A stretch of DNA of 43,779 bases from the NCBI GenBank assembly GCA_964589455.1, contig CAZPTC010000001.1, forward strand, positions 1 to 43,779, given 5' to 3'. Shown one piece after another: positions 1 through 43,779 of this stretch. The DNA comes from an uncultured Desulfovibrionaceae bacterium. GTDB lineage: Bacteria > Desulfobacterota > Desulfovibrionia > Desulfovibrionales > Desulfovibrionaceae. Both the position numbers and the translations under genes were made by a program. How positions within the stretch are numbered: the first letter of the stretch is position 1; every line of letters starts with the position of its first letter. Below the pieces are notes generated by a model. That model ran no database searches, was not told where the DNA came from, and worked only from the letters and a program-made list of their open reading frames with translations.

Positions 1-5
1 GTATA

Positions 6-40
6 CAAAAAGCCTCTCACCATTGGTGAGGGGCTTTTTG
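6..40. terminator. Hairpin flanked by an A-run and a T-run, probably a bidirectional intrinsic terminator downstream of moaA
   Basis: AGCCTCTCACC (11-21) pairs with GGTGAGGGGCT (25-35). AAAAA lies upstream and TTTTT downstream. It sits about 30 nt past the moaA stop. Confidence 0.6.
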
Positions 41-65
41 GTGCGCTTGTGGACGGCGCAAACCC

Positions 66-1067
66 TTACCCACCAATCTGCGCTAAATCTGGCTGACCTG
101 CCGGGCCAGCCAAGCTATTCCCCATAGGTTTGCGCTGCACAGCCAAAGTAAGCACACGCGCAAGCCTTGCATCAGTCATGGCTGGGTGGCGCAAAAGTGG
201 GGCAAGGCGTATTTCCTTTTGGCTATACAGGCAAAGGCGCAAATTGCCATTGTGCAGCACCCGCACGCGGTTGCAGGTGGCGCAAAAATGCTGGCTGCGC
301 GGGGTGATAAGGCCAAAACGCCCCTTGCCCTGTACATGGAAAATATTTTCACTTATTGCGGAAAGGCTGAACATACGCGCTGGGCCATCTGTGCTTTCCT
401 GCTGCGGCAAGGGGGTTAAACGCACCAGTTTTTGCGCTTCTGCCAAAATTTCCGGGCCTGTCCATATATCGTGCTGCCTATACTTTTTGCCAAAAGCCAT
501 AGGCTCAATAAAGCGCACATCTACTGCGTATTGCCGTGCAAATTCCAAGAACAAAGACAGCTCCACTTTATTAATAGGGCGCAAAGCCACCGCATTTATT
601 TTTAAGGGAACATGGTGCAGAAGCAAAGCATGCAGGCCTTTTTGCACATCTTTAAAAACAGCAGGGCTTGTGCGGGTTAACTGCGCAAATACTGTGGGGT
701 TAAAGGTATCTAAAGAAAAATTTACCCCAATACCAAGCTTTGCCAGTGTTTCTGCATGCTCTGCCACATACGCGCCATTGGTTGTGACGCGGATATCGCT
801 TCTTGGGTGTTCTGCCACAAAGGCCGCCAGAAAATCCATAAAGCCTGGACGCAAAAAGGGTTCCCCCCCTGTAAAACGAAATTTCTGCACCCCAAGGCCA
901 GCCAGAATACGGGCAAGACGCAGAATTTCCGCATACGCCAAAGAGTTTTGCGACAAGCCGGAAGGCGCTTCCTGGCAATACAGGCACGCAAAATTACAGG
1001 CATTTGTAACAGAAAAGCGGGCGTAGTTTACAGGCCTGCCAAAAGTATCTGCAAGTTGCGGGTTCAC
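66..1067 (-). CDS. moaA: GTP 3',8-cyclase MoaA (radical SAM, molybdenum cofactor biosynthesis)
   Basis: CNFACLYC radical-SAM motif; C-terminal CATCNRVRV...GNLRLCL second-cluster motif. The N-terminus from GTG at 1067 (V-N-P-QLADTFGR) aligns with E. coli MASQLTDAFAR. The track ORF extends to ATG 1145. GTG 1067 overlaps the upstream stop as GTGA. Confidence 0.9.
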   Translation of the reverse strand: MNPQLADTFGRPVNYARFSVTNACNFACLYCQEAPSGLSQNSLAYAEILRLARILAGLGVQKFRFTGGEPFLRPGFMDFLAAFVAEHPRSDIRVTTNGAYVAEHAETLAKLGIGVNFSLDTFNPTVFAQLTRTSPAVFKDVQKGLHALLLHHVPLKINAVALRPINKVELSLFLEFARQYAVDVRFIEPMAFGKKYRQHDIWTGPEILAEAQKLVRLTPLPQQESTDGPARMFSLSAISENIFHVQGKGRFGLITPRSQHFCATCNRVRVLHNGNLRLCLYSQKEIRLAPLLRHPAMTDARLARVLTLAVQRKPMGNSLAGPAGQPDLAQIGG

Positions 1068-2551
1068 ACATGCACCCCAAGTTTTTCCAGCATATATGCA
1101 AGCCTGTGCCTGTATGTATGTACGGCCAGCAATGCTTCCTGCCATGCCTTTTGCAGTTCTTCCTTATGCGCAGGGTGTGCCGCAAAATAGGTTGTTTTTT
1201 CTGCTACATCTTCATACTGGGCAAGTGTAATAGGTTTTGCAAGTTCTGCTGGGAACATAGCCAGCGCTTGCTGCGCAGTGCTGAGGAGAAAGCCACCTGC
1301 AGGCCACACATCAAAATGCCTTTGGGAAAGTCCTTGCGGCAATAATAAAGACCCTATATCCAGCGTATAATCTGCCGCATGGTAGAGCCGCGCAAGTTCC
1401 TGCCCGTATGCTATAGGCGGCTTTTGCCGTATACCAAGCAGGTTTTCCCAGCCTGCATCCCCATACACTTCCAAACCCAAAGGCAATGCCGCCTTTAACC
1501 ATGCCACCCTGTGCGTCTGGGAGCAAGCCTCTGCCCCCGCAGCCACAGCCCGCACCCCATTGCCAGGCCAAAAATGGGTTTCCCCGCTTCTGGCTGCCCA
1601 CCAATGGAAATGTGGCTGCCCCGCTGTTTCAAGCATGTGCATGGCCTCTGTAAGCAAGGCTTCCTGCACCTTTGCAGCCGCAAAGTATTGGTTCTTTTTC
1701 CCAAAGGCACTGGAGCCTACAAATATAAGCTTCCCCCTGCCCTGCACTTTCTCCAGTTTCCCTTCTTGCGCAAATATTTCACTTACACCTAATGGCAGAA
1801 CATACACATGTTCTGCCCCATGCGCCTGAAGTTGCGGCACAAAGGAAGGGTCTGTGACAAAAATATGCGCCTTTTTCCACCAAGGTGTGCGCAAGCCAGA
1901 AAGAATAAGCCAAGGGTTATCCACCAGCCATAAGGCTACGGGAATACCCAGTTCCTTGCAGGCATAAAACAGTAGGCCTTCATCTGCTTCTGCATCCCCC
2001 AAGAAGCCCCGCGCATTCACACTGAGTATATACGCAGGCGGTTTTTGCGCCAAGCTGCGTATTGTCAGGCTCTGGTTTTCCTGTACACAAAAGCCCATAG
2101 TCTGCAAGGCTTCTTTTAATTCTCCATGCAGCAACAACCCATGCTGCCCAGGCAGCCATACGCATTTTCCCGTATTATCCGCTTTTTGCGCCCTTTTTTC
2201 CCCAACCTGCACCTTTGCTGCCAGTGGCCCAAAAAAGGAAGGGAACAAGCGCAGCGCCTGCGTATGCAACCACACTGCCCCACCCTGCTCTAACATGCCT
2301 GCTACAGCTTGTGCAGATGCTGCACTCCCACTTCCCATTGGCACTATATATGCACCTGGGAAAAGTTTTTCATCGCCAGTTTGCGGCTCTGCCCCCTGCT
2401 CTTTTTCCTCGCACACAAGGCCAAGTACCACAGCCTGCGCGTTTGCCCCTGCTCCTGACCCTTCACGCAAACACGTATAGGCCCCCGCACCTGTTAACAA
2501 TGTGCGGGTTTGCCCTTGCTCGTCCTGCATTTGCGGCCTTCTGGTTTGCAT
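1064..2551 (-). CDS. CgeB-like / DUF3880-type glycosyltransferase-like protein (function unknown)
   Basis: 495-aa ORF. VDNPW motif and a C-terminal RHFDVWPAGGFLLS segment resemble CgeB-family GT1-like proteins. The N-terminal 100 aa are low-complexity and the start is uncertain. Confidence 0.5.
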   Translation of the reverse strand: MQTRRPQMQDEQGQTRTLLTGAGAYTCLREGSGAGANAQAVVLGLVCEEKEQGAEPQTGDEKLFPGAYIVPMGSGSAASAQAVAGMLEQGGAVWLHTQALRLFPSFFGPLAAKVQVGEKRAQKADNTGKCVWLPGQHGLLLHGELKEALQTMGFCVQENQSLTIRSLAQKPPAYILSVNARGFLGDAEADEGLLFYACKELGIPVALWLVDNPWLILSGLRTPWWKKAHIFVTDPSFVPQLQAHGAEHVYVLPLGVSEIFAQEGKLEKVQGRGKLIFVGSSAFGKKNQYFAAAKVQEALLTEAMHMLETAGQPHFHWWAARSGETHFWPGNGVRAVAAGAEACSQTHRVAWLKAALPLGLEVYGDAGWENLLGIRQKPPIAYGQELARLYHAADYTLDIGSLLLPQGLSQRHFDVWPAGGFLLSTAQQALAMFPAELAKPITLAQYEDVAEKTTYFAAHPAHKEELQKAWQEALLAVHTYRHRLAYMLEKLGVHV

Positions 2552-2599
2552 GGTAATTTTTCTCTTTTGCTTTGGGCCGTTTTATGCTACAAATCCCGC

Positions 2600-3247
2600 A
2601 TGAAAACATACAGGGATCACTATTTCCTTAAAGCCAAGGCAGAAAACTACCCTGCCCGCTCAGTCTATAAGCTAAAGGAAATGGACGCAAAATTCAAGCT
2701 TTTCAAAAAAGGCATGAAAGTACTAGACCTTGGGGCAGCCCCCGGTTCATGGAGTCTTTACGCCGCAGAAAAAGTTGGCCCCCAGGGTTTTGTGCTGGGC
2801 GCAGACCTGCAAGAAACCCAAACATCCTTTCCCCCGCATGTTCTTTTTCTTACAGAAAACGTCTTTGAGCGCAGCCCTGCCTTCAATACACTGCTTGCCC
2901 AAAAAGCCCCTTTCCATATTGTTATGAGCGATATGGCCCCTTCCACCACTGGCACCCGCTTTACAGACCAGACACGATCTTTAGAATTGTGCATGGAAGC
3001 TCTTGAAGTTGCCAAGCTGTATCTTCAGCCGCACGGCCATTTTATCGCCAAAATATTTATGGGGCCGGACTACCAAATGTTTTCCACTGCCCTAAAACCC
3101 CTCTTTACCTCCAGCAAAACATTTAAGCCCCAAAGCTCCCGCGCGGAAAGTAAAGAAATTTTTGTCATAGCCATGGGCTTTAAAGGCCTGCCCAGCCGCG
3201 AACAGACCGACCCTCCAGACAGTCCCGCTCCCTCCACCCTGCCCTAA
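2600..3247 (+). CDS. rlmE: 23S rRNA (uridine-2'-O)-methyltransferase RlmE/FtsJ
   Basis: YRDHYFLKAKAENYPARSVYKL...VLDLGAAPGSWS matches the FtsJ N-terminus and SAM motif. ATG at 2600 (MKTYRD) is preferred over track start 2510, which would overlap the divergent gene. Confidence 0.9.
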   Translation: MKTYRDHYFLKAKAENYPARSVYKLKEMDAKFKLFKKGMKVLDLGAAPGSWSLYAAEKVGPQGFVLGADLQETQTSFPPHVLFLTENVFERSPAFNTLLAQKAPFHIVMSDMAPSTTGTRFTDQTRSLELCMEALEVAKLYLQPHGHFIAKIFMGPDYQMFSTALKPLFTSSKTFKPQSSRAESKEIFVIAMGFKGLPSREQTDPPDSPAPSTLP

Positions 3248-3277
3248 TCTTTTACTTTTATTTTTTTCGGAGGAACC

Positions 3278-4021
3278 ATGTCTGGACATAGCAAATGGGC
3301 CAATATACAGCACCGTAAAGGCCGTCAGGATATCAAACGCGGTAAGGACTTCACCAAAGCCGCCAAAGAAATTATTATTGCCGCCAAAGGCGGCGGCGAC
3401 CCAGCCGGCAACTCGCGCCTGCGCGCCGCCATTGCTGCCGCTAAAGCCGTTAACCTGCCTAAAGATAAAATTGAATCTGCCATACGCAAAGGCACTGGCC
3501 AGGAAGCTGGTGGCGATATTTTTGAAATTACCTACGAAGGGTACGGCTCCGGCGGCATAGCCATTATTGTGGAAACAGCCACGGATAATAAAAACCGCAC
3601 AGTGGCAGAAGTGCGCCATATATTCACCAAGCACGGCGGCTCCCTTGGGGAGTCTGGCTCTGTTGCCTGGATGTTTGACAAAAAAGGCGTTATCCGCCTG
3701 CCTAAAGCCCAATATCCCACAGAAGACCAGGTTATGGAGCTTGCCCTGGAGGCTGGCGCAGACGACGTGCAAGACGATGACGAAGCCTGGGAAATTCACA
3801 CCACCTTTGAAGACTTTGCAACCGTGCGCGATGCCTTGGAAAATGCAGGTGTGACAATGGAAGAAGCTTCCCTTGCCATGCTGCCTAAAACCCCTGTGCC
3901 TGTAGACGCAGACACTGGCCGCAAAGTGCTTAAACTTATGGACGCCTTGGAAGACTTTGACGACGTCCAGAATGTGTTCAGCAACTGCGACTTCCCCGAT
4001 GATTTAATGGCAGAAATGTAA
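3278..4021 (+). CDS. yebC: YebC/PmpR family DNA-binding transcriptional regulator
   Basis: [19 protein letters not shown]-terminus is diagnostic; 247 aa. Confidence 0.92.
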
Positions 4022-4034
4022 AAACAGGAAGAGT

Positions 4035-4059
4035 TTTGGGGGAAATAATTTCCCCCAAA
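4035..4059. repeat. G5/C5 palindromic hairpin (TTTGGGGGAAAT-A-ATTTCCCCCAAA), one member of a recurring intergenic family
   Basis: Perfect 12-nt arms immediately after the yebC stop. Related copies lie at 9286-9305, 23935-23957, 23966-23986 and 24005-24023. Confidence 0.7.
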
Positions 4060-4215
4060 CCCCCTTGTATAAACTTGTACTGCTTGCAAAACACAAAACT
4101 GCCCCGACCACACCACAGAAAATAATGCCCTTGTGCGCTTGTTAGAACCGCGCTATTTTTCCGCTACCTCCTTAAAACTGGACAGCGCGAAATCTAACCC
4201 CGCAAGGAGGATGGT

Positions 4216-4296
4216 ATGTATACGCATATCATGCGTGCCGCTATTGTGGTAGCAATTATCCTTCTGTGCTTGTTGCTGAAAAGCAGTAGTCACTAG
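4216..4296 (+). CDS. 26-aa hydrophobic peptide, copy 1 (candidate type I toxin / small membrane protein)
   Basis: AAGGAGG at 4204-4210, then ATG 5 nt downstream. Product is MYTHIMRAAIVVAIILLCLLLKSSSH. A terminator hairpin follows 17 nt after the stop. The ORF is intact in both repeat copies with only conservative changes. Confidence 0.5.
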   Translation: MYTHIMRAAIVVAIILLCLLLKSSSH

Positions 4297-4312
4297 AATA
4301 TAGGTAATGGTT

Positions 4313-4352
4313 GACCCCGGTAGTGGTTGCACACTGCCGGGGTCCTTTTATT
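4313..4352 (+). terminator. Intrinsic terminator of small ORF copy 1
   Basis: GACCCCGG-T-AGTG ... CACT-G-CCGGGGTC stem followed by CTTTTATT. Confidence 0.7.
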
Positions 4353-4443
4353 AAAACCTTTAACCGGGTTTTAAGGAGAAGGGGTTCGCGCGGGGGGCAG
4401 GGTGTAACAAGCACCTTGCCCCTGTCCTTTTCCTCATAGGCAT

Positions 4444-4472
4444 AAAATAAAATGCTTTAAAAAACCTGTCAA
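4444..4472 (-). promoter_or_regulatory. Candidate sigma-70 promoter convergent on small ORF copy 1 (possible antisense RNA)
   Basis: The minus strand reads TTGACA (4472-4467), a 17-nt spacer, then TATTTT (4449-4444). The same arrangement is present in copy 2. Confidence 0.4.
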
Positions 4473-4608
4473 GTATAACTGCTTATACTTTTAGGGCTTC
4501 GCTTTTACTGAAGAAAAAATAATAGCCGCTGCTGGCATACATGCGTTATTTTTCCGCGACCTCCTTAAAACTGGGCAGCGCGAAATCTTACCCCGCAAGG
4601 AGGATGGT

Positions 4609-4689
4609 ATGTATACGCATATCATGCGTGCCGCTATTGCGGTCATTATTATCCTTCTGTGCTTGTTGCTGAAAAGCAGTAGTCACTAG
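4609..4689 (+). CDS. 26-aa hydrophobic peptide, copy 2
   Basis: AAGGAGG at 4597-4603, ATG at 4609. Product is MYTHIMRAAIAVIIILLCLLLKSSSH. Confidence 0.5.
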   Translation: MYTHIMRAAIAVIIILLCLLLKSSSH

Positions 4690-4705
4690 AATATAGGTAA
4701 TGGTT

Positions 4706-4745
4706 GACCCCGGTAGTGGTTGCACACTGCCGGGGTCCTTTTATT
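4706..4745 (+). terminator. Intrinsic terminator of small ORF copy 2
   Basis: Identical to the hairpin plus T-run at 4313-4352. Confidence 0.7.
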
Positions 4746-4835
4746 AAAACCTTTAACCGGGTTTTAAGGAGAAGGGGTTCGCGCGGGGGGCAGGGTGCTT
4801 CAACACCTTGCCCCTGTCCTTTTCCTCATGGGCAT

Positions 4836-4864
4836 AAAATAAAGAGCTTTAAAAAACCTGTCAA
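4836..4864 (-). promoter_or_regulatory. Candidate sigma-70 promoter convergent on small ORF copy 2
   Basis: TTGACA (4864-4859), 17-nt spacer, TATTTT (4841-4836) on the minus strand. Confidence 0.4.
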
Positions 4865-4927
4865 GTATAACAACTTATACTTTTAGGGCTATCCATTTGC
4901 TCAAAGAAAATAATAGCCGCAACTACC

Positions 4928-6640
4928 CTAAAACGTAAAGCCCAGCTTTTTCATGGCCTGCATACCACCAAGGGAGTTTTGGGTTTCTATGCCGTGTTTG
5001 CGCAATATAAGCTGCGATTCGTATGCGCGTGTGCCAGAATTGCAGATAAGGGCAATGGGCTTATTGCGGGGTATTTCATCCAGCCTTTCCTGCAGTTCTT
5101 CCAAAGGAATAGCCAGCCAAGTGCCTTCATACTTATGGGCAAGGTCAAGGCCAGCGCGGCCGGGGCGCACATCCAGGAAGCAGTAGTTGTTGTGCTCACG
5201 GTTTTCAAACAGTTCCACAAACTCCAAGGGGCTGATGCTCTTATGCACGCCTGCAAGCACGTTATCCGCCACATTGGCAGCAGAGTTGATAACATCCATG
5301 GCAGAAGCAAAAGGCGGCGCGTATGCCACTTCCAGATTAGAAAGGTCTTCCAAAGTAGGCTTTGAGAATTGCAGCATGGCGGCAACCGCGTCTATACGCG
5401 CTTTAAGGGCAATGCCATCTGCGCATACGCCCTGCACACCAAGCAGGCGGCGGGTGGGTTTATCCACCACCACTTCCAAAGTCATCATGGTTTTTTCCGG
5501 GTAGAAGTGGGCGCGGTCAAGCTGCTCCATATTCACGCTTATGGCGTCAAAACCTTCGCGCTTTGCAGCGGCATGGGTAAGGCCTGTGCCAACAGCGCTC
5601 ATTTTATTCAATTTTACGCACCAGGTACCCACAACACCGGGGAAATGGGCATTGCCACCGGCAAGATTGGTGCCAATAACACGGCCTTGTCTGTTAGCCA
5701 TAGAGCCAAGGGGCAAATATACCTGCTTGCCTGTGATAAGGTTTGGCACAACGCAGCAGTCACCACCTGCAAAAATAGCAGGGTCAGAGGTGCGCATGGC
5801 AGTGTCTACCACAACGCCGCCCTTGGGGTGACATGCAAGGCCAGCGGCCTCTGCAATTTGGGAATTAGGGGCAACACCAACAGAGAAAATAACAAGATCA
5901 GCGGGAATTTGGCGCTTATCTGTAATAACTTCAGCTACGCTGTTATCCTCATTGCCTTTAAGGGCAGTTACCTTTTCGCCGGTAAGCACATTGATGCCAA
6001 GCTCTTCCAAGTCAAACTTTGCCATTTGGGCAAGCACAGGAGAAAGCTGGCCAGGGAGTATCTGGTCAAAAATTTCTATAACAGTGGTAGGTATGCTCCA
6101 CATATCTGCCAAAGCAACGGCCATTTCAAGGCCAATAAAGCCACCGCCCACAATAACGGCGCTGTTAACTTTGCGCTCTGTGCACAGTTCGTGTACAGCC
6201 TTGGCGGCTTCTAAATTGGTAACGGTAGTAACATTTTTAAGGGTATTGCCTTCAATGGGGGGCACACGAGGTGTAGCGCCTGTGGCAATAACCAGCTCAT
6301 CGTACGGTAAATCTGAACGCACACCAGAGCTAAGATTTTCTACAGTCACGGTTTTTTTATCGCGGTTAATGGCAAGGGCGCGGGTATGGGTAAGCACGTC
6401 CACGCCTTTTAGGTCGTGAAAAAATTGGGGGTCGCGCACGACATTGGCAGATGTAGCACGCAAAGCGTCCAGCTTGCCTACTTCGCCAGAAACAAAATAC
6501 GGGATGCCACAACCACCATAAGATATAAAGGAGCCTTCATCCACCATAGTAACAGTGGCGTCAGGCATAAGACGCTTGGCGCGCGCTGCTGCCTTGGGGC
6601 CAAGTGCAACACCGCCGATAATGAGAATGTTTTTGGGCAT
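4928..6640 (-). CDS. FAD-dependent pyridine nucleotide-disulfide oxidoreductase with C-terminal rhodanese domain (CoADR-RHD / persulfide-reductase-like)
   Basis: ILIIGGVALGPKAA FAD motif; SYGGCGIPYF redox-Cys motif of CoA-disulfide reductase/NADH oxidase; second GGGFIGLE dinucleotide fold; C-terminal rhodanese loop CNSGTR. Start taken at MPKNIL (6640). The track extension to 6832 has no homology logic. Confidence 0.88.
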   Translation of the reverse strand: MPKNILIIGGVALGPKAAARAKRLMPDATVTMVDEGSFISYGGCGIPYFVSGEVGKLDALRATSANVVRDPQFFHDLKGVDVLTHTRALAINRDKKTVTVENLSSGVRSDLPYDELVIATGATPRVPPIEGNTLKNVTTVTNLEAAKAVHELCTERKVNSAVIVGGGFIGLEMAVALADMWSIPTTVIEIFDQILPGQLSPVLAQMAKFDLEELGINVLTGEKVTALKGNEDNSVAEVITDKRQIPADLVIFSVGVAPNSQIAEAAGLACHPKGGVVVDTAMRTSDPAIFAGGDCCVVPNLITGKQVYLPLGSMANRQGRVIGTNLAGGNAHFPGVVGTWCVKLNKMSAVGTGLTHAAAKREGFDAISVNMEQLDRAHFYPEKTMMTLEVVVDKPTRRLLGVQGVCADGIALKARIDAVAAMLQFSKPTLEDLSNLEVAYAPPFASAMDVINSAANVADNVLAGVHKSISPLEFVELFENREHNNYCFLDVRPGRAGLDLAHKYEGTWLAIPLEELQERLDEIPRNKPIALICNSGTRAYESQLILRKHGIETQNSLGGMQAMKKLGFTF

Positions 6641-7007
6641 AAAATTCCCCTTAGCAAAAGGTGAAGAGAGGCGATTGCCTCGCAGGAGAAAAACGCGCAA
6701 TGCGTTGCATTTATACTGCATTGGAAGGACAGATAAATGCCGCGTTAAGTATAGCCTGAAAGACAGGTAAAAAGCAAGTAGGGAAGTGTGGGAAATGGCT
6801 TTTGTCGAAACTGCTGACACCACCGGTAACATGGGAAAAGGGGAAAGAGCGAAACCGTTTTATGCTGTAAAGTCAGCCATATAAAAATATGTTTTTTTAC
6901 TTTGCGCAGGCAGAGAAAATACTCTATATGTACTGGTTCAAAGTATATATGCGCCATTCTGCAGATACCTGATGCGCGCATGTTGGAACAAAAAAAGGAG
7001 CAAACCC

Positions 7008-7976
7008 GTGGGCCAGGCAGGGCAAAAAAAGAAAACAGGCGTAATAGGCCCATTTGGCCAGACAAACCAGCTAAGCGGACACATTGCAGCGCTTGTAAGT
7101 ATTTTGGTGTGGGGGACAACATTTACTTCTACAAAGCTGTTGTTGGAAGACTTTTTACCCATAGAAATTTTATTTTTCCGCTTTGTTATGGGGTATATGG
7201 CTTTGTGGATTGTATTCCCGCACAGATTAAAAAGCACCAATACCAGGCAGGAAATTTTGTTTGCCCTTGCAGGCCTGAGCGGTATTTGTCTGTATTACCT
7301 TTTGGAAAATGTGGCGCTTGTATATACCCTGGCTTCCAATGTAGGGGTTATTATTTCTGTTGCGCCATTTTTTACAGCACTTCTTGTGTATATTGCCATA
7401 CCAGGAGAAGAAAAACCTAACAGAAACTTCTTTTTGGGCTTTGTAGTGGCAATGGCGGGTATTTGCCTTATAAGCCTGCCTGATTCCCCCTTGCGCTTAA
7501 ACCCGCTTGGAGATTTTTTGGCCTTTGCCGCCACCCTTGCATGGGCCTTTTATTCCGTTTTTACACGCAAAATAAGCGCCTTTGGCTATAACACCATACA
7601 AACTACTCGCCGCGTTTTTGCGTATGGCCTTTTGTGGATGCTGCCTTTTTTGCTTTTCTCGGACGCAAGGCTTGGTTTAGAGCGCTTTAGTGACCCTGTT
7701 AATCTTTTTAATATGATTTTTCTGGGGCTTGGCGCTTCTGCTCTTTGCTTTGTCACATGGAATTACGCGGTAAAAGTGCTTGGCGCTGTTAAAAGCAGTG
7801 TGTACATATATATGGTGCCAGTTATTACTGTGCTTACAGCCGTTATTGTGCTGGATGAAAGCATACACGCTCTGGCCGCTGTTGGTATTGTGCTTACACT
7901 TTTTGGCCTTTATATTTCAGAAAAAAAGATAAAAGCGCACAAAATTGTGGTGCGCAAGAAAAAACTTTTGCAATAA
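7008..7976 (+). CDS. EamA/DMT family transporter
   Basis: About 10 predicted TM segments with the typical EamA duplication. GTG 7008 lies 8 nt after AAGGAG (6994-6999). The track ATG at 6972 is an alternative start. Confidence 0.8.
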   Translation: MGQAGQKKKTGVIGPFGQTNQLSGHIAALVSILVWGTTFTSTKLLLEDFLPIEILFFRFVMGYMALWIVFPHRLKSTNTRQEILFALAGLSGICLYYLLENVALVYTLASNVGVIISVAPFFTALLVYIAIPGEEKPNRNFFLGFVVAMAGICLISLPDSPLRLNPLGDFLAFAATLAWAFYSVFTRKISAFGYNTIQTTRRVFAYGLLWMLPFLLFSDARLGLERFSDPVNLFNMIFLGLGASALCFVTWNYAVKVLGAVKSSVYIYMVPVITVLTAVIVLDESIHALAAVGIVLTLFGLYISEKKIKAHKIVVRKKKLLQ

Positions 7977-7996
7977 AAAATACAGGATACAAAAAC

Positions 7997-8036
7997 AACA
8001 CCCCGCAGAACACTTGTTCTACGGGGTGTTGTTTTA
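7997..8036. terminator. Bidirectional intrinsic terminator between the EamA gene and argD
   Basis: AACACCCCG (7997-8005) pairs with CGGGGTGTT (8022-8030). An A-run lies upstream and GTTTT downstream. Confidence 0.7.
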
Positions 8037-8052
8037 ACATAAGAATAGAGGA

Positions 8053-9264
8053 CTATGCGGTATGGGCTATAAGCACTTCTTCCAGCGTCTTCACAAAGCT
8101 GTCTAAATCTGCCTCTGGAATATTCAAGGCAGGCAAAAGACGCAGTGTTGTTTCCTGGCTAAGGCTGCATACATACCCGCGTTCAATAAGGCTTGTCCAT
8201 ACAGCTTTGCTTTTTTCGGCGTCCATATTCAGTTGTGCCCCAACCATAAGACCATGCCCGCGCACTTCTTTAATGCTGCCTTCTACACGGGTGTTAATGG
8301 CGGCAATGTTTTGGCGCAGTTTTTCTCCCAAAGTTTTGGCACGGGCTGCCAAATTGTCCCGCAGCATAATCTCCAACACTTTATCGGCGCAAGCCGTTAG
8401 CAGGGCACCGCCCCCAAATGTGGTGGCATGGCTGCCTGCCACAAAACCCTTGGACACCTCATTAGTCACCAGCATGGCACCTAAAGGCAGGCCATTGGCA
8501 AGGGCTTTTGCGCAGCTCATAACATCTGGCTCCAAGTCAAAAAGCTGGTGAGCCCAAGTTTCCCCTGTACGGCAAAGCCCTGTTTGCACTTCATCCACCA
8601 TAAACAGTATATTCGCTTCTTTGCAAATACCCTGCACAGCTTTTGCGTATTCAGCACCCATAGGCCGAACCCCGCCTTCGCCCTGTATAATTTCTACAAG
8701 CACAGCGGCAGTATGGGGGCCAACAGCCCTTTTTAAGGCCTCTGCATCCCCAAAAGGCACCTGCTTAAAGCCTTCTGGCATGGGCAAAAAACCATCCTGG
8801 AATTTTGTCTGACCAGTAGCTGCCACAGTAGCCAGGGTGCGCCCGTGGAAAGCACCTTGCACGGTTATGATTTCAAAGCGATTTTCGCCCCGCACTTTCT
8901 GCATATAACGGCGCGCCATTTTAATAACCGCCTCATTGGCTTCTGCTCCAGAATTACAGAAAAACACCTTGTCAAAACGGCATGTGCCAAGCAGGCGCTC
9001 CGCGTAGTCAAGCTGTTCTTCCTGATAAAACAAATTGCTCACATGGATAAGCTTGTGGGCGCTTGCGGCAATGGTGTCTGCAAGTTCTGCATGGCAATGC
9101 CCAAGGGAGGTAACGGCTATGCCTGCCAGCAAGTCTATATACTCCTTGCCCTCTGCATCCCACAGGCGCGAGCCTTTGCCTCGGACTACAGAAAGTGGGT
9201 ACCGGCTGTATGTGCGGCAAAGCAGGGCTTCTTCACGCTCTTTTAAATGGGATGTTGTGGACAT
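8053..9264 (-). CDS. argD: Acetylornithine aminotransferase (class III PLP aminotransferase)
   Basis: 403 aa. N-terminus YSRYPLSVVRGKGSRLWDAEGKEYIDLLAGIAV, FCNSGAEANE, DEVQTG, and the PLP-Lys region SCAKALANGLPLGA. Confidence 0.88.
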   Translation of the reverse strand: MSTTSHLKEREEALLCRTYSRYPLSVVRGKGSRLWDAEGKEYIDLLAGIAVTSLGHCHAELADTIAASAHKLIHVSNLFYQEEQLDYAERLLGTCRFDKVFFCNSGAEANEAVIKMARRYMQKVRGENRFEIITVQGAFHGRTLATVAATGQTKFQDGFLPMPEGFKQVPFGDAEALKRAVGPHTAAVLVEIIQGEGGVRPMGAEYAKAVQGICKEANILFMVDEVQTGLCRTGETWAHQLFDLEPDVMSCAKALANGLPLGAMLVTNEVSKGFVAGSHATTFGGGALLTACADKVLEIMLRDNLAARAKTLGEKLRQNIAAINTRVEGSIKEVRGHGLMVGAQLNMDAEKSKAVWTSLIERGYVCSLSQETTLRLLPALNIPEADLDSFVKTLEEVLIAHTA

Positions 9265-9314
9265 AGGGTTCTCCTTGTGTTTTCCTTGGGGGATAATTCC
9301 CCCAACTTGCGGTA

Positions 9315-12300
9315 CTACCAGCGCCAGCCAAGGGTAAAACCACCGTTGAGGCCGGTGTACTGCGCTCGAAAAGCTTCTATACCGCCGAATAAGGAGAATG
9401 TTAAGCGCGAATCTGCGTGGGTAAAATTGGCACTGCCTTGCAGGAGTAAGCTATCGCGGCCGCGTACATTTTTTGTGGTAAAAGGAACATTGTAGCCCAC
9501 AAAATTGGCGCGGAAAGAGCCTGCCTGCAAAAACTCGTGCCCCCAGGCAGCAGAAAGTATACCTTGCACACGCACCTTTTCTGTAAGGTTGCCTGTAAGG
9601 CGCGCCTGAAGCCCAAGGCTGGAGCGCAAAGAATGGGTGCCAGCCCCTGCAATATGCAGCGCTGTTGCGGCATCGCCATGTTCTGTAAAGGCGGGTCTGA
9701 AATAGCCGCCATAAGAAAGCCCTGCAAAAGGCCCGGCAGAAACAAAGTCCCACTGGTGTTCCCAGCCAAGACGAAACTCTGCACTGGCTGTAAAGGCTGT
9801 AAAATCGCTGGTATTTTGTCGGATAAAGGTATTAAGGGCAATACTGCGGCTTGTGCGGGTATTTTCCAGCCCAAGAGCGGCAGCGCCATAAAGCCAGACA
9901 GAACCGGCCCCTAAGGGGTAAAAGTCTTGCGCAAGGGCTTGCACACCCAAAGAAAGCGCATCTACCTGCGACTTTGCGATATGGAGTTCTGTTGTTTGGC
10001 GGTGCGTATACCCAAGAGATATACCAGCCTGTGCCTTGGGGAAGGAAAAGTTCCATGCCCCAAGCATTCCGCCAAACGCTGTTGTAGCGCAAGAAGCGCC
10101 TTTTTGGCCCTTTTGGAACAGGCCGCCACCCATAGGGATAACAGTTGCATAGCTGTTACTGAAAAGACCAGTGCTGCCACTGTTTGCGCCAGACACACCT
10201 TGGCCTTGTGTATGGCTTTGCATAGTGGCAAGTAATGTAGAGGCTTGTATACGGCCATAATCTAAACTTGCCTGTGCTACACCATTGTATACTGTGGGAG
10301 AAAGCGCTTTAAGCGCTTTATGGACAAGACTGCCATTTGTTGCAGAAAAATCCAGAGCTTGGAAAAGGTTTTGGGTATCCCCACTTGCATTGCCAGACAT
10401 ACCATACAGAGCATCCCCAAGATTGTGCATATTGCTGTTGCTTGCATATTGGCTGTAGGCCTGCGGGGCGCGGCTGAGGGAAAGCGTGCCGGAATAGTCT
10501 GGAGCCAGAGTGGCAGCAAGGGAAAGAGTGGGGGAGAAATGCGTAGACAGCGCAAGAGAACCTGCAGAAGCGCCTGCAAAGGTAAGCAGAGGGTTCTGCA
10601 GGATTATGACGGTGTTATTCTGCCAGTAGCCGCTTAAAGGTTCAAGCAACAAAGTTCCGTCCAGGCTGGCTGTGCCAGCAATATTGAGCTGGTCTGCATG
10701 GCCTGCTTTATCAAACTCCATACGCAGCACGCCATTTGCGTACTGGGTATAATCCTGCACAGTAAGCGTGCCAATGCTGTTGCCTGGGGCAACTGTGCCA
10801 TTATTATGCAAAATATTGGCCACTGTGCCATTGCCCATTAATGTGCCTGCAGGCAATACCCAGGCATTTTCTATGCTGCCTTGCAGGGCAGAGCCTGTAG
10901 AAAGGGAAATGGCCCCGCCTTCTATAATGGTAAAGCCGCTGTAAGAATTGTTGCCTGTAAGGTACAGTATGCCTTGCCCTTTTTTGGTAAGGCCAATGGG
11001 TAAACCACCAAGCGCAGCACGGGCATCTGCGGCATTTGCAAAGCCGTAGTATGCAAGCTGGCTGGCATTGTATTCTGTAGGCAAACCAATGGGAATAGAA
11101 GTACCGGGTATATTCCCGTAGGTATCGCCATAGGTTATTTCTGTAATATCATTGCTCCAGATGCTGGAATAGCCCTTGGTATCTACTGTGTATTGCCATT
11201 CTTTTGCGTCGCCATTTATGGCAACAGGGCGTATATCTGTGTTGGGGTTTAACCAGGAAGCTTTAAAATACCCAGGGCCTTGCACTGCTTTGCCGGCATT
11301 TAAATAGCCATGCCCAAAAACATCTGCAAAAGAAACTGTTGTTGTTTCCACATCCAGTGCTAAAAAATCCGCTAAGGTTTTGATTTGATAAAACCCATCA
11401 AGCAGGGCGCTATTTTCATTATAATAGGCTGTCAGATCTGCCGTTTGATCACCGCTCTGGATTGCCCCCTTGAAATAAAGAAGGTTGATTTTGAGCGTCA
11501 CAGTATCAGAGTCAATGATTTCTTTAATCACCGCGGTATAGGGAGCAGGTTCAAATTTGTTTGCCGTAGAAAACATGGTTGAAGTAAGCTGCTTTGCGCT
11601 CATGTACGGGAATGCCTGTTCTACAAGCCCCAAAACACCGCTTGTTATGGGCGCTGCCATAGAAGTGCCAGACATGGACGTATATTCTTTTCCTTTGCCC
11701 GAAAAAGCGGAGATAATATTTATACCGGGTGCTGATACAGCGTAGTCTTGTACACCGTGCATAGCCAGATCGCTGAATATAGCGGGTAAAGCAATAGAAG
11801 AAGTAAGTTTACCAGAATCTAGCGCTATTACAGTGACAAAATTTCCTATAAGTTCAGGGTACTTTAGCGGGATAGCAGACATAATATCCGGGCTGCTCCA
11901 CCCTGAGTTGCCTGCAGCAAAAACCATGACTCTGTCCTGTATGGCCAGATCATAATATGCCTTTGTTGTTTTGGGTATTGATGCCAGAACGCTATAGGTG
12001 GGGTCGTTTTCTAAGGCATACGTATACCCCCAACTATTATTGATAATACGCACTTGCGGGTATTGCAAAAAATAGGAAACAGTTGCGGAATTATACCCAT
12101 CTGTCGTATTTTCACCAAGGGCCATAGCGGAACTTACCAGATTGGCATCATAGGCCACCCCATGCATACCCACGCCATTTTTTTTGGCAACCATGCTGCC
12201 ACCAACATGTGTACCGTGGGTGTGCTTTTCCCAATTTATCACAAGACCATCCGGCACAAACCTTCCCAGCACTTTGCCTTGCAGTTCCGGGTGATACGGC

Positions 12301-12494
12301 TGTACACTGTTATCTATGATGCCCAAAACAACACCTTTTCCTGTAAAACCAAGCTCATAGGCTTTACTAAGGTTAATGGCGTCATACGCGCTTGCGTTTG
12401 TATAGTAATATTCTTTTGTCTGGAATGGGCTGGCAGCAAATGCCGGGCCTGTAAAAAGAAGCGTAAGGAAAAGTGCTGGGAGGAAAAAGCGCAT
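9315..12494 (-). CDS. Autotransporter with subtilisin-like (peptidase S8) passenger domain
   Basis: Signal peptide MRFFLPALFLTLLFTGPAFA. S8 residues: Asp (GIIDNS), His (HGTHVGG), Asn (AAGNSG), Ser (SGTSMAAP). Passenger repeat GNSIGTLTV...DQLNIAGTASLDGTL. C-terminal beta-barrel ends ...GFTLGWRW. Start taken at 12494, the second in-frame ATG. Confidence 0.9.
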   Translation of the reverse strand: MRFFLPALFLTLLFTGPAFAASPFQTKEYYYTNASAYDAINLSKAYELGFTGKGVVLGIIDNSVQPYHPELQGKVLGRFVPDGLVINWEKHTHGTHVGGSMVAKKNGVGMHGVAYDANLVSSAMALGENTTDGYNSATVSYFLQYPQVRIINNSWGYTYALENDPTYSVLASIPKTTKAYYDLAIQDRVMVFAAGNSGWSSPDIMSAIPLKYPELIGNFVTVIALDSGKLTSSIALPAIFSDLAMHGVQDYAVSAPGINIISAFSGKGKEYTSMSGTSMAAPITSGVLGLVEQAFPYMSAKQLTSTMFSTANKFEPAPYTAVIKEIIDSDTVTLKINLLYFKGAIQSGDQTADLTAYYNENSALLDGFYQIKTLADFLALDVETTTVSFADVFGHGYLNAGKAVQGPGYFKASWLNPNTDIRPVAINGDAKEWQYTVDTKGYSSIWSNDITEITYGDTYGNIPGTSIPIGLPTEYNASQLAYYGFANAADARAALGGLPIGLTKKGQGILYLTGNNSYSGFTIIEGGAISLSTGSALQGSIENAWVLPAGTLMGNGTVANILHNNGTVAPGNSIGTLTVQDYTQYANGVLRMEFDKAGHADQLNIAGTASLDGTLLLEPLSGYWQNNTVIILQNPLLTFAGASAGSLALSTHFSPTLSLAATLAPDYSGTLSLSRAPQAYSQYASNSNMHNLGDALYGMSGNASGDTQNLFQALDFSATNGSLVHKALKALSPTVYNGVAQASLDYGRIQASTLLATMQSHTQGQGVSGANSGSTGLFSNSYATVIPMGGGLFQKGQKGASCATTAFGGMLGAWNFSFPKAQAGISLGYTHRQTTELHIAKSQVDALSLGVQALAQDFYPLGAGSVWLYGAAALGLENTRTSRSIALNTFIRQNTSDFTAFTASAEFRLGWEHQWDFVSAGPFAGLSYGGYFRPAFTEHGDAATALHIAGAGTHSLRSSLGLQARLTGNLTEKVRVQGILSAAWGHEFLQAGSFRANFVGYNVPFTTKNVRGRDSLLLQGSANFTHADSRLTFSLFGGIEAFRAQYTGLNGGFTLGWRW

Positions 12495-12532
12495 GGAAGA
12501 TATCCTTTTTAAGGTGCAAAATATTCTCATAG

Positions 12533-13945
12533 TTAAAGGCGCTGCAGTAAAAGAACACTCTCAACATGCTGACTATAGGGGAACATGTCAAAAAGAGCAA
12601 TTTCAACAGGTTTGTAGCTTGGGCTTAAAAGCGCGGCATCCCGTGCAAGTGTGGCAGGGTTACAGGAAACAAGGGCAAGCAAACGCGGCGGGGTTTGCAG
12701 AAGGGCTTTGGTAAAGGCTTCATCCATGCCAGCGCGCGGGGGGTCTGCTATGACTAAATCTGGCTTGTGCTTGGCAAGGCGGTCTTTTAAGCTTGCGGCA
12801 TCCTTTTGGGTAAAAGAAGCAAAAAGGCCGTTTTTGGCGGCATTTTCTTTTGCAAGGCTTACACTTTCTTCTACAGATTCAAAACCATGCACAGGGGCTT
12901 GCAATAATGCCGCGGCGCTTAGGCCAAAGCCGCCTATGCCACTGTAAACGTCCCAAACACTGGTGAAGGGGCCATATTTTTCTAAAGAGTGTATGACATT
13001 GTAATATATTTTTTCTGCCATTGCGCTGTTTACCTGATAAAACGTGTTATGCGCAAGGGTAAGGTTTAACTGTTTTTCCCCTAAGTTTATGCGTTCTTCC
13101 CAGTGGGTTTCGCCCATTGTGCGCATAATATTTTCGCCATAGGCAATATCGCTTGCTGTGGTGCGGGTGCTGTGGATAAAGCCGCGCGTAAAGGGCTGGG
13201 CAAGCAAATTTTTGCCAAGTGTCTGCACGGCCTGTTGCTGGCTGGAATTTTGGGGCGGGGCGGTGATAAGTTCTGCAATAATGCGCGCTTCGCCGTACAT
13301 GCCAGAAACAGCAGGGGCTTCCCGCAGTACAAGCATACGCCAAAAGCCGCTTTTTGTTTTGCCGTCCCATGCGGGAATGCTGTATTGGGTGGCAAGTTCC
13401 CGCGTTTGCCGGCGGATAAAGTTAAGGGCCTTTTGGCCTTCCAGGCTTTGCAGCAGGCAATCTGTCACATCCACAATATTATGGCTGGCGCGGCTGCGTA
13501 GGCCAAGCTGCAAGCCTTGTTCACCATTGCCAAAGGCAAATTCCATTTTATTGCGCAGGGGAAATTGGGTAAGATTTGCGGCATAAAAGGTAACAGGTTC
13601 TGGCAGGGCTATTTTACCTATGCGGGTAAGGGCATCTGCTACCAGTTGCTGTTTCCACTTTTGTTGGGCAGGGTAAGGCAGTTTCATCCACGGGCAGCCG
13701 CCGCAAAGGGTGGCATGGGGGCAGGGGGCTTCTATTTCTTCCGGGCTTTTTTCCAGCACATCATTTTCTGATACTACTTTGCCTTCTGAAAAGCGGGATT
13801 TTTCTTTCTCAACAGTGGCACGCACTTTCTGGCCTGGCAGGGCATTTTCCACAAATATGGTTTTGCCTTCTATGCGGCCAACACCGCGTCCGTCGTGCGA
13901 AAGGCCGTCAATTTGCACAATTACCGCTTTTGCTGTTTTTTCCAT
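12533..13945 (-). CDS. rlmD: 23S rRNA (uracil-5-)-methyltransferase RlmD/RumA family
   Basis: N-terminal TRAM domain, Fe-S Cys cluster (CPHATLCGGCPW), and SAM methyltransferase motifs DPPRAGMD and VSCNPATLARD. Confidence 0.88.
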   Translation of the reverse strand: MEKTAKAVIVQIDGLSHDGRGVGRIEGKTIFVENALPGQKVRATVEKEKSRFSEGKVVSENDVLEKSPEEIEAPCPHATLCGGCPWMKLPYPAQQKWKQQLVADALTRIGKIALPEPVTFYAANLTQFPLRNKMEFAFGNGEQGLQLGLRSRASHNIVDVTDCLLQSLEGQKALNFIRRQTRELATQYSIPAWDGKTKSGFWRMLVLREAPAVSGMYGEARIIAELITAPPQNSSQQQAVQTLGKNLLAQPFTRGFIHSTRTTASDIAYGENIMRTMGETHWEERINLGEKQLNLTLAHNTFYQVNSAMAEKIYYNVIHSLEKYGPFTSVWDVYSGIGGFGLSAAALLQAPVHGFESVEESVSLAKENAAKNGLFASFTQKDAASLKDRLAKHKPDLVIADPPRAGMDEAFTKALLQTPPRLLALVSCNPATLARDAALLSPSYKPVEIALFDMFPYSQHVESVLLLQRL

Positions 13946-13954
13946 TTTTTCCTC

Positions 13955-13984
13955 TTGACTTTTCTATTTTGTGACCGCTATATT
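13955..13984 (+). promoter_or_regulatory. Candidate sigma-70 promoter for the 49-aa ORF
   Basis: TTGACT (13955-13960), 18-nt spacer, TATATT (13979-13984). Confidence 0.45.
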
Positions 13985-14023
13985 TGAACACGAATTATCC
14001 CTATTTTTTTGAGGAGACATGCC

Positions 14024-14173
14024 ATGTTCAGCACCATTTCTGAGCTTATTACCAATGCTTCCCATTCCACACCGCAGGGTCTTACTGGTGTGGCGATTAT
14101 TTTTACCTATTTTGTGGTGATGCTGGTGGCTATTGCCTACAGGATTAAAAAGGGTGACCACGTTCACCATTGA
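14024..14173 (+). CDS. 49-aa single-pass small membrane protein (unlisted, below the ORF-track cutoff)
   Basis: GAGGAG at 14011-14016, then ATG 7 nt later. Product is MFSTISELITNASHSTPQGLTGVAIIFTYFVVMLVAIAYRIKKGDHVHH. It has its own promoter-like and terminator signals. The opposite-strand 68-aa track ORF looks like a shadow. Confidence 0.5.
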   Translation: MFSTISELITNASHSTPQGLTGVAIIFTYFVVMLVAIAYRIKKGDHVHH

Positions 14174-14242
14174 TAATTCGCCTGCCTGCCAGAAATGCGC
14201 TTAATGCCCTTCATAGAGCGCAGCTTTATAGTGTGATACCAC

Positions 14243-14274
14243 GCCCGAAAGTTACCTTTCGGGCTTTTCTTTTC
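14243..14274 (+). terminator. Intrinsic terminator downstream of the 49-aa ORF
   Basis: GCCCGAAAG, loop TTAC, CTTTCGGGC, followed by TTTTCTTTTCC. Confidence 0.7.
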
Positions 14275-14350
14275 CTTAAAATATATTTCATTGAAATATA
14301 TTTTGTCTGCCCATGCTAACAATTTGGCAGGAGGGGAAGAGAGGGGGCTT

Positions 14351-14405
14351 GGGGGAGGGAAGGGGAACCTCACTTTTCTAAAGTGGGGTTCCCCTTCCCT
14401 CCCCC
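14351..14405. repeat. Long G/C-rich palindrome with about 26-bp arms
   Basis: GGGGGAGGGAAGGGGAACCTCACTTT / AAAGTGGGGTTCCCCTTCCCTCCCCC with one mismatch. It lies directly 3' of the heptose kinase gene. The arm resembles those at 23752-23803 and 43704-43723. Confidence 0.8.
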
Positions 14406-14415
14406 AAAAGCTCTT

Positions 14416-15438
14416 TCACTCCCAAACTTCCCATCGGGGGGCTTCAAGGGCAATGGCAGCGTGTATTTCTTCCTGACTAGCGGTTGCCGCGCCTATTTTT
14501 CCCACCACAATACCAGCCGCGTAATTGGCAATAAGACAGGCAGCTTCTAAGGGGATACCGCACGAAAGGGCAAGGGCAAGAGTGGCGATAACGGTATCGC
14601 CGGCACCGGAAATATCAAATACTTCTTTGGCGGCGGTTTCAATATGCAGCACGCCTTTTTCCGGGCCAAAAAGGGCCATACCGTCTGCGCCAAGGGTAGA
14701 GAGCAGGTATGGGGCTTCTAATTCTTCCCGCAATGCGCGGCCCGCGTGGAGCAGGGTAGCGGTGCTGTGGGCGGGGGTATTGGCAAGCTCAGCGGTTTCT
14801 TTTTGGTTGGGGGTAAGAAGAAAAGCTTGTTTGTAACAGGCTTTGTTTTGGGGCTTTGGGTCAACAAGCACGCGCGCGTGGGGTATATGGCGGCGAATGG
14901 CGGGCAAAAGGGCGGAATCGACAAGGCCTTTGCCATAGTCTGAAACAAGGAAAACAGGGCTTTGGGCATCTGCGTTATTGGCGGCAATTAGCGCTAATAT
15001 ACTTTGCAGAATGGCGGCTTCTGCCGTGCTGAGGGGGCTGTCTACTTCTTCATCCAGGCGCAGCATTTGCTGGTTACGGGCAAAAATGCGGGTTTTAATG
15101 GTGGTGGGCCTTCCGCCTTCGCAAATAAGGTGGTGGCGCACATTGGCGGTATCTAACAGGGCTTGCATTTCTTTGCCGGCATTGTCATGGCCGGCAAGGG
15201 CCACTAATTCTGCATGGCCCCCAAGGGCGGAAATATTGCGGGCAACATTGCCGGCGCCCCCTAAAAAGTGCTGGCGCTTTTCCATTTTCACAACAGGAAC
15301 AGGCGCTTCCGGGGAAAGACGGCTGGCATCGCCAGACCAATAGGCATCCAGCATGGCATCGCCCAAAACAAAAACCTTGCCTTGGCTTAAAAGGGGCAAA
15401 AAGCCATACAATTCCTCTTGGGTATATATGGTATACAT
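14416..15438 (-). CDS. rfaE: D-glycero-beta-D-manno-heptose-7-phosphate kinase (RfaE domain I / HldA, PfkB family)
   Basis: 340 aa. VLGDAMLDAYW N-terminus and the DISGAGDTVIA PfkB signature. Kinase domain only. Confidence 0.85.
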   Translation of the reverse strand: MYTIYTQEELYGFLPLLSQGKVFVLGDAMLDAYWSGDASRLSPEAPVPVVKMEKRQHFLGGAGNVARNISALGGHAELVALAGHDNAGKEMQALLDTANVRHHLICEGGRPTTIKTRIFARNQQMLRLDEEVDSPLSTAEAAILQSILALIAANNADAQSPVFLVSDYGKGLVDSALLPAIRRHIPHARVLVDPKPQNKACYKQAFLLTPNQKETAELANTPAHSTATLLHAGRALREELEAPYLLSTLGADGMALFGPEKGVLHIETAAKEVFDISGAGDTVIATLALALSCGIPLEAACLIANYAAGIVVGKIGAATASQEEIHAAIALEAPRWEVWE

Positions 15439-15447
15439 GGCAAGCCC

Positions 15448-16407
15448 CTATACGCCAGAACGCTTGCGACTACGGGGAATTTGCGCATTTTCAATGCCCA
15501 GCATTTCTAAAAGGTGCGTAAGCTCCTGTTCTGAGGCGTAACGGATTTCCAAACGGCCTTTTTTGGCTGTGCCGTATAATGTTGTTTGGGCATTAAGGGT
15601 ATAGGCGCGGTCTGCCTTGCTTTTTGCGGGGGAGGGGATGGGGGATTCTGGTGCTATTTGGCCATCTGGCTGGTCTTGATCTGGCTGGTTTGCCTGAGTG
15701 GTCATGGCCGCGGCATCTGGGATAGAGCCCTGTTTTTTCCATATTTCCACAGCGTGTTCAACATCGCGTACAGAAAGCTGTTGTTCTTCTATTTGCCCTA
15801 TAAGGTCTGCTAATTCTGCGGGTTTTTCCGCAAGGGGTATAAGGGCCCTGGCATGGCCGGCGCTTAACGCTTTAGAGCGCACTTTTGCCTGCACATGTAC
15901 GGGCAACTGCAAAAGCCTGAGGGAATTGGCAACAGCCGGGCGGCTTTTAGAAAGTTTTTGGGCAAGCTCTTCCTGGCTTAGATTATACTGCTCCCGCAGG
16001 GTCTGGTAGGCTTCTGCCTCTTCTATGGGGTTTAAGTCTTCTCTTTGCAGGTTTTCAATAAGCGCAACGGTTAAAACCTCTGCATCTGAATATTCTTTAA
16101 TAATAACAGGTAATTCCGTAAGGCCAGCCAGTTTTGCGGCACGCCAGCGGCGTTCTCCTGCAATTATTTCGTACACCTGCGGGTGACTGGCTTCTTTTTT
16201 GCGCACTAAAATAGGCTGGAGCAGACCTTGCTCTTTAATAGAGGCAGCCAGCTCCATAAGGGAGGCTTCGCTAAAATATTTGCGGGGCTGGAAGGAACAC
16301 GGGATAATCTGGGTAAGGGCCAGTTTTTCGCTTGTTTGGGTTGCTTCTTCCGCTTGTTGCAATAAAGCGCCCAAACCGCGCCCCAAACCACGTTCACTCA
16401 GTGCCAT
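15448..16407 (-). CDS. parB: Chromosome partitioning protein ParB/Spo0J
   Basis: GLGRGLGALL, IIAGERRWRAAKLAGL, and an HTH region. Confidence 0.92.
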   Translation of the reverse strand: MALSERGLGRGLGALLQQAEEATQTSEKLALTQIIPCSFQPRKYFSEASLMELAASIKEQGLLQPILVRKKEASHPQVYEIIAGERRWRAAKLAGLTELPVIIKEYSDAEVLTVALIENLQREDLNPIEEAEAYQTLREQYNLSQEELAQKLSKSRPAVANSLRLLQLPVHVQAKVRSKALSAGHARALIPLAEKPAELADLIGQIEEQQLSVRDVEHAVEIWKKQGSIPDAAAMTTQANQPDQDQPDGQIAPESPIPSPAKSKADRAYTLNAQTTLYGTAKKGRLEIRYASEQELTHLLEMLGIENAQIPRSRKRSGV

Positions 16408-16498
16408 AGCCCCCCCTTAAAACATACACCATTTATGCGCATACCTGTATAAAATTTACTATAGGCACGCTGTTTTTGTGCCATGCAGCCCAAAAGCT

Positions 16499-17266
16499 TT
16501 AGCGCCGCTTTTTCTGCACCACTTCTGTGGCTAAGTCTAAATACGCTTCTGCACCTTTAGACTTTATATCATAATGTAAAATAGATTTCCCGTGGCTTGG
16601 CGCTTCAGAAAGGCGCACATTGCGTGGGATAATGGTTTTGAATAAATCTTGCGGGAAATAGCGTTCTGCCTCGCTTTTTACCTGACGTGCCAGTTTATTG
16701 CGCGCGTCGTACATGGTAAGCACAACGCCAAGCAGCTCAATTTCCGGATTAAGGCGCTTTTTCACTTGTTCGTAAGTATGTAAAAGCTTAACAATGCCTT
16801 CCAGCGCAAAAAACTCGCACTGTAGGGGAATAAGTAATTCTTTGGCGGCGCATAAGGCATTAAGGGTAATAAGGCCTAAGGAGGGGGGGCAGTCTAAAAT
16901 AATAAAATCGTATTCATTATGTAAAGGCTTAAGTAAATCTGCCAGAAAAAACTCCCGCGCCATTTTATCCACAAGCTCAAGTTCTAATGCCACAAGATCA
17001 GAGGTAGAAGGCAGCAGCGCCAAAAAAGGTGTAGCAGTTGGCAAAAGGGCATTGGTTACATCATCTGGGTTACAGAAAGATGTGTACAGGTTTTTTTTAA
17101 TGCTTTCCTGGTCAAAGCCAAGCGCACTGGTGGAGTTTGCCTGTGGGTCACAGTCTACAAGCAGCACCTTATTTTCCATAATAGCAAGCGATGCCGCAAG
17201 GTTGACAGAGGTTGTGGTTTTCCCAACCCCGCCTTTTTGGTTTGCGATAGCGATTATCCGTGGCAT
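16499..17266 (-). CDS. parA: Chromosome partitioning ATPase ParA/Soj
   Basis: [16 protein letters not shown] deviant Walker A. Start taken at MPRIIAI (17266); the track start is 17305. Confidence 0.92.
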
Positions 17267-17408
17267 ACGGCTACCCCTTTGCGGCATTTGCATAGCATAA
17301 TGCACCAGCTTTCCTTTGCCGCTTGCATATTTCTATAAAAAAATATCCACCTTGGCAAGGCATATTCTGCCATGTTTCCCGTGAAACATGGCAGGCACTT
17401 TGGGTATG

Positions 17409-17453
17409 AAAAAACCCCGCAAGTATTCTCAATAAAGAAAATGCGGGGAAAAA
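17409..17453 (-). terminator. Intrinsic terminator after the histidine kinase gene
   Basis: On the minus strand, CCCCGCA ... TGCGGGG is followed by TTTTTT. Confidence 0.55.
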
Positions 17454-17482
17454 CCATAGCCAGAGCAGAGCAAGACAAAGGA

Positions 17483-18931
17483 TTATTCTTTTTCTCTGGA
17501 AAAGGTAACACTGGCGCAAAGGCCACCTTCCGGCCTGTTTGTCAGGCGCATTTCTGCCTCTAAAGCGCGCGCCATACTGCGTGCAATAGAAAGCCCAAGG
17601 CCTGTGCCACCCGTGCTTTTACAGCGGGAAGGCTCCATCCGGAAAAAGGGTTCGCACACTCTTGCCATCATATTTTCCGGTATGCCGGGGCCTGTGTCCA
17701 TAATGGCAATGGTAAGGCTTTGCGGGCTGTCTATAATGGCTATGCGCGCGCAATTACCATAGCGCACTGCATTATCTACCAGGTTGTCTATGCAGCGCTT
17801 AAGGCAAAGCGGCAGGGTTTTAAGGGGCTTAACATCCAAGTCTTCCGGGTTATCCAAAAGCTCTACATCCTGCCCCATGTCCTGCCTGTCATCCTGTATA
17901 CTTTCCAACAGGGCAACAATATTAACAAAGGCCATGTTTTCCGGGGAGGTGGCGCGCGCAAGGTCTATGGCTGTGTCTAAAAGCGTGGTTATTTCATCCA
18001 TATCCCGCTGAAGAGCCGCACTTGTGCTTTCTTCAAGGGTGTCTATTGAACCAAGGCGCAGGCCAAGGCGCGTAAGCGGGGTGCGTATATCGTGCGAAAC
18101 AGCGGCCAGCGTGCGGCTTTTTTCATCCACAAATTCGCGTATGCGAAGCTGCATAAGGTTAAAGGTGTGGGCCACTTCCTTTAATTCCCGTGGGCCTTTT
18201 TCTGGCATGGGCGGGGCACCTGCCATGTCATGCCCAAAACTTTCCAGCGCTTTGGAAAGTGTGCGCAGTGGCTTAACTATACGGTACACCGCAAAAAGAC
18301 TTAACAGCGCACAGGCCATAATGCCCACAAGCCCCCAGAAAAAAGGAAAAGCCGGGATAAGCGGGAAATTTTTAGAGCTGTCTACAAACAGCACCCACTT
18401 ACCGCTGCTAAGCGGCATGGCCACATAGGCGTGGTAAGAATTATGGTTGGTTATGGGCTTACCTGTAAATTTGGCAAGGGAATTTTGTATTTCATCCATC
18501 ATGCTGGAGAGCAAAAGATTATCGACTTTGACCAAAATATCTTCTGGGGCAATATTAAGTTTGGCGTATTTTACTGCCTGCATAAGAAAAGAATGAAAAA
18601 TTTGATCCGGCGGGTTAAATCCCGTTTCAATATCTGGCTTTTCTGGCAATATGCTAATTTTAAAGCCTTTATCTGCCATTTTTTCAAGAAAAATGTGCTG
18701 CCCAGATGGGGTTTCTACAGAGTCCAGCAGCATGACCATATCTGCCATAAGCCTGGCCCTGTCTCCCACAAGGGAACGCAAAAGATAATATTCCCGCGAG
18801 GCAGAAAAGTGGCCTATGCCAATAAGCTGCAAAGCAATAAGCCCGCTTGTGAACACAAGCAAAAGCTGCCCAAAAATAGTTTGGGGGACAAGCCTTTTAT
18901 AGAAAGGCATTTTTTCTTTTGTGCTTGCCAT
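17483..18931 (-). CDS. Sensor histidine kinase (EnvZ-like; 2 TM, HAMP, HisKA, HATPase_c)
   Basis: H-box AAVSHDIRTPLTRL, N-box DNAVRY, G-box GTGLGLSIARS. Confidence 0.88.
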   Translation of the reverse strand: MASTKEKMPFYKRLVPQTIFGQLLLVFTSGLIALQLIGIGHFSASREYYLLRSLVGDRARLMADMVMLLDSVETPSGQHIFLEKMADKGFKISILPEKPDIETGFNPPDQIFHSFLMQAVKYAKLNIAPEDILVKVDNLLLSSMMDEIQNSLAKFTGKPITNHNSYHAYVAMPLSSGKWVLFVDSSKNFPLIPAFPFFWGLVGIMACALLSLFAVYRIVKPLRTLSKALESFGHDMAGAPPMPEKGPRELKEVAHTFNLMQLRIREFVDEKSRTLAAVSHDIRTPLTRLGLRLGSIDTLEESTSAALQRDMDEITTLLDTAIDLARATSPENMAFVNIVALLESIQDDRQDMGQDVELLDNPEDLDVKPLKTLPLCLKRCIDNLVDNAVRYGNCARIAIIDSPQSLTIAIMDTGPGIPENMMARVCEPFFRMEPSRCKSTGGTGLGLSIARSMARALEAEMRLTNRPEGGLCASVTFSREKE

Positions 18932-18934
18932 ACG

Positions 18935-19696
18935 CTAATACGTTGTTACATCTGCAGAAAATACATAACCATCGCCACGCACGGTTTTAATAAGCCTGGC
19001 TTCTCGCCCATTGTCTTTAAGCTTACTGCGCAAACGGCATATTTGCACATCCAGACTACGGTCAAAGGGGCTGCGGTCTATAAGACCCATAGAAGGGGCT
19101 TCTTGCAGAAAATCGCGGCTCAGTACCTCTGTGGGGTGCTCTAAAAAAAGGCGCAAAAGCCGAAATTCCGCCCCACTCAAATTCACAATAACACTGTCCG
19201 GGTCGCGCAAATGGCGCTCAGTCAAATGCAGTTCCCAGCCGTTAAAACTATATATTGTAGACGCATTTTGGGGTACAGTTGCGCTTTCTTCCCTTGGCTC
19301 TGAACGGCGCAGCACAGCGCGTATACGCGCCAGTAATTCACGCGGTTGGAATGGCTTGACAATATAGTCATCTGCGCCTAATTCCAAACCCGTAACCTTG
19401 TCTTGCGACTCCCCAAGTGCTGTAAGAAAAATAAGCGGCACTTTGGAAAATGACCTGAGCTTTCTGCCCAGGGCGCGGCCATCTTCACCAGGCAGCATAA
19501 TATCCAGCACAACTAAAGAATATACATGCTGCGGCAGCAGGGCAAACATTTCTTCCCCATTCGCTGCTTTATGGACAAGAAAGTTGTGCCGCTCCAGATA
19601 CGCAGCAAGAAGATCGCGGATTTCCTGGTCGTCATCCACCACAAGAAGCAGCTCTTTACTGTTTTCCCTGTTTGTCTCCATATTTACACCAACCAT
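18935..19696 (-). CDS. OmpR-family response regulator
   Basis: Receiver (LLVVDDDQEIRD ... DIMLPGEDG) plus a winged-helix output domain (...VRGDGYVF). The stop lies 3 nt before the kinase start. ATG 19681 is an alternative start. Confidence 0.9.
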   Translation of the reverse strand: MVGVNMETNRENSKELLLVVDDDQEIRDLLAAYLERHNFLVHKAANGEEMFALLPQHVYSLVVLDIMLPGEDGRALGRKLRSFSKVPLIFLTALGESQDKVTGLELGADDYIVKPFQPRELLARIRAVLRRSEPREESATVPQNASTIYSFNGWELHLTERHLRDPDSVIVNLSGAEFRLLRLFLEHPTEVLSRDFLQEAPSMGLIDRSPFDRSLDVQICRLRSKLKDNGREARLIKTVRGDGYVFSADVTTY

Positions 19697-19777
19697 GTAT
19701 TGTTTTTATTTATGTAAAGCAGAAAGTACATTTTTACCAGACGTTCCGTGTAACAAAGTATAACTAGGCAGCACAAT

Positions 19778-21223
19778 ATGCATATTTTGCCTGTTTTTTC
19801 CGTGCTTGGGGCCCTTATGGCCTGCCTTGGCCTGAGCCTGCTTTTCCCTTTAGGCGTGGCTGCATGGTACGGAGAATACGCCCTTGTATGGCATTTTGCC
19901 ACTCTTACGGCTATTACCTTTGCACTTGGCACAGCGGCTTTTCTTTTATTGCGGCCTAAAGCCGGTTTTTCTATGGGTAACAGAGAAGGCGTGGCTATTG
20001 TGGGTCTGGCCTGGTTTCTTGCAGGTATTGTGGGGGCACTGCCGTATATGGCGGGGGCTTCCCTTTCTTTTCCAGACGCATTTTTTGAGGCGGTTTCTGG
20101 CTTTACCACAACAGGTGCCAGTATTTTGACAAATATAGAGGCAACACCCAAGGGCCTGCTTTTTTGGCGCAGCCAAACCCAATGGATGGGCGGGGTGGGT
20201 ATTATTGTGTTTTCCCTTGCCCTGCTGCCCTTTCTTGGGGCTGGCGGTATGCAGCTTTACAAAGCAGAAGTGACAGGCCCTGTAAAAGACAAATTTGCCC
20301 CCCGCATGAAGGATATTGCCCGCTCCCTGTGGCTTGTGTACCTTGTGCTTACCTTTGTGCTTGTCTTGCTTTTACTTTTTGGCGGCATGGGCCTGTTTGA
20401 CGCGGTTAACCATGCCTTTACCACTATGGCTACTGGCGGCTTTTCCACCAAAAACGCCTCGATAGCCGCGTTTAACTCCCCCTTCATAGAATGGGTTATC
20501 ACACTTTTTATGTTTCTGGCAGGTATTAACTTTGGCCTTTATTTTTTACTGATAAGGCGGGATACCAGCCTTTTCCGCAGTACAGAAACCCGTGCGTATA
20601 CCCTGCTTACCCTTTTAGGGGGCTTTAGCATTGCCATACTGCTTGTTGCAAATGGTACTGGCGTAGAAAAAGCCCTACGCGATGCCTTTTTTCAGGTTGT
20701 TTCCCTTGGCACCACAACGGGCTTTGCCACGGCAGACTACCTGCTTTGGCCCATGCTTAGCCAGGGTATTCTGTTATTTTTTCTGGTTATGGGCTCCTGC
20801 GCAGGCTCCACTGCCGGGGGCTTTAAAGTGATGCGCGTTGTGATACTTGTGCGCATGGCTCTAATAGAGCTAAAACGCCTTGTACACCCTAATATGGTAG
20901 ACCGCGTGCGCATGGATAAAAACTCCGTACGGCCAGAAGTGGTTAACGGTGTTGTGGCCTTTGCGGTACTTTTTATTCTTGCGCTCTTAGCAGGCGGCCT
21001 TTTTGTCATGGCCTTTGGGCATGACTTTACCACATCCTTTTCCGCAGCCGCCACGGCCCTTTCTAATGTTGGCCCCGGCTTTGGCGCAGTTGGCCCCATG
21101 TTTAATTTTGCGTTTTTTGAAGACCCCGTAAAAATTGTTCTCAGCCTGCTTATGCTGCTTGGCAGGCTGGAAATTTTCACCATTCTTTTGCTGTTTATGC
21201 CCATGTTCTGGAAAAACAGTTGA
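19778..21223 (+). CDS. trkH: TrkH/KtrB family potassium uptake protein
   Basis: 481 aa, polytopic, with repeated selectivity-filter-like TTTG/TGGFST motifs. Confidence 0.88.
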   Translation: MHILPVFSVLGALMACLGLSLLFPLGVAAWYGEYALVWHFATLTAITFALGTAAFLLLRPKAGFSMGNREGVAIVGLAWFLAGIVGALPYMAGASLSFPDAFFEAVSGFTTTGASILTNIEATPKGLLFWRSQTQWMGGVGIIVFSLALLPFLGAGGMQLYKAEVTGPVKDKFAPRMKDIARSLWLVYLVLTFVLVLLLLFGGMGLFDAVNHAFTTMATGGFSTKNASIAAFNSPFIEWVITLFMFLAGINFGLYFLLIRRDTSLFRSTETRAYTLLTLLGGFSIAILLVANGTGVEKALRDAFFQVVSLGTTTGFATADYLLWPMLSQGILLFFLVMGSCAGSTAGGFKVMRVVILVRMALIELKRLVHPNMVDRVRMDKNSVRPEVVNGVVAFAVLFILALLAGGLFVMAFGHDFTTSFSAAATALSNVGPGFGAVGPMFNFAFFEDPVKIVLSLLMLLGRLEIFTILLLFMPMFWKNS

Positions 21224-21234
21224 CCAGTTTTACC

Positions 21235-22422
21235 TTACCCAAGCCCCTGCAAAAGTTCACGCGCTTCCTGCTGTGTCATATACACAGGCACTACGTAGGA
21301 GGTATTGGCCTCTGCAAAGGCCGCCTGTATAATGCCTGGCATATCTTCCTCTTGCAGTTCCGCAAAATTTTTGCGTAAACCCAAAGCATCGCGCAAATTG
21401 CGCAATTCATGCGTAAATGCTTGTGCCGCCTCTTCTTCGCCCATGCCAGTTTCCCATAAGCCAAGGCGCTCTGCCGCTTTTGCAAACCACTGCTGCGCTG
21501 GCTTCAGGTTATATTCCGCAATAGCAGGCAGCAAAGCCGCCATACACTGCCCGTGCGGTATATGGTAAAGCCCCCCAATTTTATGCCCAAACGCATGGCA
21601 ATACCCTATTGCCAGGTTATTCATAAGCGCCCCAGACCTGTGCGCCGCGTAGGCCATTTTTCTGCGGGCGCTTATATCCTGCCCATCTGCATAGACCCTT
21701 GGTAAATTTTGAAAAATAGTGGCTATATTTTCTATGGCCTCTTCTTTTGCAGCAGGCTTTTTCACGCGGGAAATCAGGCCTTCTACCAAGTGACTGAGAG
21801 CATCAAAGCCTGTCTGCGCGGTGATAGAGGGGGGCAAATTTACCGTCATACGCGCATCCAAAGCCACAGCTTCTGGCATAAAGCCACGGCCCATAAGCAC
21901 GTTTTTCCGCCCGTCATCATCTGTCAGCACCACCCCGGCACTGGATTCTGCCCCTGTGCCCGCTGTTGTAGGCACCATATACAAGCTTGTTTTACCCGGC
22001 AAAAGCAAGTTTATCCCCACATGCTTTGCAAACGAAAACTTGGGATTTTTATGCAATAAAGCTATAGCCTTGGCTGCATCCAGTACGGAACCGCCCCCAA
22101 GCGCAAAAATGCCCTGGGCAGAACATTCCCTGGCTTTTTGCGCCCCTTGCCTTATAAGCGCGTAGTCTGGCTCTGCCGTTACAGCATCAAATAACGTATA
22201 CGCTATGCCATATTCCCCAAAGGCTCTGGCGCAAGGCTCAAACAGGCCTTTTTCCACAATGCCTTTATCTGTCACCACCAGCACATTCTGGTGGGTATTT
22301 TTCCGCATGAGGGCCGCAAGTTGCTCCAGCGCCTTCTCTCCCTGCGTTACTTCTTGTTTCGGGAACACCATTTTCCCCAGCGCAAACGCCACAACGTCCA
22401 TACGCCGTGCATACCAAGACAT
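21235..22422 (-). CDS. Iron-containing (group III) alcohol dehydrogenase
   Basis: GGGSVLDAAKAIA motif and conserved His cluster (HAFGHKIGGLYHIPHG). Confidence 0.85.
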   Translation of the reverse strand: MSWYARRMDVVAFALGKMVFPKQEVTQGEKALEQLAALMRKNTHQNVLVVTDKGIVEKGLFEPCARAFGEYGIAYTLFDAVTAEPDYALIRQGAQKARECSAQGIFALGGGSVLDAAKAIALLHKNPKFSFAKHVGINLLLPGKTSLYMVPTTAGTGAESSAGVVLTDDDGRKNVLMGRGFMPEAVALDARMTVNLPPSITAQTGFDALSHLVEGLISRVKKPAAKEEAIENIATIFQNLPRVYADGQDISARRKMAYAAHRSGALMNNLAIGYCHAFGHKIGGLYHIPHGQCMAALLPAIAEYNLKPAQQWFAKAAERLGLWETGMGEEEAAQAFTHELRNLRDALGLRKNFAELQEEDMPGIIQAAFAEANTSYVVPVYMTQQEARELLQGLG

Positions 22423-22561
22423 ACCTGCCCTCTCCTATATATTTTTTCCCTTGTAAACATTCTGGACAAAATCTGCAAGAAATAAAGCACATGCCAACCT
22501 CTTCCCTTTTGTTTGCTTCTTCTTTATACTGATGCCAGAAAAAACGCTCTGCGAGGTTATT

Positions 22562-23734
22562 ATGCGATTTGCCCAGAAACTCTCCACTTTTGGCGCGTCT
22601 GCCACCCTTGCCGTTAACGCAAAAACCCTTGAGCTGAAAGCCCAGGGTATGGACGTTATCAGCCTTGCTGTTGGTGAACCAGATTTCCCCACGCCTCCCC
22701 ATATCCAAGAAGCGGCCAGGCAAGCCATTACAGACAACTTTTCCAAGTACACCCCTGTTGAGGGTATCCCAGAACTCAGGCGCGCCGTTGCCACATACTT
22801 CCACCGCGTATACGGTGTTGACGCCAAAATGGAAAACACCATTATCTGCAATGGTGGCAAGCAATCGCTTTTTCAAGTTATGACAGCCCTTTTAGACCCG
22901 GGCGATGAAGTTATTATCCCCACCCCCTACTGGACTAGCTACCCGGATATGGTGTACCTGGCAGGCGCTATCCCTGTATTTGTGCCTTCCCCCGCTTCAG
23001 AAGGCTTCCGTATTTCCCCCAAAGACCTTGACAGCGCCCTTTCTCCCCGCAGCAAAATGCTCCTTCTCAATTCCCCCTCAAACCCCACAGGCGTTACCTA
23101 CACCCAGAGCGAACTGGATGCCCTCTTAGAATGGGCCAAAGCCAACCATGTTTTTGTTATTTCAGACGAAATTTACGACCAGCTTGTATACCCACCCGCC
23201 AAAGCCGCCAGTGCCTCCATTTGGTGGCAAAAAAACCAGGAACACGTTGCCATTACCAATGGCCTTTCTAAAGCCTTTGCCATGACAGGCTGGCGCATTG
23301 GCTACACCCTTGCCCACCCAGACCTTATTAAAGAAATGGGCAAAATTCAGGGGCAAACCACCTCCAACATTTGCTCCATTGCCCAAAAAGCCGCCTTGGA
23401 AGCCCTTAACAGCCCCTACACCTGCGTGGATGAAATGCGCAAAGCCTTCCAAAAACGCCGCGACTACGCCCACGCCAAAATTTCTTCATGGAAAGGCATT
23501 ATCTGTCCTAAACCAGAAGGCGCCTTTTACCTGTTCCCCGATGTTTCTGCCCTGTTTACCCCCGAAATACCTGACGCCTCTACCATGTGTACCCATATCC
23601 TTGAAAAAGCCCAAGTGGCCCTTATGCCAGGCGAAGCCTTTGGTAATAAAAACTGCCTGCGCTTCTCCTACGCTGTGGCAGACGACGTGCTGGCCAAAGC
23701 CCTTGACGCTGTGGAAAAAGCCTTGTTTGGGTAG
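22562..23734 (+). CDS. aspC: Aspartate/aromatic aminotransferase (class I PLP)
   Basis: LAVGEPDFPTP, NSPSNPTG, SKAFAMTGWRIGY (PLP-Lys). Start taken at MRFAQK after GAGG; the track start is 22532. Confidence 0.88.
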   Translation: MRFAQKLSTFGASATLAVNAKTLELKAQGMDVISLAVGEPDFPTPPHIQEAARQAITDNFSKYTPVEGIPELRRAVATYFHRVYGVDAKMENTIICNGGKQSLFQVMTALLDPGDEVIIPTPYWTSYPDMVYLAGAIPVFVPSPASEGFRISPKDLDSALSPRSKMLLLNSPSNPTGVTYTQSELDALLEWAKANHVFVISDEIYDQLVYPPAKAASASIWWQKNQEHVAITNGLSKAFAMTGWRIGYTLAHPDLIKEMGKIQGQTTSNICSIAQKAALEALNSPYTCVDEMRKAFQKRRDYAHAKISSWKGIICPKPEGAFYLFPDVSALFTPEIPDASTMCTHILEKAQVALMPGEAFGNKNCLRFSYAVADDVLAKALDAVEKALFG

Positions 23735-23751
23735 GGAGATGAGGGTGAGCT

Positions 23752-23803
23752 GGGGGAAAGGGAAACCCTTTTTTGTGGACAAAAAAGGGTTTCCCCTTCC
23801 CCC
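23752..23803. repeat. Long G/C-rich palindrome with 23-bp arms
   Basis: GGGGGAAAGGGAAACCCTTTTTT, loop GTGGAC, AAAAAAGGGTTTCCCCTTCCCCC, one mismatch. It begins 18 nt after the aminotransferase stop. Confidence 0.8.
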
Positions 23804-23934
23804 AGACCCCCTTCCCCTTCCCAAAAAAAACTTTTTATATTGGCATATAGCTTAACTGAACTTTCTCCATTTTACCCATACTTTTGACCACAGGAAAACT
23901 CTAAAAAGTCACCCACTACCCCAATCAAGGGGGT

Positions 23935-24023
23935 GTGGGGGAAATTATTTCCCCCACTAAAAAAATTTGGGGGCAAAGCCCCCAAAAAAATAATCCACGG
24001 GGGTCTGGGGGCGAAGCCCCCAG
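23935..24023. repeat. Three consecutive G5/C5 hairpins upstream of pgi
   Basis: GTGGGGGAAAT-T-ATTTCCCCCAC (23935-57), TTTGGGGGC-AAA-GCCCCCAAA (23966-86), CTGGGGGC-GAA-GCCCCCAG (24005-23), separated by A-runs. Confidence 0.8.
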
Positions 24024-24043
24024 TAGCCGTCAAGGAGTTCTCT

Positions 24044-25342
24044 ATGACCATAGACTGGACATACGCGCAAAATGTGGCAATGGCAGAAGCAGGGCCTTAT
24101 GTTCGCCGGCTTGAGGAAGAGAGGGCGGTTCTGCCGTTTTTGTCCTTACCTTTTGCAGAAGAGCTGACAAAGGAGCTGGAGGGTTTAGAGGGGCACCTGC
24201 GAAAATTTGAGCACATGCTGGTACTTGGCATAGGGGGTTCTGCGCTTGGTGCGCGGGCTTTGCAGAAATCTTTTTTCCCGCAGCAGGACAGGCCGGGGCA
24301 TAAAGGCCCGTGGCTGTGGATAGCGGACAATGTAGACGGAGTGGGCTTTGCGGCTACGCTTGCTGGTTTACCGGTGGATAAAACGCTGGTGGTGGCCATA
24401 AGCAAGTCTGGCGGCACTATTGAGACAGTAGCGCAGTATTTTTTGGCATTGGAATGGCTGAAAAAAGGCGCAAAAAACTGGCAGGAGCATGTGCTGCTGG
24501 TAACAGATACAAAAAAGGGCTTTTTGCGGGAAGAGGCAGATACGCATAGCCTGAGGACGCTGGAAGTGCCGGATAATCTGGGCGGCAGGTATTCTGTTTT
24601 GTCTGCTGTGGGACTTGTACCGGCTGTATTTATGGGCATGGACTGGAAGGCACTTCTCAAGGGCGCAATAGATATGGGGCGACCACTGGCAGAAAACCCC
24701 TCAAAGCTGGGGGAACACCCGGCATGGAAAATGGCAAACTGGGCGCATAATTTTGAAAAGGCGGGGAAAGACCAGCTTATTTTCTTTAGCTATGAACCAG
24801 CTTGGGCCATGTTTGGCCCGTGGTTCTGCCAGTTGTGGGCAGAAAGCCTGGGCAAAGAAGGCAAGGGCACCATGCCATTGCCAGCCGTAGGGGTAACAGA
24901 CCAGCATTCTCTTTTGCAAATGTTTTTAGATGGTCCCAAGAACAAAGCGTGTTTGTTTTTAACAACAAAAGAAGGGCAGGAAGGGTTAACACTGCCAACA
25001 AAGCTGCCAGAACCGTGGGGCTGGCTGCAAAGTACCACATTGTATAATATTTTAAAGGCGGAAACCCTTGCCACACGGATGAACCTTTGCGAAAAAGGGG
25101 TAGATGTGGTGGCACTTGAAATGCAAAAGCCAGACGCTTACGAGGCTGGGCGGCTTATTATGCTACTGGAAGCCATGACAGTGTTTACAGGCTGGCTTAT
25201 GGGCATAAACCCCATTGACCAGCCAGCAGTAGAAGAAGGCAAGCGCCTTGCCTATGCCAAACTTGGCGCACCCGGAAGAGAAGAAGAAGGGAAGCGCTTG
25301 GCGGCATTTTTAGGGAAGGGAAAGAAGGAAGAAAGGGTGTAA
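24044..25342 (+). CDS. pgi: Glucose-6-phosphate isomerase (short bacterial type)
   Basis: GIGGSALG and SKSGGTIET motifs. AAGGAG at 24032-24037 precedes ATG 24044. The track start at 23933 would translate the hairpin repeats. Confidence 0.88.
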   Translation: MTIDWTYAQNVAMAEAGPYVRRLEEERAVLPFLSLPFAEELTKELEGLEGHLRKFEHMLVLGIGGSALGARALQKSFFPQQDRPGHKGPWLWIADNVDGVGFAATLAGLPVDKTLVVAISKSGGTIETVAQYFLALEWLKKGAKNWQEHVLLVTDTKKGFLREEADTHSLRTLEVPDNLGGRYSVLSAVGLVPAVFMGMDWKALLKGAIDMGRPLAENPSKLGEHPAWKMANWAHNFEKAGKDQLIFFSYEPAWAMFGPWFCQLWAESLGKEGKGTMPLPAVGVTDQHSLLQMFLDGPKNKACLFLTTKEGQEGLTLPTKLPEPWGWLQSTTLYNILKAETLATRMNLCEKGVDVVALEMQKPDAYEAGRLIMLLEAMTVFTGWLMGINPIDQPAVEEGKRLAYAKLGAPGREEEGKRLAAFLGKGKKEERV

Positions 25343-25358
25343 GGGAGCAGGGGAAAAA

Positions 25359-26231
25359 ATGTCAGATATTATAGCGGATACGATCCATATTGCATTTGCG
25401 CTGCATGACCCAAGTGGTACATACGCCCAACATGTTGGTGCAAGTCTTTGTTCTGTATGCGCAAATACTAATTGGCCACTTGTTGCCCATATTCTGCACG
25501 ATAATACCCTAACGCAGGAAAATGCGGAAAAACTTGCCCAAACAGCCTACCAGTTTAACAAAGAAGTGTATTTTTATAATCTTCAAGGGGTGCTGGAGCA
25601 GTTACCATTAGCGCAACATGAAAGCCTTGCTGTTTTTTCTCCTGCAACAATAAGCCGGCTTTTTCTGCCTGACATTTTAAGTGATGTTACAAAAATAATT
25701 TATATGGATGGAGATACTATAGCAGATCTAGATATTGCAGAGCTTTGGCTGCAAGACTTAGCAGGAAATGCACTTGCAGCAGTGCCAGACCTTGGTGTGC
25801 TGCGTGCGCGGTATATTGTACCGCGTGATCCAACTTTTGACACTTGGGCAACAATGGCACTTGCCATTTGGCAATCAGTTGGCATACCACTTGAAAACTA
25901 TTTTAATGCCGGTGTACTTTTATTGGATATAGAACAACTCAGAACCTCAGGCCTTTTCAGACAAACCCTTTCAGTACTTACAAACAATGCGCATTTTCCA
26001 TGCCCAGATCAAGATGCGTTAAATGCTGTATTTGCCAATAACTATACGCTGTTGCCATTTAGGTACAATGTGCTTATGGCATTTTCTCCCCTTGCGCCTG
26101 CCCCTGCCATTTGGCATTACAACTCACAAAAACCTTGGGATTCCTATCAAGTGGCACGGCAAGAGCGCTATATGTTTTATTATGCGCAAACGCCGTGGGC
26201 AAATAGAGGACAAGAAGACATAGGCTTTTAA
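25359..26231 (+). CDS. Glycosyltransferase family 8 (LPS/LOS glycosyltransferase-like)
   Basis: IIYMDGDTIA (DxD), FNAGVLLLD, and the PDQDALN motif typical of GT8. Confidence 0.8.
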   Translation: MSDIIADTIHIAFALHDPSGTYAQHVGASLCSVCANTNWPLVAHILHDNTLTQENAEKLAQTAYQFNKEVYFYNLQGVLEQLPLAQHESLAVFSPATISRLFLPDILSDVTKIIYMDGDTIADLDIAELWLQDLAGNALAAVPDLGVLRARYIVPRDPTFDTWATMALAIWQSVGIPLENYFNAGVLLLDIEQLRTSGLFRQTLSVLTNNAHFPCPDQDALNAVFANNYTLLPFRYNVLMAFSPLAPAPAIWHYNSQKPWDSYQVARQERYMFYYAQTPWANRGQEDIGF

Positions 26232-26285
26232 AAACAAGTTTTATTACAATGTAAAACCTATAACGCATTTACCAGGAAAGTGATT

Positions 26286-27224
26286 ATGATTTCTTGCCCA
26301 CTATGCAAAAGCACAGATTTGCAATTAATTGAACAAATTTCTACAAGCCACTTGGCGCAAATGTATGCGAATGCATTCCAGCTTGATATACGGCAAGTTT
26401 TTAATGGTACTCCTGAAGTTTCCTATGTGCAATGCGGCAACTGTGACCTGCGCTTTTTTTTCCCATTTTTTTTAGGAAATGATGAATTTTATCATCACCT
26501 CGCCAGGCAGCCATACTATTACCAAGGAGATAAATGGGAATTTGCCCTGGCAAGAACATATATAAAACCAGAGTATGCAGTTTTAGAAGTAGGCTGCGGA
26601 ATGGGGGCTTTTGCCCAAAACTTACAGTGTTTTTCCTATACAGGGATTGAGCTTTCGCCAGGAAACCTTCCTGCATCTACTCCCAGCCAGTCTTTTTTAT
26701 GTGAAAGCATAGAAAACTACGCGCTTAACCACCCCAACTCCCACGATATAGTTGTTTCTTTTCAAGTTTTAGAGCATATAGCAGATATATATGCGTTTAT
26801 TCAAGCCTGTGTAGATGCTCTTAAACCAGGTGGAATTCTGCTTTTTGGCGTGCCAAGTGCACAAACTTCGCACCAGTTTTTTTGTAACCATGTACTGGAC
26901 TTGCCACCCCACCATCAAAGCAGATGGACAGACAAAGCCCTTATTTCTATAGGGGAAATTTTTGGCCTTACCCATTTAGGTTTTTCGCGTGAGCCTTTGT
27001 CTAACCCAGGAGACGCCGCTTTTTACTTAACACTGGGTCTGCTAAGAGCAGAAAATCGCCTTAATCCTGCCGCACTGGTAGACCTTAGCCCAACACATGC
27101 CTATTTATGCGAGCGCGCTTTAGGCATCATACCCCACGCCACATCCGTGTATAATCATATTTTGCGGCATGAATATGCCCACTGCGTTGTATCTATATAC
27201 CAAAAACCGCAACTTAAAGTATAG
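26286..27224 (+). CDS. Class I SAM-dependent methyltransferase with N-terminal CxxC...CxxC zinc ribbon
   Basis: CPLCKS...CGNC; VLEVGCGMGAF motif I; VVSFQVLEHI; LKPGGILLF. The start could be GTG 26280. Confidence 0.75.
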   Translation: MISCPLCKSTDLQLIEQISTSHLAQMYANAFQLDIRQVFNGTPEVSYVQCGNCDLRFFFPFFLGNDEFYHHLARQPYYYQGDKWEFALARTYIKPEYAVLEVGCGMGAFAQNLQCFSYTGIELSPGNLPASTPSQSFLCESIENYALNHPNSHDIVVSFQVLEHIADIYAFIQACVDALKPGGILLFGVPSAQTSHQFFCNHVLDLPPHHQSRWTDKALISIGEIFGLTHLGFSREPLSNPGDAAFYLTLGLLRAENRLNPAALVDLSPTHAYLCERALGIIPHATSVYNHILRHEYAHCVVSIYQKPQLKV

Positions 27225-27278
27225 TGTCAGCACAGCGTGGCAGCGTATTGACCAAAAGGCTCCTTGTGGCATCATATT

Positions 27279-28097
27279 TTACCAGCTTAACACATCATTT
27301 TTATCAATCTTTGTAAAAAACAATGGGTTGTCAAAGGGGTTGTTGTAATCAAATCCGTATGGGTTTATAGCAAGCTTTTTGCCACTCCATAATATCTTGT
27401 AGTCACTTTGCTGAATTGTCAAAATATCCGGCACGTCTCCAATACGTTCAGCAAGTATAAAAAGCGAACATGGGTTAACACCTGTAAATGGAATTTCTAC
27501 CCTTTGCAGTATAACCTGCGGGTCTGCAATTTTATACCACACGTCATCATATAATGTTGTTGCAATAACATATTTGAGTTTATAGCCATTTTCTTTTATA
27601 AAAAGGGAAAAATACAAATCCGGCGAAAACTGATAAAAACCATGCCCAAACTGGTTATTTGAGGGTGTCATGAGTAAAAGATGCCCACCAAGCGCCACCA
27701 TATCCATAGCATTTTTAAGGGCCACAGGGTAATTAAACACATGCTCTAGTGTACCGCCATCCAGCACTAAAGAATACTGGCTTTTCCAATCATCTGGTAT
27801 AGGGGTATTCATATCATGGATGAAGGTTGGGTTTTCATAATCCCCAAAATCAAAAGAATGGATGCACTGGGCACCTAATTCTTCAAAAAGCTTTTCCGCA
27901 TAAACACTGCCATCTTCCTCCCGTAAGGAAAAAATAGCTTCAGGTGACAGAGCAGTGCCATATATGCTATTTAAAGACTGAATAGCTTGGGGGCTACAAA
28001 AAACAGTTTGTCTGCCAAGCATGGCAGCTTTTGTATATACAACACCCTTTTTTTGGGCAAAAAGCATTTGCTGAACAGAATCAAGAATTAAACCCAT
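27279..28097 (-). CDS. Methyltransferase-like protein (class I fold, degenerate motif I)
   Basis: LVLDGGTLEHVFNYPVALKNAMDMVALGGHLLLMTP resembles methyltransferase motifs II-III. ATG 28097 is preceded by GAGGG. The track GTG at 28130 lacks an RBS. Confidence 0.45.
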   Translation of the reverse strand: MGLILDSVQQMLFAQKKGVVYTKAAMLGRQTVFCSPQAIQSLNSIYGTALSPEAIFSLREEDGSVYAEKLFEELGAQCIHSFDFGDYENPTFIHDMNTPIPDDWKSQYSLVLDGGTLEHVFNYPVALKNAMDMVALGGHLLLMTPSNNQFGHGFYQFSPDLYFSLFIKENGYKLKYVIATTLYDDVWYKIADPQVILQRVEIPFTGVNPCSLFILAERIGDVPDILTIQQSDYKILWSGKKLAINPYGFDYNNPFDNPLFFTKIDKNDVLSW

Positions 28098-28151
28098 AGC
28101 AAGACCCTCACTAATTTTTGGCCAGCCCACTTTGGAAAAAAGCAGGCAATT

Positions 28152-29027
28152 TTAGCTATAACACGCCGCAATGCCTGCTTTATGCGCCTGCACAAATACC
28201 TGTTCTGCATACACAAAGTGGGGCAATACGGGGTTTTCTTTTGCATGTGTTATACCTTGCCCTGCTAAATTAATACTGCCAGAACCTATACTGGAAACTT
28301 CCGAACCAATATTCATGCTGTATGGAAAAAATGGTGTAAGGCTAAGCTGCCCATGCCTGAACCTGTGAAAATCCATAACAATATCCCAGCCAATAGTGGG
28401 GGCACGCAGGGTAGAAAGCAGCATAGCCGCCATATCATCCCCACCCTGGTTAAACGCTTCTATAAGAAATGGGTATTGTTCCATTTCAAAAGCTGCACTG
28501 CCTGTCCAGTCAATATTTTTTACCCTGTCTGACCAAGAGGCCCAGCCCCATATATGCGCACGGGGGCAAAACCAGGCATCCCAGGGGTAATTGCTTGGAA
28601 TTTTCATAGCTGGTGGGCACCAACCATTCACACTAAAAACAGTTTTTTCTTCTGCATATTTTTCTAAAGCCGCGTTAAAATACCGCAAGGTGTAGGGCGA
28701 AAACAAGACATCGTCTTCTAAAAAAATAAATGCCGGGGAAAGGCTTGCCATAGTATTAACAACATACCTGTGCATGTGGCAGGCCCCAATATTGTGCTGC
28801 GGAAAATAATACCTGACAGACGCAAAGCTTTGCTGCACATAGTCACACATGCTCAGCGCCTTTACATGGTCTACTGCCTGCTGTTCTTCAGGAAAGCGCG
28901 GTGCGTCTATAAAAACATGCAAAACATGTTGCTTTGCACCTTCAGCCTCGCACAGGGCTTTAAGGGTTATATCCACTGTTTGTGGTCTGTTAAACGCCAT
29001 ATAAGCAATAGGTACTGGCCCAAGCAT
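28152..29027 (-). CDS. GT-A fold glycosyltransferase (GNT-I/GT13-like, EDD motif)
   Basis: IAYMAFNRP...VFIDAP, LEDDVLFSP, WGWASW. A strong RBS (GGGGAGGG) precedes ATG 29027. Confidence 0.55.
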   Translation of the reverse strand: MLGPVPIAYMAFNRPQTVDITLKALCEAEGAKQHVLHVFIDAPRFPEEQQAVDHVKALSMCDYVQQSFASVRYYFPQHNIGACHMHRYVVNTMASLSPAFIFLEDDVLFSPYTLRYFNAALEKYAEEKTVFSVNGWCPPAMKIPSNYPWDAWFCPRAHIWGWASWSDRVKNIDWTGSAAFEMEQYPFLIEAFNQGGDDMAAMLLSTLRAPTIGWDIVMDFHRFRHGQLSLTPFFPYSMNIGSEVSSIGSGSINLAGQGITHAKENPVLPHFVYAEQVFVQAHKAGIAACYS

Positions 29028-29078
29028 ATTCCCTCCCCATTCTGCCGCTTGGAAAAAAAGCAGTGCGTGTTTTTAATA

Positions 29079-29094
29079 TGCAAGCTTTGTGCCA
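29079..29094 (-). promoter_or_regulatory. Sigma-54 (-24/-12) promoter, perfect consensus
   Basis: The minus strand reads TGGCAC-AAAGC-TTGCA. It lies 52-67 nt upstream of ATG 29027, giving a predicted 5' UTR of about 40 nt. It is divergent from the HK/NtrC-type operon. Confidence 0.75.
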
Positions 29095-29218
29095 CATTAA
29101 TCGCATATTTGGGCATTTTTTTGCCAAGCTTGACTTTACCCCCAAAAAGACACACAATTATTCATCAACTTTTTCCACCTTTTCTGAACATTGTCCAGCG
29201 AATTTTCGCAAGCCCCCT

Positions 29219-30661
29219 ATGTCCAAGCCCTTTTCTTCCAGCTCCAGCCTGCCATTTTCTATGGCCCGCGTACTTTCGTGGGTTATGCTTATCCTTGTGC
29301 TGGCCTCCAGCCTGTTCCTTTCCTTTTTTATTTCCAACACCATGCGCACGGCACTTATTAACAGCCAGGAAGAATACGCCCTTTTGCTTGCCCAGAATAT
29401 GAACAAGCAAATATTCAGGCGCTTTACCTTACCTGTTGCCATGGCTTCCGGCCGTGTGGCCTTGGCAGACCCAGACCAATACCGCCTTTTGGATGAAGTG
29501 GTGCTTTCCCTTATGCATGGTCTGCAAATTGACCGCATACGCATTTATGACGAAAATTTGGCGGTCACCTACTCTACAGACAAAGAAGAAGTAGGCCGCC
29601 TTGACCTTGCCACACCCGGCATTTCCTACATATTTGAAGGCACGCCCAACCATTTTGATGTTATTTCCCGCACAGATTCCACACGCGCCTTTTTCAGTCC
29701 AACCCTAGAACCCGGCAGTTTTTTGCTGCGCACCGTGTACCCATTAAGCATTGACCAAGAGCTTGGCTTATATACAGACGAAGCCCCGGTTTTAGGTGCT
29801 TTGGAAATTATACAGGATGTCACCAGCCATTACGCCATTGTCACGCGCTCTATGTGGCTTGTGCTTCTGGGTTTTACCATTTCTTCTCTGGTGCTTTTTA
29901 TTATTATCCAGTTTGTGGCGCGCAAGGCAGAAGCCACCCTGAGCGAGCGTATGGCCAGAACCCGCCAGCTTGAGGCTGAACTGCACCAAAGCGAAAAAAT
30001 GGCCACTATGGGGCATATGGTGGCCTCTATTGCACATGAAATACGTAACCCTCTTGGCATTATACGCTCCAGTTCTGAGTTTATGTTAACCCGCAATAAA
30101 CAAAAGCAAACCATTGATGCTTCCGTTATCCCCATGCTGGAAGCTATTTACGATGAATCCTGCCGCCTTGGCACCACAGTGAATGACTTTTTGGACTACG
30201 CACGCCCGCGCGACCCCAACCTGCAACCTGTCAATATATTGCAGCTTATCCAAAAAGCTCTGCTTTTTTTGCAGAATGAGTTTGAGGCAAGCGCTATAAC
30301 AGTTGACCTCCATGTGCCAGAAAATCTCATGATAGATGCAGATGCAGACTTGCTCTACCGCGCAATTTACAATATCCTTGTTAACGCGCAGCAGGCAATA
30401 GGGAAGGAAGGCAATATATCTGTGCGCGGCCATAGCGAAAAAGGCGGGGTATACCTTGTCTTTTTGGATACTGGCCCAGGTTTTCCGCCAGATTTTCTTA
30501 AAAAACCCATTGAACCTTTCTTCACCACCAAAGATACTGGCACTGGGCTTGGCCTTTCTATTGTGCAAGCCATTATCCAATCACACGGGGCAACACTTTC
30601 TCTTGATAATACAGATGAACACAACGCAAGTGTGACCATATTTTTTCCCAGCAAACGCTGA
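29219..30661 (+). CDS. Sensor histidine kinase (NtrB/AtoS-like; 2 TM plus periplasmic domain, HisKA, HATPase_c)
   Basis: H-box ASIAHEIRNPLGII, N-box NILVNAQQA, G-box GTGLGLSIVQAI. The start is uncertain (29219 or 29261); the track start is 29063. Confidence 0.85.
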   Translation: MSKPFSSSSSLPFSMARVLSWVMLILVLASSLFLSFFISNTMRTALINSQEEYALLLAQNMNKQIFRRFTLPVAMASGRVALADPDQYRLLDEVVLSLMHGLQIDRIRIYDENLAVTYSTDKEEVGRLDLATPGISYIFEGTPNHFDVISRTDSTRAFFSPTLEPGSFLLRTVYPLSIDQELGLYTDEAPVLGALEIIQDVTSHYAIVTRSMWLVLLGFTISSLVLFIIIQFVARKAEATLSERMARTRQLEAELHQSEKMATMGHMVASIAHEIRNPLGIIRSSSEFMLTRNKQKQTIDASVIPMLEAIYDESCRLGTTVNDFLDYARPRDPNLQPVNILQLIQKALLFLQNEFEASAITVDLHVPENLMIDADADLLYRAIYNILVNAQQAIGKEGNISVRGHSEKGGVYLVFLDTGPGFPPDFLKKPIEPFFTTKDTGTGLGLSIVQAIIQSHGATLSLDNTDEHNASVTIFFPSKR

Positions 30662-30679
30662 TACGCCAAGGCTTATTCT

Positions 30680-32059
30680 ATGAGTGACACAGCCCATATC
30701 CTTATTGTGGACGATGAAAAAAACTATTTGCTTATATTAGGCGCCATTTTAGAAGATGCCGGCTATAAGATAACTTCCCTTTCAGACCCAGAAATGGCAC
30801 TGGCCTTTTTGGACGACTCGGAAGTGGATGTTGTTATCACAGATATGAAAATGCCCAAGCTCACTGGCAAGGAGCTTTTGCAGGCCATTAAGAAAAAGCT
30901 GCCCCATATACCTGTGCTTATTATGACGGCTTTTGGCTCTATTGAAAGCGCGGTAGAAGCCATGCGGGATGGCGCGTTTGACTACATAACCAAGCCCTTT
31001 GCCAATGATGAAATTATTCTTTCTGTGCATAATGCGGTTGCCCTTTCTAAAGCGCACCAGCAATACCACCTTTTACAGCAAAACTTAGAAGAACGGTACA
31101 GCACCCACCAGATTATAGGCAATTCCAAAGCCATACGCGATACCCTAAGCCTTGTAGACCGTGTTTCCCAAAGCCGCTCAACTGTGCTTATAACCGGGGA
31201 ATCCGGCACAGGGAAAGAGCTTATTGCCCGTGCCATACACTTTTCTTCTGCGCGTAAAGACGCACCTTTTATTTCTGTAAACTGTCTGGCCTTTAACCAG
31301 GGCGTGCTGGAAAGTGAACTTTTTGGCCATGAAAAAGGCAGTTTTACAGGCGCAACAGCCATGCGACGCGGCAGGTTTGAGCAAGCCAACCACGGCACCC
31401 TTTTTCTGGATGAAGTAGGGGAGCTTGGGCTGGATTTGCAGGTAAAACTTTTGCGTGTGCTGCAGGAACGCACCTTTGAGCGTGTGGGCGGCACAGACCA
31501 GGTAGATGTAGATATACGCATTGTGGCTGCCACCAATAAGTCTTTAGAAACCTTAGTGCAGGAAGGCAAATTTAGGGAAGATCTTTTTTACCGCCTCAAT
31601 GTGGTACAAATACATATACCCCCTTTGCGGGAAAGAAGGGAAGATATACCCTTGCTGGTTTCCCACTTCAGCCAGAAAATTGCGGCAGAAAACACCATAC
31701 CCCCCAAAACATTCACGCAGGAAGCCCTTAACTACCTTACAGGGTACGAGTGGCCGGGCAATATACGCCAGTTGCAAAATGTGGTAGAGCGCTGCATGGT
31801 TATGGTGCCAAGCATTAATATAACAGTGGACGAACTGCCCCCGGAAATAAAGGACGAGGAAGCCCAGTTTAAAAGCGCGGTAGACCTTTTGCCTATTGAA
31901 TTAAATCTGGCGGACACTATGGATAAAATAGAAGCCGCCCTTATACGCCGCGCCCTTGTGCGCAGTGACTTTGTACAGGCCAATGCCGCTGACCTTTTGG
32001 GAATTTCCCGCAGTCTTATCCAGTACAAGCTGAAAAAATACAATATTATGGGGCACTAG
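30680..32059 (+). CDS. Sigma-54-dependent response regulator (NtrC family)
   Basis: Receiver (ILIVDDE ... DMKMP), AAA+ domain (GESGTGKE, ESELFGHEKGSFTGA, the GAFTGA-type loop), C-terminal Fis-type HTH. Confidence 0.92.
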   Translation: MSDTAHILIVDDEKNYLLILGAILEDAGYKITSLSDPEMALAFLDDSEVDVVITDMKMPKLTGKELLQAIKKKLPHIPVLIMTAFGSIESAVEAMRDGAFDYITKPFANDEIILSVHNAVALSKAHQQYHLLQQNLEERYSTHQIIGNSKAIRDTLSLVDRVSQSRSTVLITGESGTGKELIARAIHFSSARKDAPFISVNCLAFNQGVLESELFGHEKGSFTGATAMRRGRFEQANHGTLFLDEVGELGLDLQVKLLRVLQERTFERVGGTDQVDVDIRIVAATNKSLETLVQEGKFREDLFYRLNVVQIHIPPLRERREDIPLLVSHFSQKIAAENTIPPKTFTQEALNYLTGYEWPGNIRQLQNVVERCMVMVPSINITVDELPPEIKDEEAQFKSAVDLLPIELNLADTMDKIEAALIRRALVRSDFVQANAADLLGISRSLIQYKLKKYNIMGH

Positions 32060-32082
32060 GCTCAGTTTTTTTCTTGGAACAA

Positions 32083-32118
32083 AAAAAGGCAGATATATAG
32101 ATATATACCTGCCTTTTT
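32083..32118. terminator. Bidirectional intrinsic terminator
   Basis: AAAAAGGCAG, 16-nt AT loop, CTGCCTTTTT, between the convergent NtrC-type and HlyD-like genes. Confidence 0.7.
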
Positions 32119-32140
32119 ATATGTCATTGTACAATATTTT

Positions 32141-33226
32141 TTAGCGTATACGCACAGACACTTCTGCCATTTGCCCTGGGTATACCATAGTATTTTCCGG
32201 TAATTCCAAAATCTGCACCCTTGCTTCCCCACTGCCATCATCAAGCGGTGCAAGAGACTGTATATTCCCTTGCAGCTCTGTGCCATTTTCCAGCTTTACA
32301 CTGGCTTTAAGGCCTGCTTGAAGTTTGGGGAATGTATTGGCATCAAATGCGGCACGTACCCATAAGCCGGGAGCTGTATCTTTATTTTGCCCGAATGTGG
32401 CGTTCCCTGCCTGGCTTTGGGTAATAAGCGGGCTGATAAGCCCAATGGCCTGATCACCCGCAATATATTCCCCCTTACCCAAAGAAAAGTTCTGCACTAT
32501 GCCGCTAAGAGGCGCTGCTACAGTGGCCTCATACAAGCGGTTTTGGGCTTCTTCCACACGGCCCTGCCACAGGGCAAGCTGGGCCACACTGTTTTCTTGG
32601 GCTGGCATTTTCAGGCTGGCGTGTATATGGGCGTAGCTGGCTTCCGCGTGTATGCGGTTTTGGGTGGCTTTTTCCGCTTCTTCTCTTGCGGCTTCTACCA
32701 ATATACGCGCTTCGTGCTCTGCATTTGCAAGGGCGGTTTTATCAGCGTTTTGCGGGTTACGCAGGGCCATAAGCCTGCGGCTGTGCTCTGCCACATAATA
32801 GGCAAGCTTGTCAGAGGCTGCGCGCTCCTGGTTTTGCGCAATGCGCAGGTTTTCTGCGGCCTGTATGTCCGCCTGCTTCAAATTTGGGTCTTGGCTGGCC
32901 GGGGTGCTTTTGCCCTGGCTGGCAAGGTTAAGCCCCGCAAGGGCTTCGTTCAGGGCGGCTTTAAGAGGCTCAGCGTCATAAAGAAAAAGCATTTGCCCTT
33001 TTTCTACAAAGTCCCCGTTTTTAACCAAAACTTCCGCCACTGTACCGCCAAAGGGCGCGCTTACTGGGTAGACGTTGCCCTCCACCTGCGCTATAGTGCT
33101 TTTTACACTGCTGCCGGCAAATTGCCATAAAAGCAGGGCAAGAAAAGCAAGCAGCAACACAAGGAATATTTTTTTATGTTGCCGTTTTTCTTCCACAGGC
33201 GGCAAGGCTAGGGGCTGCTGATCCAT
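32141..33226 (-). CDS. HlyD-family membrane fusion / periplasmic adaptor protein (orphan)
   Basis: N-terminal TM, lipoyl-like hairpin halves (VSAPFGGTVAEVLVKNGDFVEKGQ ... VAAPLSGIVQNF), a coiled-coil middle and a beta-barrel C-terminus. Start taken at MDQQP (33226). The track extension to 33712 overlaps the divergent lipoprotein gene. Confidence 0.8.
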   Translation of the reverse strand: MDQQPLALPPVEEKRQHKKIFLVLLLAFLALLLWQFAGSSVKSTIAQVEGNVYPVSAPFGGTVAEVLVKNGDFVEKGQMLFLYDAEPLKAALNEALAGLNLASQGKSTPASQDPNLKQADIQAAENLRIAQNQERAASDKLAYYVAEHSRRLMALRNPQNADKTALANAEHEARILVEAAREEAEKATQNRIHAEASYAHIHASLKMPAQENSVAQLALWQGRVEEAQNRLYEATVAAPLSGIVQNFSLGKGEYIAGDQAIGLISPLITQSQAGNATFGQNKDTAPGLWVRAAFDANTFPKLQAGLKASVKLENGTELQGNIQSLAPLDDGSGEARVQILELPENTMVYPGQMAEVSVRIR

Positions 33227-33276
33227 AAAGTTCACTACCTTCTTTAAGTCAAAAAAATGTTCTTTTTCCTTATTCT

Positions 33277-33292
33277 TGCAAATTTTGTTCCA
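33277..33292 (-). promoter_or_regulatory. Sigma-54 (-24/-12) promoter candidate for the HlyD-like gene
   Basis: The minus strand reads TGGAAC-AAAAT-TTGCA (one mismatch to TGGCAC-N5-TTGCA), 51-66 nt upstream of ATG 33226. Confidence 0.6.
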
Positions 33293-33302
33293 AGAGGCTT
33301 GT

Positions 33303-34013
33303 ATGCGTCGCTTTTTTTCTACTCTTTTTCTGCCTTTTTTCCTTTTTGGATGCGCTGTGCCAGAAAGCAGGGTATCCATTAACCCTATAGATACCACAGA
33401 ATTTAACGCCATGCTGCCTGTGCTTGCCCCTGTTTTGCGGGAAAAAGGCGTTCTGGACAGCCAGGATACCTGGTATGAACCGGTCTTTTCCTTTAGCACA
33501 TTCGGGGATGCTGGGAATGCGGGGGAAATTTTACTGCAAAGGCTTTCCCCGGCATTCAGGTTCCCGCAGGTAGAAAAAAGCCTCATACCGCACACATTTG
33601 CCGCACTTTTTGGGGAAAATGCCCAGGTAGTGGTAACAAAAACAGGCTTTGAGGCAAAGGTTGGCCTTGATACTGCAGAGGCTGCCTTAGTGGCCCTTAC
33701 AGACTGGAACAAGGACGGTACGGAAGACTGGCTTGTGGTATGCCGCGTTAAGCCCTCAAGTGTTGCCCAGGCCGTGCGGGAATACTATGTGGTGATAACA
33801 GACCTTACCCCGCAAGTCTTAGAACCCCAAGTTATTTTAGTGCATGACTGCCTTATGGGCACATGCGCAAGCGGTGTGCAAGCCCCTATGTCTTTTTCTG
33901 ATACTATGGCATTAGAAGTGGAAACAGGTCAAACGGCTGTTACTGCCCCGCCGCCTGCCTCCAATGCCCCTAAAGAGCAGAACCCAGTACCCAAAAGTAA
34001 ACTTACGCAGTAA
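33303..34013 (+). CDS. Lipoprotein of unknown function
   Basis: MRRFFSTLFLPFFLFGC lipobox. A DWNKDGTEDW segment resembles an FG-GAP/Ca-binding motif. AAGAGG RBS. It ends 12 nt before polA. Confidence 0.65.
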   Translation: MRRFFSTLFLPFFLFGCAVPESRVSINPIDTTEFNAMLPVLAPVLREKGVLDSQDTWYEPVFSFSTFGDAGNAGEILLQRLSPAFRFPQVEKSLIPHTFAALFGENAQVVVTKTGFEAKVGLDTAEAALVALTDWNKDGTEDWLVVCRVKPSSVAQAVREYYVVITDLTPQVLEPQVILVHDCLMGTCASGVQAPMSFSDTMALEVETGQTAVTAPPPASNAPKEQNPVPKSKLTQ

Positions 34014-34025
34014 TGGGGTAGCACT

Positions 34026-36818
34026 ATGTCACTAAAAAACACCTTGGGGTGGCAGCAAAACCCACTTTTTATTATGGACGGCACAGCCTTTTTGTACCGC
34101 GGGTATTACGCCAACCCCAATATGGCGCGCTCAGACGGTTTTCCCACAGGGGCTTTGTACATTGTGGGCAAAACTATTTTAAAAATTCTGAAAGAAGAAA
34201 AGCCGGAATTTTTTCTTTTTCTTTTAGACGGCAAAGGCCCCAATTTCCGGCACGATATGTTCCCAGCATACAAAGCCAACCGCCCACCAGCCCCAGAAGC
34301 TTTGGTGCAGCAGCTTGAGCCTTTAAAGCGCCTTGTTGCTTCCCTTGGTATACATGTAGAAGTTTCGGATAATTGCGAAGCAGATGACTGCATAGCCGCC
34401 CTTGCCGCCCGCACAAGCCCAGAGCGCCCTGTTGTGATTGTGGGTATGGATAAAGACCTGAAGCAGTGCCTGCAGGAAAATGTGGTGATGTGGTCACCGG
34501 GTTCTGGTGCAAAGCCAGATGCCTTGCTTACCCGCCAGGGCTTTATAGAGGAAACAGGCCTTACCCCTGAACAATGGCCAGATGTGCAGGCTCTCATTGG
34601 CGACAGCAGCGACAATGTACCCGGTGTACCCGGTGTTGGGCAAAAAACAGCAGAAAAGATATTTCTGGAATACCCAAGTTTAGAGGCCATACGCGATAAT
34701 TTTGCCTCCCTTTCCCCCAGCCTCCAAAAGAAGTTTGATGGCCATTTAGAGGCCATGTTTCTTTACCGCCGCCTTACCACGCTGGACACTGCCGCCTGCC
34801 CCCACCTTGCCCTTGCAGACCTCAGCATACAGCCCATGCCGCGCAATGGGGCAGAAGCTTCCACCCTTTTTACAGAATTTGAAATGTCTTCTTTGAAAAA
34901 GGAGCTGGATCGCCTTATTGCTTTGCAGGCAGCGGGTTTACCCCAGCCTCTTGCAGAAAAGCCAAAGAAAGAAAAGAATGTTTCACATGAAACAACGCCC
35001 AAGGCAAAAGCAGAAAACCAAGGCCAGCTCTCCCTATTTGGGGAAAATACAAACCAAGACACCAGCGCTTCAAGCATTACCAGCCAGAAGGATATGGGGG
35101 AAAGCACTTCTCCCAGCGAAACCATTCTTCCACTCAGCACCAGCCCCATGCCCGTACTTGAGCTGCCCCCTGTTCAATGGGCAGACTCTACAAACAGCCT
35201 GCCAGATACCACAGGCAAGCGCGTGGCCTTTGTGCCTAAACTTGTGTGGGAAAAAGCAGAAGAACAGGAACCCAACTTTTCCCTGCTTGTAGAAGGCACA
35301 GAAACAGAAATTCTTTTTTCTGGCACGTATGGACTTAAAGAATACCTTGCAAAAGCCGCAAGCCTTATTGTGCCGGATTCCAAAGCTCTCATACGCGCTG
35401 GCTTTGAAAACATGCCCTATTTTGACCTTGGCCTTGCTGCCTACCTGCTTGCCCCTGAAGACAGAGACTACGGCTGGCCACGCCTTATGGCCATAGAGCA
35501 GGAAAACAGCGGCCTGCCACTCACACATCCCGCGCACATTGCGCTTTCGCTTTGCAAGAGGCAAAAACCCCAGCTTGAAGGCACAGGCCTTTTGCCCCTT
35601 TTGGAAAATATGGAGCAACCCCTTGTATCTGTTCTTGCCCACATGGAAGAAGAGGGTATACTGGTAGATACCGCTTCCCTTACTTCTTACCTTGCAGAAG
35701 TGGAAACAGAGCTTGCCCGCCTTACAGAAAATATTTACCAAGCAGCAGGCGGGCCTTTTAATATCCGCAGTGCCCAGCAAATTGGGGATGTGCTGTACAA
35801 GCGCCTGGGCCTTAAAGCCGCCAAAAATACGGCAACAGTGCAGGCCTCTACAGCCGCCAATGTATTGGAAGAGTTAAGCGGCGCGCACCCCATGGTAGAC
35901 GCGCTTCTCACCTTCCGTAAGCTGGAAAAACTGCGCTCAACCTATTTAGAGCCATTGCCCAGGTATATTGAGGCAGATGGCCGTATACACACACACTTTA
36001 ACCAGTGCGCAACAGCCACAGGCCGCCTTTCTTCAAGTGCCCCTAATTTGCAAAATATTCCCATACGCGGGGAAAATGGCCCCCGTATGCGCGCCTGTTT
36101 TATTGCCAAGCCCGGCTATGCCCTTATAGCGGCAGACTATTCCCAAATAGAATTGCGGGTATTGGCGCATTTTTCCAAAGACCCTAATCTTGTTGAGGCA
36201 TTTAGGAATAATGAAGATATCCACCGCCGTACAGCCGCCCTTCTGCACGATATACCAGCAGAGCAGGTTACCCCTGCCCAGCGCCGCGCAGCCAAAACCA
36301 TAAACTTTGGCCTTATTTATGGCATGGGCGCGCGCAAACTGGCAGCGGATCTTTCTGTGCCTTTTGCAGATGCCAAAGCCTTTATTGAAACCTATTTTGC
36401 CCGCTTTGCCTCCATTAAGGCATTCTTTGATTCTGTGGTAGAAATGGCGCGCACAGAAGGTTTTGTCACCACACTGGCTGGCCGCCGCCGCCCTTTGCCA
36501 GACATGCAGTCCACAAAACCCCAGCTTCGCGCTGCGGCAGAACGTCAGGCAGTGAATACCCTTATACAGGGCAGTGCCGCAGATATTATTAAAACCGCCA
36601 TGCTTGATGCCGCTAAAAATAAAGAGCTGCAAGCCCTTGGTGCAACCATGCTTTTGCAGGTGCATGACGAACTGGTGTTTGAAGTCCCAGAAGCACACGC
36701 TATAGAAGCTGGACGCGTAATTGATCAAATAATGGAAGCCAGTGGCAAGGGGTACAATTTAAGTGTTCCCCTGCTTGTAGACTGGGGGCATGGTAAAACA
36801 TGGGCAGAGGCGCATTAG
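34026..36818 (+). CDS. polA: DNA polymerase I
   Basis: 5'-nuclease domain (GDSSDNVPGVPGVGQKTA), polymerase motifs A (ADYSQIELRVLAH), B (RRAAKTINFGLIYGM) and C (QVHDELVFE). Confidence 0.95.
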   Translation: MSLKNTLGWQQNPLFIMDGTAFLYRGYYANPNMARSDGFPTGALYIVGKTILKILKEEKPEFFLFLLDGKGPNFRHDMFPAYKANRPPAPEALVQQLEPLKRLVASLGIHVEVSDNCEADDCIAALAARTSPERPVVIVGMDKDLKQCLQENVVMWSPGSGAKPDALLTRQGFIEETGLTPEQWPDVQALIGDSSDNVPGVPGVGQKTAEKIFLEYPSLEAIRDNFASLSPSLQKKFDGHLEAMFLYRRLTTLDTAACPHLALADLSIQPMPRNGAEASTLFTEFEMSSLKKELDRLIALQAAGLPQPLAEKPKKEKNVSHETTPKAKAENQGQLSLFGENTNQDTSASSITSQKDMGESTSPSETILPLSTSPMPVLELPPVQWADSTNSLPDTTGKRVAFVPKLVWEKAEEQEPNFSLLVEGTETEILFSGTYGLKEYLAKAASLIVPDSKALIRAGFENMPYFDLGLAAYLLAPEDRDYGWPRLMAIEQENSGLPLTHPAHIALSLCKRQKPQLEGTGLLPLLENMEQPLVSVLAHMEEEGILVDTASLTSYLAEVETELARLTENIYQAAGGPFNIRSAQQIGDVLYKRLGLKAAKNTATVQASTAANVLEELSGAHPMVDALLTFRKLEKLRSTYLEPLPRYIEADGRIHTHFNQCATATGRLSSSAPNLQNIPIRGENGPRMRACFIAKPGYALIAADYSQIELRVLAHFSKDPNLVEAFRNNEDIHRRTAALLHDIPAEQVTPAQRRAAKTINFGLIYGMGARKLAADLSVPFADAKAFIETYFARFASIKAFFDSVVEMARTEGFVTTLAGRRRPLPDMQSTKPQLRAAAERQAVNTLIQGSAADIIKTAMLDAAKNKELQALGATMLLQVHDELVFEVPEAHAIEAGRVIDQIMEASGKGYNLSVPLLVDWGHGKTWAEAH

Positions 36819-36840
36819 CGCATTTTTTCTTCATAGTCGA

Positions 36841-36882
36841 AAAAGCCCTTGTATTGCGCGTTAGCGCAATACAAGGGCTTTT
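36841..36882. terminator. Bidirectional intrinsic terminator between polA and the MFS gene
   Basis: AAAAGCCCTTGTATTGCGC-GTTA-GCGCAATACAAGGGCTTTT, a perfect 19-bp stem. Confidence 0.8.
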
Positions 36883-36904
36883 GCTGCAAGGACTTTGCAA
36901 AAAT

Positions 36905-38242
36905 CTAAAAGTCCACCACTACCTTTTCCATTCTGGCAAGGTCGCGCTTATAGGTGAAAGAAGCACACAAGAACAACACACCACTGATAAGGGAACAAAC
37001 TGCCATAAGGGATATAGCGGTGACTATATCAAAGCGGTCAGACAAAAAGCCCATTAAGGTGGGGCCAACGGCCATACCAAAAATGTTTTGCACCACAATC
37101 ATAATAGAAGCAGCGGAAGCTCTGTGGTGGGGCAAGGAAAGGTCAGCTATTACAGTAAGGCAAGTAAGAGTTGTGGGTCCAAGAAAAAAGCCGTACACCA
37201 TAACCATAATAAGCTGGGCGCCGCTGGCTGGGGTAAAGAATTGGAAGCATAAAAGAATGCCAAAAAAGCCAATAAGGCCGCACAAAGCCACAACTTTAAG
37301 GGTATTGTGCATGCCAATGCGCCTGCGCAGCCAGTCTGCACCTACGCCATAGAGAATCATATACACAAGGGAAATAAGCATGGTAGAGGCAGCAAGGCTT
37401 GCTGCCAGGGAAGGGGTAGCATTAGCAACACGCACAAAGTATGTAGGCAGCCAGTTCATAAGGGCTGTGCTTACAATAACCATGGTTGTCTGCCCAAGAA
37501 CAGCAAATGCAAGGGTAGGTTTGGTGACAAGGTTAAGAAGAATTTTAAGGTAATTAACCTTTTCAGCCTCAAGCTGCACACACTCGCCCTGCACTTCTTC
37601 CACTTTTTTGACGCCTTTAAAGTCTTTTATAAACAGGGCAGTAAAAGCAAGAATAAGGCCGGGAATGGCAAACAAACCAAATGCGTGCTGCCAGCCCCAT
37701 TTAGAGGCAATAAGCGCGCCAACAGCCAAACCAATAGGCGCACCAAGTGTCATACCAATATTAAGGCATGCCAAAATGGTGGCTCTGTATTTTTCCGGGA
37801 ATGAGGCTACAAGTAAACTTTGACCGGCAGGGCCATAACCTGCTTCACCAGCGCCCACAAATAAACGGCAAACCAGCAATTGGGCAAAGGACGTACTAAA
37901 GGCGCACATGGCAGTTGCAAAGCTCCACACAAACGCCATAATGCCCATCATTTTTTTGCGGCTCCACTTATCAATAAAATACGCGGCAGGCAGTGCAAAA
38001 ACCGCCAACCCAATATTAACTATGGAAAGTAAAAGGCCAAGCTGGGTGTCTGACAAGCCAAAGTCTTTTTGCAGATACGGAAGCAGCGCTGTGATAACCT
38101 GCCTGTCTGCCATATCCAATACGCCCAAAAGTAACACAATAAAAAGTGTAAGAAAAGCCGCTTTTTTACCTATTGGCCAAGCATCTTTAGATGGCTCGCA
38201 GGCAAGGTCTTGTTGCGTTGCTGCTGGATTTTTCGTAGCCAT
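36905..38242 (-). CDS. MFS transporter
   Basis: About 12 TM segments and the loop 2-3 motif DKWSRKK. Start taken at MATKNP (38242); the track start is 38272. Confidence 0.85.
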   Translation of the reverse strand: MATKNPAATQQDLACEPSKDAWPIGKKAAFLTLFIVLLLGVLDMADRQVITALLPYLQKDFGLSDTQLGLLLSIVNIGLAVFALPAAYFIDKWSRKKMMGIMAFVWSFATAMCAFSTSFAQLLVCRLFVGAGEAGYGPAGQSLLVASFPEKYRATILACLNIGMTLGAPIGLAVGALIASKWGWQHAFGLFAIPGLILAFTALFIKDFKGVKKVEEVQGECVQLEAEKVNYLKILLNLVTKPTLAFAVLGQTTMVIVSTALMNWLPTYFVRVANATPSLAASLAASTMLISLVYMILYGVGADWLRRRIGMHNTLKVVALCGLIGFFGILLCFQFFTPASGAQLIMVMVYGFFLGPTTLTCLTVIADLSLPHHRASAASIMIVVQNIFGMAVGPTLMGFLSDRFDIVTAISLMAVCSLISGVLFLCASFTYKRDLARMEKVVVDF

Positions 38243-38354
38243 AAAAATCACTCCCGGTTGTAGTTTGTACACGAGAATTCACACAAAAAGACGTGGCTGC
38301 ACCTGCAATTTCTGCTGTGAAAAAGCATTCATCTTGCAGACACAGCCATTAGAG

Positions 38355-40313
38355 CTAATCTTTATTTGGGTTTTCCATTATCTGGTACAATACACTCCCT
38401 TCAGCATCTTTCGGGATAGGCCAGCCTGTCAGGTAGCAAATGGTGGGCACATAGTCCACAATATTGCTTACCCGCTTCATGGCGTAGCCTTTTTTAATGC
38501 CTATTTCAGGGCCATAGAACACGCTTAAGGCACGCATATCGCCCATTTCCCCGTAGGTAGAAGTGGGGAGTATAGAGCCGTGCTGTTCAGAATATTCTGG
38601 CCAAAGGGCGTACACAACGTCGCCGCACTGGTCACCACCCTGACCAATAAGCATGGCTTCTTTCTTAGGCAGAGCAAGAATAAAGGGGCGCTTGCCTGTC
38701 TTGGGGTCTACATAGGTCATAAGGGTATCGATAATTTCGCGCTGCACTTTTTCGTAATCTTCCGGTTCCACAATACCACCTGGATCGCGACCCTTCAGGT
38801 TTACATACACAAAGCACATACGTTGGGGTATAGCCTTGGACTTACTGGCATCAATTTTGGAGGCCATAGTAATAAAGACTTCGCGTATGGCTTCCGGGCA
38901 ACCTTCTATCCAGTCCGGTATGGGGGTTTCCTTTTTAATGGTAAGGCCAGCCTTGCCAAGCACATCAAACATATTGATATGGGGGCCGTCTGGTGTTGCG
39001 CCGTGGTCAGAAATAAGCACAACAAGGGTTTGGTCTGTAAAGAGCTTAAGCATACGGCCAAGGTAGCGGTCTGCCGCAATATACAGGCGGCGGTGCAGAT
39101 TCCACGCTTTATCGTACGCTTCCTTGCTGGTGCAGGTGGCAGTGTTCAGTTCTGCCATAAAAACGTGGTAAAAATAGTCTGTGGGGTGGGCGTGGGTAAA
39201 AAAAAGATCCCAGTCACCACCACCCAGTAACGATTCAACGGTGTCACCCATCCAATCGTAGTGGTTTTCAATATTCTCAAGCCATGTTACTTCGTCTATC
39301 CAACCAAGAGACATACCCGCCATAAGGGTGTTATTGGTGGCGCAGTTATTGCCTTTGTTCATACCCGCGGCTTTTTCCGGTGGGTAGCACCAAAGCTCGC
39401 CATCTTCACTAAGGCCGCTGTTCAAAAAAAGCTTAAAGTTTGTGGCGTCATCATCCATGCCCATAAACTTGCCTTTAAAGCGCACCTTTTTGCTGCCACC
39501 ATCTGCCAGGGGGCAAGTGGCTGTGAAGGCGGGTGTCCATTCACCGGGCTTTACTGTGAAAAATGCGTCTTTAAAGTCTTTGGAGGGAGAAAGGCTGGCG
39601 TATTCATAGCCATTGCCAAGGTCGCGCACCAGCCAATACCAAATGGCTTTGCCCGGCTTGGAAAGGGAAAGGTTAAAGGGGATATCTACCGCGCATTCCA
39701 AAGCATCGTCGCCCATATCCGGGACATTTTGCCAGCCCTGAGCTTTGACAAACTTCACTTTAGCGCAGGTACCTGGGTAGGTTTCCGTAGAAAACATAAT
39801 ATCATCGCAGAAGGTGTACATGGAAGCCACACCTTCAGGAAGCGGTGTTCCAAGAAGCTGGCTGATCAGGTCTTCATCAAGAAAGCAGCCGGGCGTCATG
39901 GATGCGCCACCCACAACTGTGGCACTCGGCACTTTTTTATGCGCGTTGTAGGACATGGGATAGTTAAGAATAACACTCTTTTTGCCCGCTTTTGCGGCAG
40001 CTTCCCAAATGGTTTCTGCTTTGCAGTGGTCAAGGTTTAAACAGGTATGGGTATTGGCGTTTTCTGGCGCAGTGCCTGGTATATGACGCCAAAAGTCGCA
40101 AATCTGGTTGGTGATAGGCCACGCGCCTGTGGCCATACACGTCCAGTTTGGCGGCGTAATAGTGGGGTAGGGCACCAGACAGTTTTCTGCCACTGTGCCA
40201 TTGTCAAAAATCTTTTTAAAGTTAGGCAGCACACCCTCATCAATATGCTTACGCACAAGGGGGGTAAGGGCGCAATCAAAGCCAAGCATGGCTACCTTGT
40301 TTGCTTTTTTCAT
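38355..40313 (-). CDS. Alkaline phosphatase superfamily protein, nucleotide pyrophosphatase/phosphodiesterase (NPP, PF01663-like)
   Basis: GFDCALTP (metal Asp), YPTITPPNWTCMATG (NPP Thr-nucleophile motif P-[ST]-x-T-x-P-N), LISDHGAT. Confidence 0.75.
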   Translation of the reverse strand: MKKANKVAMLGFDCALTPLVRKHIDEGVLPNFKKIFDNGTVAENCLVPYPTITPPNWTCMATGAWPITNQICDFWRHIPGTAPENANTHTCLNLDHCKAETIWEAAAKAGKKSVILNYPMSYNAHKKVPSATVVGGASMTPGCFLDEDLISQLLGTPLPEGVASMYTFCDDIMFSTETYPGTCAKVKFVKAQGWQNVPDMGDDALECAVDIPFNLSLSKPGKAIWYWLVRDLGNGYEYASLSPSKDFKDAFFTVKPGEWTPAFTATCPLADGGSKKVRFKGKFMGMDDDATNFKLFLNSGLSEDGELWCYPPEKAAGMNKGNNCATNNTLMAGMSLGWIDEVTWLENIENHYDWMGDTVESLLGGGDWDLFFTHAHPTDYFYHVFMAELNTATCTSKEAYDKAWNLHRRLYIAADRYLGRMLKLFTDQTLVVLISDHGATPDGPHINMFDVLGKAGLTIKKETPIPDWIEGCPEAIREVFITMASKIDASKSKAIPQRMCFVYVNLKGRDPGGIVEPEDYEKVQREIIDTLMTYVDPKTGKRPFILALPKKEAMLIGQGGDQCGDVVYALWPEYSEQHGSILPTSTYGEMGDMRALSVFYGPEIGIKKGYAMKRVSNIVDYVPTICYLTGWPIPKDAEGSVLYQIMENPNKD

Positions 40314-40334
40314 GTCTACTCCTTAGGTTATGGA

Positions 40335-40366
40335 AATATTGCGGACTCGCTCCAGGCCGCAATATT
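40335..40366 (-). other. Intercistronic hairpin between the sulfatase-like and NPP-like genes
   Basis: AATATTGCGG, 12-nt loop, CCGCAATATT, a perfect 10-bp stem with no convincing U-run. Confidence 0.5.
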
Positions 40367-40382
40367 GTAAGATTTAATACAA

Positions 40383-41954
40383 CTATGATGCCTGAAGTTC
40401 CGCCATGAATGCCTGAAGTTTTTTCAGAAGCTCCAAGGCTTTTTCCGGGTTTTTATCGGCTATGTTATGCAGTTGGAAGGGATCTTTTTTTCTGTCGTAC
40501 AGTTCATCACGCGCGGGAACATCCGCTGTGGAGCTGGGGGTGCATGTCCATTGTGCCTCATCATCAAGGTTGGCTTCCGCCTGATAACGGGCCGCCTGTT
40601 CGTTAATGGGCGCATTTTGCGGGGGCAGACTTTCTGCAGGTACCATAGCCGCCAAGTGACCCATAGTTTCTTCGCCACCTTGCAGAATACCAGCGCAGCT
40701 TTTAGAAATGCTTTCTTCTTCTTCCCGCAGCCAGTGGATAAAACTGTAGTCTTCCGTGATAATAGACCATGAATAGCGGTGGTAACCCGCTATGGCAAAA
40801 TCGCGCACTTTTTCCTTTTCCCCTGTGCAAAGCGGCAAAAGACTTTTGCCTTGCATGGAAGGGTGTACGCCAATGCCCAGCCAGTCTGTAATGGTGGGGG
40901 CTACGTCGCACGATTGCGCAAAACCCTTTACCCGCTTGCCAGCTTCCATACCTGGGGCGCGTATAATAAGGGGTATATGCACCAGCTCTTCATACGGCCA
41001 AGGGCGGCATTTACGCATAATGCCATGCCCATGCTCGCCATGCCCCATAGGTTCGCCGTGGTCTGCCGTAAGCAAAATAAGGGTGTTTTCGTACAGGCCG
41101 GCCTTACGCACAGCATCTAAAAACTTGCCCACATACGTATCGCATAAGGTTACAAGTTCTGCGTACAGCATACGGATATGGTGCAGCTCTGCTTCCGTAA
41201 ACATGCTGGCTTCGCCCACAAGGGGCAAAAACATATCCTTGCCCTTGTAGTCTGGGTCATACATAGACTTACGCTCTGGGTCATAAATAGAAGGCGGGTC
41301 CCAAGGTTCATGGGGGTCAAAGCTATCTACCCACAAAAAGAAAGACTTTGTCCTGTCGTGGCGCTCAATATACTCAATAGCCGCTTCCATAGTGCGGGCA
41401 ACGTGCCTGTCTTCATCGCCACGCCAGTATTGGCGCAAACGCAAAAACGCCTCCACTTCATGCAGCATGGAAGGCACACCGCCAAGGTCATTGGGGTTAT
41501 CAGGGTCCCCTTCTTCAAGCATGTGGTCTTCCACATAGTCACTTACGGCTAAGTGATACAGAGGGTCACATTCATAATAAAACTGGTCTGCCTCATGCCC
41601 GTGCAAAAATATGACCTTGTCAAAACTGCGGGAGAAGCCAAACTTAGGTAAGCGCAAAGGCGCGCTGTCATACACCAGGCAAGTGTCAATGGGTCTGCCC
41701 CAGCAAAGGTCTGCCACTGTAGTATCTTCATGGCTTAAAGCCTTCCAGCCAATACTAGGCAGGGTGTAGCGGCCTGTGAACATAGCACGGCGCACAGGTA
41801 TAGTGGGCAAGCCTTCAGAATAGGCGTTTTCAAATAACACGCCTTCGCGCGCAAGCGCATCAATATTAGGGGTTTTTATCCATGTGTTGCCGTAACAGCC
41901 CAAATAATTGTGCTGTAAACTGTCTAGCATAATGCCAATAGCATTTTTCCGCAT
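40383..41954 (-). CDS. Sulfatase-fold (PF00884-like) hydrolase with Thr in place of the formylglycine Cys/Ser
   Basis: IMLDSL (metal Asp), LPTIPVRRAMFTGRY aligning to C/S-x-P-x-R-x4-TGR, and ADHGEPMGHGEHGHG. Confidence 0.8.
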   Translation of the reverse strand: MRKNAIGIMLDSLQHNYLGCYGNTWIKTPNIDALAREGVLFENAYSEGLPTIPVRRAMFTGRYTLPSIGWKALSHEDTTVADLCWGRPIDTCLVYDSAPLRLPKFGFSRSFDKVIFLHGHEADQFYYECDPLYHLAVSDYVEDHMLEEGDPDNPNDLGGVPSMLHEVEAFLRLRQYWRGDEDRHVARTMEAAIEYIERHDRTKSFFLWVDSFDPHEPWDPPSIYDPERKSMYDPDYKGKDMFLPLVGEASMFTEAELHHIRMLYAELVTLCDTYVGKFLDAVRKAGLYENTLILLTADHGEPMGHGEHGHGIMRKCRPWPYEELVHIPLIIRAPGMEAGKRVKGFAQSCDVAPTITDWLGIGVHPSMQGKSLLPLCTGEKEKVRDFAIAGYHRYSWSIITEDYSFIHWLREEEESISKSCAGILQGGEETMGHLAAMVPAESLPPQNAPINEQAARYQAEANLDDEAQWTCTPSSTADVPARDELYDRKKDPFQLHNIADKNPEKALELLKKLQAFMAELQAS

Positions 41955-41985
41955 CGCAACCTCCTATCTATTTTAGAAAGCAAAT

Positions 41986-42001
41986 TGCGAAAAACGTGCC
42001 A
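41986..42001 (-). promoter_or_regulatory. Sigma-54 (-24/-12) promoter for the sulfatase-like/NPP/MFS operon
   Basis: The minus strand reads TGGCACG-TTTT-TCGCA, 32-47 nt upstream of ATG 41954, whose RBS is AGGAGG. It is divergent from the EBP gene. Confidence 0.7.
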
Positions 42002-42123
42002 CAATTATATTCCATATTAAATAAATATATTATATAAAAAATGCCCCATTTTATCTCTCCGCATATAGTAAGTAGTATCAAAATACGCTATAACTAGTCT
42101 CAACATACAGCACAGGAGGCAAC

Positions 42124-43725
42124 ATGCCTGAATCCTTTCTTACCTCCACACTCTCTTCCACACTTCTTGCCCTTAGCCAGCATGGCGGCTTAGAAACTTC
42201 CATACGCCCCCTTTTCAACTCCTTGCAGGAAAAAATCCCTTTAAATGCCCTGCACCTTTTCCAAATTATGCAGCAGCCTGGCGGACGCCTTTCTTTAGTC
42301 ATACTTGCGTATGTGGACGAATACGGCACTGAGCGTAAGCACCTGCGCTGCGACCTTGTAGATACATTTACCTCCCCTGTGTTGCGCGAAAAATATTTTT
42401 CTCCCACCAGTGACCTGCCTATTATCCACGGTGATCTTTTTTCCGACCCCGTTACTGCCGGTGCCTCGCAAACCCTTTTTCCAGAATATAATTCCTCACT
42501 TTCTCTTTTCCTCATCCAAATGGACAAAACCTACTACTTCCTTTGCGCGTTAGCCCGTAAACCCCACGCCTTTACAGAAAAAGACAGTCTGGTTCTCGCA
42601 AAACTGCAACAACCATGCGCCATGTTTTGTGAAAAATTCACCACCCGCAACCTGGGCCTGCTTACCCCCACAGACATGACCGTACACCACACCACCAGCC
42701 TTTTTTCAGACGATCCCGTGGAAATGCTGCGGGCCTGCAAAGCCATGCCAGAAGTTTTGCGCTTTGCAGAAAAAGCCGCCCAAAGCAAAGCCCCCGTCCT
42801 TATTCTTGGGGAAACAGGGGTTGGCAAAGAAGTAGTGGCAGACGCCATACACGCCCTTTCCAGCCGCAAACACGGCCCCTATATTAAAATCAACTGCGGT
42901 GCCCTTGCCGAACACCTTGTTGACAGCGAACTTTTTGGCCACGAACGCGGCAGCTTTACAGGCGCCTTCAGAGAAACACAAGGCTACTTTGAACAGGCAC
43001 ACGGCGGCACCCTGCTTTTAGACGAAGTAGGCGACTTGCCCCTGCATACCCAAATACGCCTTCTGCGCGTGCTGGACAGGCGCGAAATACAAAAAGTTGG
43101 CGGCGTCATCCATAAAGGGCTGGATATACGCATTATCGCCGCCACAAACGCCAACTTGCCCCAACTTCTTGAAGAAGGCGCTTTCCGCAAAGACCTCTAC
43201 TTCCGCCTCAGCACCCTTATGGTCTCCATACCCCCCCTGCGTAAAAGACGAGAAGATATACCCGTGCTTATCCGTATGCTCTGGGCCAGTAAATCCAAAG
43301 ACTATAACCTTGAAACAGCACCCGAAATACCAGAAAGCGAAATGCTCAAACTTCTGCTGTACCCCTGGCCCGGCAATGTGCGCGAACTTAATGCCGTATT
43401 AGACAGAACCCTGTTAGATTACACCACCAACCATGTACTGCACTTTTCCCTGCAAGAAGCCCCGCGCGTGTTCCGAGGCGTCGCCAACTTGGAAGCAACA
43501 GACCAGACACCCAAAAACTACCCCACCACCCCTTCCCGACATACCAGCCTTATGCCCCTTGACCAAATGCTGGCTGACCATGTGGCAGAAGCGTTGCGCC
43601 GCTGCGGCAAAATAAATGGCCCAGGCGGCGCTGCAGAAATGCTGGGCATACACCCCAGCACCCTCCGCGCCAGAATAAAAAAATTGGGGATACGGAGCGC
43701 GTTGGGGGAGGGAAAACCCTTTTAG
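42124..43725 (+). CDS. Sigma-54-dependent transcriptional activator (EBP) with an N-terminal GAF-like sensory domain and no receiver
   Basis: GETGVGKE Walker A, DSELFGHERGSFTGA, RKRREDIP, C-terminal Fis-type HTH. AGGAGG at 42113-42118. Confidence 0.9.
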   Translation: MPESFLTSTLSSTLLALSQHGGLETSIRPLFNSLQEKIPLNALHLFQIMQQPGGRLSLVILAYVDEYGTERKHLRCDLVDTFTSPVLREKYFSPTSDLPIIHGDLFSDPVTAGASQTLFPEYNSSLSLFLIQMDKTYYFLCALARKPHAFTEKDSLVLAKLQQPCAMFCEKFTTRNLGLLTPTDMTVHHTTSLFSDDPVEMLRACKAMPEVLRFAEKAAQSKAPVLILGETGVGKEVVADAIHALSSRKHGPYIKINCGALAEHLVDSELFGHERGSFTGAFRETQGYFEQAHGGTLLLDEVGDLPLHTQIRLLRVLDRREIQKVGGVIHKGLDIRIIAATNANLPQLLEEGAFRKDLYFRLSTLMVSIPPLRKRREDIPVLIRMLWASKSKDYNLETAPEIPESEMLKLLLYPWPGNVRELNAVLDRTLLDYTTNHVLHFSLQEAPRVFRGVANLEATDQTPKNYPTTPSRHTSLMPLDQMLADHVAEALRRCGKINGPGGAAEMLGIHPSTLRARIKKLGIRSALGEGKPF

Positions 43726-43779
43726 TGTGACAGCACAGATGACGCTCGGCCCCGCGTCCTGCGGGGCACTCGCTCTCGC

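Follow-up and report, generated by a model that had tools for sequence, protein, structure and literature searches.

A tandemly duplicated small membrane peptide module with candidate type I toxin-like organization in a Desulfovibrionaceae bacterium

The intergenic region between yebC and a CoADR-rhodanese gene of an uncultured Desulfovibrionaceae bacterium, analysed within a window of 43,779 nucleotides (the whole stretch of DNA studied), is best explained as holding a stand-alone, lineage-specific small gene that lies between convergent genes and is duplicated in tandem here. We give about an even chance to the reading that this module represents a new type I toxin-like family, with a presumed toxicity and a presumed antitoxin, whose closest functional analogues are hok and aapA. 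A predicted occlusion of the SD and AUG, two putative 3' ends and a possible 5'-3' lock follow the logic of type I mRNAs, and the type I toxin-like reading is therefore proposed. The preliminary description of this DNA had called the locus a candidate of type I toxin-antitoxin-like kind. The toxin side of that claim stands, with an ORF kept in a second species, an SD and AUG predicted to be occluded and no known family, and the RNA antitoxin was not found, so that 'candidate' stays the right word.

Tandem Repeats Finder reported positions 4150-4920 as a tandem repeat with a period of 393, 2.0 copies, 93% matches and 1% indels, in agreement with the two direct copies in a 393-nt register that had been aligned by hand at approximately 92% identity. 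In a repeat comparison, 4150-4404 and 4543-4797 were 96% identical, and 4412-4518 and 4804-4910 were 88% identical. The flanking genes were also as described before: YebC corresponds to PF01709/PF20772, and the other side is a Pyr_redox_2/Pyr_redox_dim oxidoreductase in whose homologues a rhodanese domain is present; the minus-strand stop codon of its gene occupies 4928-4930. The repeat unit had been taken as one module, which holds for most of it and fails for the last ~60 nt of each copy; these are better read as a copied terminator of the convergent CoADR gene, outside the module. The terminator of the CoADR-rhodanese gene lies in copy 2 (4851-4888, minus strand; hairpin 4863-4882 and a T-run), and its redundant copy lies in copy 1 (4459-4496, minus strand; hairpin 4471-4490, whose outer pairs are CCT/AGG, and a minus-strand U-run after it). 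In the related locus L086, the equivalent hairpin is directly 3' of the CoADR stop and is followed by U7 (-21.4 kcal/mol, z -4.2). The alignment and the motif positions place a 13-nt filler, assigned to neither strand, at the duplication junction (4530-4542).

Each copy contains the SD AAGGAGG (4204-4210 and 4597-4603) with an ATG 5 nt further on (4216 and 4609), and the two 26-codon hydrophobic ORFs that follow on the plus strand (4216-4296 and 4609-4689) translate exactly as first written, to MYTHIMRAAIVVAIILLCLLLKSSSH and MYTHIMRAAIAVIIILLCLLLKSSSH, respectively. When both strands of the whole 43.8-kb window were scanned for ORFs of 16-70 aa that had a start 4-9 nt from a strong SD and at least 12 hydrophobic residues in 15, these two were the only ones found, compared to a mean of 0.02 in shuffled sequence. 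The peptides of the module are 26-27 aa long, with I/V/L/F/C/M/A at 14 of the 15 positions of the best 15-residue stretch and with KSSSH and SSASLR as tails. They fit the type I toxin profile of a hydrophobic product below 60-70 aa with a single predicted TM stretch and a short polar C-terminus. The ORF is probably coding, and its product is predicted to be a single-pass membrane peptide of 26-27 residues. A lipoprotein signal peptide was ruled out, as L-L-C does not match a lipobox. A 27-aa minus-strand ORF in the 3' part of the unit (4360-4443) was rejected since hairpin-loop lengths of 7, 6 and 5 nt in the three sequences shift its frame and L086 has no ATG there. The SD-like AAGGAGAAGG (4373-4382) has no start codon near enough to serve another ORF as its RBS, and that reading was dropped.

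Assembly GCA_964547565.1 carries one module copy at the identical yebC/CoADR site, and its YebC is 92% identical to that of the window. The ORF there is open and in frame (MLKRIMRAAIVVIIILLCLLLSSASLR), with indels on either flank and none inside it; preservation of the ORF in relatives had been proposed earlier as a check, and this second species keeps the frame open despite the flanking indels. Three full units from two species were compared (both copies of the window and the single one of L086). Both species retain the SD with optimal spacing, the ATG and a hydrophobic stretch of 17 residues without interruption. Between copy 2 and L086 the core showed 3 differences in 51 nt (two synonymous and one A/V), compared to 11 in 24 nt at the two termini (Fisher p = 1e-4). 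Substitutions spare the membrane-spanning core and both termini vary, residues 2-4 and the C-terminal tail not being conserved; codons 2-4, which lie within the predicted start-codon hairpin, change from YTH to LKR in L086. The stretches ATCATGCGTGCCGCTATTG and GGTTTTAAGGAGAAGGGGTTCGCGC of the module are conserved.

Searches of 84-87 loci with blastn, tblastn and nhmmer (the last with a single sequence and a 3-sequence profile as queries) found the module only in the window and in loci L085, L086 and L087, and it was found in no more than three genomes. In relatives at 72-78% identity, the surroundings of yebC or CoADR were without the module, the CoADR 3' flank of a 72% relative was an unrelated context, and none of nine more distant relatives had a small hydrophobic ORF of like kind 3' of yebC. 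Cluster members of the flanking proteins added no genomes. Plasmids and phages had no blastn match to the module, and viral contigs had none to the ORF core or the 3' element. A degenerate DNA pattern for the N-terminus MYTHIMRA had 0 matches in 185,579 species genomes, 0 in viral contigs and four chance matches to unrelated ORFs in JGI metagenomes; this pattern is a poor probe because the N-terminus is the variable part. A chimeric six-frame ORF query against 5.8 billion proteins gave no match among at most 8000 candidates, and the only match of the 32-aa stop-to-stop ORF in a phmmer search of 1.84 billion representatives was spurious.

The peptide, which had earlier not been recognised as a member of the known toxin families, belongs to no known family: there was no Pfam match above cut-off and none in NCBIfam or by BLASTP. 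With hmmscan at E up to 10, the sole match was ODV-E18, below its cut-off; NCBIfam was empty. The peptide matched none of the models Hok/Gef (PF01848), TisB (PF13939), Ldr (PF13940) and Fst (PF13955), and among the control sequences the Pfam library recovered TisB, Hok and Ldr, with Fst below threshold. Local alignment against Ibs, ShoB, ZorO, DinQ, AapA1, PepA1 and BsrG sequences gave z of -0.4 to 2.6; the ShoB, AapA1 and ZorO control sequences had no Pfam match, so that for these three the comparison is one by alignment. A similarity to Hok (z 4.3 against shuffles) was discounted as an artefact of one TM segment aligning with another, BLASTP and the HOK_GEF profile being empty. Nothing in the whole window reached the Rfam gathering threshold; the best scores below it were 26 bits where 60 are required. 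Since the neighbouring gene runs convergently and Rfam had no match, the unit was not taken for a leader peptide, an attenuator or a riboswitch that acts on a downstream gene. In the searchable literature, no type I toxin module was described in Desulfovibrio or relatives.

A putative plus-strand promoter region of copy 1 (4119-4159) comprises an A-rich tract, AAAATAAT (4119-4126), a -35-like TTGTGC (4131-4136), a 17-nt spacer and a -10-like TATTTT (4154-4159), with 7 of 12 consensus positions. In the promoter block AAAATAA(T/C)G(A/C)CCTTGTGCG, conservation between window and L086 is 85%, compared to 44-48% in the adjoining flank. Copy 2 has no conserved -35-like box, and its conserved CCTTGTGCG box is missing because of the 13-nt junction filler. 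Transcription would start at A4166 in copy 1 and A4559 in copy 2. The plus-strand 5' UTR would accordingly occupy 4166-4215, with a 5'-terminal anti-SD, ACCUCCUUAAAAC (4166-4178), a GCGCGAA box (4185-4191) and the SD, and 4559-4608 in copy 2, with the anti-SD at 4559-4571. The putative RNA 5' end, ACCUCCUU, is identical to the anti-SD tail of 16S rRNA, and ACCTCCTT..GAAAT of the 5' UTR is 89% conserved in L086. In silico, an anti-SD:SD helix (pair probabilities 0.77-1.0) and a 9-bp start-codon hairpin (4211-4232, plus strand, in copy 1) were each predicted in 3 of 3 sequences. The predicted probability of being unpaired in the three sequences was 0.00-0.06 at the SD and 0.00-0.05 at the AUG, compared to medians of 0.46 and 0.49, respectively, in 21 ordinary genes of the window. 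The SD was exposed in no predicted state, and 5' truncation raised the probability to 0.26-0.42 at most. By prediction, then, both the SD and the start codon are masked within the fold of the mRNA itself.

The GC-rich 13-bp hairpin with a U-run noted before at 17 nt past each stop was recovered at 4313-4344 and 4706-4737 (with the U-tract, 4313-4352 and 4706-4745, plus strand). This hairpin 1 consists of 13 pairs (9 G-C) around a 6-nt loop and is followed by the tail CTTTTATTAA; its stability is -27.2 kcal/mol on the plus strand and -21.0 kcal/mol on the minus strand. With a G+C-rich stem, a U-tract directly 3', a kept structure and the plus strand favoured, it fits a Rho-independent terminator, and it may serve as terminator or 3' stabiliser of a short mRNA. 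In L086 it shows one compensatory change (G-C to A-U) and two one-sided changes, and the start-codon hairpin shows three one-sided pair changes (G-U/A-U, U-A/U-G, U-G/U-A) with its loop free to vary. Both structures are kept via wobble or compensatory changes while their loops change; covariation is thin because the three full units come from two species only.

A conserved, near-invariant 3' element follows on the plus strand, which in copy 1 (4366-4434, 69 nt) is predicted to form one long hairpin. It contains an SD-like sequence, GUUUUAAGGAGAAGG (4368-4382), UUCGCGC (4385-4391), hairpin 2 (4393-4424) and an anti-SD-like CCUUUUCCU (4426-4434); in copy 2 the SD-like sequence and hairpin 2 occupy 4759-4826. 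The element of copy 1 is 88-92% identical to L086, with changes mostly in the loop. Its predicted folding energy was -41.5 kcal/mol on the plus strand compared to -28.8 on the minus strand (z -4.4 and -1.7, respectively, for copy 1), and z-scores over all units were -4.1 to -4.4 and -1.6 to -2.3, respectively. Positions 4368-4378 are perfectly complementary to 4168-4178 over 11 nt, which was reached by 0 of 2000 shuffles; in L086 the complementarity is 10 nt, then 2 more past a bulge. A fold with the 5'-3' helix equals the predicted MFE in copy 2 and lies 1.4-2.6 kcal/mol off the MFE in the other two sequences. The short RNA is predicted at -70.6 kcal/mol (z -4.5). From the putative +1 to the end of the 3' element, in both copies and L086, every 70-nt window folded better on the plus strand by 4-13 kcal/mol.

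In the type I toxin-like reading, the plus-strand RNA starting at A4166 (A4559 in copy 2) would encode the membrane peptide and would be built to keep it untranslated. The 5' end ACCUCCUU would pair with the very strong SD, the 9-bp hairpin would enclose the AUG, and a second anti-SD inside the ORF, AUCCUUCU (4258-4265, plus strand, in copy 1), may be able to take over the SD. The transcript would end at hairpin 1 (~187 nt) or past the conserved 3' hairpin (~270 nt). Since the SD-like sequence in the 3' hairpin is complementary to the 5' end, the long form could close as a 5'-3' helix. Expression would presumably be released by RNA processing or refolding, and the peptide would presumably be countered by a candidate antisense RNA.

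Two candidate antisense promoters were found on the minus strand. Candidate A, TTTTCA-16-GATAAT (4255-4282, also 4648-4675), has 9 of 12 consensus positions, and as a hypothesis an RNA from it would cover the start codon, the SD and the 5' UTR. In L086 its -10 is kept as part of the ORF core and its -35 is lost (TACTCA), and no minus-strand terminator was found for it. Candidate B, TTGACA-17-TATTTT (4444-4472, also 4836-4864), has 10 of 12 consensus positions and is kept in L086 as TTGACA-17-TACTTT; a candidate antisense RNA from it would cover hairpin 1 and the 3' element. This second candidate overlaps the CoADR terminator, and minus-strand folding of its would-be transcript region is poor. 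The locus yielded no antitoxin RNA, and G-U pairs and z-scores there all favour the sense strand. A repeat comparison between the mRNA region and the upstream spacer showed no trans-sRNA complementarity of at least 12 nt.

The hok/sok systems (Hok/Gef family) occur on enterobacterial plasmids and chromosomes. In the highly structured hok mRNA, the 5' end pairs with a 3'-terminal element at full length, long and short 3' isoforms exist, and the fold blocks translation. The module resembles hok/sok in its small membrane peptide and in the 11-nt complement of its 5' end within the 3' element. In contrast to hok/sok, the module shows no sequence relationship (the HOK_GEF model recovers Hok and not the module peptide), its peptide is half as long and without a periplasmic Cys-containing domain, it has no overlapping mok-like leader ORF, and no Sok-like antisense gene was shown. 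In the Firmicutes pairs txpA/RatA, bsrG/SR4 and fst RNAI/RNAII, toxin mRNA and antisense RNA converge and their 3' ends overlap. If candidate promoter B is real, the module would likewise have converging RNAs with overlapping 3' ends; however, its sense strand folds much better, the antisense RNA would have no terminator, candidate promoter B overlaps the terminator of the neighbouring gene, and the Fst model is empty.

In aapA/IsoA of Helicobacter pylori, hairpins from the 5' UTR and the ORF sequester the SD and a 3' element locks the full-length mRNA by long-distance 5'-3' pairing (PMC6733600; Arnion et al. 2017, PMC5416894), and aapA3 combines successive anti-SD hairpins with a 5'-3' lock (Masachis et al. 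2019, PMC6733600). The toxin of ~30 aa is comparable to the module peptide of 26-27 aa, and the module has anti-SDs of three kinds, from the 5' end (4167-4173), the ORF (4258-4265) and the 3' element (4426-4434). In contrast, the module belongs to another phylum, peptide similarity is absent (z 0.4), the 3' partner of its 5' end is an SD mimic and not an anti-SD, and an IsoA-like antisense promoter is weakly suggested. Its short form is also predicted to be locked, so the activating step may differ. The E. coli loci ibs-sib, ldr-rdl and zorO-orzO have hydrophobic ORFs of 19-35 aa in tandem in one intergenic region, homology that reaches past the ORF and a strain-dependent copy number, and are missed by gene callers (PMC2887945). 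Published search criteria for type I toxins were a short ORF, a TM stretch, a polar C-terminus, an intergenic location and tandem repetition (Fozo et al. 2010, PMC2887945), and the locus agrees with the published criteria, including an intergenic stand-alone position, tandem copies and a narrow range (PMC2887945). The peptide is like Ibs in its short basic N-terminus, 14-17 hydrophobic residues and short polar tail. It differs from these E. coli systems in that there was no significant similarity (z at most 2.6; Ldr and TisB models empty), and the module showed no sRNA gene, divergent or overlapping, of extended complementarity.

The most far-reaching form of the type I proposal, that this is the first Desulfovibrionaceae type I toxin family and has an independently evolved hok/aapA-style 5'-3' mRNA lock, is unlikely. 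In its boldest version the toxin gene would be self-contained and have no antisense antitoxin. Control would then lie with the sense-strand 3' hairpin, its SD mimic swapping partners with the 5' anti-SD, and expression would be set by termination or 3' trimming alone. Type I toxin modules escape gene callers and homology searches, and because of this the known range is biased to enterobacteria, Firmicutes and Helicobacter. If validated, a family in gut-type Desulfovibrionaceae would widen that range, would illustrate clearly that multi-layer SD sequestration combined with a 5'-3' lock can evolve convergently, and could possibly provide a compact counter-selection or containment cassette for hard-to-engineer Desulfovibrionaceae anaerobes. 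Type I toxins have reportedly been put to use in this way in Clostridioides difficile (bioRxiv 10.1101/2020.03.04.976019).

Many small membrane proteins are harmless, and a benign membrane protein with cis-regulated translation is a serious rival, if a somewhat doubtful one. For such a regulator or accessory subunit of a membrane complex, the 5' anti-SD helix and the 3' element would gate translation purely in cis, with neither toxin-antitoxin function nor antisense RNA. It shares the coding evidence with the type I reading, all conserved structure is on the sense strand with no convincing antisense gene, and the module is stable at one chromosomal site in two species. However, tandem copies, a stand-alone site, a narrow range and layered SD occlusion are typical of type I loci (PMC2887945; PMC6733600) and unusual among housekeeping small proteins; moreover, there is no partner gene or operon context, and the termini evolve fast. 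If the peptide is harmless, the module would still encode a conserved small membrane protein that is unannotated and whose translation is controlled in an unusually elaborate way.

That the RNA itself is the product is improbable. It could act as an sRNA, maybe dual-function, whose 5' CCUCCUU seed hits RBSs in trans, or as a regulatory or decoy RNA, the ORF being incidental or rarely translated. The best-conserved stretches are non-coding (5' block 89%, 3' element 88-92%), codons 2-4 track hairpin and not amino-acid constraints, and the z-scores are strong, but a perfect SD, the ATG and the 17-residue hydrophobic stretch are kept in both species, core changes are synonymous or hydrophobic-to-hydrophobic, the ORF has no indels whereas its flanks have several, and no Rfam family matches. 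Three terminator-like hairpins per unit between convergent genes, with a copy of the CoADR terminator included, would suit a region without dedicated function, in which terminators and insulating hairpins were duplicated by chance around a spurious ORF. This is very improbable, as it leaves unexplained the SD, ATG, hydrophobic ORF and 5' anti-SD conservation, the 11-nt 5'-3' complementarity and the invariant unpaired stretches, and no comparable spacer lies 3' of yebC in more distant relatives. The duplication of the unit and an inverted repeat on both sides of the ORF (4166-4182 / 4364-4382) recall a miniature mobile or repeat element (MITE/REP-like) with short inverted repeats at its ends. 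We regard such an origin as extremely improbable, since there is no further copy in the window or any fetched locus and no match in plasmids, phages or viral contigs, the insertion site is identical in two species, and the tandem duplication has a 13-nt filler, unlike transposition.

Tandem Repeats Finder detected a repeat with a period of 393 nt, 2.0 copies and 93% matches at positions 4150-4920, in agreement with the 393-nt tandem unit claimed in the preliminary description. In ungapped comparison, the copies were 96% identical for 4150-4404 versus 4543-4797 and 88% identical for 4412-4518 versus 4804-4910. The other elements described there were also found in both units: the SD AAGGAGG at 4204-4210 and 4597-4603 with an ATG 5 nt downstream, 26-codon ORFs at 4216-4296 and 4609-4689 with the same translations, and a 13-bp hairpin (hairpin 1; 9 G-C pairs) followed by CTTTTATTAA at 4313-4344 and 4706-4737. 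The left neighbor is yebC (plus strand, ends at 4021). On the right, a gene on the minus strand with its stop at 4928 encodes a CoADR-type FAD oxidoreductase; the module therefore lies between two convergent 3' ends. The left limit of the copied unit falls between the -35-like and -10-like boxes and its right limit just short of the CoADR stop; a second, redundant CoADR terminator is included. Because the unit begins between the boxes, and the junction carries a filler of 13 nt (4530-4542), the CCTTGTGCG box present in copy 1 and in both relatives described below (L085 and L086) is absent from copy 2, and expression of copy 2 may differ from that of copy 1. Differences between the copies were clustered in codons 11-13 (4247-4254 versus 4640-4647; 5 of 9 nt, V-V-A versus A-V-I) and in the loop (4405-4411 versus 4798-4803) of hairpin 2, which lies inside the conserved 3' element. 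The 150 nt between these clusters (4255-4404) were identical in both copies, and the right-hand third of the unit was only 88% identical. This clustering could reflect gene conversion, or constraint together with divergence at copy-specific recognition or specificity loops. A (G)AAAATAAT(A)GCC motif was present left of copy 1 (4119-4126), at the junction (4516-4523) and right of copy 2 (4907-4914), and both L085 and L086 conserve it upstream of the module. Possible roles are an UP-like element for the sense promoter and a minus-strand -10 (TTATTTT) for a divergent transcript; a promoter scan of L086 at that motif gave TTGAAA-16-TATTTT on the minus strand.

Among 185,579 species genomes, the closest YebC proteins were 72-77% identical and belonged to uncultured Desulfovibrio and Mailhella MAGs, whose loci lacked the module; the window organism is a member of the Desulfovibrionaceae without a close species representative. 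Two closer relatives were found in a larger protein collection: the Logan assembly SRR29713737 (contigs L085 and L088; YebC 96%, CoADR 98%) and the NCBI MAG GCA_964547565.1 (locus L086; YebC 92%, CoADR 91%), plus a fragment from SRR10912415 (L087). Exactly one copy was found in L086, again between yebC and CoADR, where the spacer measures 468 nt compared to 906 nt in the window; the duplication postdates the split from the L086 lineage. Both SRR29713737 contigs end on entering the unit (L085 at 4261-4294 on the yebC side, L088 at 9535-9602 on the CoADR side), as short-read assemblies do at repeats, so that this strain probably carries at least two copies. No further genomes with the module were found, and it had no match in plasmids, phages or viral contigs, in Pfam, NCBIfam or Rfam, or among predicted proteins, where ORFs this short are rarely called. 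As far as seen, the module is therefore limited to one narrow clade.

Both strands of the whole window were scanned for ORFs of 16-70 aa that have a strong SD 4-9 nt from the start and a stretch in which at least 12 of 15 residues are hydrophobic. The two module ORFs were the only ones to pass, compared to a mean of 0.02 in shuffled sequence. The ORF was preserved in L086, where it is open for 27 codons (MLKRIMRAAIVVIIILLCLLLSSASLR) and the SD, spacing and ATG are kept. Copy 2 and L086 differed at 14 of 78 aligned ORF positions, 3 in the core (residues 5-21, 51 nt; two synonymous and one Ala/Val) and 11 in the termini (residues 2-4 and 22-26, 24 nt; Fisher p = 1e-4 for core versus termini). 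The core differences between the window copies were also hydrophobic-for-hydrophobic (V/A, A/I). Between the window and L086, indels were absent from the ORF and several were present in the flanks; one of these, 8 nt long and right at the ORF 3' end, supplies the stop codon of the window. In both versions the N-terminus is basic and the tail is Ser-rich with a single basic residue. At the sequence level, these substitutions are consistent with selection to keep a membrane-spanning helix whose ends are under loose constraint, although they carry less weight than a large alignment would. The module is probably coding, and we consider production of the peptide quite likely.

Conservation between the window and L086 came in blocks. 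Identity was 44% in the yebC-proximal flank, 85% in an A-rich tract followed by CCTTGTGCG, 89% in the 5' block ACCTCCTTAAAAC.GG.CAGCGCGAAAT, 93% from SD to ATG, 44% in codons 2-4, 88% in the ORF core, 60% in the spacer after hairpin 1 and 88-92% in a 69-nt 3' element (4366-4434), in which changes were concentrated in the loop. In L086, one compensatory change and two one-sided ones preserve the hairpin 1 stem. The pair TTGTGC-17-TATTTT (TATCGT in L086) is weakly promoter-like and would make the A of ACCUCCUU the +1 in both species; conservation begins exactly at this putative position. Read-through from yebC may be an alternative source of module RNA. The approximately 187-nt RNA ending at hairpin 1 had a predicted fold of -70.6 kcal/mol (z -4.5). 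In all three sequences, the two window copies and L086, the 5' end was predicted to pair with the SD (pair probabilities 0.77-1.0) and the AUG sat in a predicted 9-bp hairpin; the 16S rRNA 3' tail has the sequence ACCUCCUUA. The predicted P(unpaired) was 0.00-0.06 (SD) and 0.00-0.05 (AUG), compared to medians of 0.46 and 0.49, respectively, for 21 ordinary window genes in comparable folding windows. Three wobble-compatible substitutions kept the start-codon hairpin intact across the YTH-to-LKR change, and its loop changed. On these predictions, it is RNA structure and not protein that seems to constrain codons 2-4.

A minus-strand sRNA gene was the initial reading of the near-invariant block that follows hairpin 1. 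A perfect TTGACA-17-TATTTT (TTGACA-17-TACTTT in L086) adjoins this block; an antisense RNA from that promoter-like site would carry CCCCUUCUCCUU, an anti-SD. This was not kept as the main reading because of fold strength, strand bias in sliding windows and overlap with the CoADR terminator. The block folded at -41.5, -39.9 and -39.3 kcal/mol on the plus strand (z -4.1 to -4.4) versus -28.8, -30.8 and -28.0 kcal/mol on the minus strand (z -1.6 to -2.3), all of its non-Watson-Crick pairs being G-U on the plus strand and thus A-C mismatches on the minus strand. From the putative +1 to the block end, and only there, every sliding 70-nt window favored the plus strand by 4-13 kcal/mol, in L086 as well as in both copies. 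TTGACA-17-TATTTT overlaps the hairpin and U-run that form the CoADR terminator on the minus strand (in L086 directly after the stop codon, -21.4 kcal/mol, z -4.2, then U7), and a different reason thus accounts for the conservation of its -35 and spacer. The CoADR-terminator hairpin of L088 has a U-G pair on the plus strand, which is an A-C mismatch on the minus strand.

On the plus strand the block formed one long predicted hairpin through pairing of AGGAGAAGG with CCUUUUCCU. The 5' arm of this hairpin, GUUUUAAGGAG (4368-4378), and the RNA 5' end, CUCCUUAAAAC (4168-4178), have a perfect complementarity of 11 nt, a length reached by 0 of 2000 shuffles; in L086 the complementarity spans 10 nt, plus 2 past a 1-nt bulge. 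For the approximately 270-nt RNA, the fold with this 5'-3' helix was the MFE in copy 2 (-119.5 kcal/mol), and was -117.7 versus an MFE of -120.3 kcal/mol in copy 1 and -107.0 versus -108.4 kcal/mol in L086. In this fold the ORF-internal anti-SD AUCCUUCU takes over the SD in each window copy. The SD-like strands of the RNA number three (the SD, AGGUAAU after the ORF and a 3' mimic), as do its anti-SD-like strands (5', ORF-internal and 3'), and in the models these can pair locally or swap partners. The true SD was covered in every predicted state, and removal of the 5' end raised its predicted P(unpaired) only to 0.26-0.42.

These comparisons of two species indicate that the module is real, conserved and lineage-specific, with an elaborate self-silencing RNA as predicted by folding. 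The most likely reading, to which we give about an even chance, is a type I toxin-like gene. Its self-silenced mRNA would encode a small membrane peptide and have two 3' isoforms, ending at hairpin 1 or after the 3' element; successive anti-SD pairings and a 5'-3' lock would keep the mRNA translationally inert, and processing or refolding would release expression. Of the type I-like locus proposed in the preliminary description, the toxin-side features of the class stood, and the antitoxin side came down to two candidate antisense promoters on the minus strand. Candidate A (4282..4255 and 4675..4648) has a -35 that is not kept in L086, and candidate B (4472..4444 and 4864..4836) overlaps the CoADR terminator, which confounds it; if used, A would give an IsoA/Sok-like and B a RatA/SR4-like arrangement.

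A benign small membrane protein with translation regulated in cis would share the conserved hydrophobic core and the covered SD; we regard it as a serious rival, less likely than the toxin-like gene. An RNA-only or dual-function sRNA would be favored by the hairpin constraint on codons 2-4 and the conserved 3' element and disfavored by the substitution pattern of the ORF core, and we consider it improbable. A non-functional stack of terminators would accommodate hairpin 1 and the redundant CoADR terminator and not the preserved ORF or the 5'-3' complementarity, and is very improbable. Least credible of all is a mobile repeat, which the duplication of the unit would favor, and the shared insertion site in two species and the lack of matches in plasmids, phages and viral contigs disfavor.

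The toxin-like module would work like the hok/aapA class and is a member of no known toxin family. The peptide, which the preliminary description did not recognise as belonging to such families, had no match to the Hok, TisB, Ldr and Fst Pfam models in a library that recovers control toxins; pairwise scores against eleven toxins were insignificant. A similarity to Hok (z 4.3) was rejected as a TM-against-TM artefact, unsupported by BLASTP and by profile. The hok mRNA follows the same silencing-then-release logic as that proposed for the module. In aapA3, two metastable SD-sequestering hairpins are followed by a 3' anti-SD and a 5'-3' interaction (PMC6733600), a control logic that matches the proposed mechanism, the module side being taken from predicted folds. 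The locus also has the properties by which zorO and other families were discovered (PMC2887945). Judged from sequence and modeled structure, the module is a credible candidate for a new type I toxin-like family, in a phylum for which the literature searched gave no described example.

Gene order around the module was conserved in all three genomes. A perfect 12-bp palindrome (TTTGGGGGAAAT A ATTTCCCCCAAA) at 4035-4059, 14 nt past the yebC stop, had no adjoining U-run on either strand. At the same place, L086 has a hairpin of other sequence (AGAGCATTTCCC...GGGAAATGCTCT), so that structure was kept and sequence was not; the palindrome is probably the yebC 3' end. Upstream of the module, the spacer (4042-4150; 10825-10934 in L086) is C/A-rich on the plus strand; unlike the module, it has its better fold on the minus strand, by 5-12 kcal/mol. 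A repeat search found no repeats of at least 12 nt that it shares with the toxin mRNA region. For the CoADR-type gene (4928-6832, minus strand), the longest ORF was 634 aa compared to 569-570 aa in all close homologues. The ATG of MPKNILIIGG at approximately 6640 is most likely the true start, and the 64-residue N-terminal extension is most likely an ORF-finder artefact. A large ORF nearby (9315-12530, minus strand; 1071 aa) has a counterpart of 1058 aa at 1938-5114 of L088, in which Peptidase_S8, PATR and Autotransporter domains were found. Two short tandem repeats unrelated to the module were present at 14271-14303 (period 15, 2.2 copies, in an AT-rich spacer) and at 37708-37760 (period 24, 2.2 copies, inside a coding region).

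Follow-up and report, generated by a model that had tools for sequence, protein, structure and literature searches.

A type I toxin-like gene with a predicted self-locking mRNA and a possible competing 3' extension in an uncultured Desulfovibrionaceae bacterium

The 43,779-nt stretch of DNA analysed here (the window) contains two tandem 393-nt units, at 4150-4542 and 4543-4935, each encoding a hydrophobic peptide of 26 aa that, judged from its sequence, is real and coding. Our tentative interpretation is that each of them forms a self-standing gene whose product is a single-helix membrane peptide of the putative type I toxin kind and whose mRNA is predicted to lock itself by pairing its 5' end with its own Shine-Dalgarno sequence (SD), and that a 3' extension present in read-through RNA may compete for the leader. 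The interpretation draws on the position and rarity of the elements involved, their block-wise conservation in a second species, a coding ORF, two + strand terminators and folding that is biased toward the + strand.

The units are flanked by yebC (3278-4021, + strand) and by a convergent FAD-oxidoreductase/rhodanese gene (4928-6640, - strand). The window is Desulfovibrionaceae chromosome; the best named relatives of its YebC belong to Taurinivorans, Desulfovibrio and Desulfovibrionaceae, with 74-77% identity. A single copy of the element occupies the same place in a related MAG (GCA_964547565.1, hereafter L002), in which YebC is 92% identical. The usable sequence set consists of the two window copies, L002 and three fragments (L001, L003 and L041), and each genome has one locus for the element. 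L001 and L041 share a sequencing run, and in both of them the assembly breaks inside the element, which we attribute to the effect of a tandem repeat on assembly. Since the two window units are 96% identical (over their first 255 nt), identity between them is uninformative.

The L002 counterpart of the peptide is MLKRIMRAAIVVIIILLCLLLSSASLR. Peptide length is thus 26 or 27 aa, with a hydrophobic core that runs from I5 to L21. Between the window and L002 this core differs by three synonymous changes and one conservative change, and the reading frame is still open across an 8-nt indel, a pattern that argues for a coding ORF. As in type I toxins, the product is a hydrophobic single-helix peptide of fewer than 60 aa, and its gene stands alone, with an SD and terminators of its own and without a co-oriented gene downstream. 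We infer that the peptide may be toxic. Searches with the peptide returned only a sub-threshold match to ODV-E18 in Pfam at E up to 10 (12-14 bits) and no match in NCBIfam, and Rfam, even at E up to 10, gave nothing relevant. Weak Rfam matches to PYLIS_5 and to miRNA families were rejected, as they fall far below the gathering scores.

Table 1. Features of the repeat units. Positions are those of the window; identity is between copy 1 and L002.
Feature	Copy 1	Copy 2	Strand	Identity to L002	Remarks
Predicted mRNA promoter	-35 TTGTGC 4131-4136; -10 TATTTT 4154-4159		+		17-nt spacer
Block A, anti-SD CCUCCUU + AAAAC	4167-4178	4560-4571	+	13/14	predicted 5'-terminal
Block B, CAGCGCGAAAU	4183-4193	4576-4586	+	11/11	
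Block C, ACCCCG	4197-4202	4590-4595	+	6/6	complement of GGGGU 4381-4385
Shine-Dalgarno AAGGAGG	4204-4210	4597-4603	+	14/16 (SD to ATG)	perfect SD, 5 nt 5' of ATG
Start-codon hairpin	4211-4232	4604-4625	+		9 bp, 4211-4219 with 4224-4232
ORF, 26 aa (copy 1 MYTHIMRAAIVVAIILLCLLLKSSSH; copy 2 MYTHIMRAAIAVIIILLCLLLKSSSH)	4216-4296	4609-4689	+		
In-ORF anti-SD-like CCUUCU	4260-4265	4653-4658	+		aSD2 analogue
Terminator T1	4313-4352	4706-4745	+		13-bp GC-rich stem, then CUUUUAUU
Segment A'C'B': GUUUUAAGGAG (SD mimic), AA, GGGG, UUCGCGC	4368-4391	4761-4784	+	25/26 (4366-4391)	
Terminator T2 hairpin	4393-4423	4786-4815	+	34/35 (T2 arms + tail D)	then GTCCTTTTCC
CU-rich tail D, CCUUUUCCU	4425-4433	~4817-4825	+		3' of T2
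Promoter-like TTGACA-17-TATTTT	4444-4472	4836-4864	-		score 10/12, both units
Inter-block spacers				0-57%	
T2 loop				43%	

An initial annotation of this DNA had pointed out that CCTCCTT at 4167-4173 is complementary to the SD AAGGAGG at 4204-4210 and had proposed that the 5' element acts as an anti-SD. The coordinates are exact, the element falls where the mRNA is predicted to begin, and its pairing with the SD (A:SD) is the dominant one in models of T1-terminated RNA from both copies and from L002. The predicted mRNA promoter scores 7/12, below the threshold of the scan. L001 and L002 (TTGTGC-17-TATCGT) retain its hexamers and their 17-nt spacing with a spacer that is itself 53% identical, and this conservation of promoter-like hexamers and spacing around a diverged spacer led us to predict a transcription start at about 4166 (A4166), which would make the anti-SD the first bases of the mRNA. 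Conservation between the window and L002 sets in exactly at ACCUCC. Copy 2 is without a -35 element; the duplication junction falls there.

Downstream of block A the leader holds two further conserved islands. The core of block B (4185-4191), which is flanked by variable spacers, is complementary to 4385-4391 (GCGCGAA with UUCGCGC), and the MFE structure of T2-terminated RNA contains the B:B' pairing. Block C reads ACCUCG in L003, and its pair would survive there as G.U. The start-codon hairpin is present in every predicted fold; in L002 three of its base pairs change between the wobble and the Watson-Crick type without being lost, although codons 2-4 differ. The in-ORF CCUUCU is conserved in L002 too, but it lies within coding sequence.

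The 3' side of each unit contains two terminators, T1 and T2, both detected on the + strand in both species. The T1 hairpin (4313-4344) is followed by CTTTTATT; compared with L002 its stem differs on both sides of one pair (GC to AU, compensatory) and on one side of two others, without loss of pairing, and in both species its U tract is found on the + strand only, with none on the minus strand. T1 looks efficient as a terminator, and read-through RNA may be rare. The distal complementarity reported earlier, between CTCCTTAAAA at 4168-4177 and TTTTAAGGAG at 4369-4378, is likewise exact in both positions and proved longer than first noted, as CTCCTTAAAAC (4168-4178) matches GTTTTAAGGAG (4368-4378) over 11 nt, not 10. 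As had also been described, the mimic lies between the T1 and T2 hairpins and the copy-2 elements are found exactly at 4560-4566, 4597-4603 and 4762-4771; all three are conserved in the single-copy L002 as well. The mimic is part of a longer segment, A'C'B', which is identical in both copies and complementary to leader blocks A, C and B. With the block order permuted in this 3' segment, A:A' and B:B'+C:C' are mutually exclusive. Tail D is able to pair with AGGAGAAGG at 4374-4382, extending the base of T2. In all, each unit has three anti-SD-like and two SD-like elements. We rejected A' as a genuine SD, there being no start codon 5-10 nt downstream of it.

Folding of short and long transcripts, a check suggested in the initial annotation, gave A:SD in T1-ended RNA and its release in read-through RNA, but left the state of the long RNA undecided by the model. 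In RNAs that start at 4166 and end at or before T1, A:SD is predicted with P = 0.83-0.95 (0.84 in T1-terminated RNA), and it is part of the MFE structure of T1-terminated RNA in copy 1, copy 2 and L002, the L002 helix reaching 9 bp owing to a changed SD flank. When the RNA ends at 4380, A:A' is predicted with P ~1 and the SD shifts to the in-ORF CCUUCU (P ~0.85), which in copy-1 RNAs reaching beyond 4380 is the best SD partner (P = 0.8-0.87). For T2-terminated RNA we enforced each state in turn. A:SD gave -113.7 kcal/mol in copy 1 and -113.9 kcal/mol in copy 2, A:A' gave -117.7 and -119.5 kcal/mol, and B:B'+C:C' gave -119.5 and -118.0 kcal/mol, respectively. Both long-range states are 4-6 kcal/mol more stable than A:SD; they are nearly isoenergetic with each other, so that the model cannot choose between them, and the structures predicted for the long RNA differ among copy 1, copy 2 and L002. 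The notion of a 5' element with two alternative partners thus stands insofar as block A leaves the SD in modelled read-through RNA, but in T2-terminated RNA A:A' ties with B:B'+C:C'. Similarly, A' behaves as the proposed distal decoy in RNA ending at 4380, but it is also able to pair with D, and the freed SD of copy 1 is recaptured by the in-ORF CCUUCU, whereas the models leave the SD open in copy 2 and in the L002 RNA that ends at 5098. Given the recapture in copy 1, read-through need not activate translation.

The model that we favour, tentatively and on the strength of these predictions, is of a type I toxin-like gene with a self-locking mRNA. Block A, with CCUCCUU as the first bases of the transcript, would pair with the SD once the SD has been transcribed, and the start-codon hairpin beside the SD would bury the AUG. 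Transcripts ending at T1 would remain locked. Read-through of T1 would add the conserved 24-nt A'C'B', complementary to three leader blocks, which could then compete with the SD for the leader through A:A' or B:B'+C:C'; one or other of these long-range states would form, and either may permit translation. Whether the 5' anti-SD holds the ribosome-binding site would depend on which 3' end is used, or on subsequent trimming to T1. The start and the two 3' ends assumed here would correspond to A4166, T1 and T2. It is a good deal more doubtful that the gene is fully self-contained, with no separate antitoxin gene, its own 3' extension serving as the regulator and the T1/T2 choice or trimming letting the SD mimic strip away the anti-SD. 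If that were true, a termination decision would become a translational on/off decision for a membrane peptide, and the arrangement would amount to a cis-encoded 'anti-anti-SD' switch, of a kind undescribed for type I toxins.

The + strand of the 43.8-kb window has 3 AAGGAGG sites, and its CCTCCTT sites are confined to the two units. Of 5000 dinucleotide shuffles, 88 produced a complement to the SD region of 7 nt or more (p ~0.02), and upstream complementarity to the SD is at most 6 nt in all 47 long ATG-ORFs of the window, against 7 nt for the peptide ORF. The duplex free energies are no better than those of shuffles (z = -0.5 for the leader with the 3' region and -0.4 for the leader hairpin) because the leader is C/A-rich and the 3' segment G/U-rich; with base compositions that are themselves complementary, the signal lies in exactness and conservation and not in energy. 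These unexceptional energies would suit a rival explanation, in which only the local lock (A:SD plus the start-codon hairpin) is real and T2 is a back-up terminator, the base of its stem extended by pairing of the purine-rich AAGGAGAAGG with the CCUUUUCCU tail. The A:A' match would then be largely a by-product of independent AG-rich and CU-rich requirements. Indeed, the isolated 3' region folds as one long composite hairpin in which A' is paired with D, and 6/11 of the A:A' pairs are automatic once A complements AAGGAG. Nor does any long-range helix covary: the covariation with homologues that the initial annotation had suggested looking for is not seen, all 7 A:SD pairs and all long-range pairs (22/22) being invariant in the three usable sequences, so that comparison lends these pairs no support and does not speak against them either. 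An extra A in block A of L002 is uncompensated, and a CUGG/CCGG extension of A:A' is lost in L002.

Against this explanation, the other five A:A' pairs (UAAAAC with GUUUUA) are needed for neither local role and yet are conserved in both species. The AAAAC of block A is conserved though it has no partner at the window SD, as would be expected if pairing with A' were under selection. In the leader, B and C form conserved islands that match the bases directly beside A', a perfect leader/inter-terminator complement of at least 11 nt appeared in just 9/5000 dinucleotide shuffles (p ~0.002), and the conservation of A'C'B' (Table 1) exceeds what a terminator base would need, given that the T1 stem varies freely. 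We regard a purely local lock as unlikely; were it the only real part, the locus would be an ordinary example of SD sequestration.

Equally unlikely, in our estimate, is that the 3' region serves a convergent antitoxin sRNA. Such an RNA would start on the minus strand at about 4437, carry CUUCUCCUUAAAAC and be antisense to the 3' part of the toxin gene. As with par RNAII or SprA1AS, it would use its anti-SD to occlude the toxin SD in trans, over 8 bp in the window and 10 bp in L002, and the match between A and A' would come from two anti-SDs that target a single SD. Its promoter would be the near-consensus minus-strand site of Table 1, whose hexamers and 17-nt spacing are kept in L041 and L002 (-10 TACTTT) while the spacer varies. 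A type I system requires an antitoxin RNA, for which this is the only conserved candidate promoter, and the ATG at the predicted start is absent from L002, so the RNA would be non-coding. For the same reason we rejected a minus-strand 25-aa ORF from 4437. The initial annotation made no mention of this conserved opposite-strand site, RNA from which would carry the same anti-SD.

Several observations stand in the way of such an sRNA. The site overlaps a minus-strand hairpin with U6-7 that resembles the terminator of the oxidoreductase gene, TTGACAG and the following U6-7 doubling as the 3' side of that hairpin. In L002 the -10 element matches at 3/6 positions and the scan did not call the promoter. 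There is no minus-strand U tract after either hairpin and hence no recognisable RNA end, and the anti-SD of the sRNA is predicted to be paired with the RNA's own 5' end. In both species, folding of the 3' region is also less favourable by 12-13 kcal/mol on the minus strand (-41.5 kcal/mol on the + strand versus -28.8 on the minus strand in the window; -39.9 versus -28.0 in L002), as G.U pairs become A.C on the other strand. Finally, the complementarity of B' and C' to leader blocks B and C would be left unexplained. A second candidate antitoxin promoter, the in-ORF site TTTTCA-16-GATAAT, is not conserved: its -35 in L002 is TACTCA, a 3/6 match.

It seems improbable that 4353-4433 is instead released as a + strand sRNA, made by processing of read-through RNA, with a single-stranded A'C'B' seed ahead of the T2 hairpin and its U-rich tail. 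The leaders of both toxin copies would be its targets in trans, pairing at A opening the SD and pairing at B and C blocking the region just upstream. The segment is laid out as a seed with a terminator hairpin behind it, folding is biased to the + strand, and the seed is both the most conserved part of the locus and complementary to three leader blocks. Neither species, however, shows a credible + strand promoter anywhere from the ORF to 4368, D and a local AAAACC/GGUUUU hairpin are predicted to occupy the seed, and cis pairing within one molecule is simpler. A promoter inside T1 for a separate + strand sRNA was rejected for its poor hexamers in both species. A mobile element with inverted ends was dismissed because the order A-B-C ... 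A'-C'-B' is not mirrored and there is one locus per genome, and a sigma-54 promoter in copy 2 (TGGCAT ... TGC) because its spacing is wrong.

The element has a narrow distribution. A pattern scan of genome contigs (SD, ATG, 2-4 codons, IMRAA) returned 32 stretches, of which only one, on the same contig as L002 (L028), is real; the pattern TTTTAAGGAGNNGGGGTTCGCGC had one unrelated match in metagenomes, in a different sequence context, and the scan of viral contigs had none. Comparison with plasmids and phages by blastn gave no match, and a phmmer search of 1.84 billion representative proteins, for which the peptide was lengthened in frame to 32 aa, gave one spurious match. The element is absent from YebC neighbourhoods at 76-78% identity, where ruvC follows yebC instead, and from those of oxidoreductase orthologues at 72-73% identity, which have other neighbours. 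A literature search found no type I toxin-antitoxin system or fold-back-regulated small toxin in Desulfovibrionaceae. If the peptide is toxic, it would found a new family, in a lineage that is associated with the gut and mostly uncultured. A 5'-terminal anti-SD, an SD and an SD mimic placed between two terminators make a compact layout, and a few reporter constructs could show whether the RNA 3' end controls translation.

The predicted mRNA can be compared with several groups of type I systems. In tisB, zorO, dinQ and shoB of E. coli the primary transcript is inert through structure in its 5'UTR and is activated by 5' processing. By the same logic, removing the 5' end of the RNA considered here, that is block A, would expose the ribosome-binding region. 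Their antitoxins, which act in trans, are encoded divergently upstream of the toxin gene, and nothing of the kind is evident in the present units; a leader-complementary 3' segment, on the other hand, is absent from those genes.

In par (fst RNA I/RNA II of pAD1) and in SprA1/SprA1AS of Staphylococcus aureus a 5' stem-loop hides the toxin SD in RNA I, and the antitoxin, convergent from the 3' side, blocks the start of translation through a non-overlapping complementary region. This layout matches the convergent sRNA considered above; homology was compared through Pfam only, in which the peptide has no Fst-family match. The shared bidirectional terminator of par has no counterpart here, T1 being without a minus-strand U tract, and the DNA repeats are inverted rather than direct, as a result of which a convergent RNA would be a copy of the leader blocks and not their complement. 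The host, too, is different, being a Gram-negative member of the Desulfovibrionaceae.

In hok, a 5'-terminal element can pair with either of two partners, one of which lies 3'-terminally in the mRNA, and access to the ribosome-binding site depends on which is chosen. The fold-back (fbi/tac) of hok/sok, a system of the R1 plasmid and enterobacterial chromosomes, is reportedly described in work by Franch and Gerdes and by Gultyaev et al. (1997, cited in PMC6733600). A 5'-terminal element with alternative partners, one of them 3', is predicted here as well, and the leader blocks pair with 4368-4391 in the models of read-through RNA, all pairs being invariant. The differences from hok/sok are several. 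Hok is about 50 aa long and is matched by the Pfam Hok/Gef model, which misses the present peptide. There is no mok-like overlapping frame in the predicted mRNA; the sole overlapping + strand ORF (4133-4252, GTG) begins upstream of the predicted start. There is also no Sok-like antisense at the 5' end, and the 5' element is predicted to pair directly with the SD.

[quoted passage not shown] The aapA/IsoA systems of Helicobacter (aapA1, aapA3) resemble the present units in the hydrophobic peptide of about 30 aa or fewer. They also share a primary transcript kept inert by SD:anti-SD pairing and a 5'-3' long-distance pairing with dependence on the 3' end, both of which are predictions here (PMC6733600; PMC5416894). 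The three anti-SDs of aapA3, upstream (aSD1), in-ORF (aSD2) and at the 3' end (aSD3), are comparable with block A, CCUUCU and tail D, respectively (PMC6733600). No homology to aapA/IsoA RNA or peptide was found in Rfam, Pfam or NCBIfam, and the searches turned up relatives of the element in one Desulfovibrionaceae clade only; an IsoA-like antisense gene opposite the 5'UTR was not apparent either, as no conserved minus-strand promoter faces the 5'UTR. The likeness to hok and aapA mRNAs drawn in the initial annotation holds for the fold-back logic, but the polarity is opposite: the inert form in those systems is the full-length RNA, which in aapA is locked and is activated by 3' trimming, whereas here it is the short, T1-ended RNA that is predicted to be locked. 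From the comparison of two species and from thermodynamic models, it is plausible that the units belong to the small toxin-like genes whose mRNAs sequester the SD, as a new member of very narrow distribution in which, unlike in aapA, the 3' partner is an SD mimic that would bind the anti-SD and not an anti-SD that binds the SD.

The peptide element lies between genes whose neighbours differ among relatives. In the more distant relatives whose YebC is 76-78% identical (L004-L007), ruvC comes immediately after yebC, whereas in the window (4021-4930) and in L002, a single-copy homologous locus, the next features after yebC are the peptide element and a convergent FAD-oxidoreductase/rhodanese gene. 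Judged by this gene order, the element is located at a synteny break. Directly 3' of the stop codon of yebC there is a perfect palindromic hairpin, which neither strand follows with a U tract; the equivalent position in L002 is also occupied by a hairpin, but its sequence differs.

In the oxidoreductase gene, the longest reading frame encodes 634 aa. Since the homologues have 569-570 aa, the true start is probably an internal ATG (MPKNILIIGG...). In copy 2 of the repeat and in L002, a minus-strand hairpin followed by U6-7 is found shortly after the stop codon of the oxidoreductase gene, a position that suggests it is probably the terminator of this gene. The hairpin in copy 1 is a duplicated, orphan version.

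Compared with copy 1, the predicted promoter region of copy 2 has its A-rich tract and the TATTTT hexamer at -10 intact, while the -35 TTGTGC, which is present in copy 1, L002 and L001 (a fragment of the element locus), is missing. The duplication junction falls between the -10 and the -35 positions. For these reasons copy 2 may be expressed weakly, or by read-through only.

Features in and around the tandem element (window coordinates)
Feature	Position	Strand
Post-yebC hairpin, TTTTGGGGGAAATAATTTCCCCCAAA	4034-4059	
Copy 1 predicted promoter region	4117-4159	
Copy 2 predicted promoter region	4513-4552	
Inverted repeat (9 nt), GTGCTTGTT / AACAAGCAC	4266-4274, 4406-4414	
Promoter-like TTGACA-17-TATTTT overlapping hairpin + U6-7	4444-4500, 4836-4892	minus
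Oxidoreductase, longest ORF	4928-6832	minus
Oxidoreductase, probable start	6640	minus

The inverted repeat joining the ORF with the loop of the second plus-strand terminator (T2) was found in copy 1 only, and not in copy 2 or L002; it is probably due to chance. In L003 (1038-1045), a second sample of the L002-like species in which the contig lacks its 3' part, leader block C reads ACCTCG rather than ACCCCG, and pairing with a G of the complementary 3' segment C' would persist as G.U.

L001 and L041, likewise a fragment of the element locus, are contigs of one Logan run, SRR29713737. Both break off within the element, at positions that correspond to 4193 and about 4826 of the window, as would be expected if the strain in this run also carries the tandem-repeated unit.

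Follow-up and report, generated by a model that had tools for sequence, protein, structure and literature searches.

What does a sulfatase-fold enzyme do when Thr stands at the position where sulfatases carry the Cys or Ser that becomes formylglycine (FGly)? This question is raised by the gene at 40383-41954 of the 43,779-nucleotide stretch of DNA analysed here (the window), whose product is referred to as P0001. From the comparison of sequences and structural models, we consider it probable (roughly 0.6) that P0001 hydrolyses esters in the cytoplasm with the help of a metal, on the scaffold of sulfatases and phosphonate monoester hydrolases (PMHs), and that it works without formylglycine through a covalent Thr nucleophile as part of an import-and-cleave module.

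Sequence, fold and active site of P0001

40383..41954, minus strand: P0001, intact ORF of 523 aa, cytoplasmic Thr-type sulfatase-fold enzyme, first gene of an operon; ATG at 41952-41954
41960..41965, minus strand: ribosome-binding site AGGAGG, 5 nt 5' of the P0001 ATG
41922..41924, minus strand: Asp11 (in IMLDSL), first metal ligand by alignment, family-invariant; residue 12 is Ser, versus the second Asp of S1 sulfatases
41769..41807, minus strand: signature P50-T51-I-P53-V-R55-R-A-M-F-T60-G61-R62 (after G-L), in-register counterpart of C/S-x-P-x-R-x(4)-T-G
41802-41804, minus strand: Thr51 codon ACT, read from the sequence
41667..41669, minus strand: Asp96, aligned with the active-site Lys of S1 sulfatases (GKWH motif), near-invariant in the clade
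41310..41312, minus strand: His215 in D-S-F-D-P-H-E-P-W, invariant, aligned with the His of the sulfatase PH motif
41010..41063, minus strand: Asp298-His299 (DHGE; metal ligands), the His-rich loop G-H-G-E-H-G-H-G and Lys315, by alignment

P0001 matches the Pfam family Sulfatase (PF00884; 3.4e-40, residues 3-361) as well as SGSH_C, and it has neither a signal peptide nor a hydrophobic N-terminus, the domain match beginning as early as residue 3 and the metal Asp lying at position 11. A Foldseek search with its AF2 model (pLDDT 85.8) returned PMHs (2vqr, 2w8s and 4uph) and S1 sulfatases as the top PDB folds (E ~1e-25, TM ~0.65), with a best PDB sequence identity of ~20%. An insertion of ~60 residues (419-476) was modelled with low confidence, and searches of the ESM Atlas yielded generic sulfatase clusters and nothing more. 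The relationship to type I sulfatases, which had been proposed in an earlier note on this DNA, is well borne out by the PF00884 match and the best folds. Profile alignment and structure prediction, named there as checks, both lead to the sulfatase/PMH fold, whereas every curated sulfatase cut-off was missed (arylsulfatase, 156 vs 481 bits; choline sulfatase, 88 vs 433). The models of PehA (NCBIfam NF045661, 126 vs 900 bits), LtaS (NF053595, 38 vs 970) and YejM (18 vs 825) were missed as well, and the match to PF01663 is confined to residues 267-300 around the DHG motif (34 residues, 34 bits).

HMMER alignments place Thr51 on the Cys/Ser (FGly) position of 4uph, 7oz8, 4upk, 5g2v and 4upl, with P53, R55 and T60-G61 in register. 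Solved sulfatases and PMHs thereby confirm the Thr that had been read at the formylglycine position, and neither Cys nor Ser was found there. The reading of a metal Asp in IMLDSL and of DHGE downstream agrees with the alignment too, in which D11 and D298-H299 fall on metal ligands. Within the S1 active-site set (D-D, K-x-H, H, D-N/H, K), P0001 keeps D11, H215, D298-H299 and K315, the last aligning with the sulfatase anion-binding Lys, while Ser12 and Asp96 are substitutions and one His is absent. The alignment supports an alteration of the residues of formylglycine chemistry, namely the second Asp of the DD pair and the equivalents of Lys113 and His115 of the P. aeruginosa arylsulfatase, the former being Asp96 in P0001 and the latter missing from its subfamily. 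The position of Asp96 is D in 48 of 50 Thr-type and in 4/4 Cys-type members. A Cys at +3 (PTVPCRR) was considered as the true nucleophile and rejected, being out of register with C-x-P-x-R and replaced by Val in P0001 and by Ala, Asn or Thr elsewhere.

The Thr is kept across a large family

The gene had been treated as a single odd one, a view that does not hold. Thr is kept in 120/120 of the closest homologs, of which 109 fit the strict pattern and the other 11, varying only at TG, were assigned by eye. It is likewise kept in all 44 paralogs of the same genome having the N-terminus and, among the more distant cluster representatives, in 102 of the 110 that the signature pattern picked out. 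A sequencing error or a pseudogene as the source of Thr was rejected, given the intact ORF and the retention of Thr across homologs and paralogs. Judged from these alignments, Thr is not a quirk of P0001 but the rule in the very large, conserved family to which P0001 belongs.

A Thr-type clade was delimited by P-T-x-P-x-R, a D-[ST] metal motif, D-x-F-D-P-H-E-P-W, S/T-D-H-G...K and the lack of a signal peptide, all of which are found in P0001. Species-representative genomes of bacterial and archaeal phyla contain at least 583 stretches that match, and the hosts are mostly sulfur-oxyanion respirers or belong to sulfatase-rich phyla. Thr51 is invariant in 50/50 aligned members, as are D11, P53, R55, G61, H215, D298 and H299, with K315 nearly so, and the rest of the signature, P-x-R-x(4)-T-G, is fully conserved. 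Nested within this clade is a Cys-type subclade, which swaps exactly position 51 and gains an extra His (TDHYH). Such a precise exchange, together with the gain of His, is what would be expected if position 51 were the catalytic nucleophile. Our literature searches found no description of a Thr-type family, a TxPxR motif or a formylglycine-independent sulfatase. The neighbour cluster "c1" (673 aa, no Pfam match) was discarded as an ORF-picking artefact, consisting of antisense ORFs over sulfatase-like genes in GC-rich genomes.

Paralog expansion and the sigma-54 operon

The 2.5-Mb MAG of this animal-gut Desulfovibrionaceae (86% complete) carries about 46-55 P0001 paralogs, which make up 2.8% of its DNA. 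Its placement in the family is based on PolA, which is ~55% identical to that of Mailhella/Desulfovibrionaceae. A single DNA sequencing run, from an animal gut metagenome, contains the stretch and is probably its source, and no RNA run containing it was listed. There are 55 matching ORFs, 34 of them ≥480 aa, with pairwise identities of 42-89%, and a sister species has 48 paralogs. Their recurrent neighbours are GAF/sigma-54 activators (39), NPP-like genes (21), fused TRAP DctQM (14), DctP (12), MFS (10) and GltS-like (9) transporters. The NPP-type Thr hydrolases are expanded in the same genomes, alongside the activators and the anion importers (TRAP, GltS-like and MFS), and hydrolases, NPP-type partners and GAF/sigma-54 sensors together occupy ~6% of the DNA in this small-genome genus. 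What is new here is this paralog expansion with co-expanded NPP-type hydrolases, activators and importers, the sigma-54 operon, and a genome in which neither anSME nor a Cys/Ser-type sulfatase was found. The operon runs P0001, P0002, P0003, and the features around it are as follows.

42124..43725, plus strand: P0004, sigma-54 activator divergent from the operon, with a GAF-like sensor (residues 1-180), AAA+ and a Fis-type HTH
41987..42001, minus strand: sigma-54 type -24/-12 element TGGCACGTTTTTCGC, ending 33 nt 5' of the P0001 ATG
40335..40366, minus strand: perfect 10-bp hairpin within the 69-nt spacer between P0001 and P0002, read from the sequence
38355..40313, minus strand: P0002, cytoplasmic NPP-type (PF01663) Thr hydrolase, 652 aa, second operon gene
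36905..38272, minus strand: P0003, MFS transporter of the anion:cation symporter type, third operon gene

The -24/-12 element precedes 9 of 38 paralogs and 3 of 15 NPP-like genes, compared with 20 of 1958 other genes, so that such boxes are ~20-fold enriched 5' of paralogs. The GAF fold of the P0004 N-terminus comes from an AF2 model (pLDDT 67) and Foldseek, and is seen by fold search only, Pfam giving no match there. P0002 has the NPP hallmarks that P0001 does not, that is, a full-length PF01663 match including the nucleophile motif and bimetal ligands, and its Y-P-T-I-T-P-P-N-W aligns with Y-P-T-K-T-F-P-N-H of ENPP1. P0003, which is distantly similar to organophosphate carriers of the PgtP/UhpT type, likely imports the substrate. 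Two hydrolases, an MFS importer and a divergent activator in a sigma-54 setting suggest an inducible import-and-cleave module, one of ~50 in the genome.

Proposed mechanism and the group removed

For P0001 we infer covalent catalysis by Thr together with a metal. The divergent GAF-domain activator P0004 would turn on the operon, and in the enzyme a divalent metal held by Asp11, Asp298 and His299 would activate the Thr51 hydroxyl for attack on the tetrahedral S or P centre of a small anionic ester. Arg55, His215 and Lys315 would bind the anionic group and assist the departure of the alcohol, after which water would hydrolyse the sulfo- or phospho-threonyl enzyme, possibly aided by the clade-specific Asp96 or the His-rich loops. 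In the hands of Recksiek et al. in 1998, a Ser replacing FGly in a canonical S1 site reportedly became sulfated and the sulfate was not released, which implies that turnover by Thr51 would need some further feature. An S1 sulfatase without formylglycine was found to turn over many times all the same (PMC6189696).

As for the group that P0001 removes, we put the odds at ~40% for a sulfate ester, 35% for a phosphate or phosphonate ester and 25% for others, including group transfer. Sulfate esters are favoured no less than phosphate esters by a number of features, namely paralogs that have multiplied in the manner of sulfatases, hosts that respire sulfur, and arylsulfotransferase-like and CPHC-thioredoxin neighbours in relatives. 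To our knowledge, every Ser/Thr nucleophile characterised so far in the alkaline-phosphatase superfamily (AP, NPP, iPGM, PhnA, LtaS and EptA) acts on phosphorus, and this counts against the sulfate part of the odds, just as the diversity of sulfatase-like paralogs, the sulfur-respiring hosts and the thioredoxin neighbours count against the phosphate part.

The best of the competing readings, tentative but one we hold to be about one chance in three, is that the family has abandoned sulfate chemistry and that P0001 is a phosphorus-centred esterase (phosphomono-, phosphodi- or phosphonate mono-) acting with its NPP partner on imported organophosphates or organophosphonates. It would be in keeping with the known phosphoryl transfer by Thr/Ser nucleophiles of the superfamily, the PMHs among the best structural matches, the NPP Thr motif retained in P0002 and the PgtP/UhpT-like character of P0003; moreover, the Lys-to-Asp96 change and extra His residues (H118, H120, H305 and H308) could form a second metal site. 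However, we know of no precedent for some fifty substrate-inducible cytoplasmic phosphatases, each with a carboxylate-type importer of its own, and phosphorus scavenging is normally Pho-regulated. A phosphatase would also need neither the thioredoxin and thioredoxin-reductase genes nor the arylsulfotransferase-like genes to which relatives are coupled, and the predominance of sulfur-oxyanion respirers and sulfatase-rich phyla among the hosts counts against this reading too.

Thioredoxin-linked relatives

In 10-12 of 80 loci, a Thr-type gene lies directly upstream of a gene for a CPHC (or CPYC) thioredoxin and a TrxR-like gene on the same strand, the hosts including Dethiosulfatarculus, Maridesulfovibrio, Desulforhopalus singaporensis, Desulfobacula and Bilophila. 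Some Thr-type relatives adjoin arylsulfotransferase-like genes. These triplets raise the improbable reading that the enzymes are sulfate-ester reductases, in which the sulfuryl group on Thr51 would be removed by a thiol of a Trx3-type CPHC thioredoxin, recycled by a TR3-like reductase, to give sulfite, not sulfate. DsrAB respiration would then draw on this sulfite to form H2S, and the cell would not need ATP to activate sulfate. P0001 has its PTIPVRR motif in common with 8 of 10 thioredoxin-linked enzymes, and the Trx3/TR3 pair of Desulfovibrio vulgaris (a CPHC thioredoxin and an NADH-preferring reductase), whose tie to P0001 is by family and not by locus, has been described as of unknown function (PMC5627308). 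The sister genome contains dsrA/dsrB, and a weak 90-bit match at a contig end is read as dsrB in the present one, while no sat, aprA, glycyl-radical enzyme or Xsc above cut-off was found in either genome.

On the other side, the thioredoxin neighbour is absent from most Thr-type members, including those of non-sulfur phyla, neither a CPHC thioredoxin/TrxR-like pair nor the thioredoxin itself was found beside P0001 or anywhere in the assembly, no CysH-like enzyme was found in the genome, and the chemistry would be unprecedented for the fold. Literature searches yielded nothing that links Bilophila, sulfatase and thioredoxin reductase. The wider idea is similarly a long shot, that the Thr-type clade as a whole stands for formylglycine-independent use of organic sulfate esters in anaerobes, with sulfite set free by a thiol in those members that are linked to thioredoxin and perhaps in this gut genus too.

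Maturases and formylglycine-type sulfatases

According to the earlier note, no sulfatase maturase lies near the gene, and this can be extended to the whole 86%-complete assembly, in which the best match to the anSME model TIGR03942 scores 64 bits against a cut-off of 349. The radical-SAM/SPASM gene that was examined is AhbD, heme b synthase. A profile search of the same assembly found no Cys/Ser-type sulfatases; the extra matches are the NPP-like family, a putative iPGM (by its N-terminus) and two proteins with hydrophobic N-termini. No bona fide FGE was found there either, the single PF03781 protein being weakly GldK/PvdO-like, and a true FGE needs O2.

These results make it very unlikely that Thr51 is oxidised by an unrecognised enzyme to a 3-oxo (ketone) residue whose hydrate acts like formylglycine, which would turn the family into true sulfatases with methyl-formylglycine. 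In addition, the His serving the FGly diol is lost in the P0001 subfamily and regained in the nested Cys-type subclade. In favour of such a residue, Grove et al. (Biochemistry 2013) are reported to have obtained the ketone from threonyl peptides with anSME in vitro, and the P-x-R-x(4)-T-G recognised by the maturase is conserved throughout. That oxidation of Thr would yield a ketone was noted by the authors of SulfAtlas (PMC5066984). A non-catalytic relic with a ligand-binding or regulatory role and a lost nucleophile, as the missing canonical nucleophile and the unmatched curated sulfatase models might suggest, is hardly credible, because Thr is a proven nucleophile elsewhere in the superfamily and the metal ligands, Arg55, His215, Lys315 and Thr51 vary little or not at all among phyla and among ~50 paralogs down to 42% identity, which indicates purifying selection on the active site.

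Relation to known enzymes and implications

PMHs and cytoplasmic arylsulfatases (RlPMH 2vqr, BcPMH 2w8s, 4uph, and SpAS1/2 4upi/4upl) give the top fold and are among the best sequence matches to P0001, with which they share the Asp and Asp-His metal site, the PH-motif His, the GEHG...K Lys and the lack of a signal peptide. However, they form formylglycine from Cys where P0001 has Thr, and P0001 alone has the 419-476 insertion and extra His-rich loops. The S1 sulfatases (BT4656 5g2v, choline sulfatase and P. aeruginosa AtsA) have PF00884 and SGSH_C, x-x-P-x-R-x(4)-T-G, the metal Asp, Asp-His, His and Lys in common with P0001, and, like its family, they expand to dozens of paralogs per genome. 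They differ in having Cys/Ser, DD, and the Lys and His of GKWH, as opposed to Thr, D-S, Asp96 and no His, and in being secreted, whereas the P0001 family is cytoplasmic, paired with importers and found in a genome with no maturase detected. In SulfAtlas, PF00884 proteins that bear Thr are expressly excluded from S1 (PMC5066984).

LtaS, EptA/MCR-1 and OpgB resemble P0001 in PF00884, a Thr nucleophile on a metal and the DHG motif, but they are membrane-anchored, extracytoplasmic lipid-headgroup transferases, unlike the soluble cytoplasmic P0001. Their nucleophile motif is TxNxE-like (PMC5066984), while P0001 keeps the sulfatase P-x-R-x(4)-T-G helix. A transferase of the LtaS/EptA type was rejected, P0001 having no membrane anchor and scoring far below the LtaS cut-off. 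The earlier proposal that P0001 is probably no sulfatase but a phosphoesterase or a transferase is therefore retained in part: "not a sulfatase" is plausible from the Thr at the nucleophile position, the lack of a detected maturase, the scores below cut-off and the NPP partner, but the LtaS/EptA-type transferase falls away. With the NPP/PhnA branch (PF01663), P0001 shares the Thr nucleophile, the alkaline-phosphatase superfamily core and a cytoplasmic, co-expanded paralog family; it differs in its short PF01663 match, in Lys315 at the S1 anion-binding Lys, and in that no second-metal ligands were identified.

Automated annotation names Thr-type proteins "sulfatase" or "arylsulfatase A-like", and the number of sulfatases in a gut or marine-sediment genome is taken as a sign of organosulfate use (e.g. 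PMC6129605). Should a large clade spread over several phyla be unable to form formylglycine, such tallies may include enzymes of other chemistry. One scaffold that bears Thr in the majority of members but Cys in the nested subclade amounts to a natural experiment on what formylglycine contributes. The niche of this gut genus appears to be some class of anionic esters, and, if the product is sulfate or sulfite, it would bear on intestinal H2S production. Thr-type members are present in Bilophila wadsworthia ATCC 49260, Desulforhopalus singaporensis DSM 12130 and Dethiosulfatarculus sandiegensis SPR, which makes the question testable in cultured strains.

Signature residue, fold and family membership

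The sulfatase-fold enzyme P0001 is encoded by an uninterrupted ORF of 523 residues (40383-41954, minus strand) and carries, according to Pfam, a PF00884 Sulfatase domain (3.4e-40, residues 3-361) followed by an SGSH_C sub-domain. With the Pfam match beginning as early as residue 3 and the first metal-binding Asp at position 11, no space is left for a signal peptide, and the enzyme is therefore cytoplasmic. Its signature reads G-L-P-T51-I-P-V-R55-R-A-M-F-T-G-R.

41952-41954, minus strand: start codon ATG of P0001, with AGGAGG 5 nt before it
41802-41804, minus strand: codon ACT of Thr51, at the nucleophile position of P0001

The earlier note had placed Thr where sulfatases carry the Cys or Ser that becomes formylglycine, and this was borne out by HMMER. 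In both pairwise and profile alignments, Thr51 stands in exact register with the formylglycine-forming Cys/Ser of 4uph, 7oz8, 4upk, 5g2v and 4upl, and the nucleophile column of P0001 holds this Thr, neither Cys nor Ser. The signature Pro, Arg and Thr-Gly are also aligned in register with solved sulfatases and phosphonate monoester hydrolases (PMHs). A confident AlphaFold2 model computed from 54 relatives (pLDDT 85.8, pTM 0.87) has RlPMH (2vqr), BcPMH (2w8s), 4uph and many S1 sulfatases as its nearest PDB folds, at ~20% identity.

P0001 lies outside S1 by definition because the nucleophile test fails, and it is not of the PMH/PehA, LtaS/EptA or NPP type either. Unlike canonical S1 sulfatases, the Thr-type family has Ser or Thr instead of the second Asp of the DD pair and Asp96 instead of the Lys of the GKWH motif, while the His following this Lys is variable in the family and missing from the subfamily of P0001. 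The SulfAtlas paper left many PF00884 seed sequences with Thr, of TxNxE type, out of S1 (PMC5066984); no mention of the T-x-P-x-R type was found in the searchable literature. P0001 and thousands of relatives define a Thr-type clade of the sulfatase fold.

Conservation and spread of the Thr-type family

The Thr is retained in all 120 best homologs of P0001 (57-66% identity), among which those with a source name belong to Chloroflexota/Dehalococcoidales, one Deltaproteobacteria MAG and Mailhella. A wider survey took the 150 best cluster representatives from a library of 1.84 billion proteins; the signature was detected in 110 of them, with Thr in 102 and Cys in four. Judged from these alignments, the Thr signature is a trait of the family and no oddity of P0001. 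In a 54-sequence alignment, D11, P53, R55, G61, W70, H215, D298, H299 and G300 are invariant, and T51, D96, E216, H310 and K315 are near-invariant. A search of species-representative genomes with the conserved peptide D-x-F-[DA]-P-H-E-P-[WF] confirmed at least 583 stretches; the matches listed include Desulfovibrionaceae (Bilophila wadsworthia ATCC 49260, Mailhella, Maridesulfovibrio), other Desulfobacterota (Dethiosulfatarculus sandiegensis, Desulforhopalus singaporensis, Desulfobacula, Desulfatitalea), Chloroflexota, Armatimonadota, Planctomycetota, Poribacteria and Acidobacteriota, as well as the archaeal Bathyarchaeia, Thermoprotei and Asgard.

The four Cys-type representatives form a single subclade nested within the Thr-type diversity (99% support; FastTree, local support only, midpoint root), and all four carry an extra His (T-D-H-Y-H). 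Such a single-column Thr/Cys swap tied to a His change is the pattern expected if the column holds the catalytic nucleophile, and this natural switch could be used for mechanistic studies. The Cys-type cluster representatives P0174, P0217, P0229 and P0259 read S-F-P-C-M-P-A-R, with T-D-H-Y-H against T-D-[TCS]-x-H in the Thr type.

The operon and its promoter

41987-42001, minus strand: sigma-54 type -24/-12 element TGGCACGTTTTTCGC, 33 nt upstream of the P0001 ATG
38355-40313, minus strand: P0002, downstream of P0001, a 652-aa cytoplasmic PF01663 (NPP-type) protein
downstream of P0001, same strand: P0003, an MFS anion-type transporter
42124-43725, plus strand: P0004, a sigma-54 activator divergent from the operon

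The P0002 motif Y-P-T-I-T-P-P-N-W aligned with the nucleophile motif of ENPP1; a segment of ~270 residues in this protein (roughly 130-400) has no Pfam match. The N-terminal 180 residues of P0004 gave no match in a Pfam search and were modelled as a GAF fold (pLDDT 67; every top Foldseek match GAF). Together, P0001-P0003 and P0004 look like an inducible import-and-cleave operon.

Genome-wide expansion

What is new from this window is an extreme, genus-specific co-expansion. The assembly of the window's own genome (G000) comprises 2.51 Mb in 365 contigs and is 86% complete.

Expanded families in the window's own genome (ORFs)
P0001-like (Thr-type): 55, of which 34 are at least 480 aa
NPP-like (P0002-like): 21 (21-27 in a side count on other contigs)
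P0004-like sigma-54 activators: 39 (P0004 and 38 paralogs)
Fused TRAP DctQM: 14
DctP: 12
GltS-like carriers: 9
MFS: 10

The P0001-like ORFs share 42-89% pairwise identity, and Thr is present in each of the 44 whose N-terminus is included. An activator, one or more hydrolases and a transporter form the repeating unit, with tandem hydrolase arrays of up to four genes. Of the assembled DNA, 2.8% is taken up by Thr-type genes, 2.3% by activators and 1.2% by NPP-like genes; 29 of the hydrolase ORFs lie at contig ends, indicating that the repeats break the assembly. Upstream sigma-54 boxes were found for 9/38 Thr-type and 3/15 NPP-like genes, versus 20/1958 other genes. The activator sensor domains share only 13-26% identity, as expected for differing ligands, and these divergent GAF-like sensors suggest one ligand per module.

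The sister species (G001) has 48 Thr-type copies. In the family sample, 22 of 151 genomes carry at least one copy, mostly one or two, and two further genera show smaller expansions (17-22 candidates). The NPP-like proteins, likewise a large cytoplasmic paralog family, are co-expanded in the same genomes and in the same three Desulfovibrionaceae genera as the Thr-type family. PolA of the window's own genome is ~55% identical to that of Mailhella/Desulfovibrionaceae, and the only strong DNA match was an animal gut metagenome, from which the window DNA probably came.

Context in other organisms

Across 80 fetched loci with Thr-type genes, the neighbours are anion carriers (TRAP, TctABC, DASS) and regulators (sigma-54 activators, Crp/Fnr). 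In 10-12 of these loci, a CPHC (or CPYC) thioredoxin and a thioredoxin-reductase-like flavoprotein lie directly 3' of the Thr-type gene on the same strand. Examples of thioredoxin-linked clusters, each at about 7000-10500 and with the reductase-like gene where the stretch reaches, are:

L030, L035, L041, L044 and L055: pair downstream of the Thr-type gene
L036: pair upstream, same strand
L040: fetched stretch ends with the thioredoxin

Their hosts are Dethiosulfatarculus, Maridesulfovibrio, Desulfobacula, Desulforhopalus and other Desulfobacterota, and Crp/Fnr and DASS-transporter genes are frequently beside them. The P0001 motif PTIPVRR is common to eight of ten thioredoxin-linked enzymes. 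No CPHC thioredoxin was found in the G000 assembly. The Desulfovibrio Trx3/TR3 pair has been described as having unknown function (PMC5627308).

As well, a gene for a cytoplasmic arylsulfotransferase-like protein (PF05935) is present in G000 (C160:4001-5521, plus strand) within an NPP/TRAP/activator module, and another Desulfovibrionaceae MAG has a 654-bit relative (L012, 4466-5905, plus strand) close to its Thr-type gene P0062.

Maturases and sulfur metabolism

In G000, no anSME was found (best match 64 bits against a cut-off of 349), the one protein with an FGE domain is GldK/PvdO-like by a weak match, and a family profile search detected no Cys/Ser-type sulfatase in this 86% complete assembly. 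A radical-SAM/SPASM gene weakly resembling anSME (C66:2712-4013, minus strand) is AhbD, heme b synthase (589 bits), with hemB adjoining (4660-5682, minus strand); heme is therefore made in this organism by the alternative, siroheme-dependent route.

G000, C90:7546-8925, minus strand: weak 90-bit match at the contig end, read as dsrB
G001, C198: dsrA (641 bits) and an adjacent weaker match read as dsrB

Neither sat, aprA nor a PFL-like glycyl-radical enzyme was found in G000 or G001 (86% and 93% complete), and Xsc gave nothing above the cut-off in either; both sat and aprA were detected in the control, relative G014. Given these absences and the dsr matches, the genus looks, by gene content, like a Bilophila-style sulfite respirer incapable of sulfate activation.

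Proposed mechanism and the group removed

Going beyond the anatomy and conservation shown above, we infer, as the best-supported reading, that P0001 acts via Thr51. A metal held by D11, D298 and H299 would activate Thr51, which would attack an imported anionic ester at its S or P centre, with R55, H215 and K315 presumably binding the anion and assisting the leaving group; the covalent intermediate would then be hydrolysed.

Sulfate is given a probability of about 40% as the group removed. Paralogs have multiplied much as they do among true sulfatases, the hosts are either sulfur bacteria or members of sulfatase-rich phyla, arylsulfotransferase-like and thioredoxin neighbours are present, and turnover is still possible in an S1 sulfatase that lacks formylglycine (PMC6189696).

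Phosphate or phosphonate is a candidate of nearly the same probability, for which the NPP-type operon partner P0002, the PMHs as best folds and the additional His and Asp residues in the P0001 subfamily speak. Moreover, to our knowledge, all characterised Ser/Thr nucleophiles of the alkaline-phosphatase superfamily act on phosphorus. Removal of some other group is rather unlikely, and a thiol-dependent route in which a sulfo-threonyl enzyme gives off sulfite is quite improbable.

Other features of the window

A perfect 10-bp hairpin (AATATTGCGG ... CCGCAATATT) occupies 40335-40366 in the spacer between the P0001 and P0002 genes, with no U-tract after it. Finally, we also identified a perfect sigma-54 box, TGGCACAAAGCTTGC (29080-29094, minus strand), 53 nt upstream of two ORFs in succession without Pfam match (28152-29027 and 27279-28130, both minus strand); a histidine kinase (29063-30661) and a response-regulator-type sigma-54 activator (30680-32059) are encoded divergently from these ORFs.
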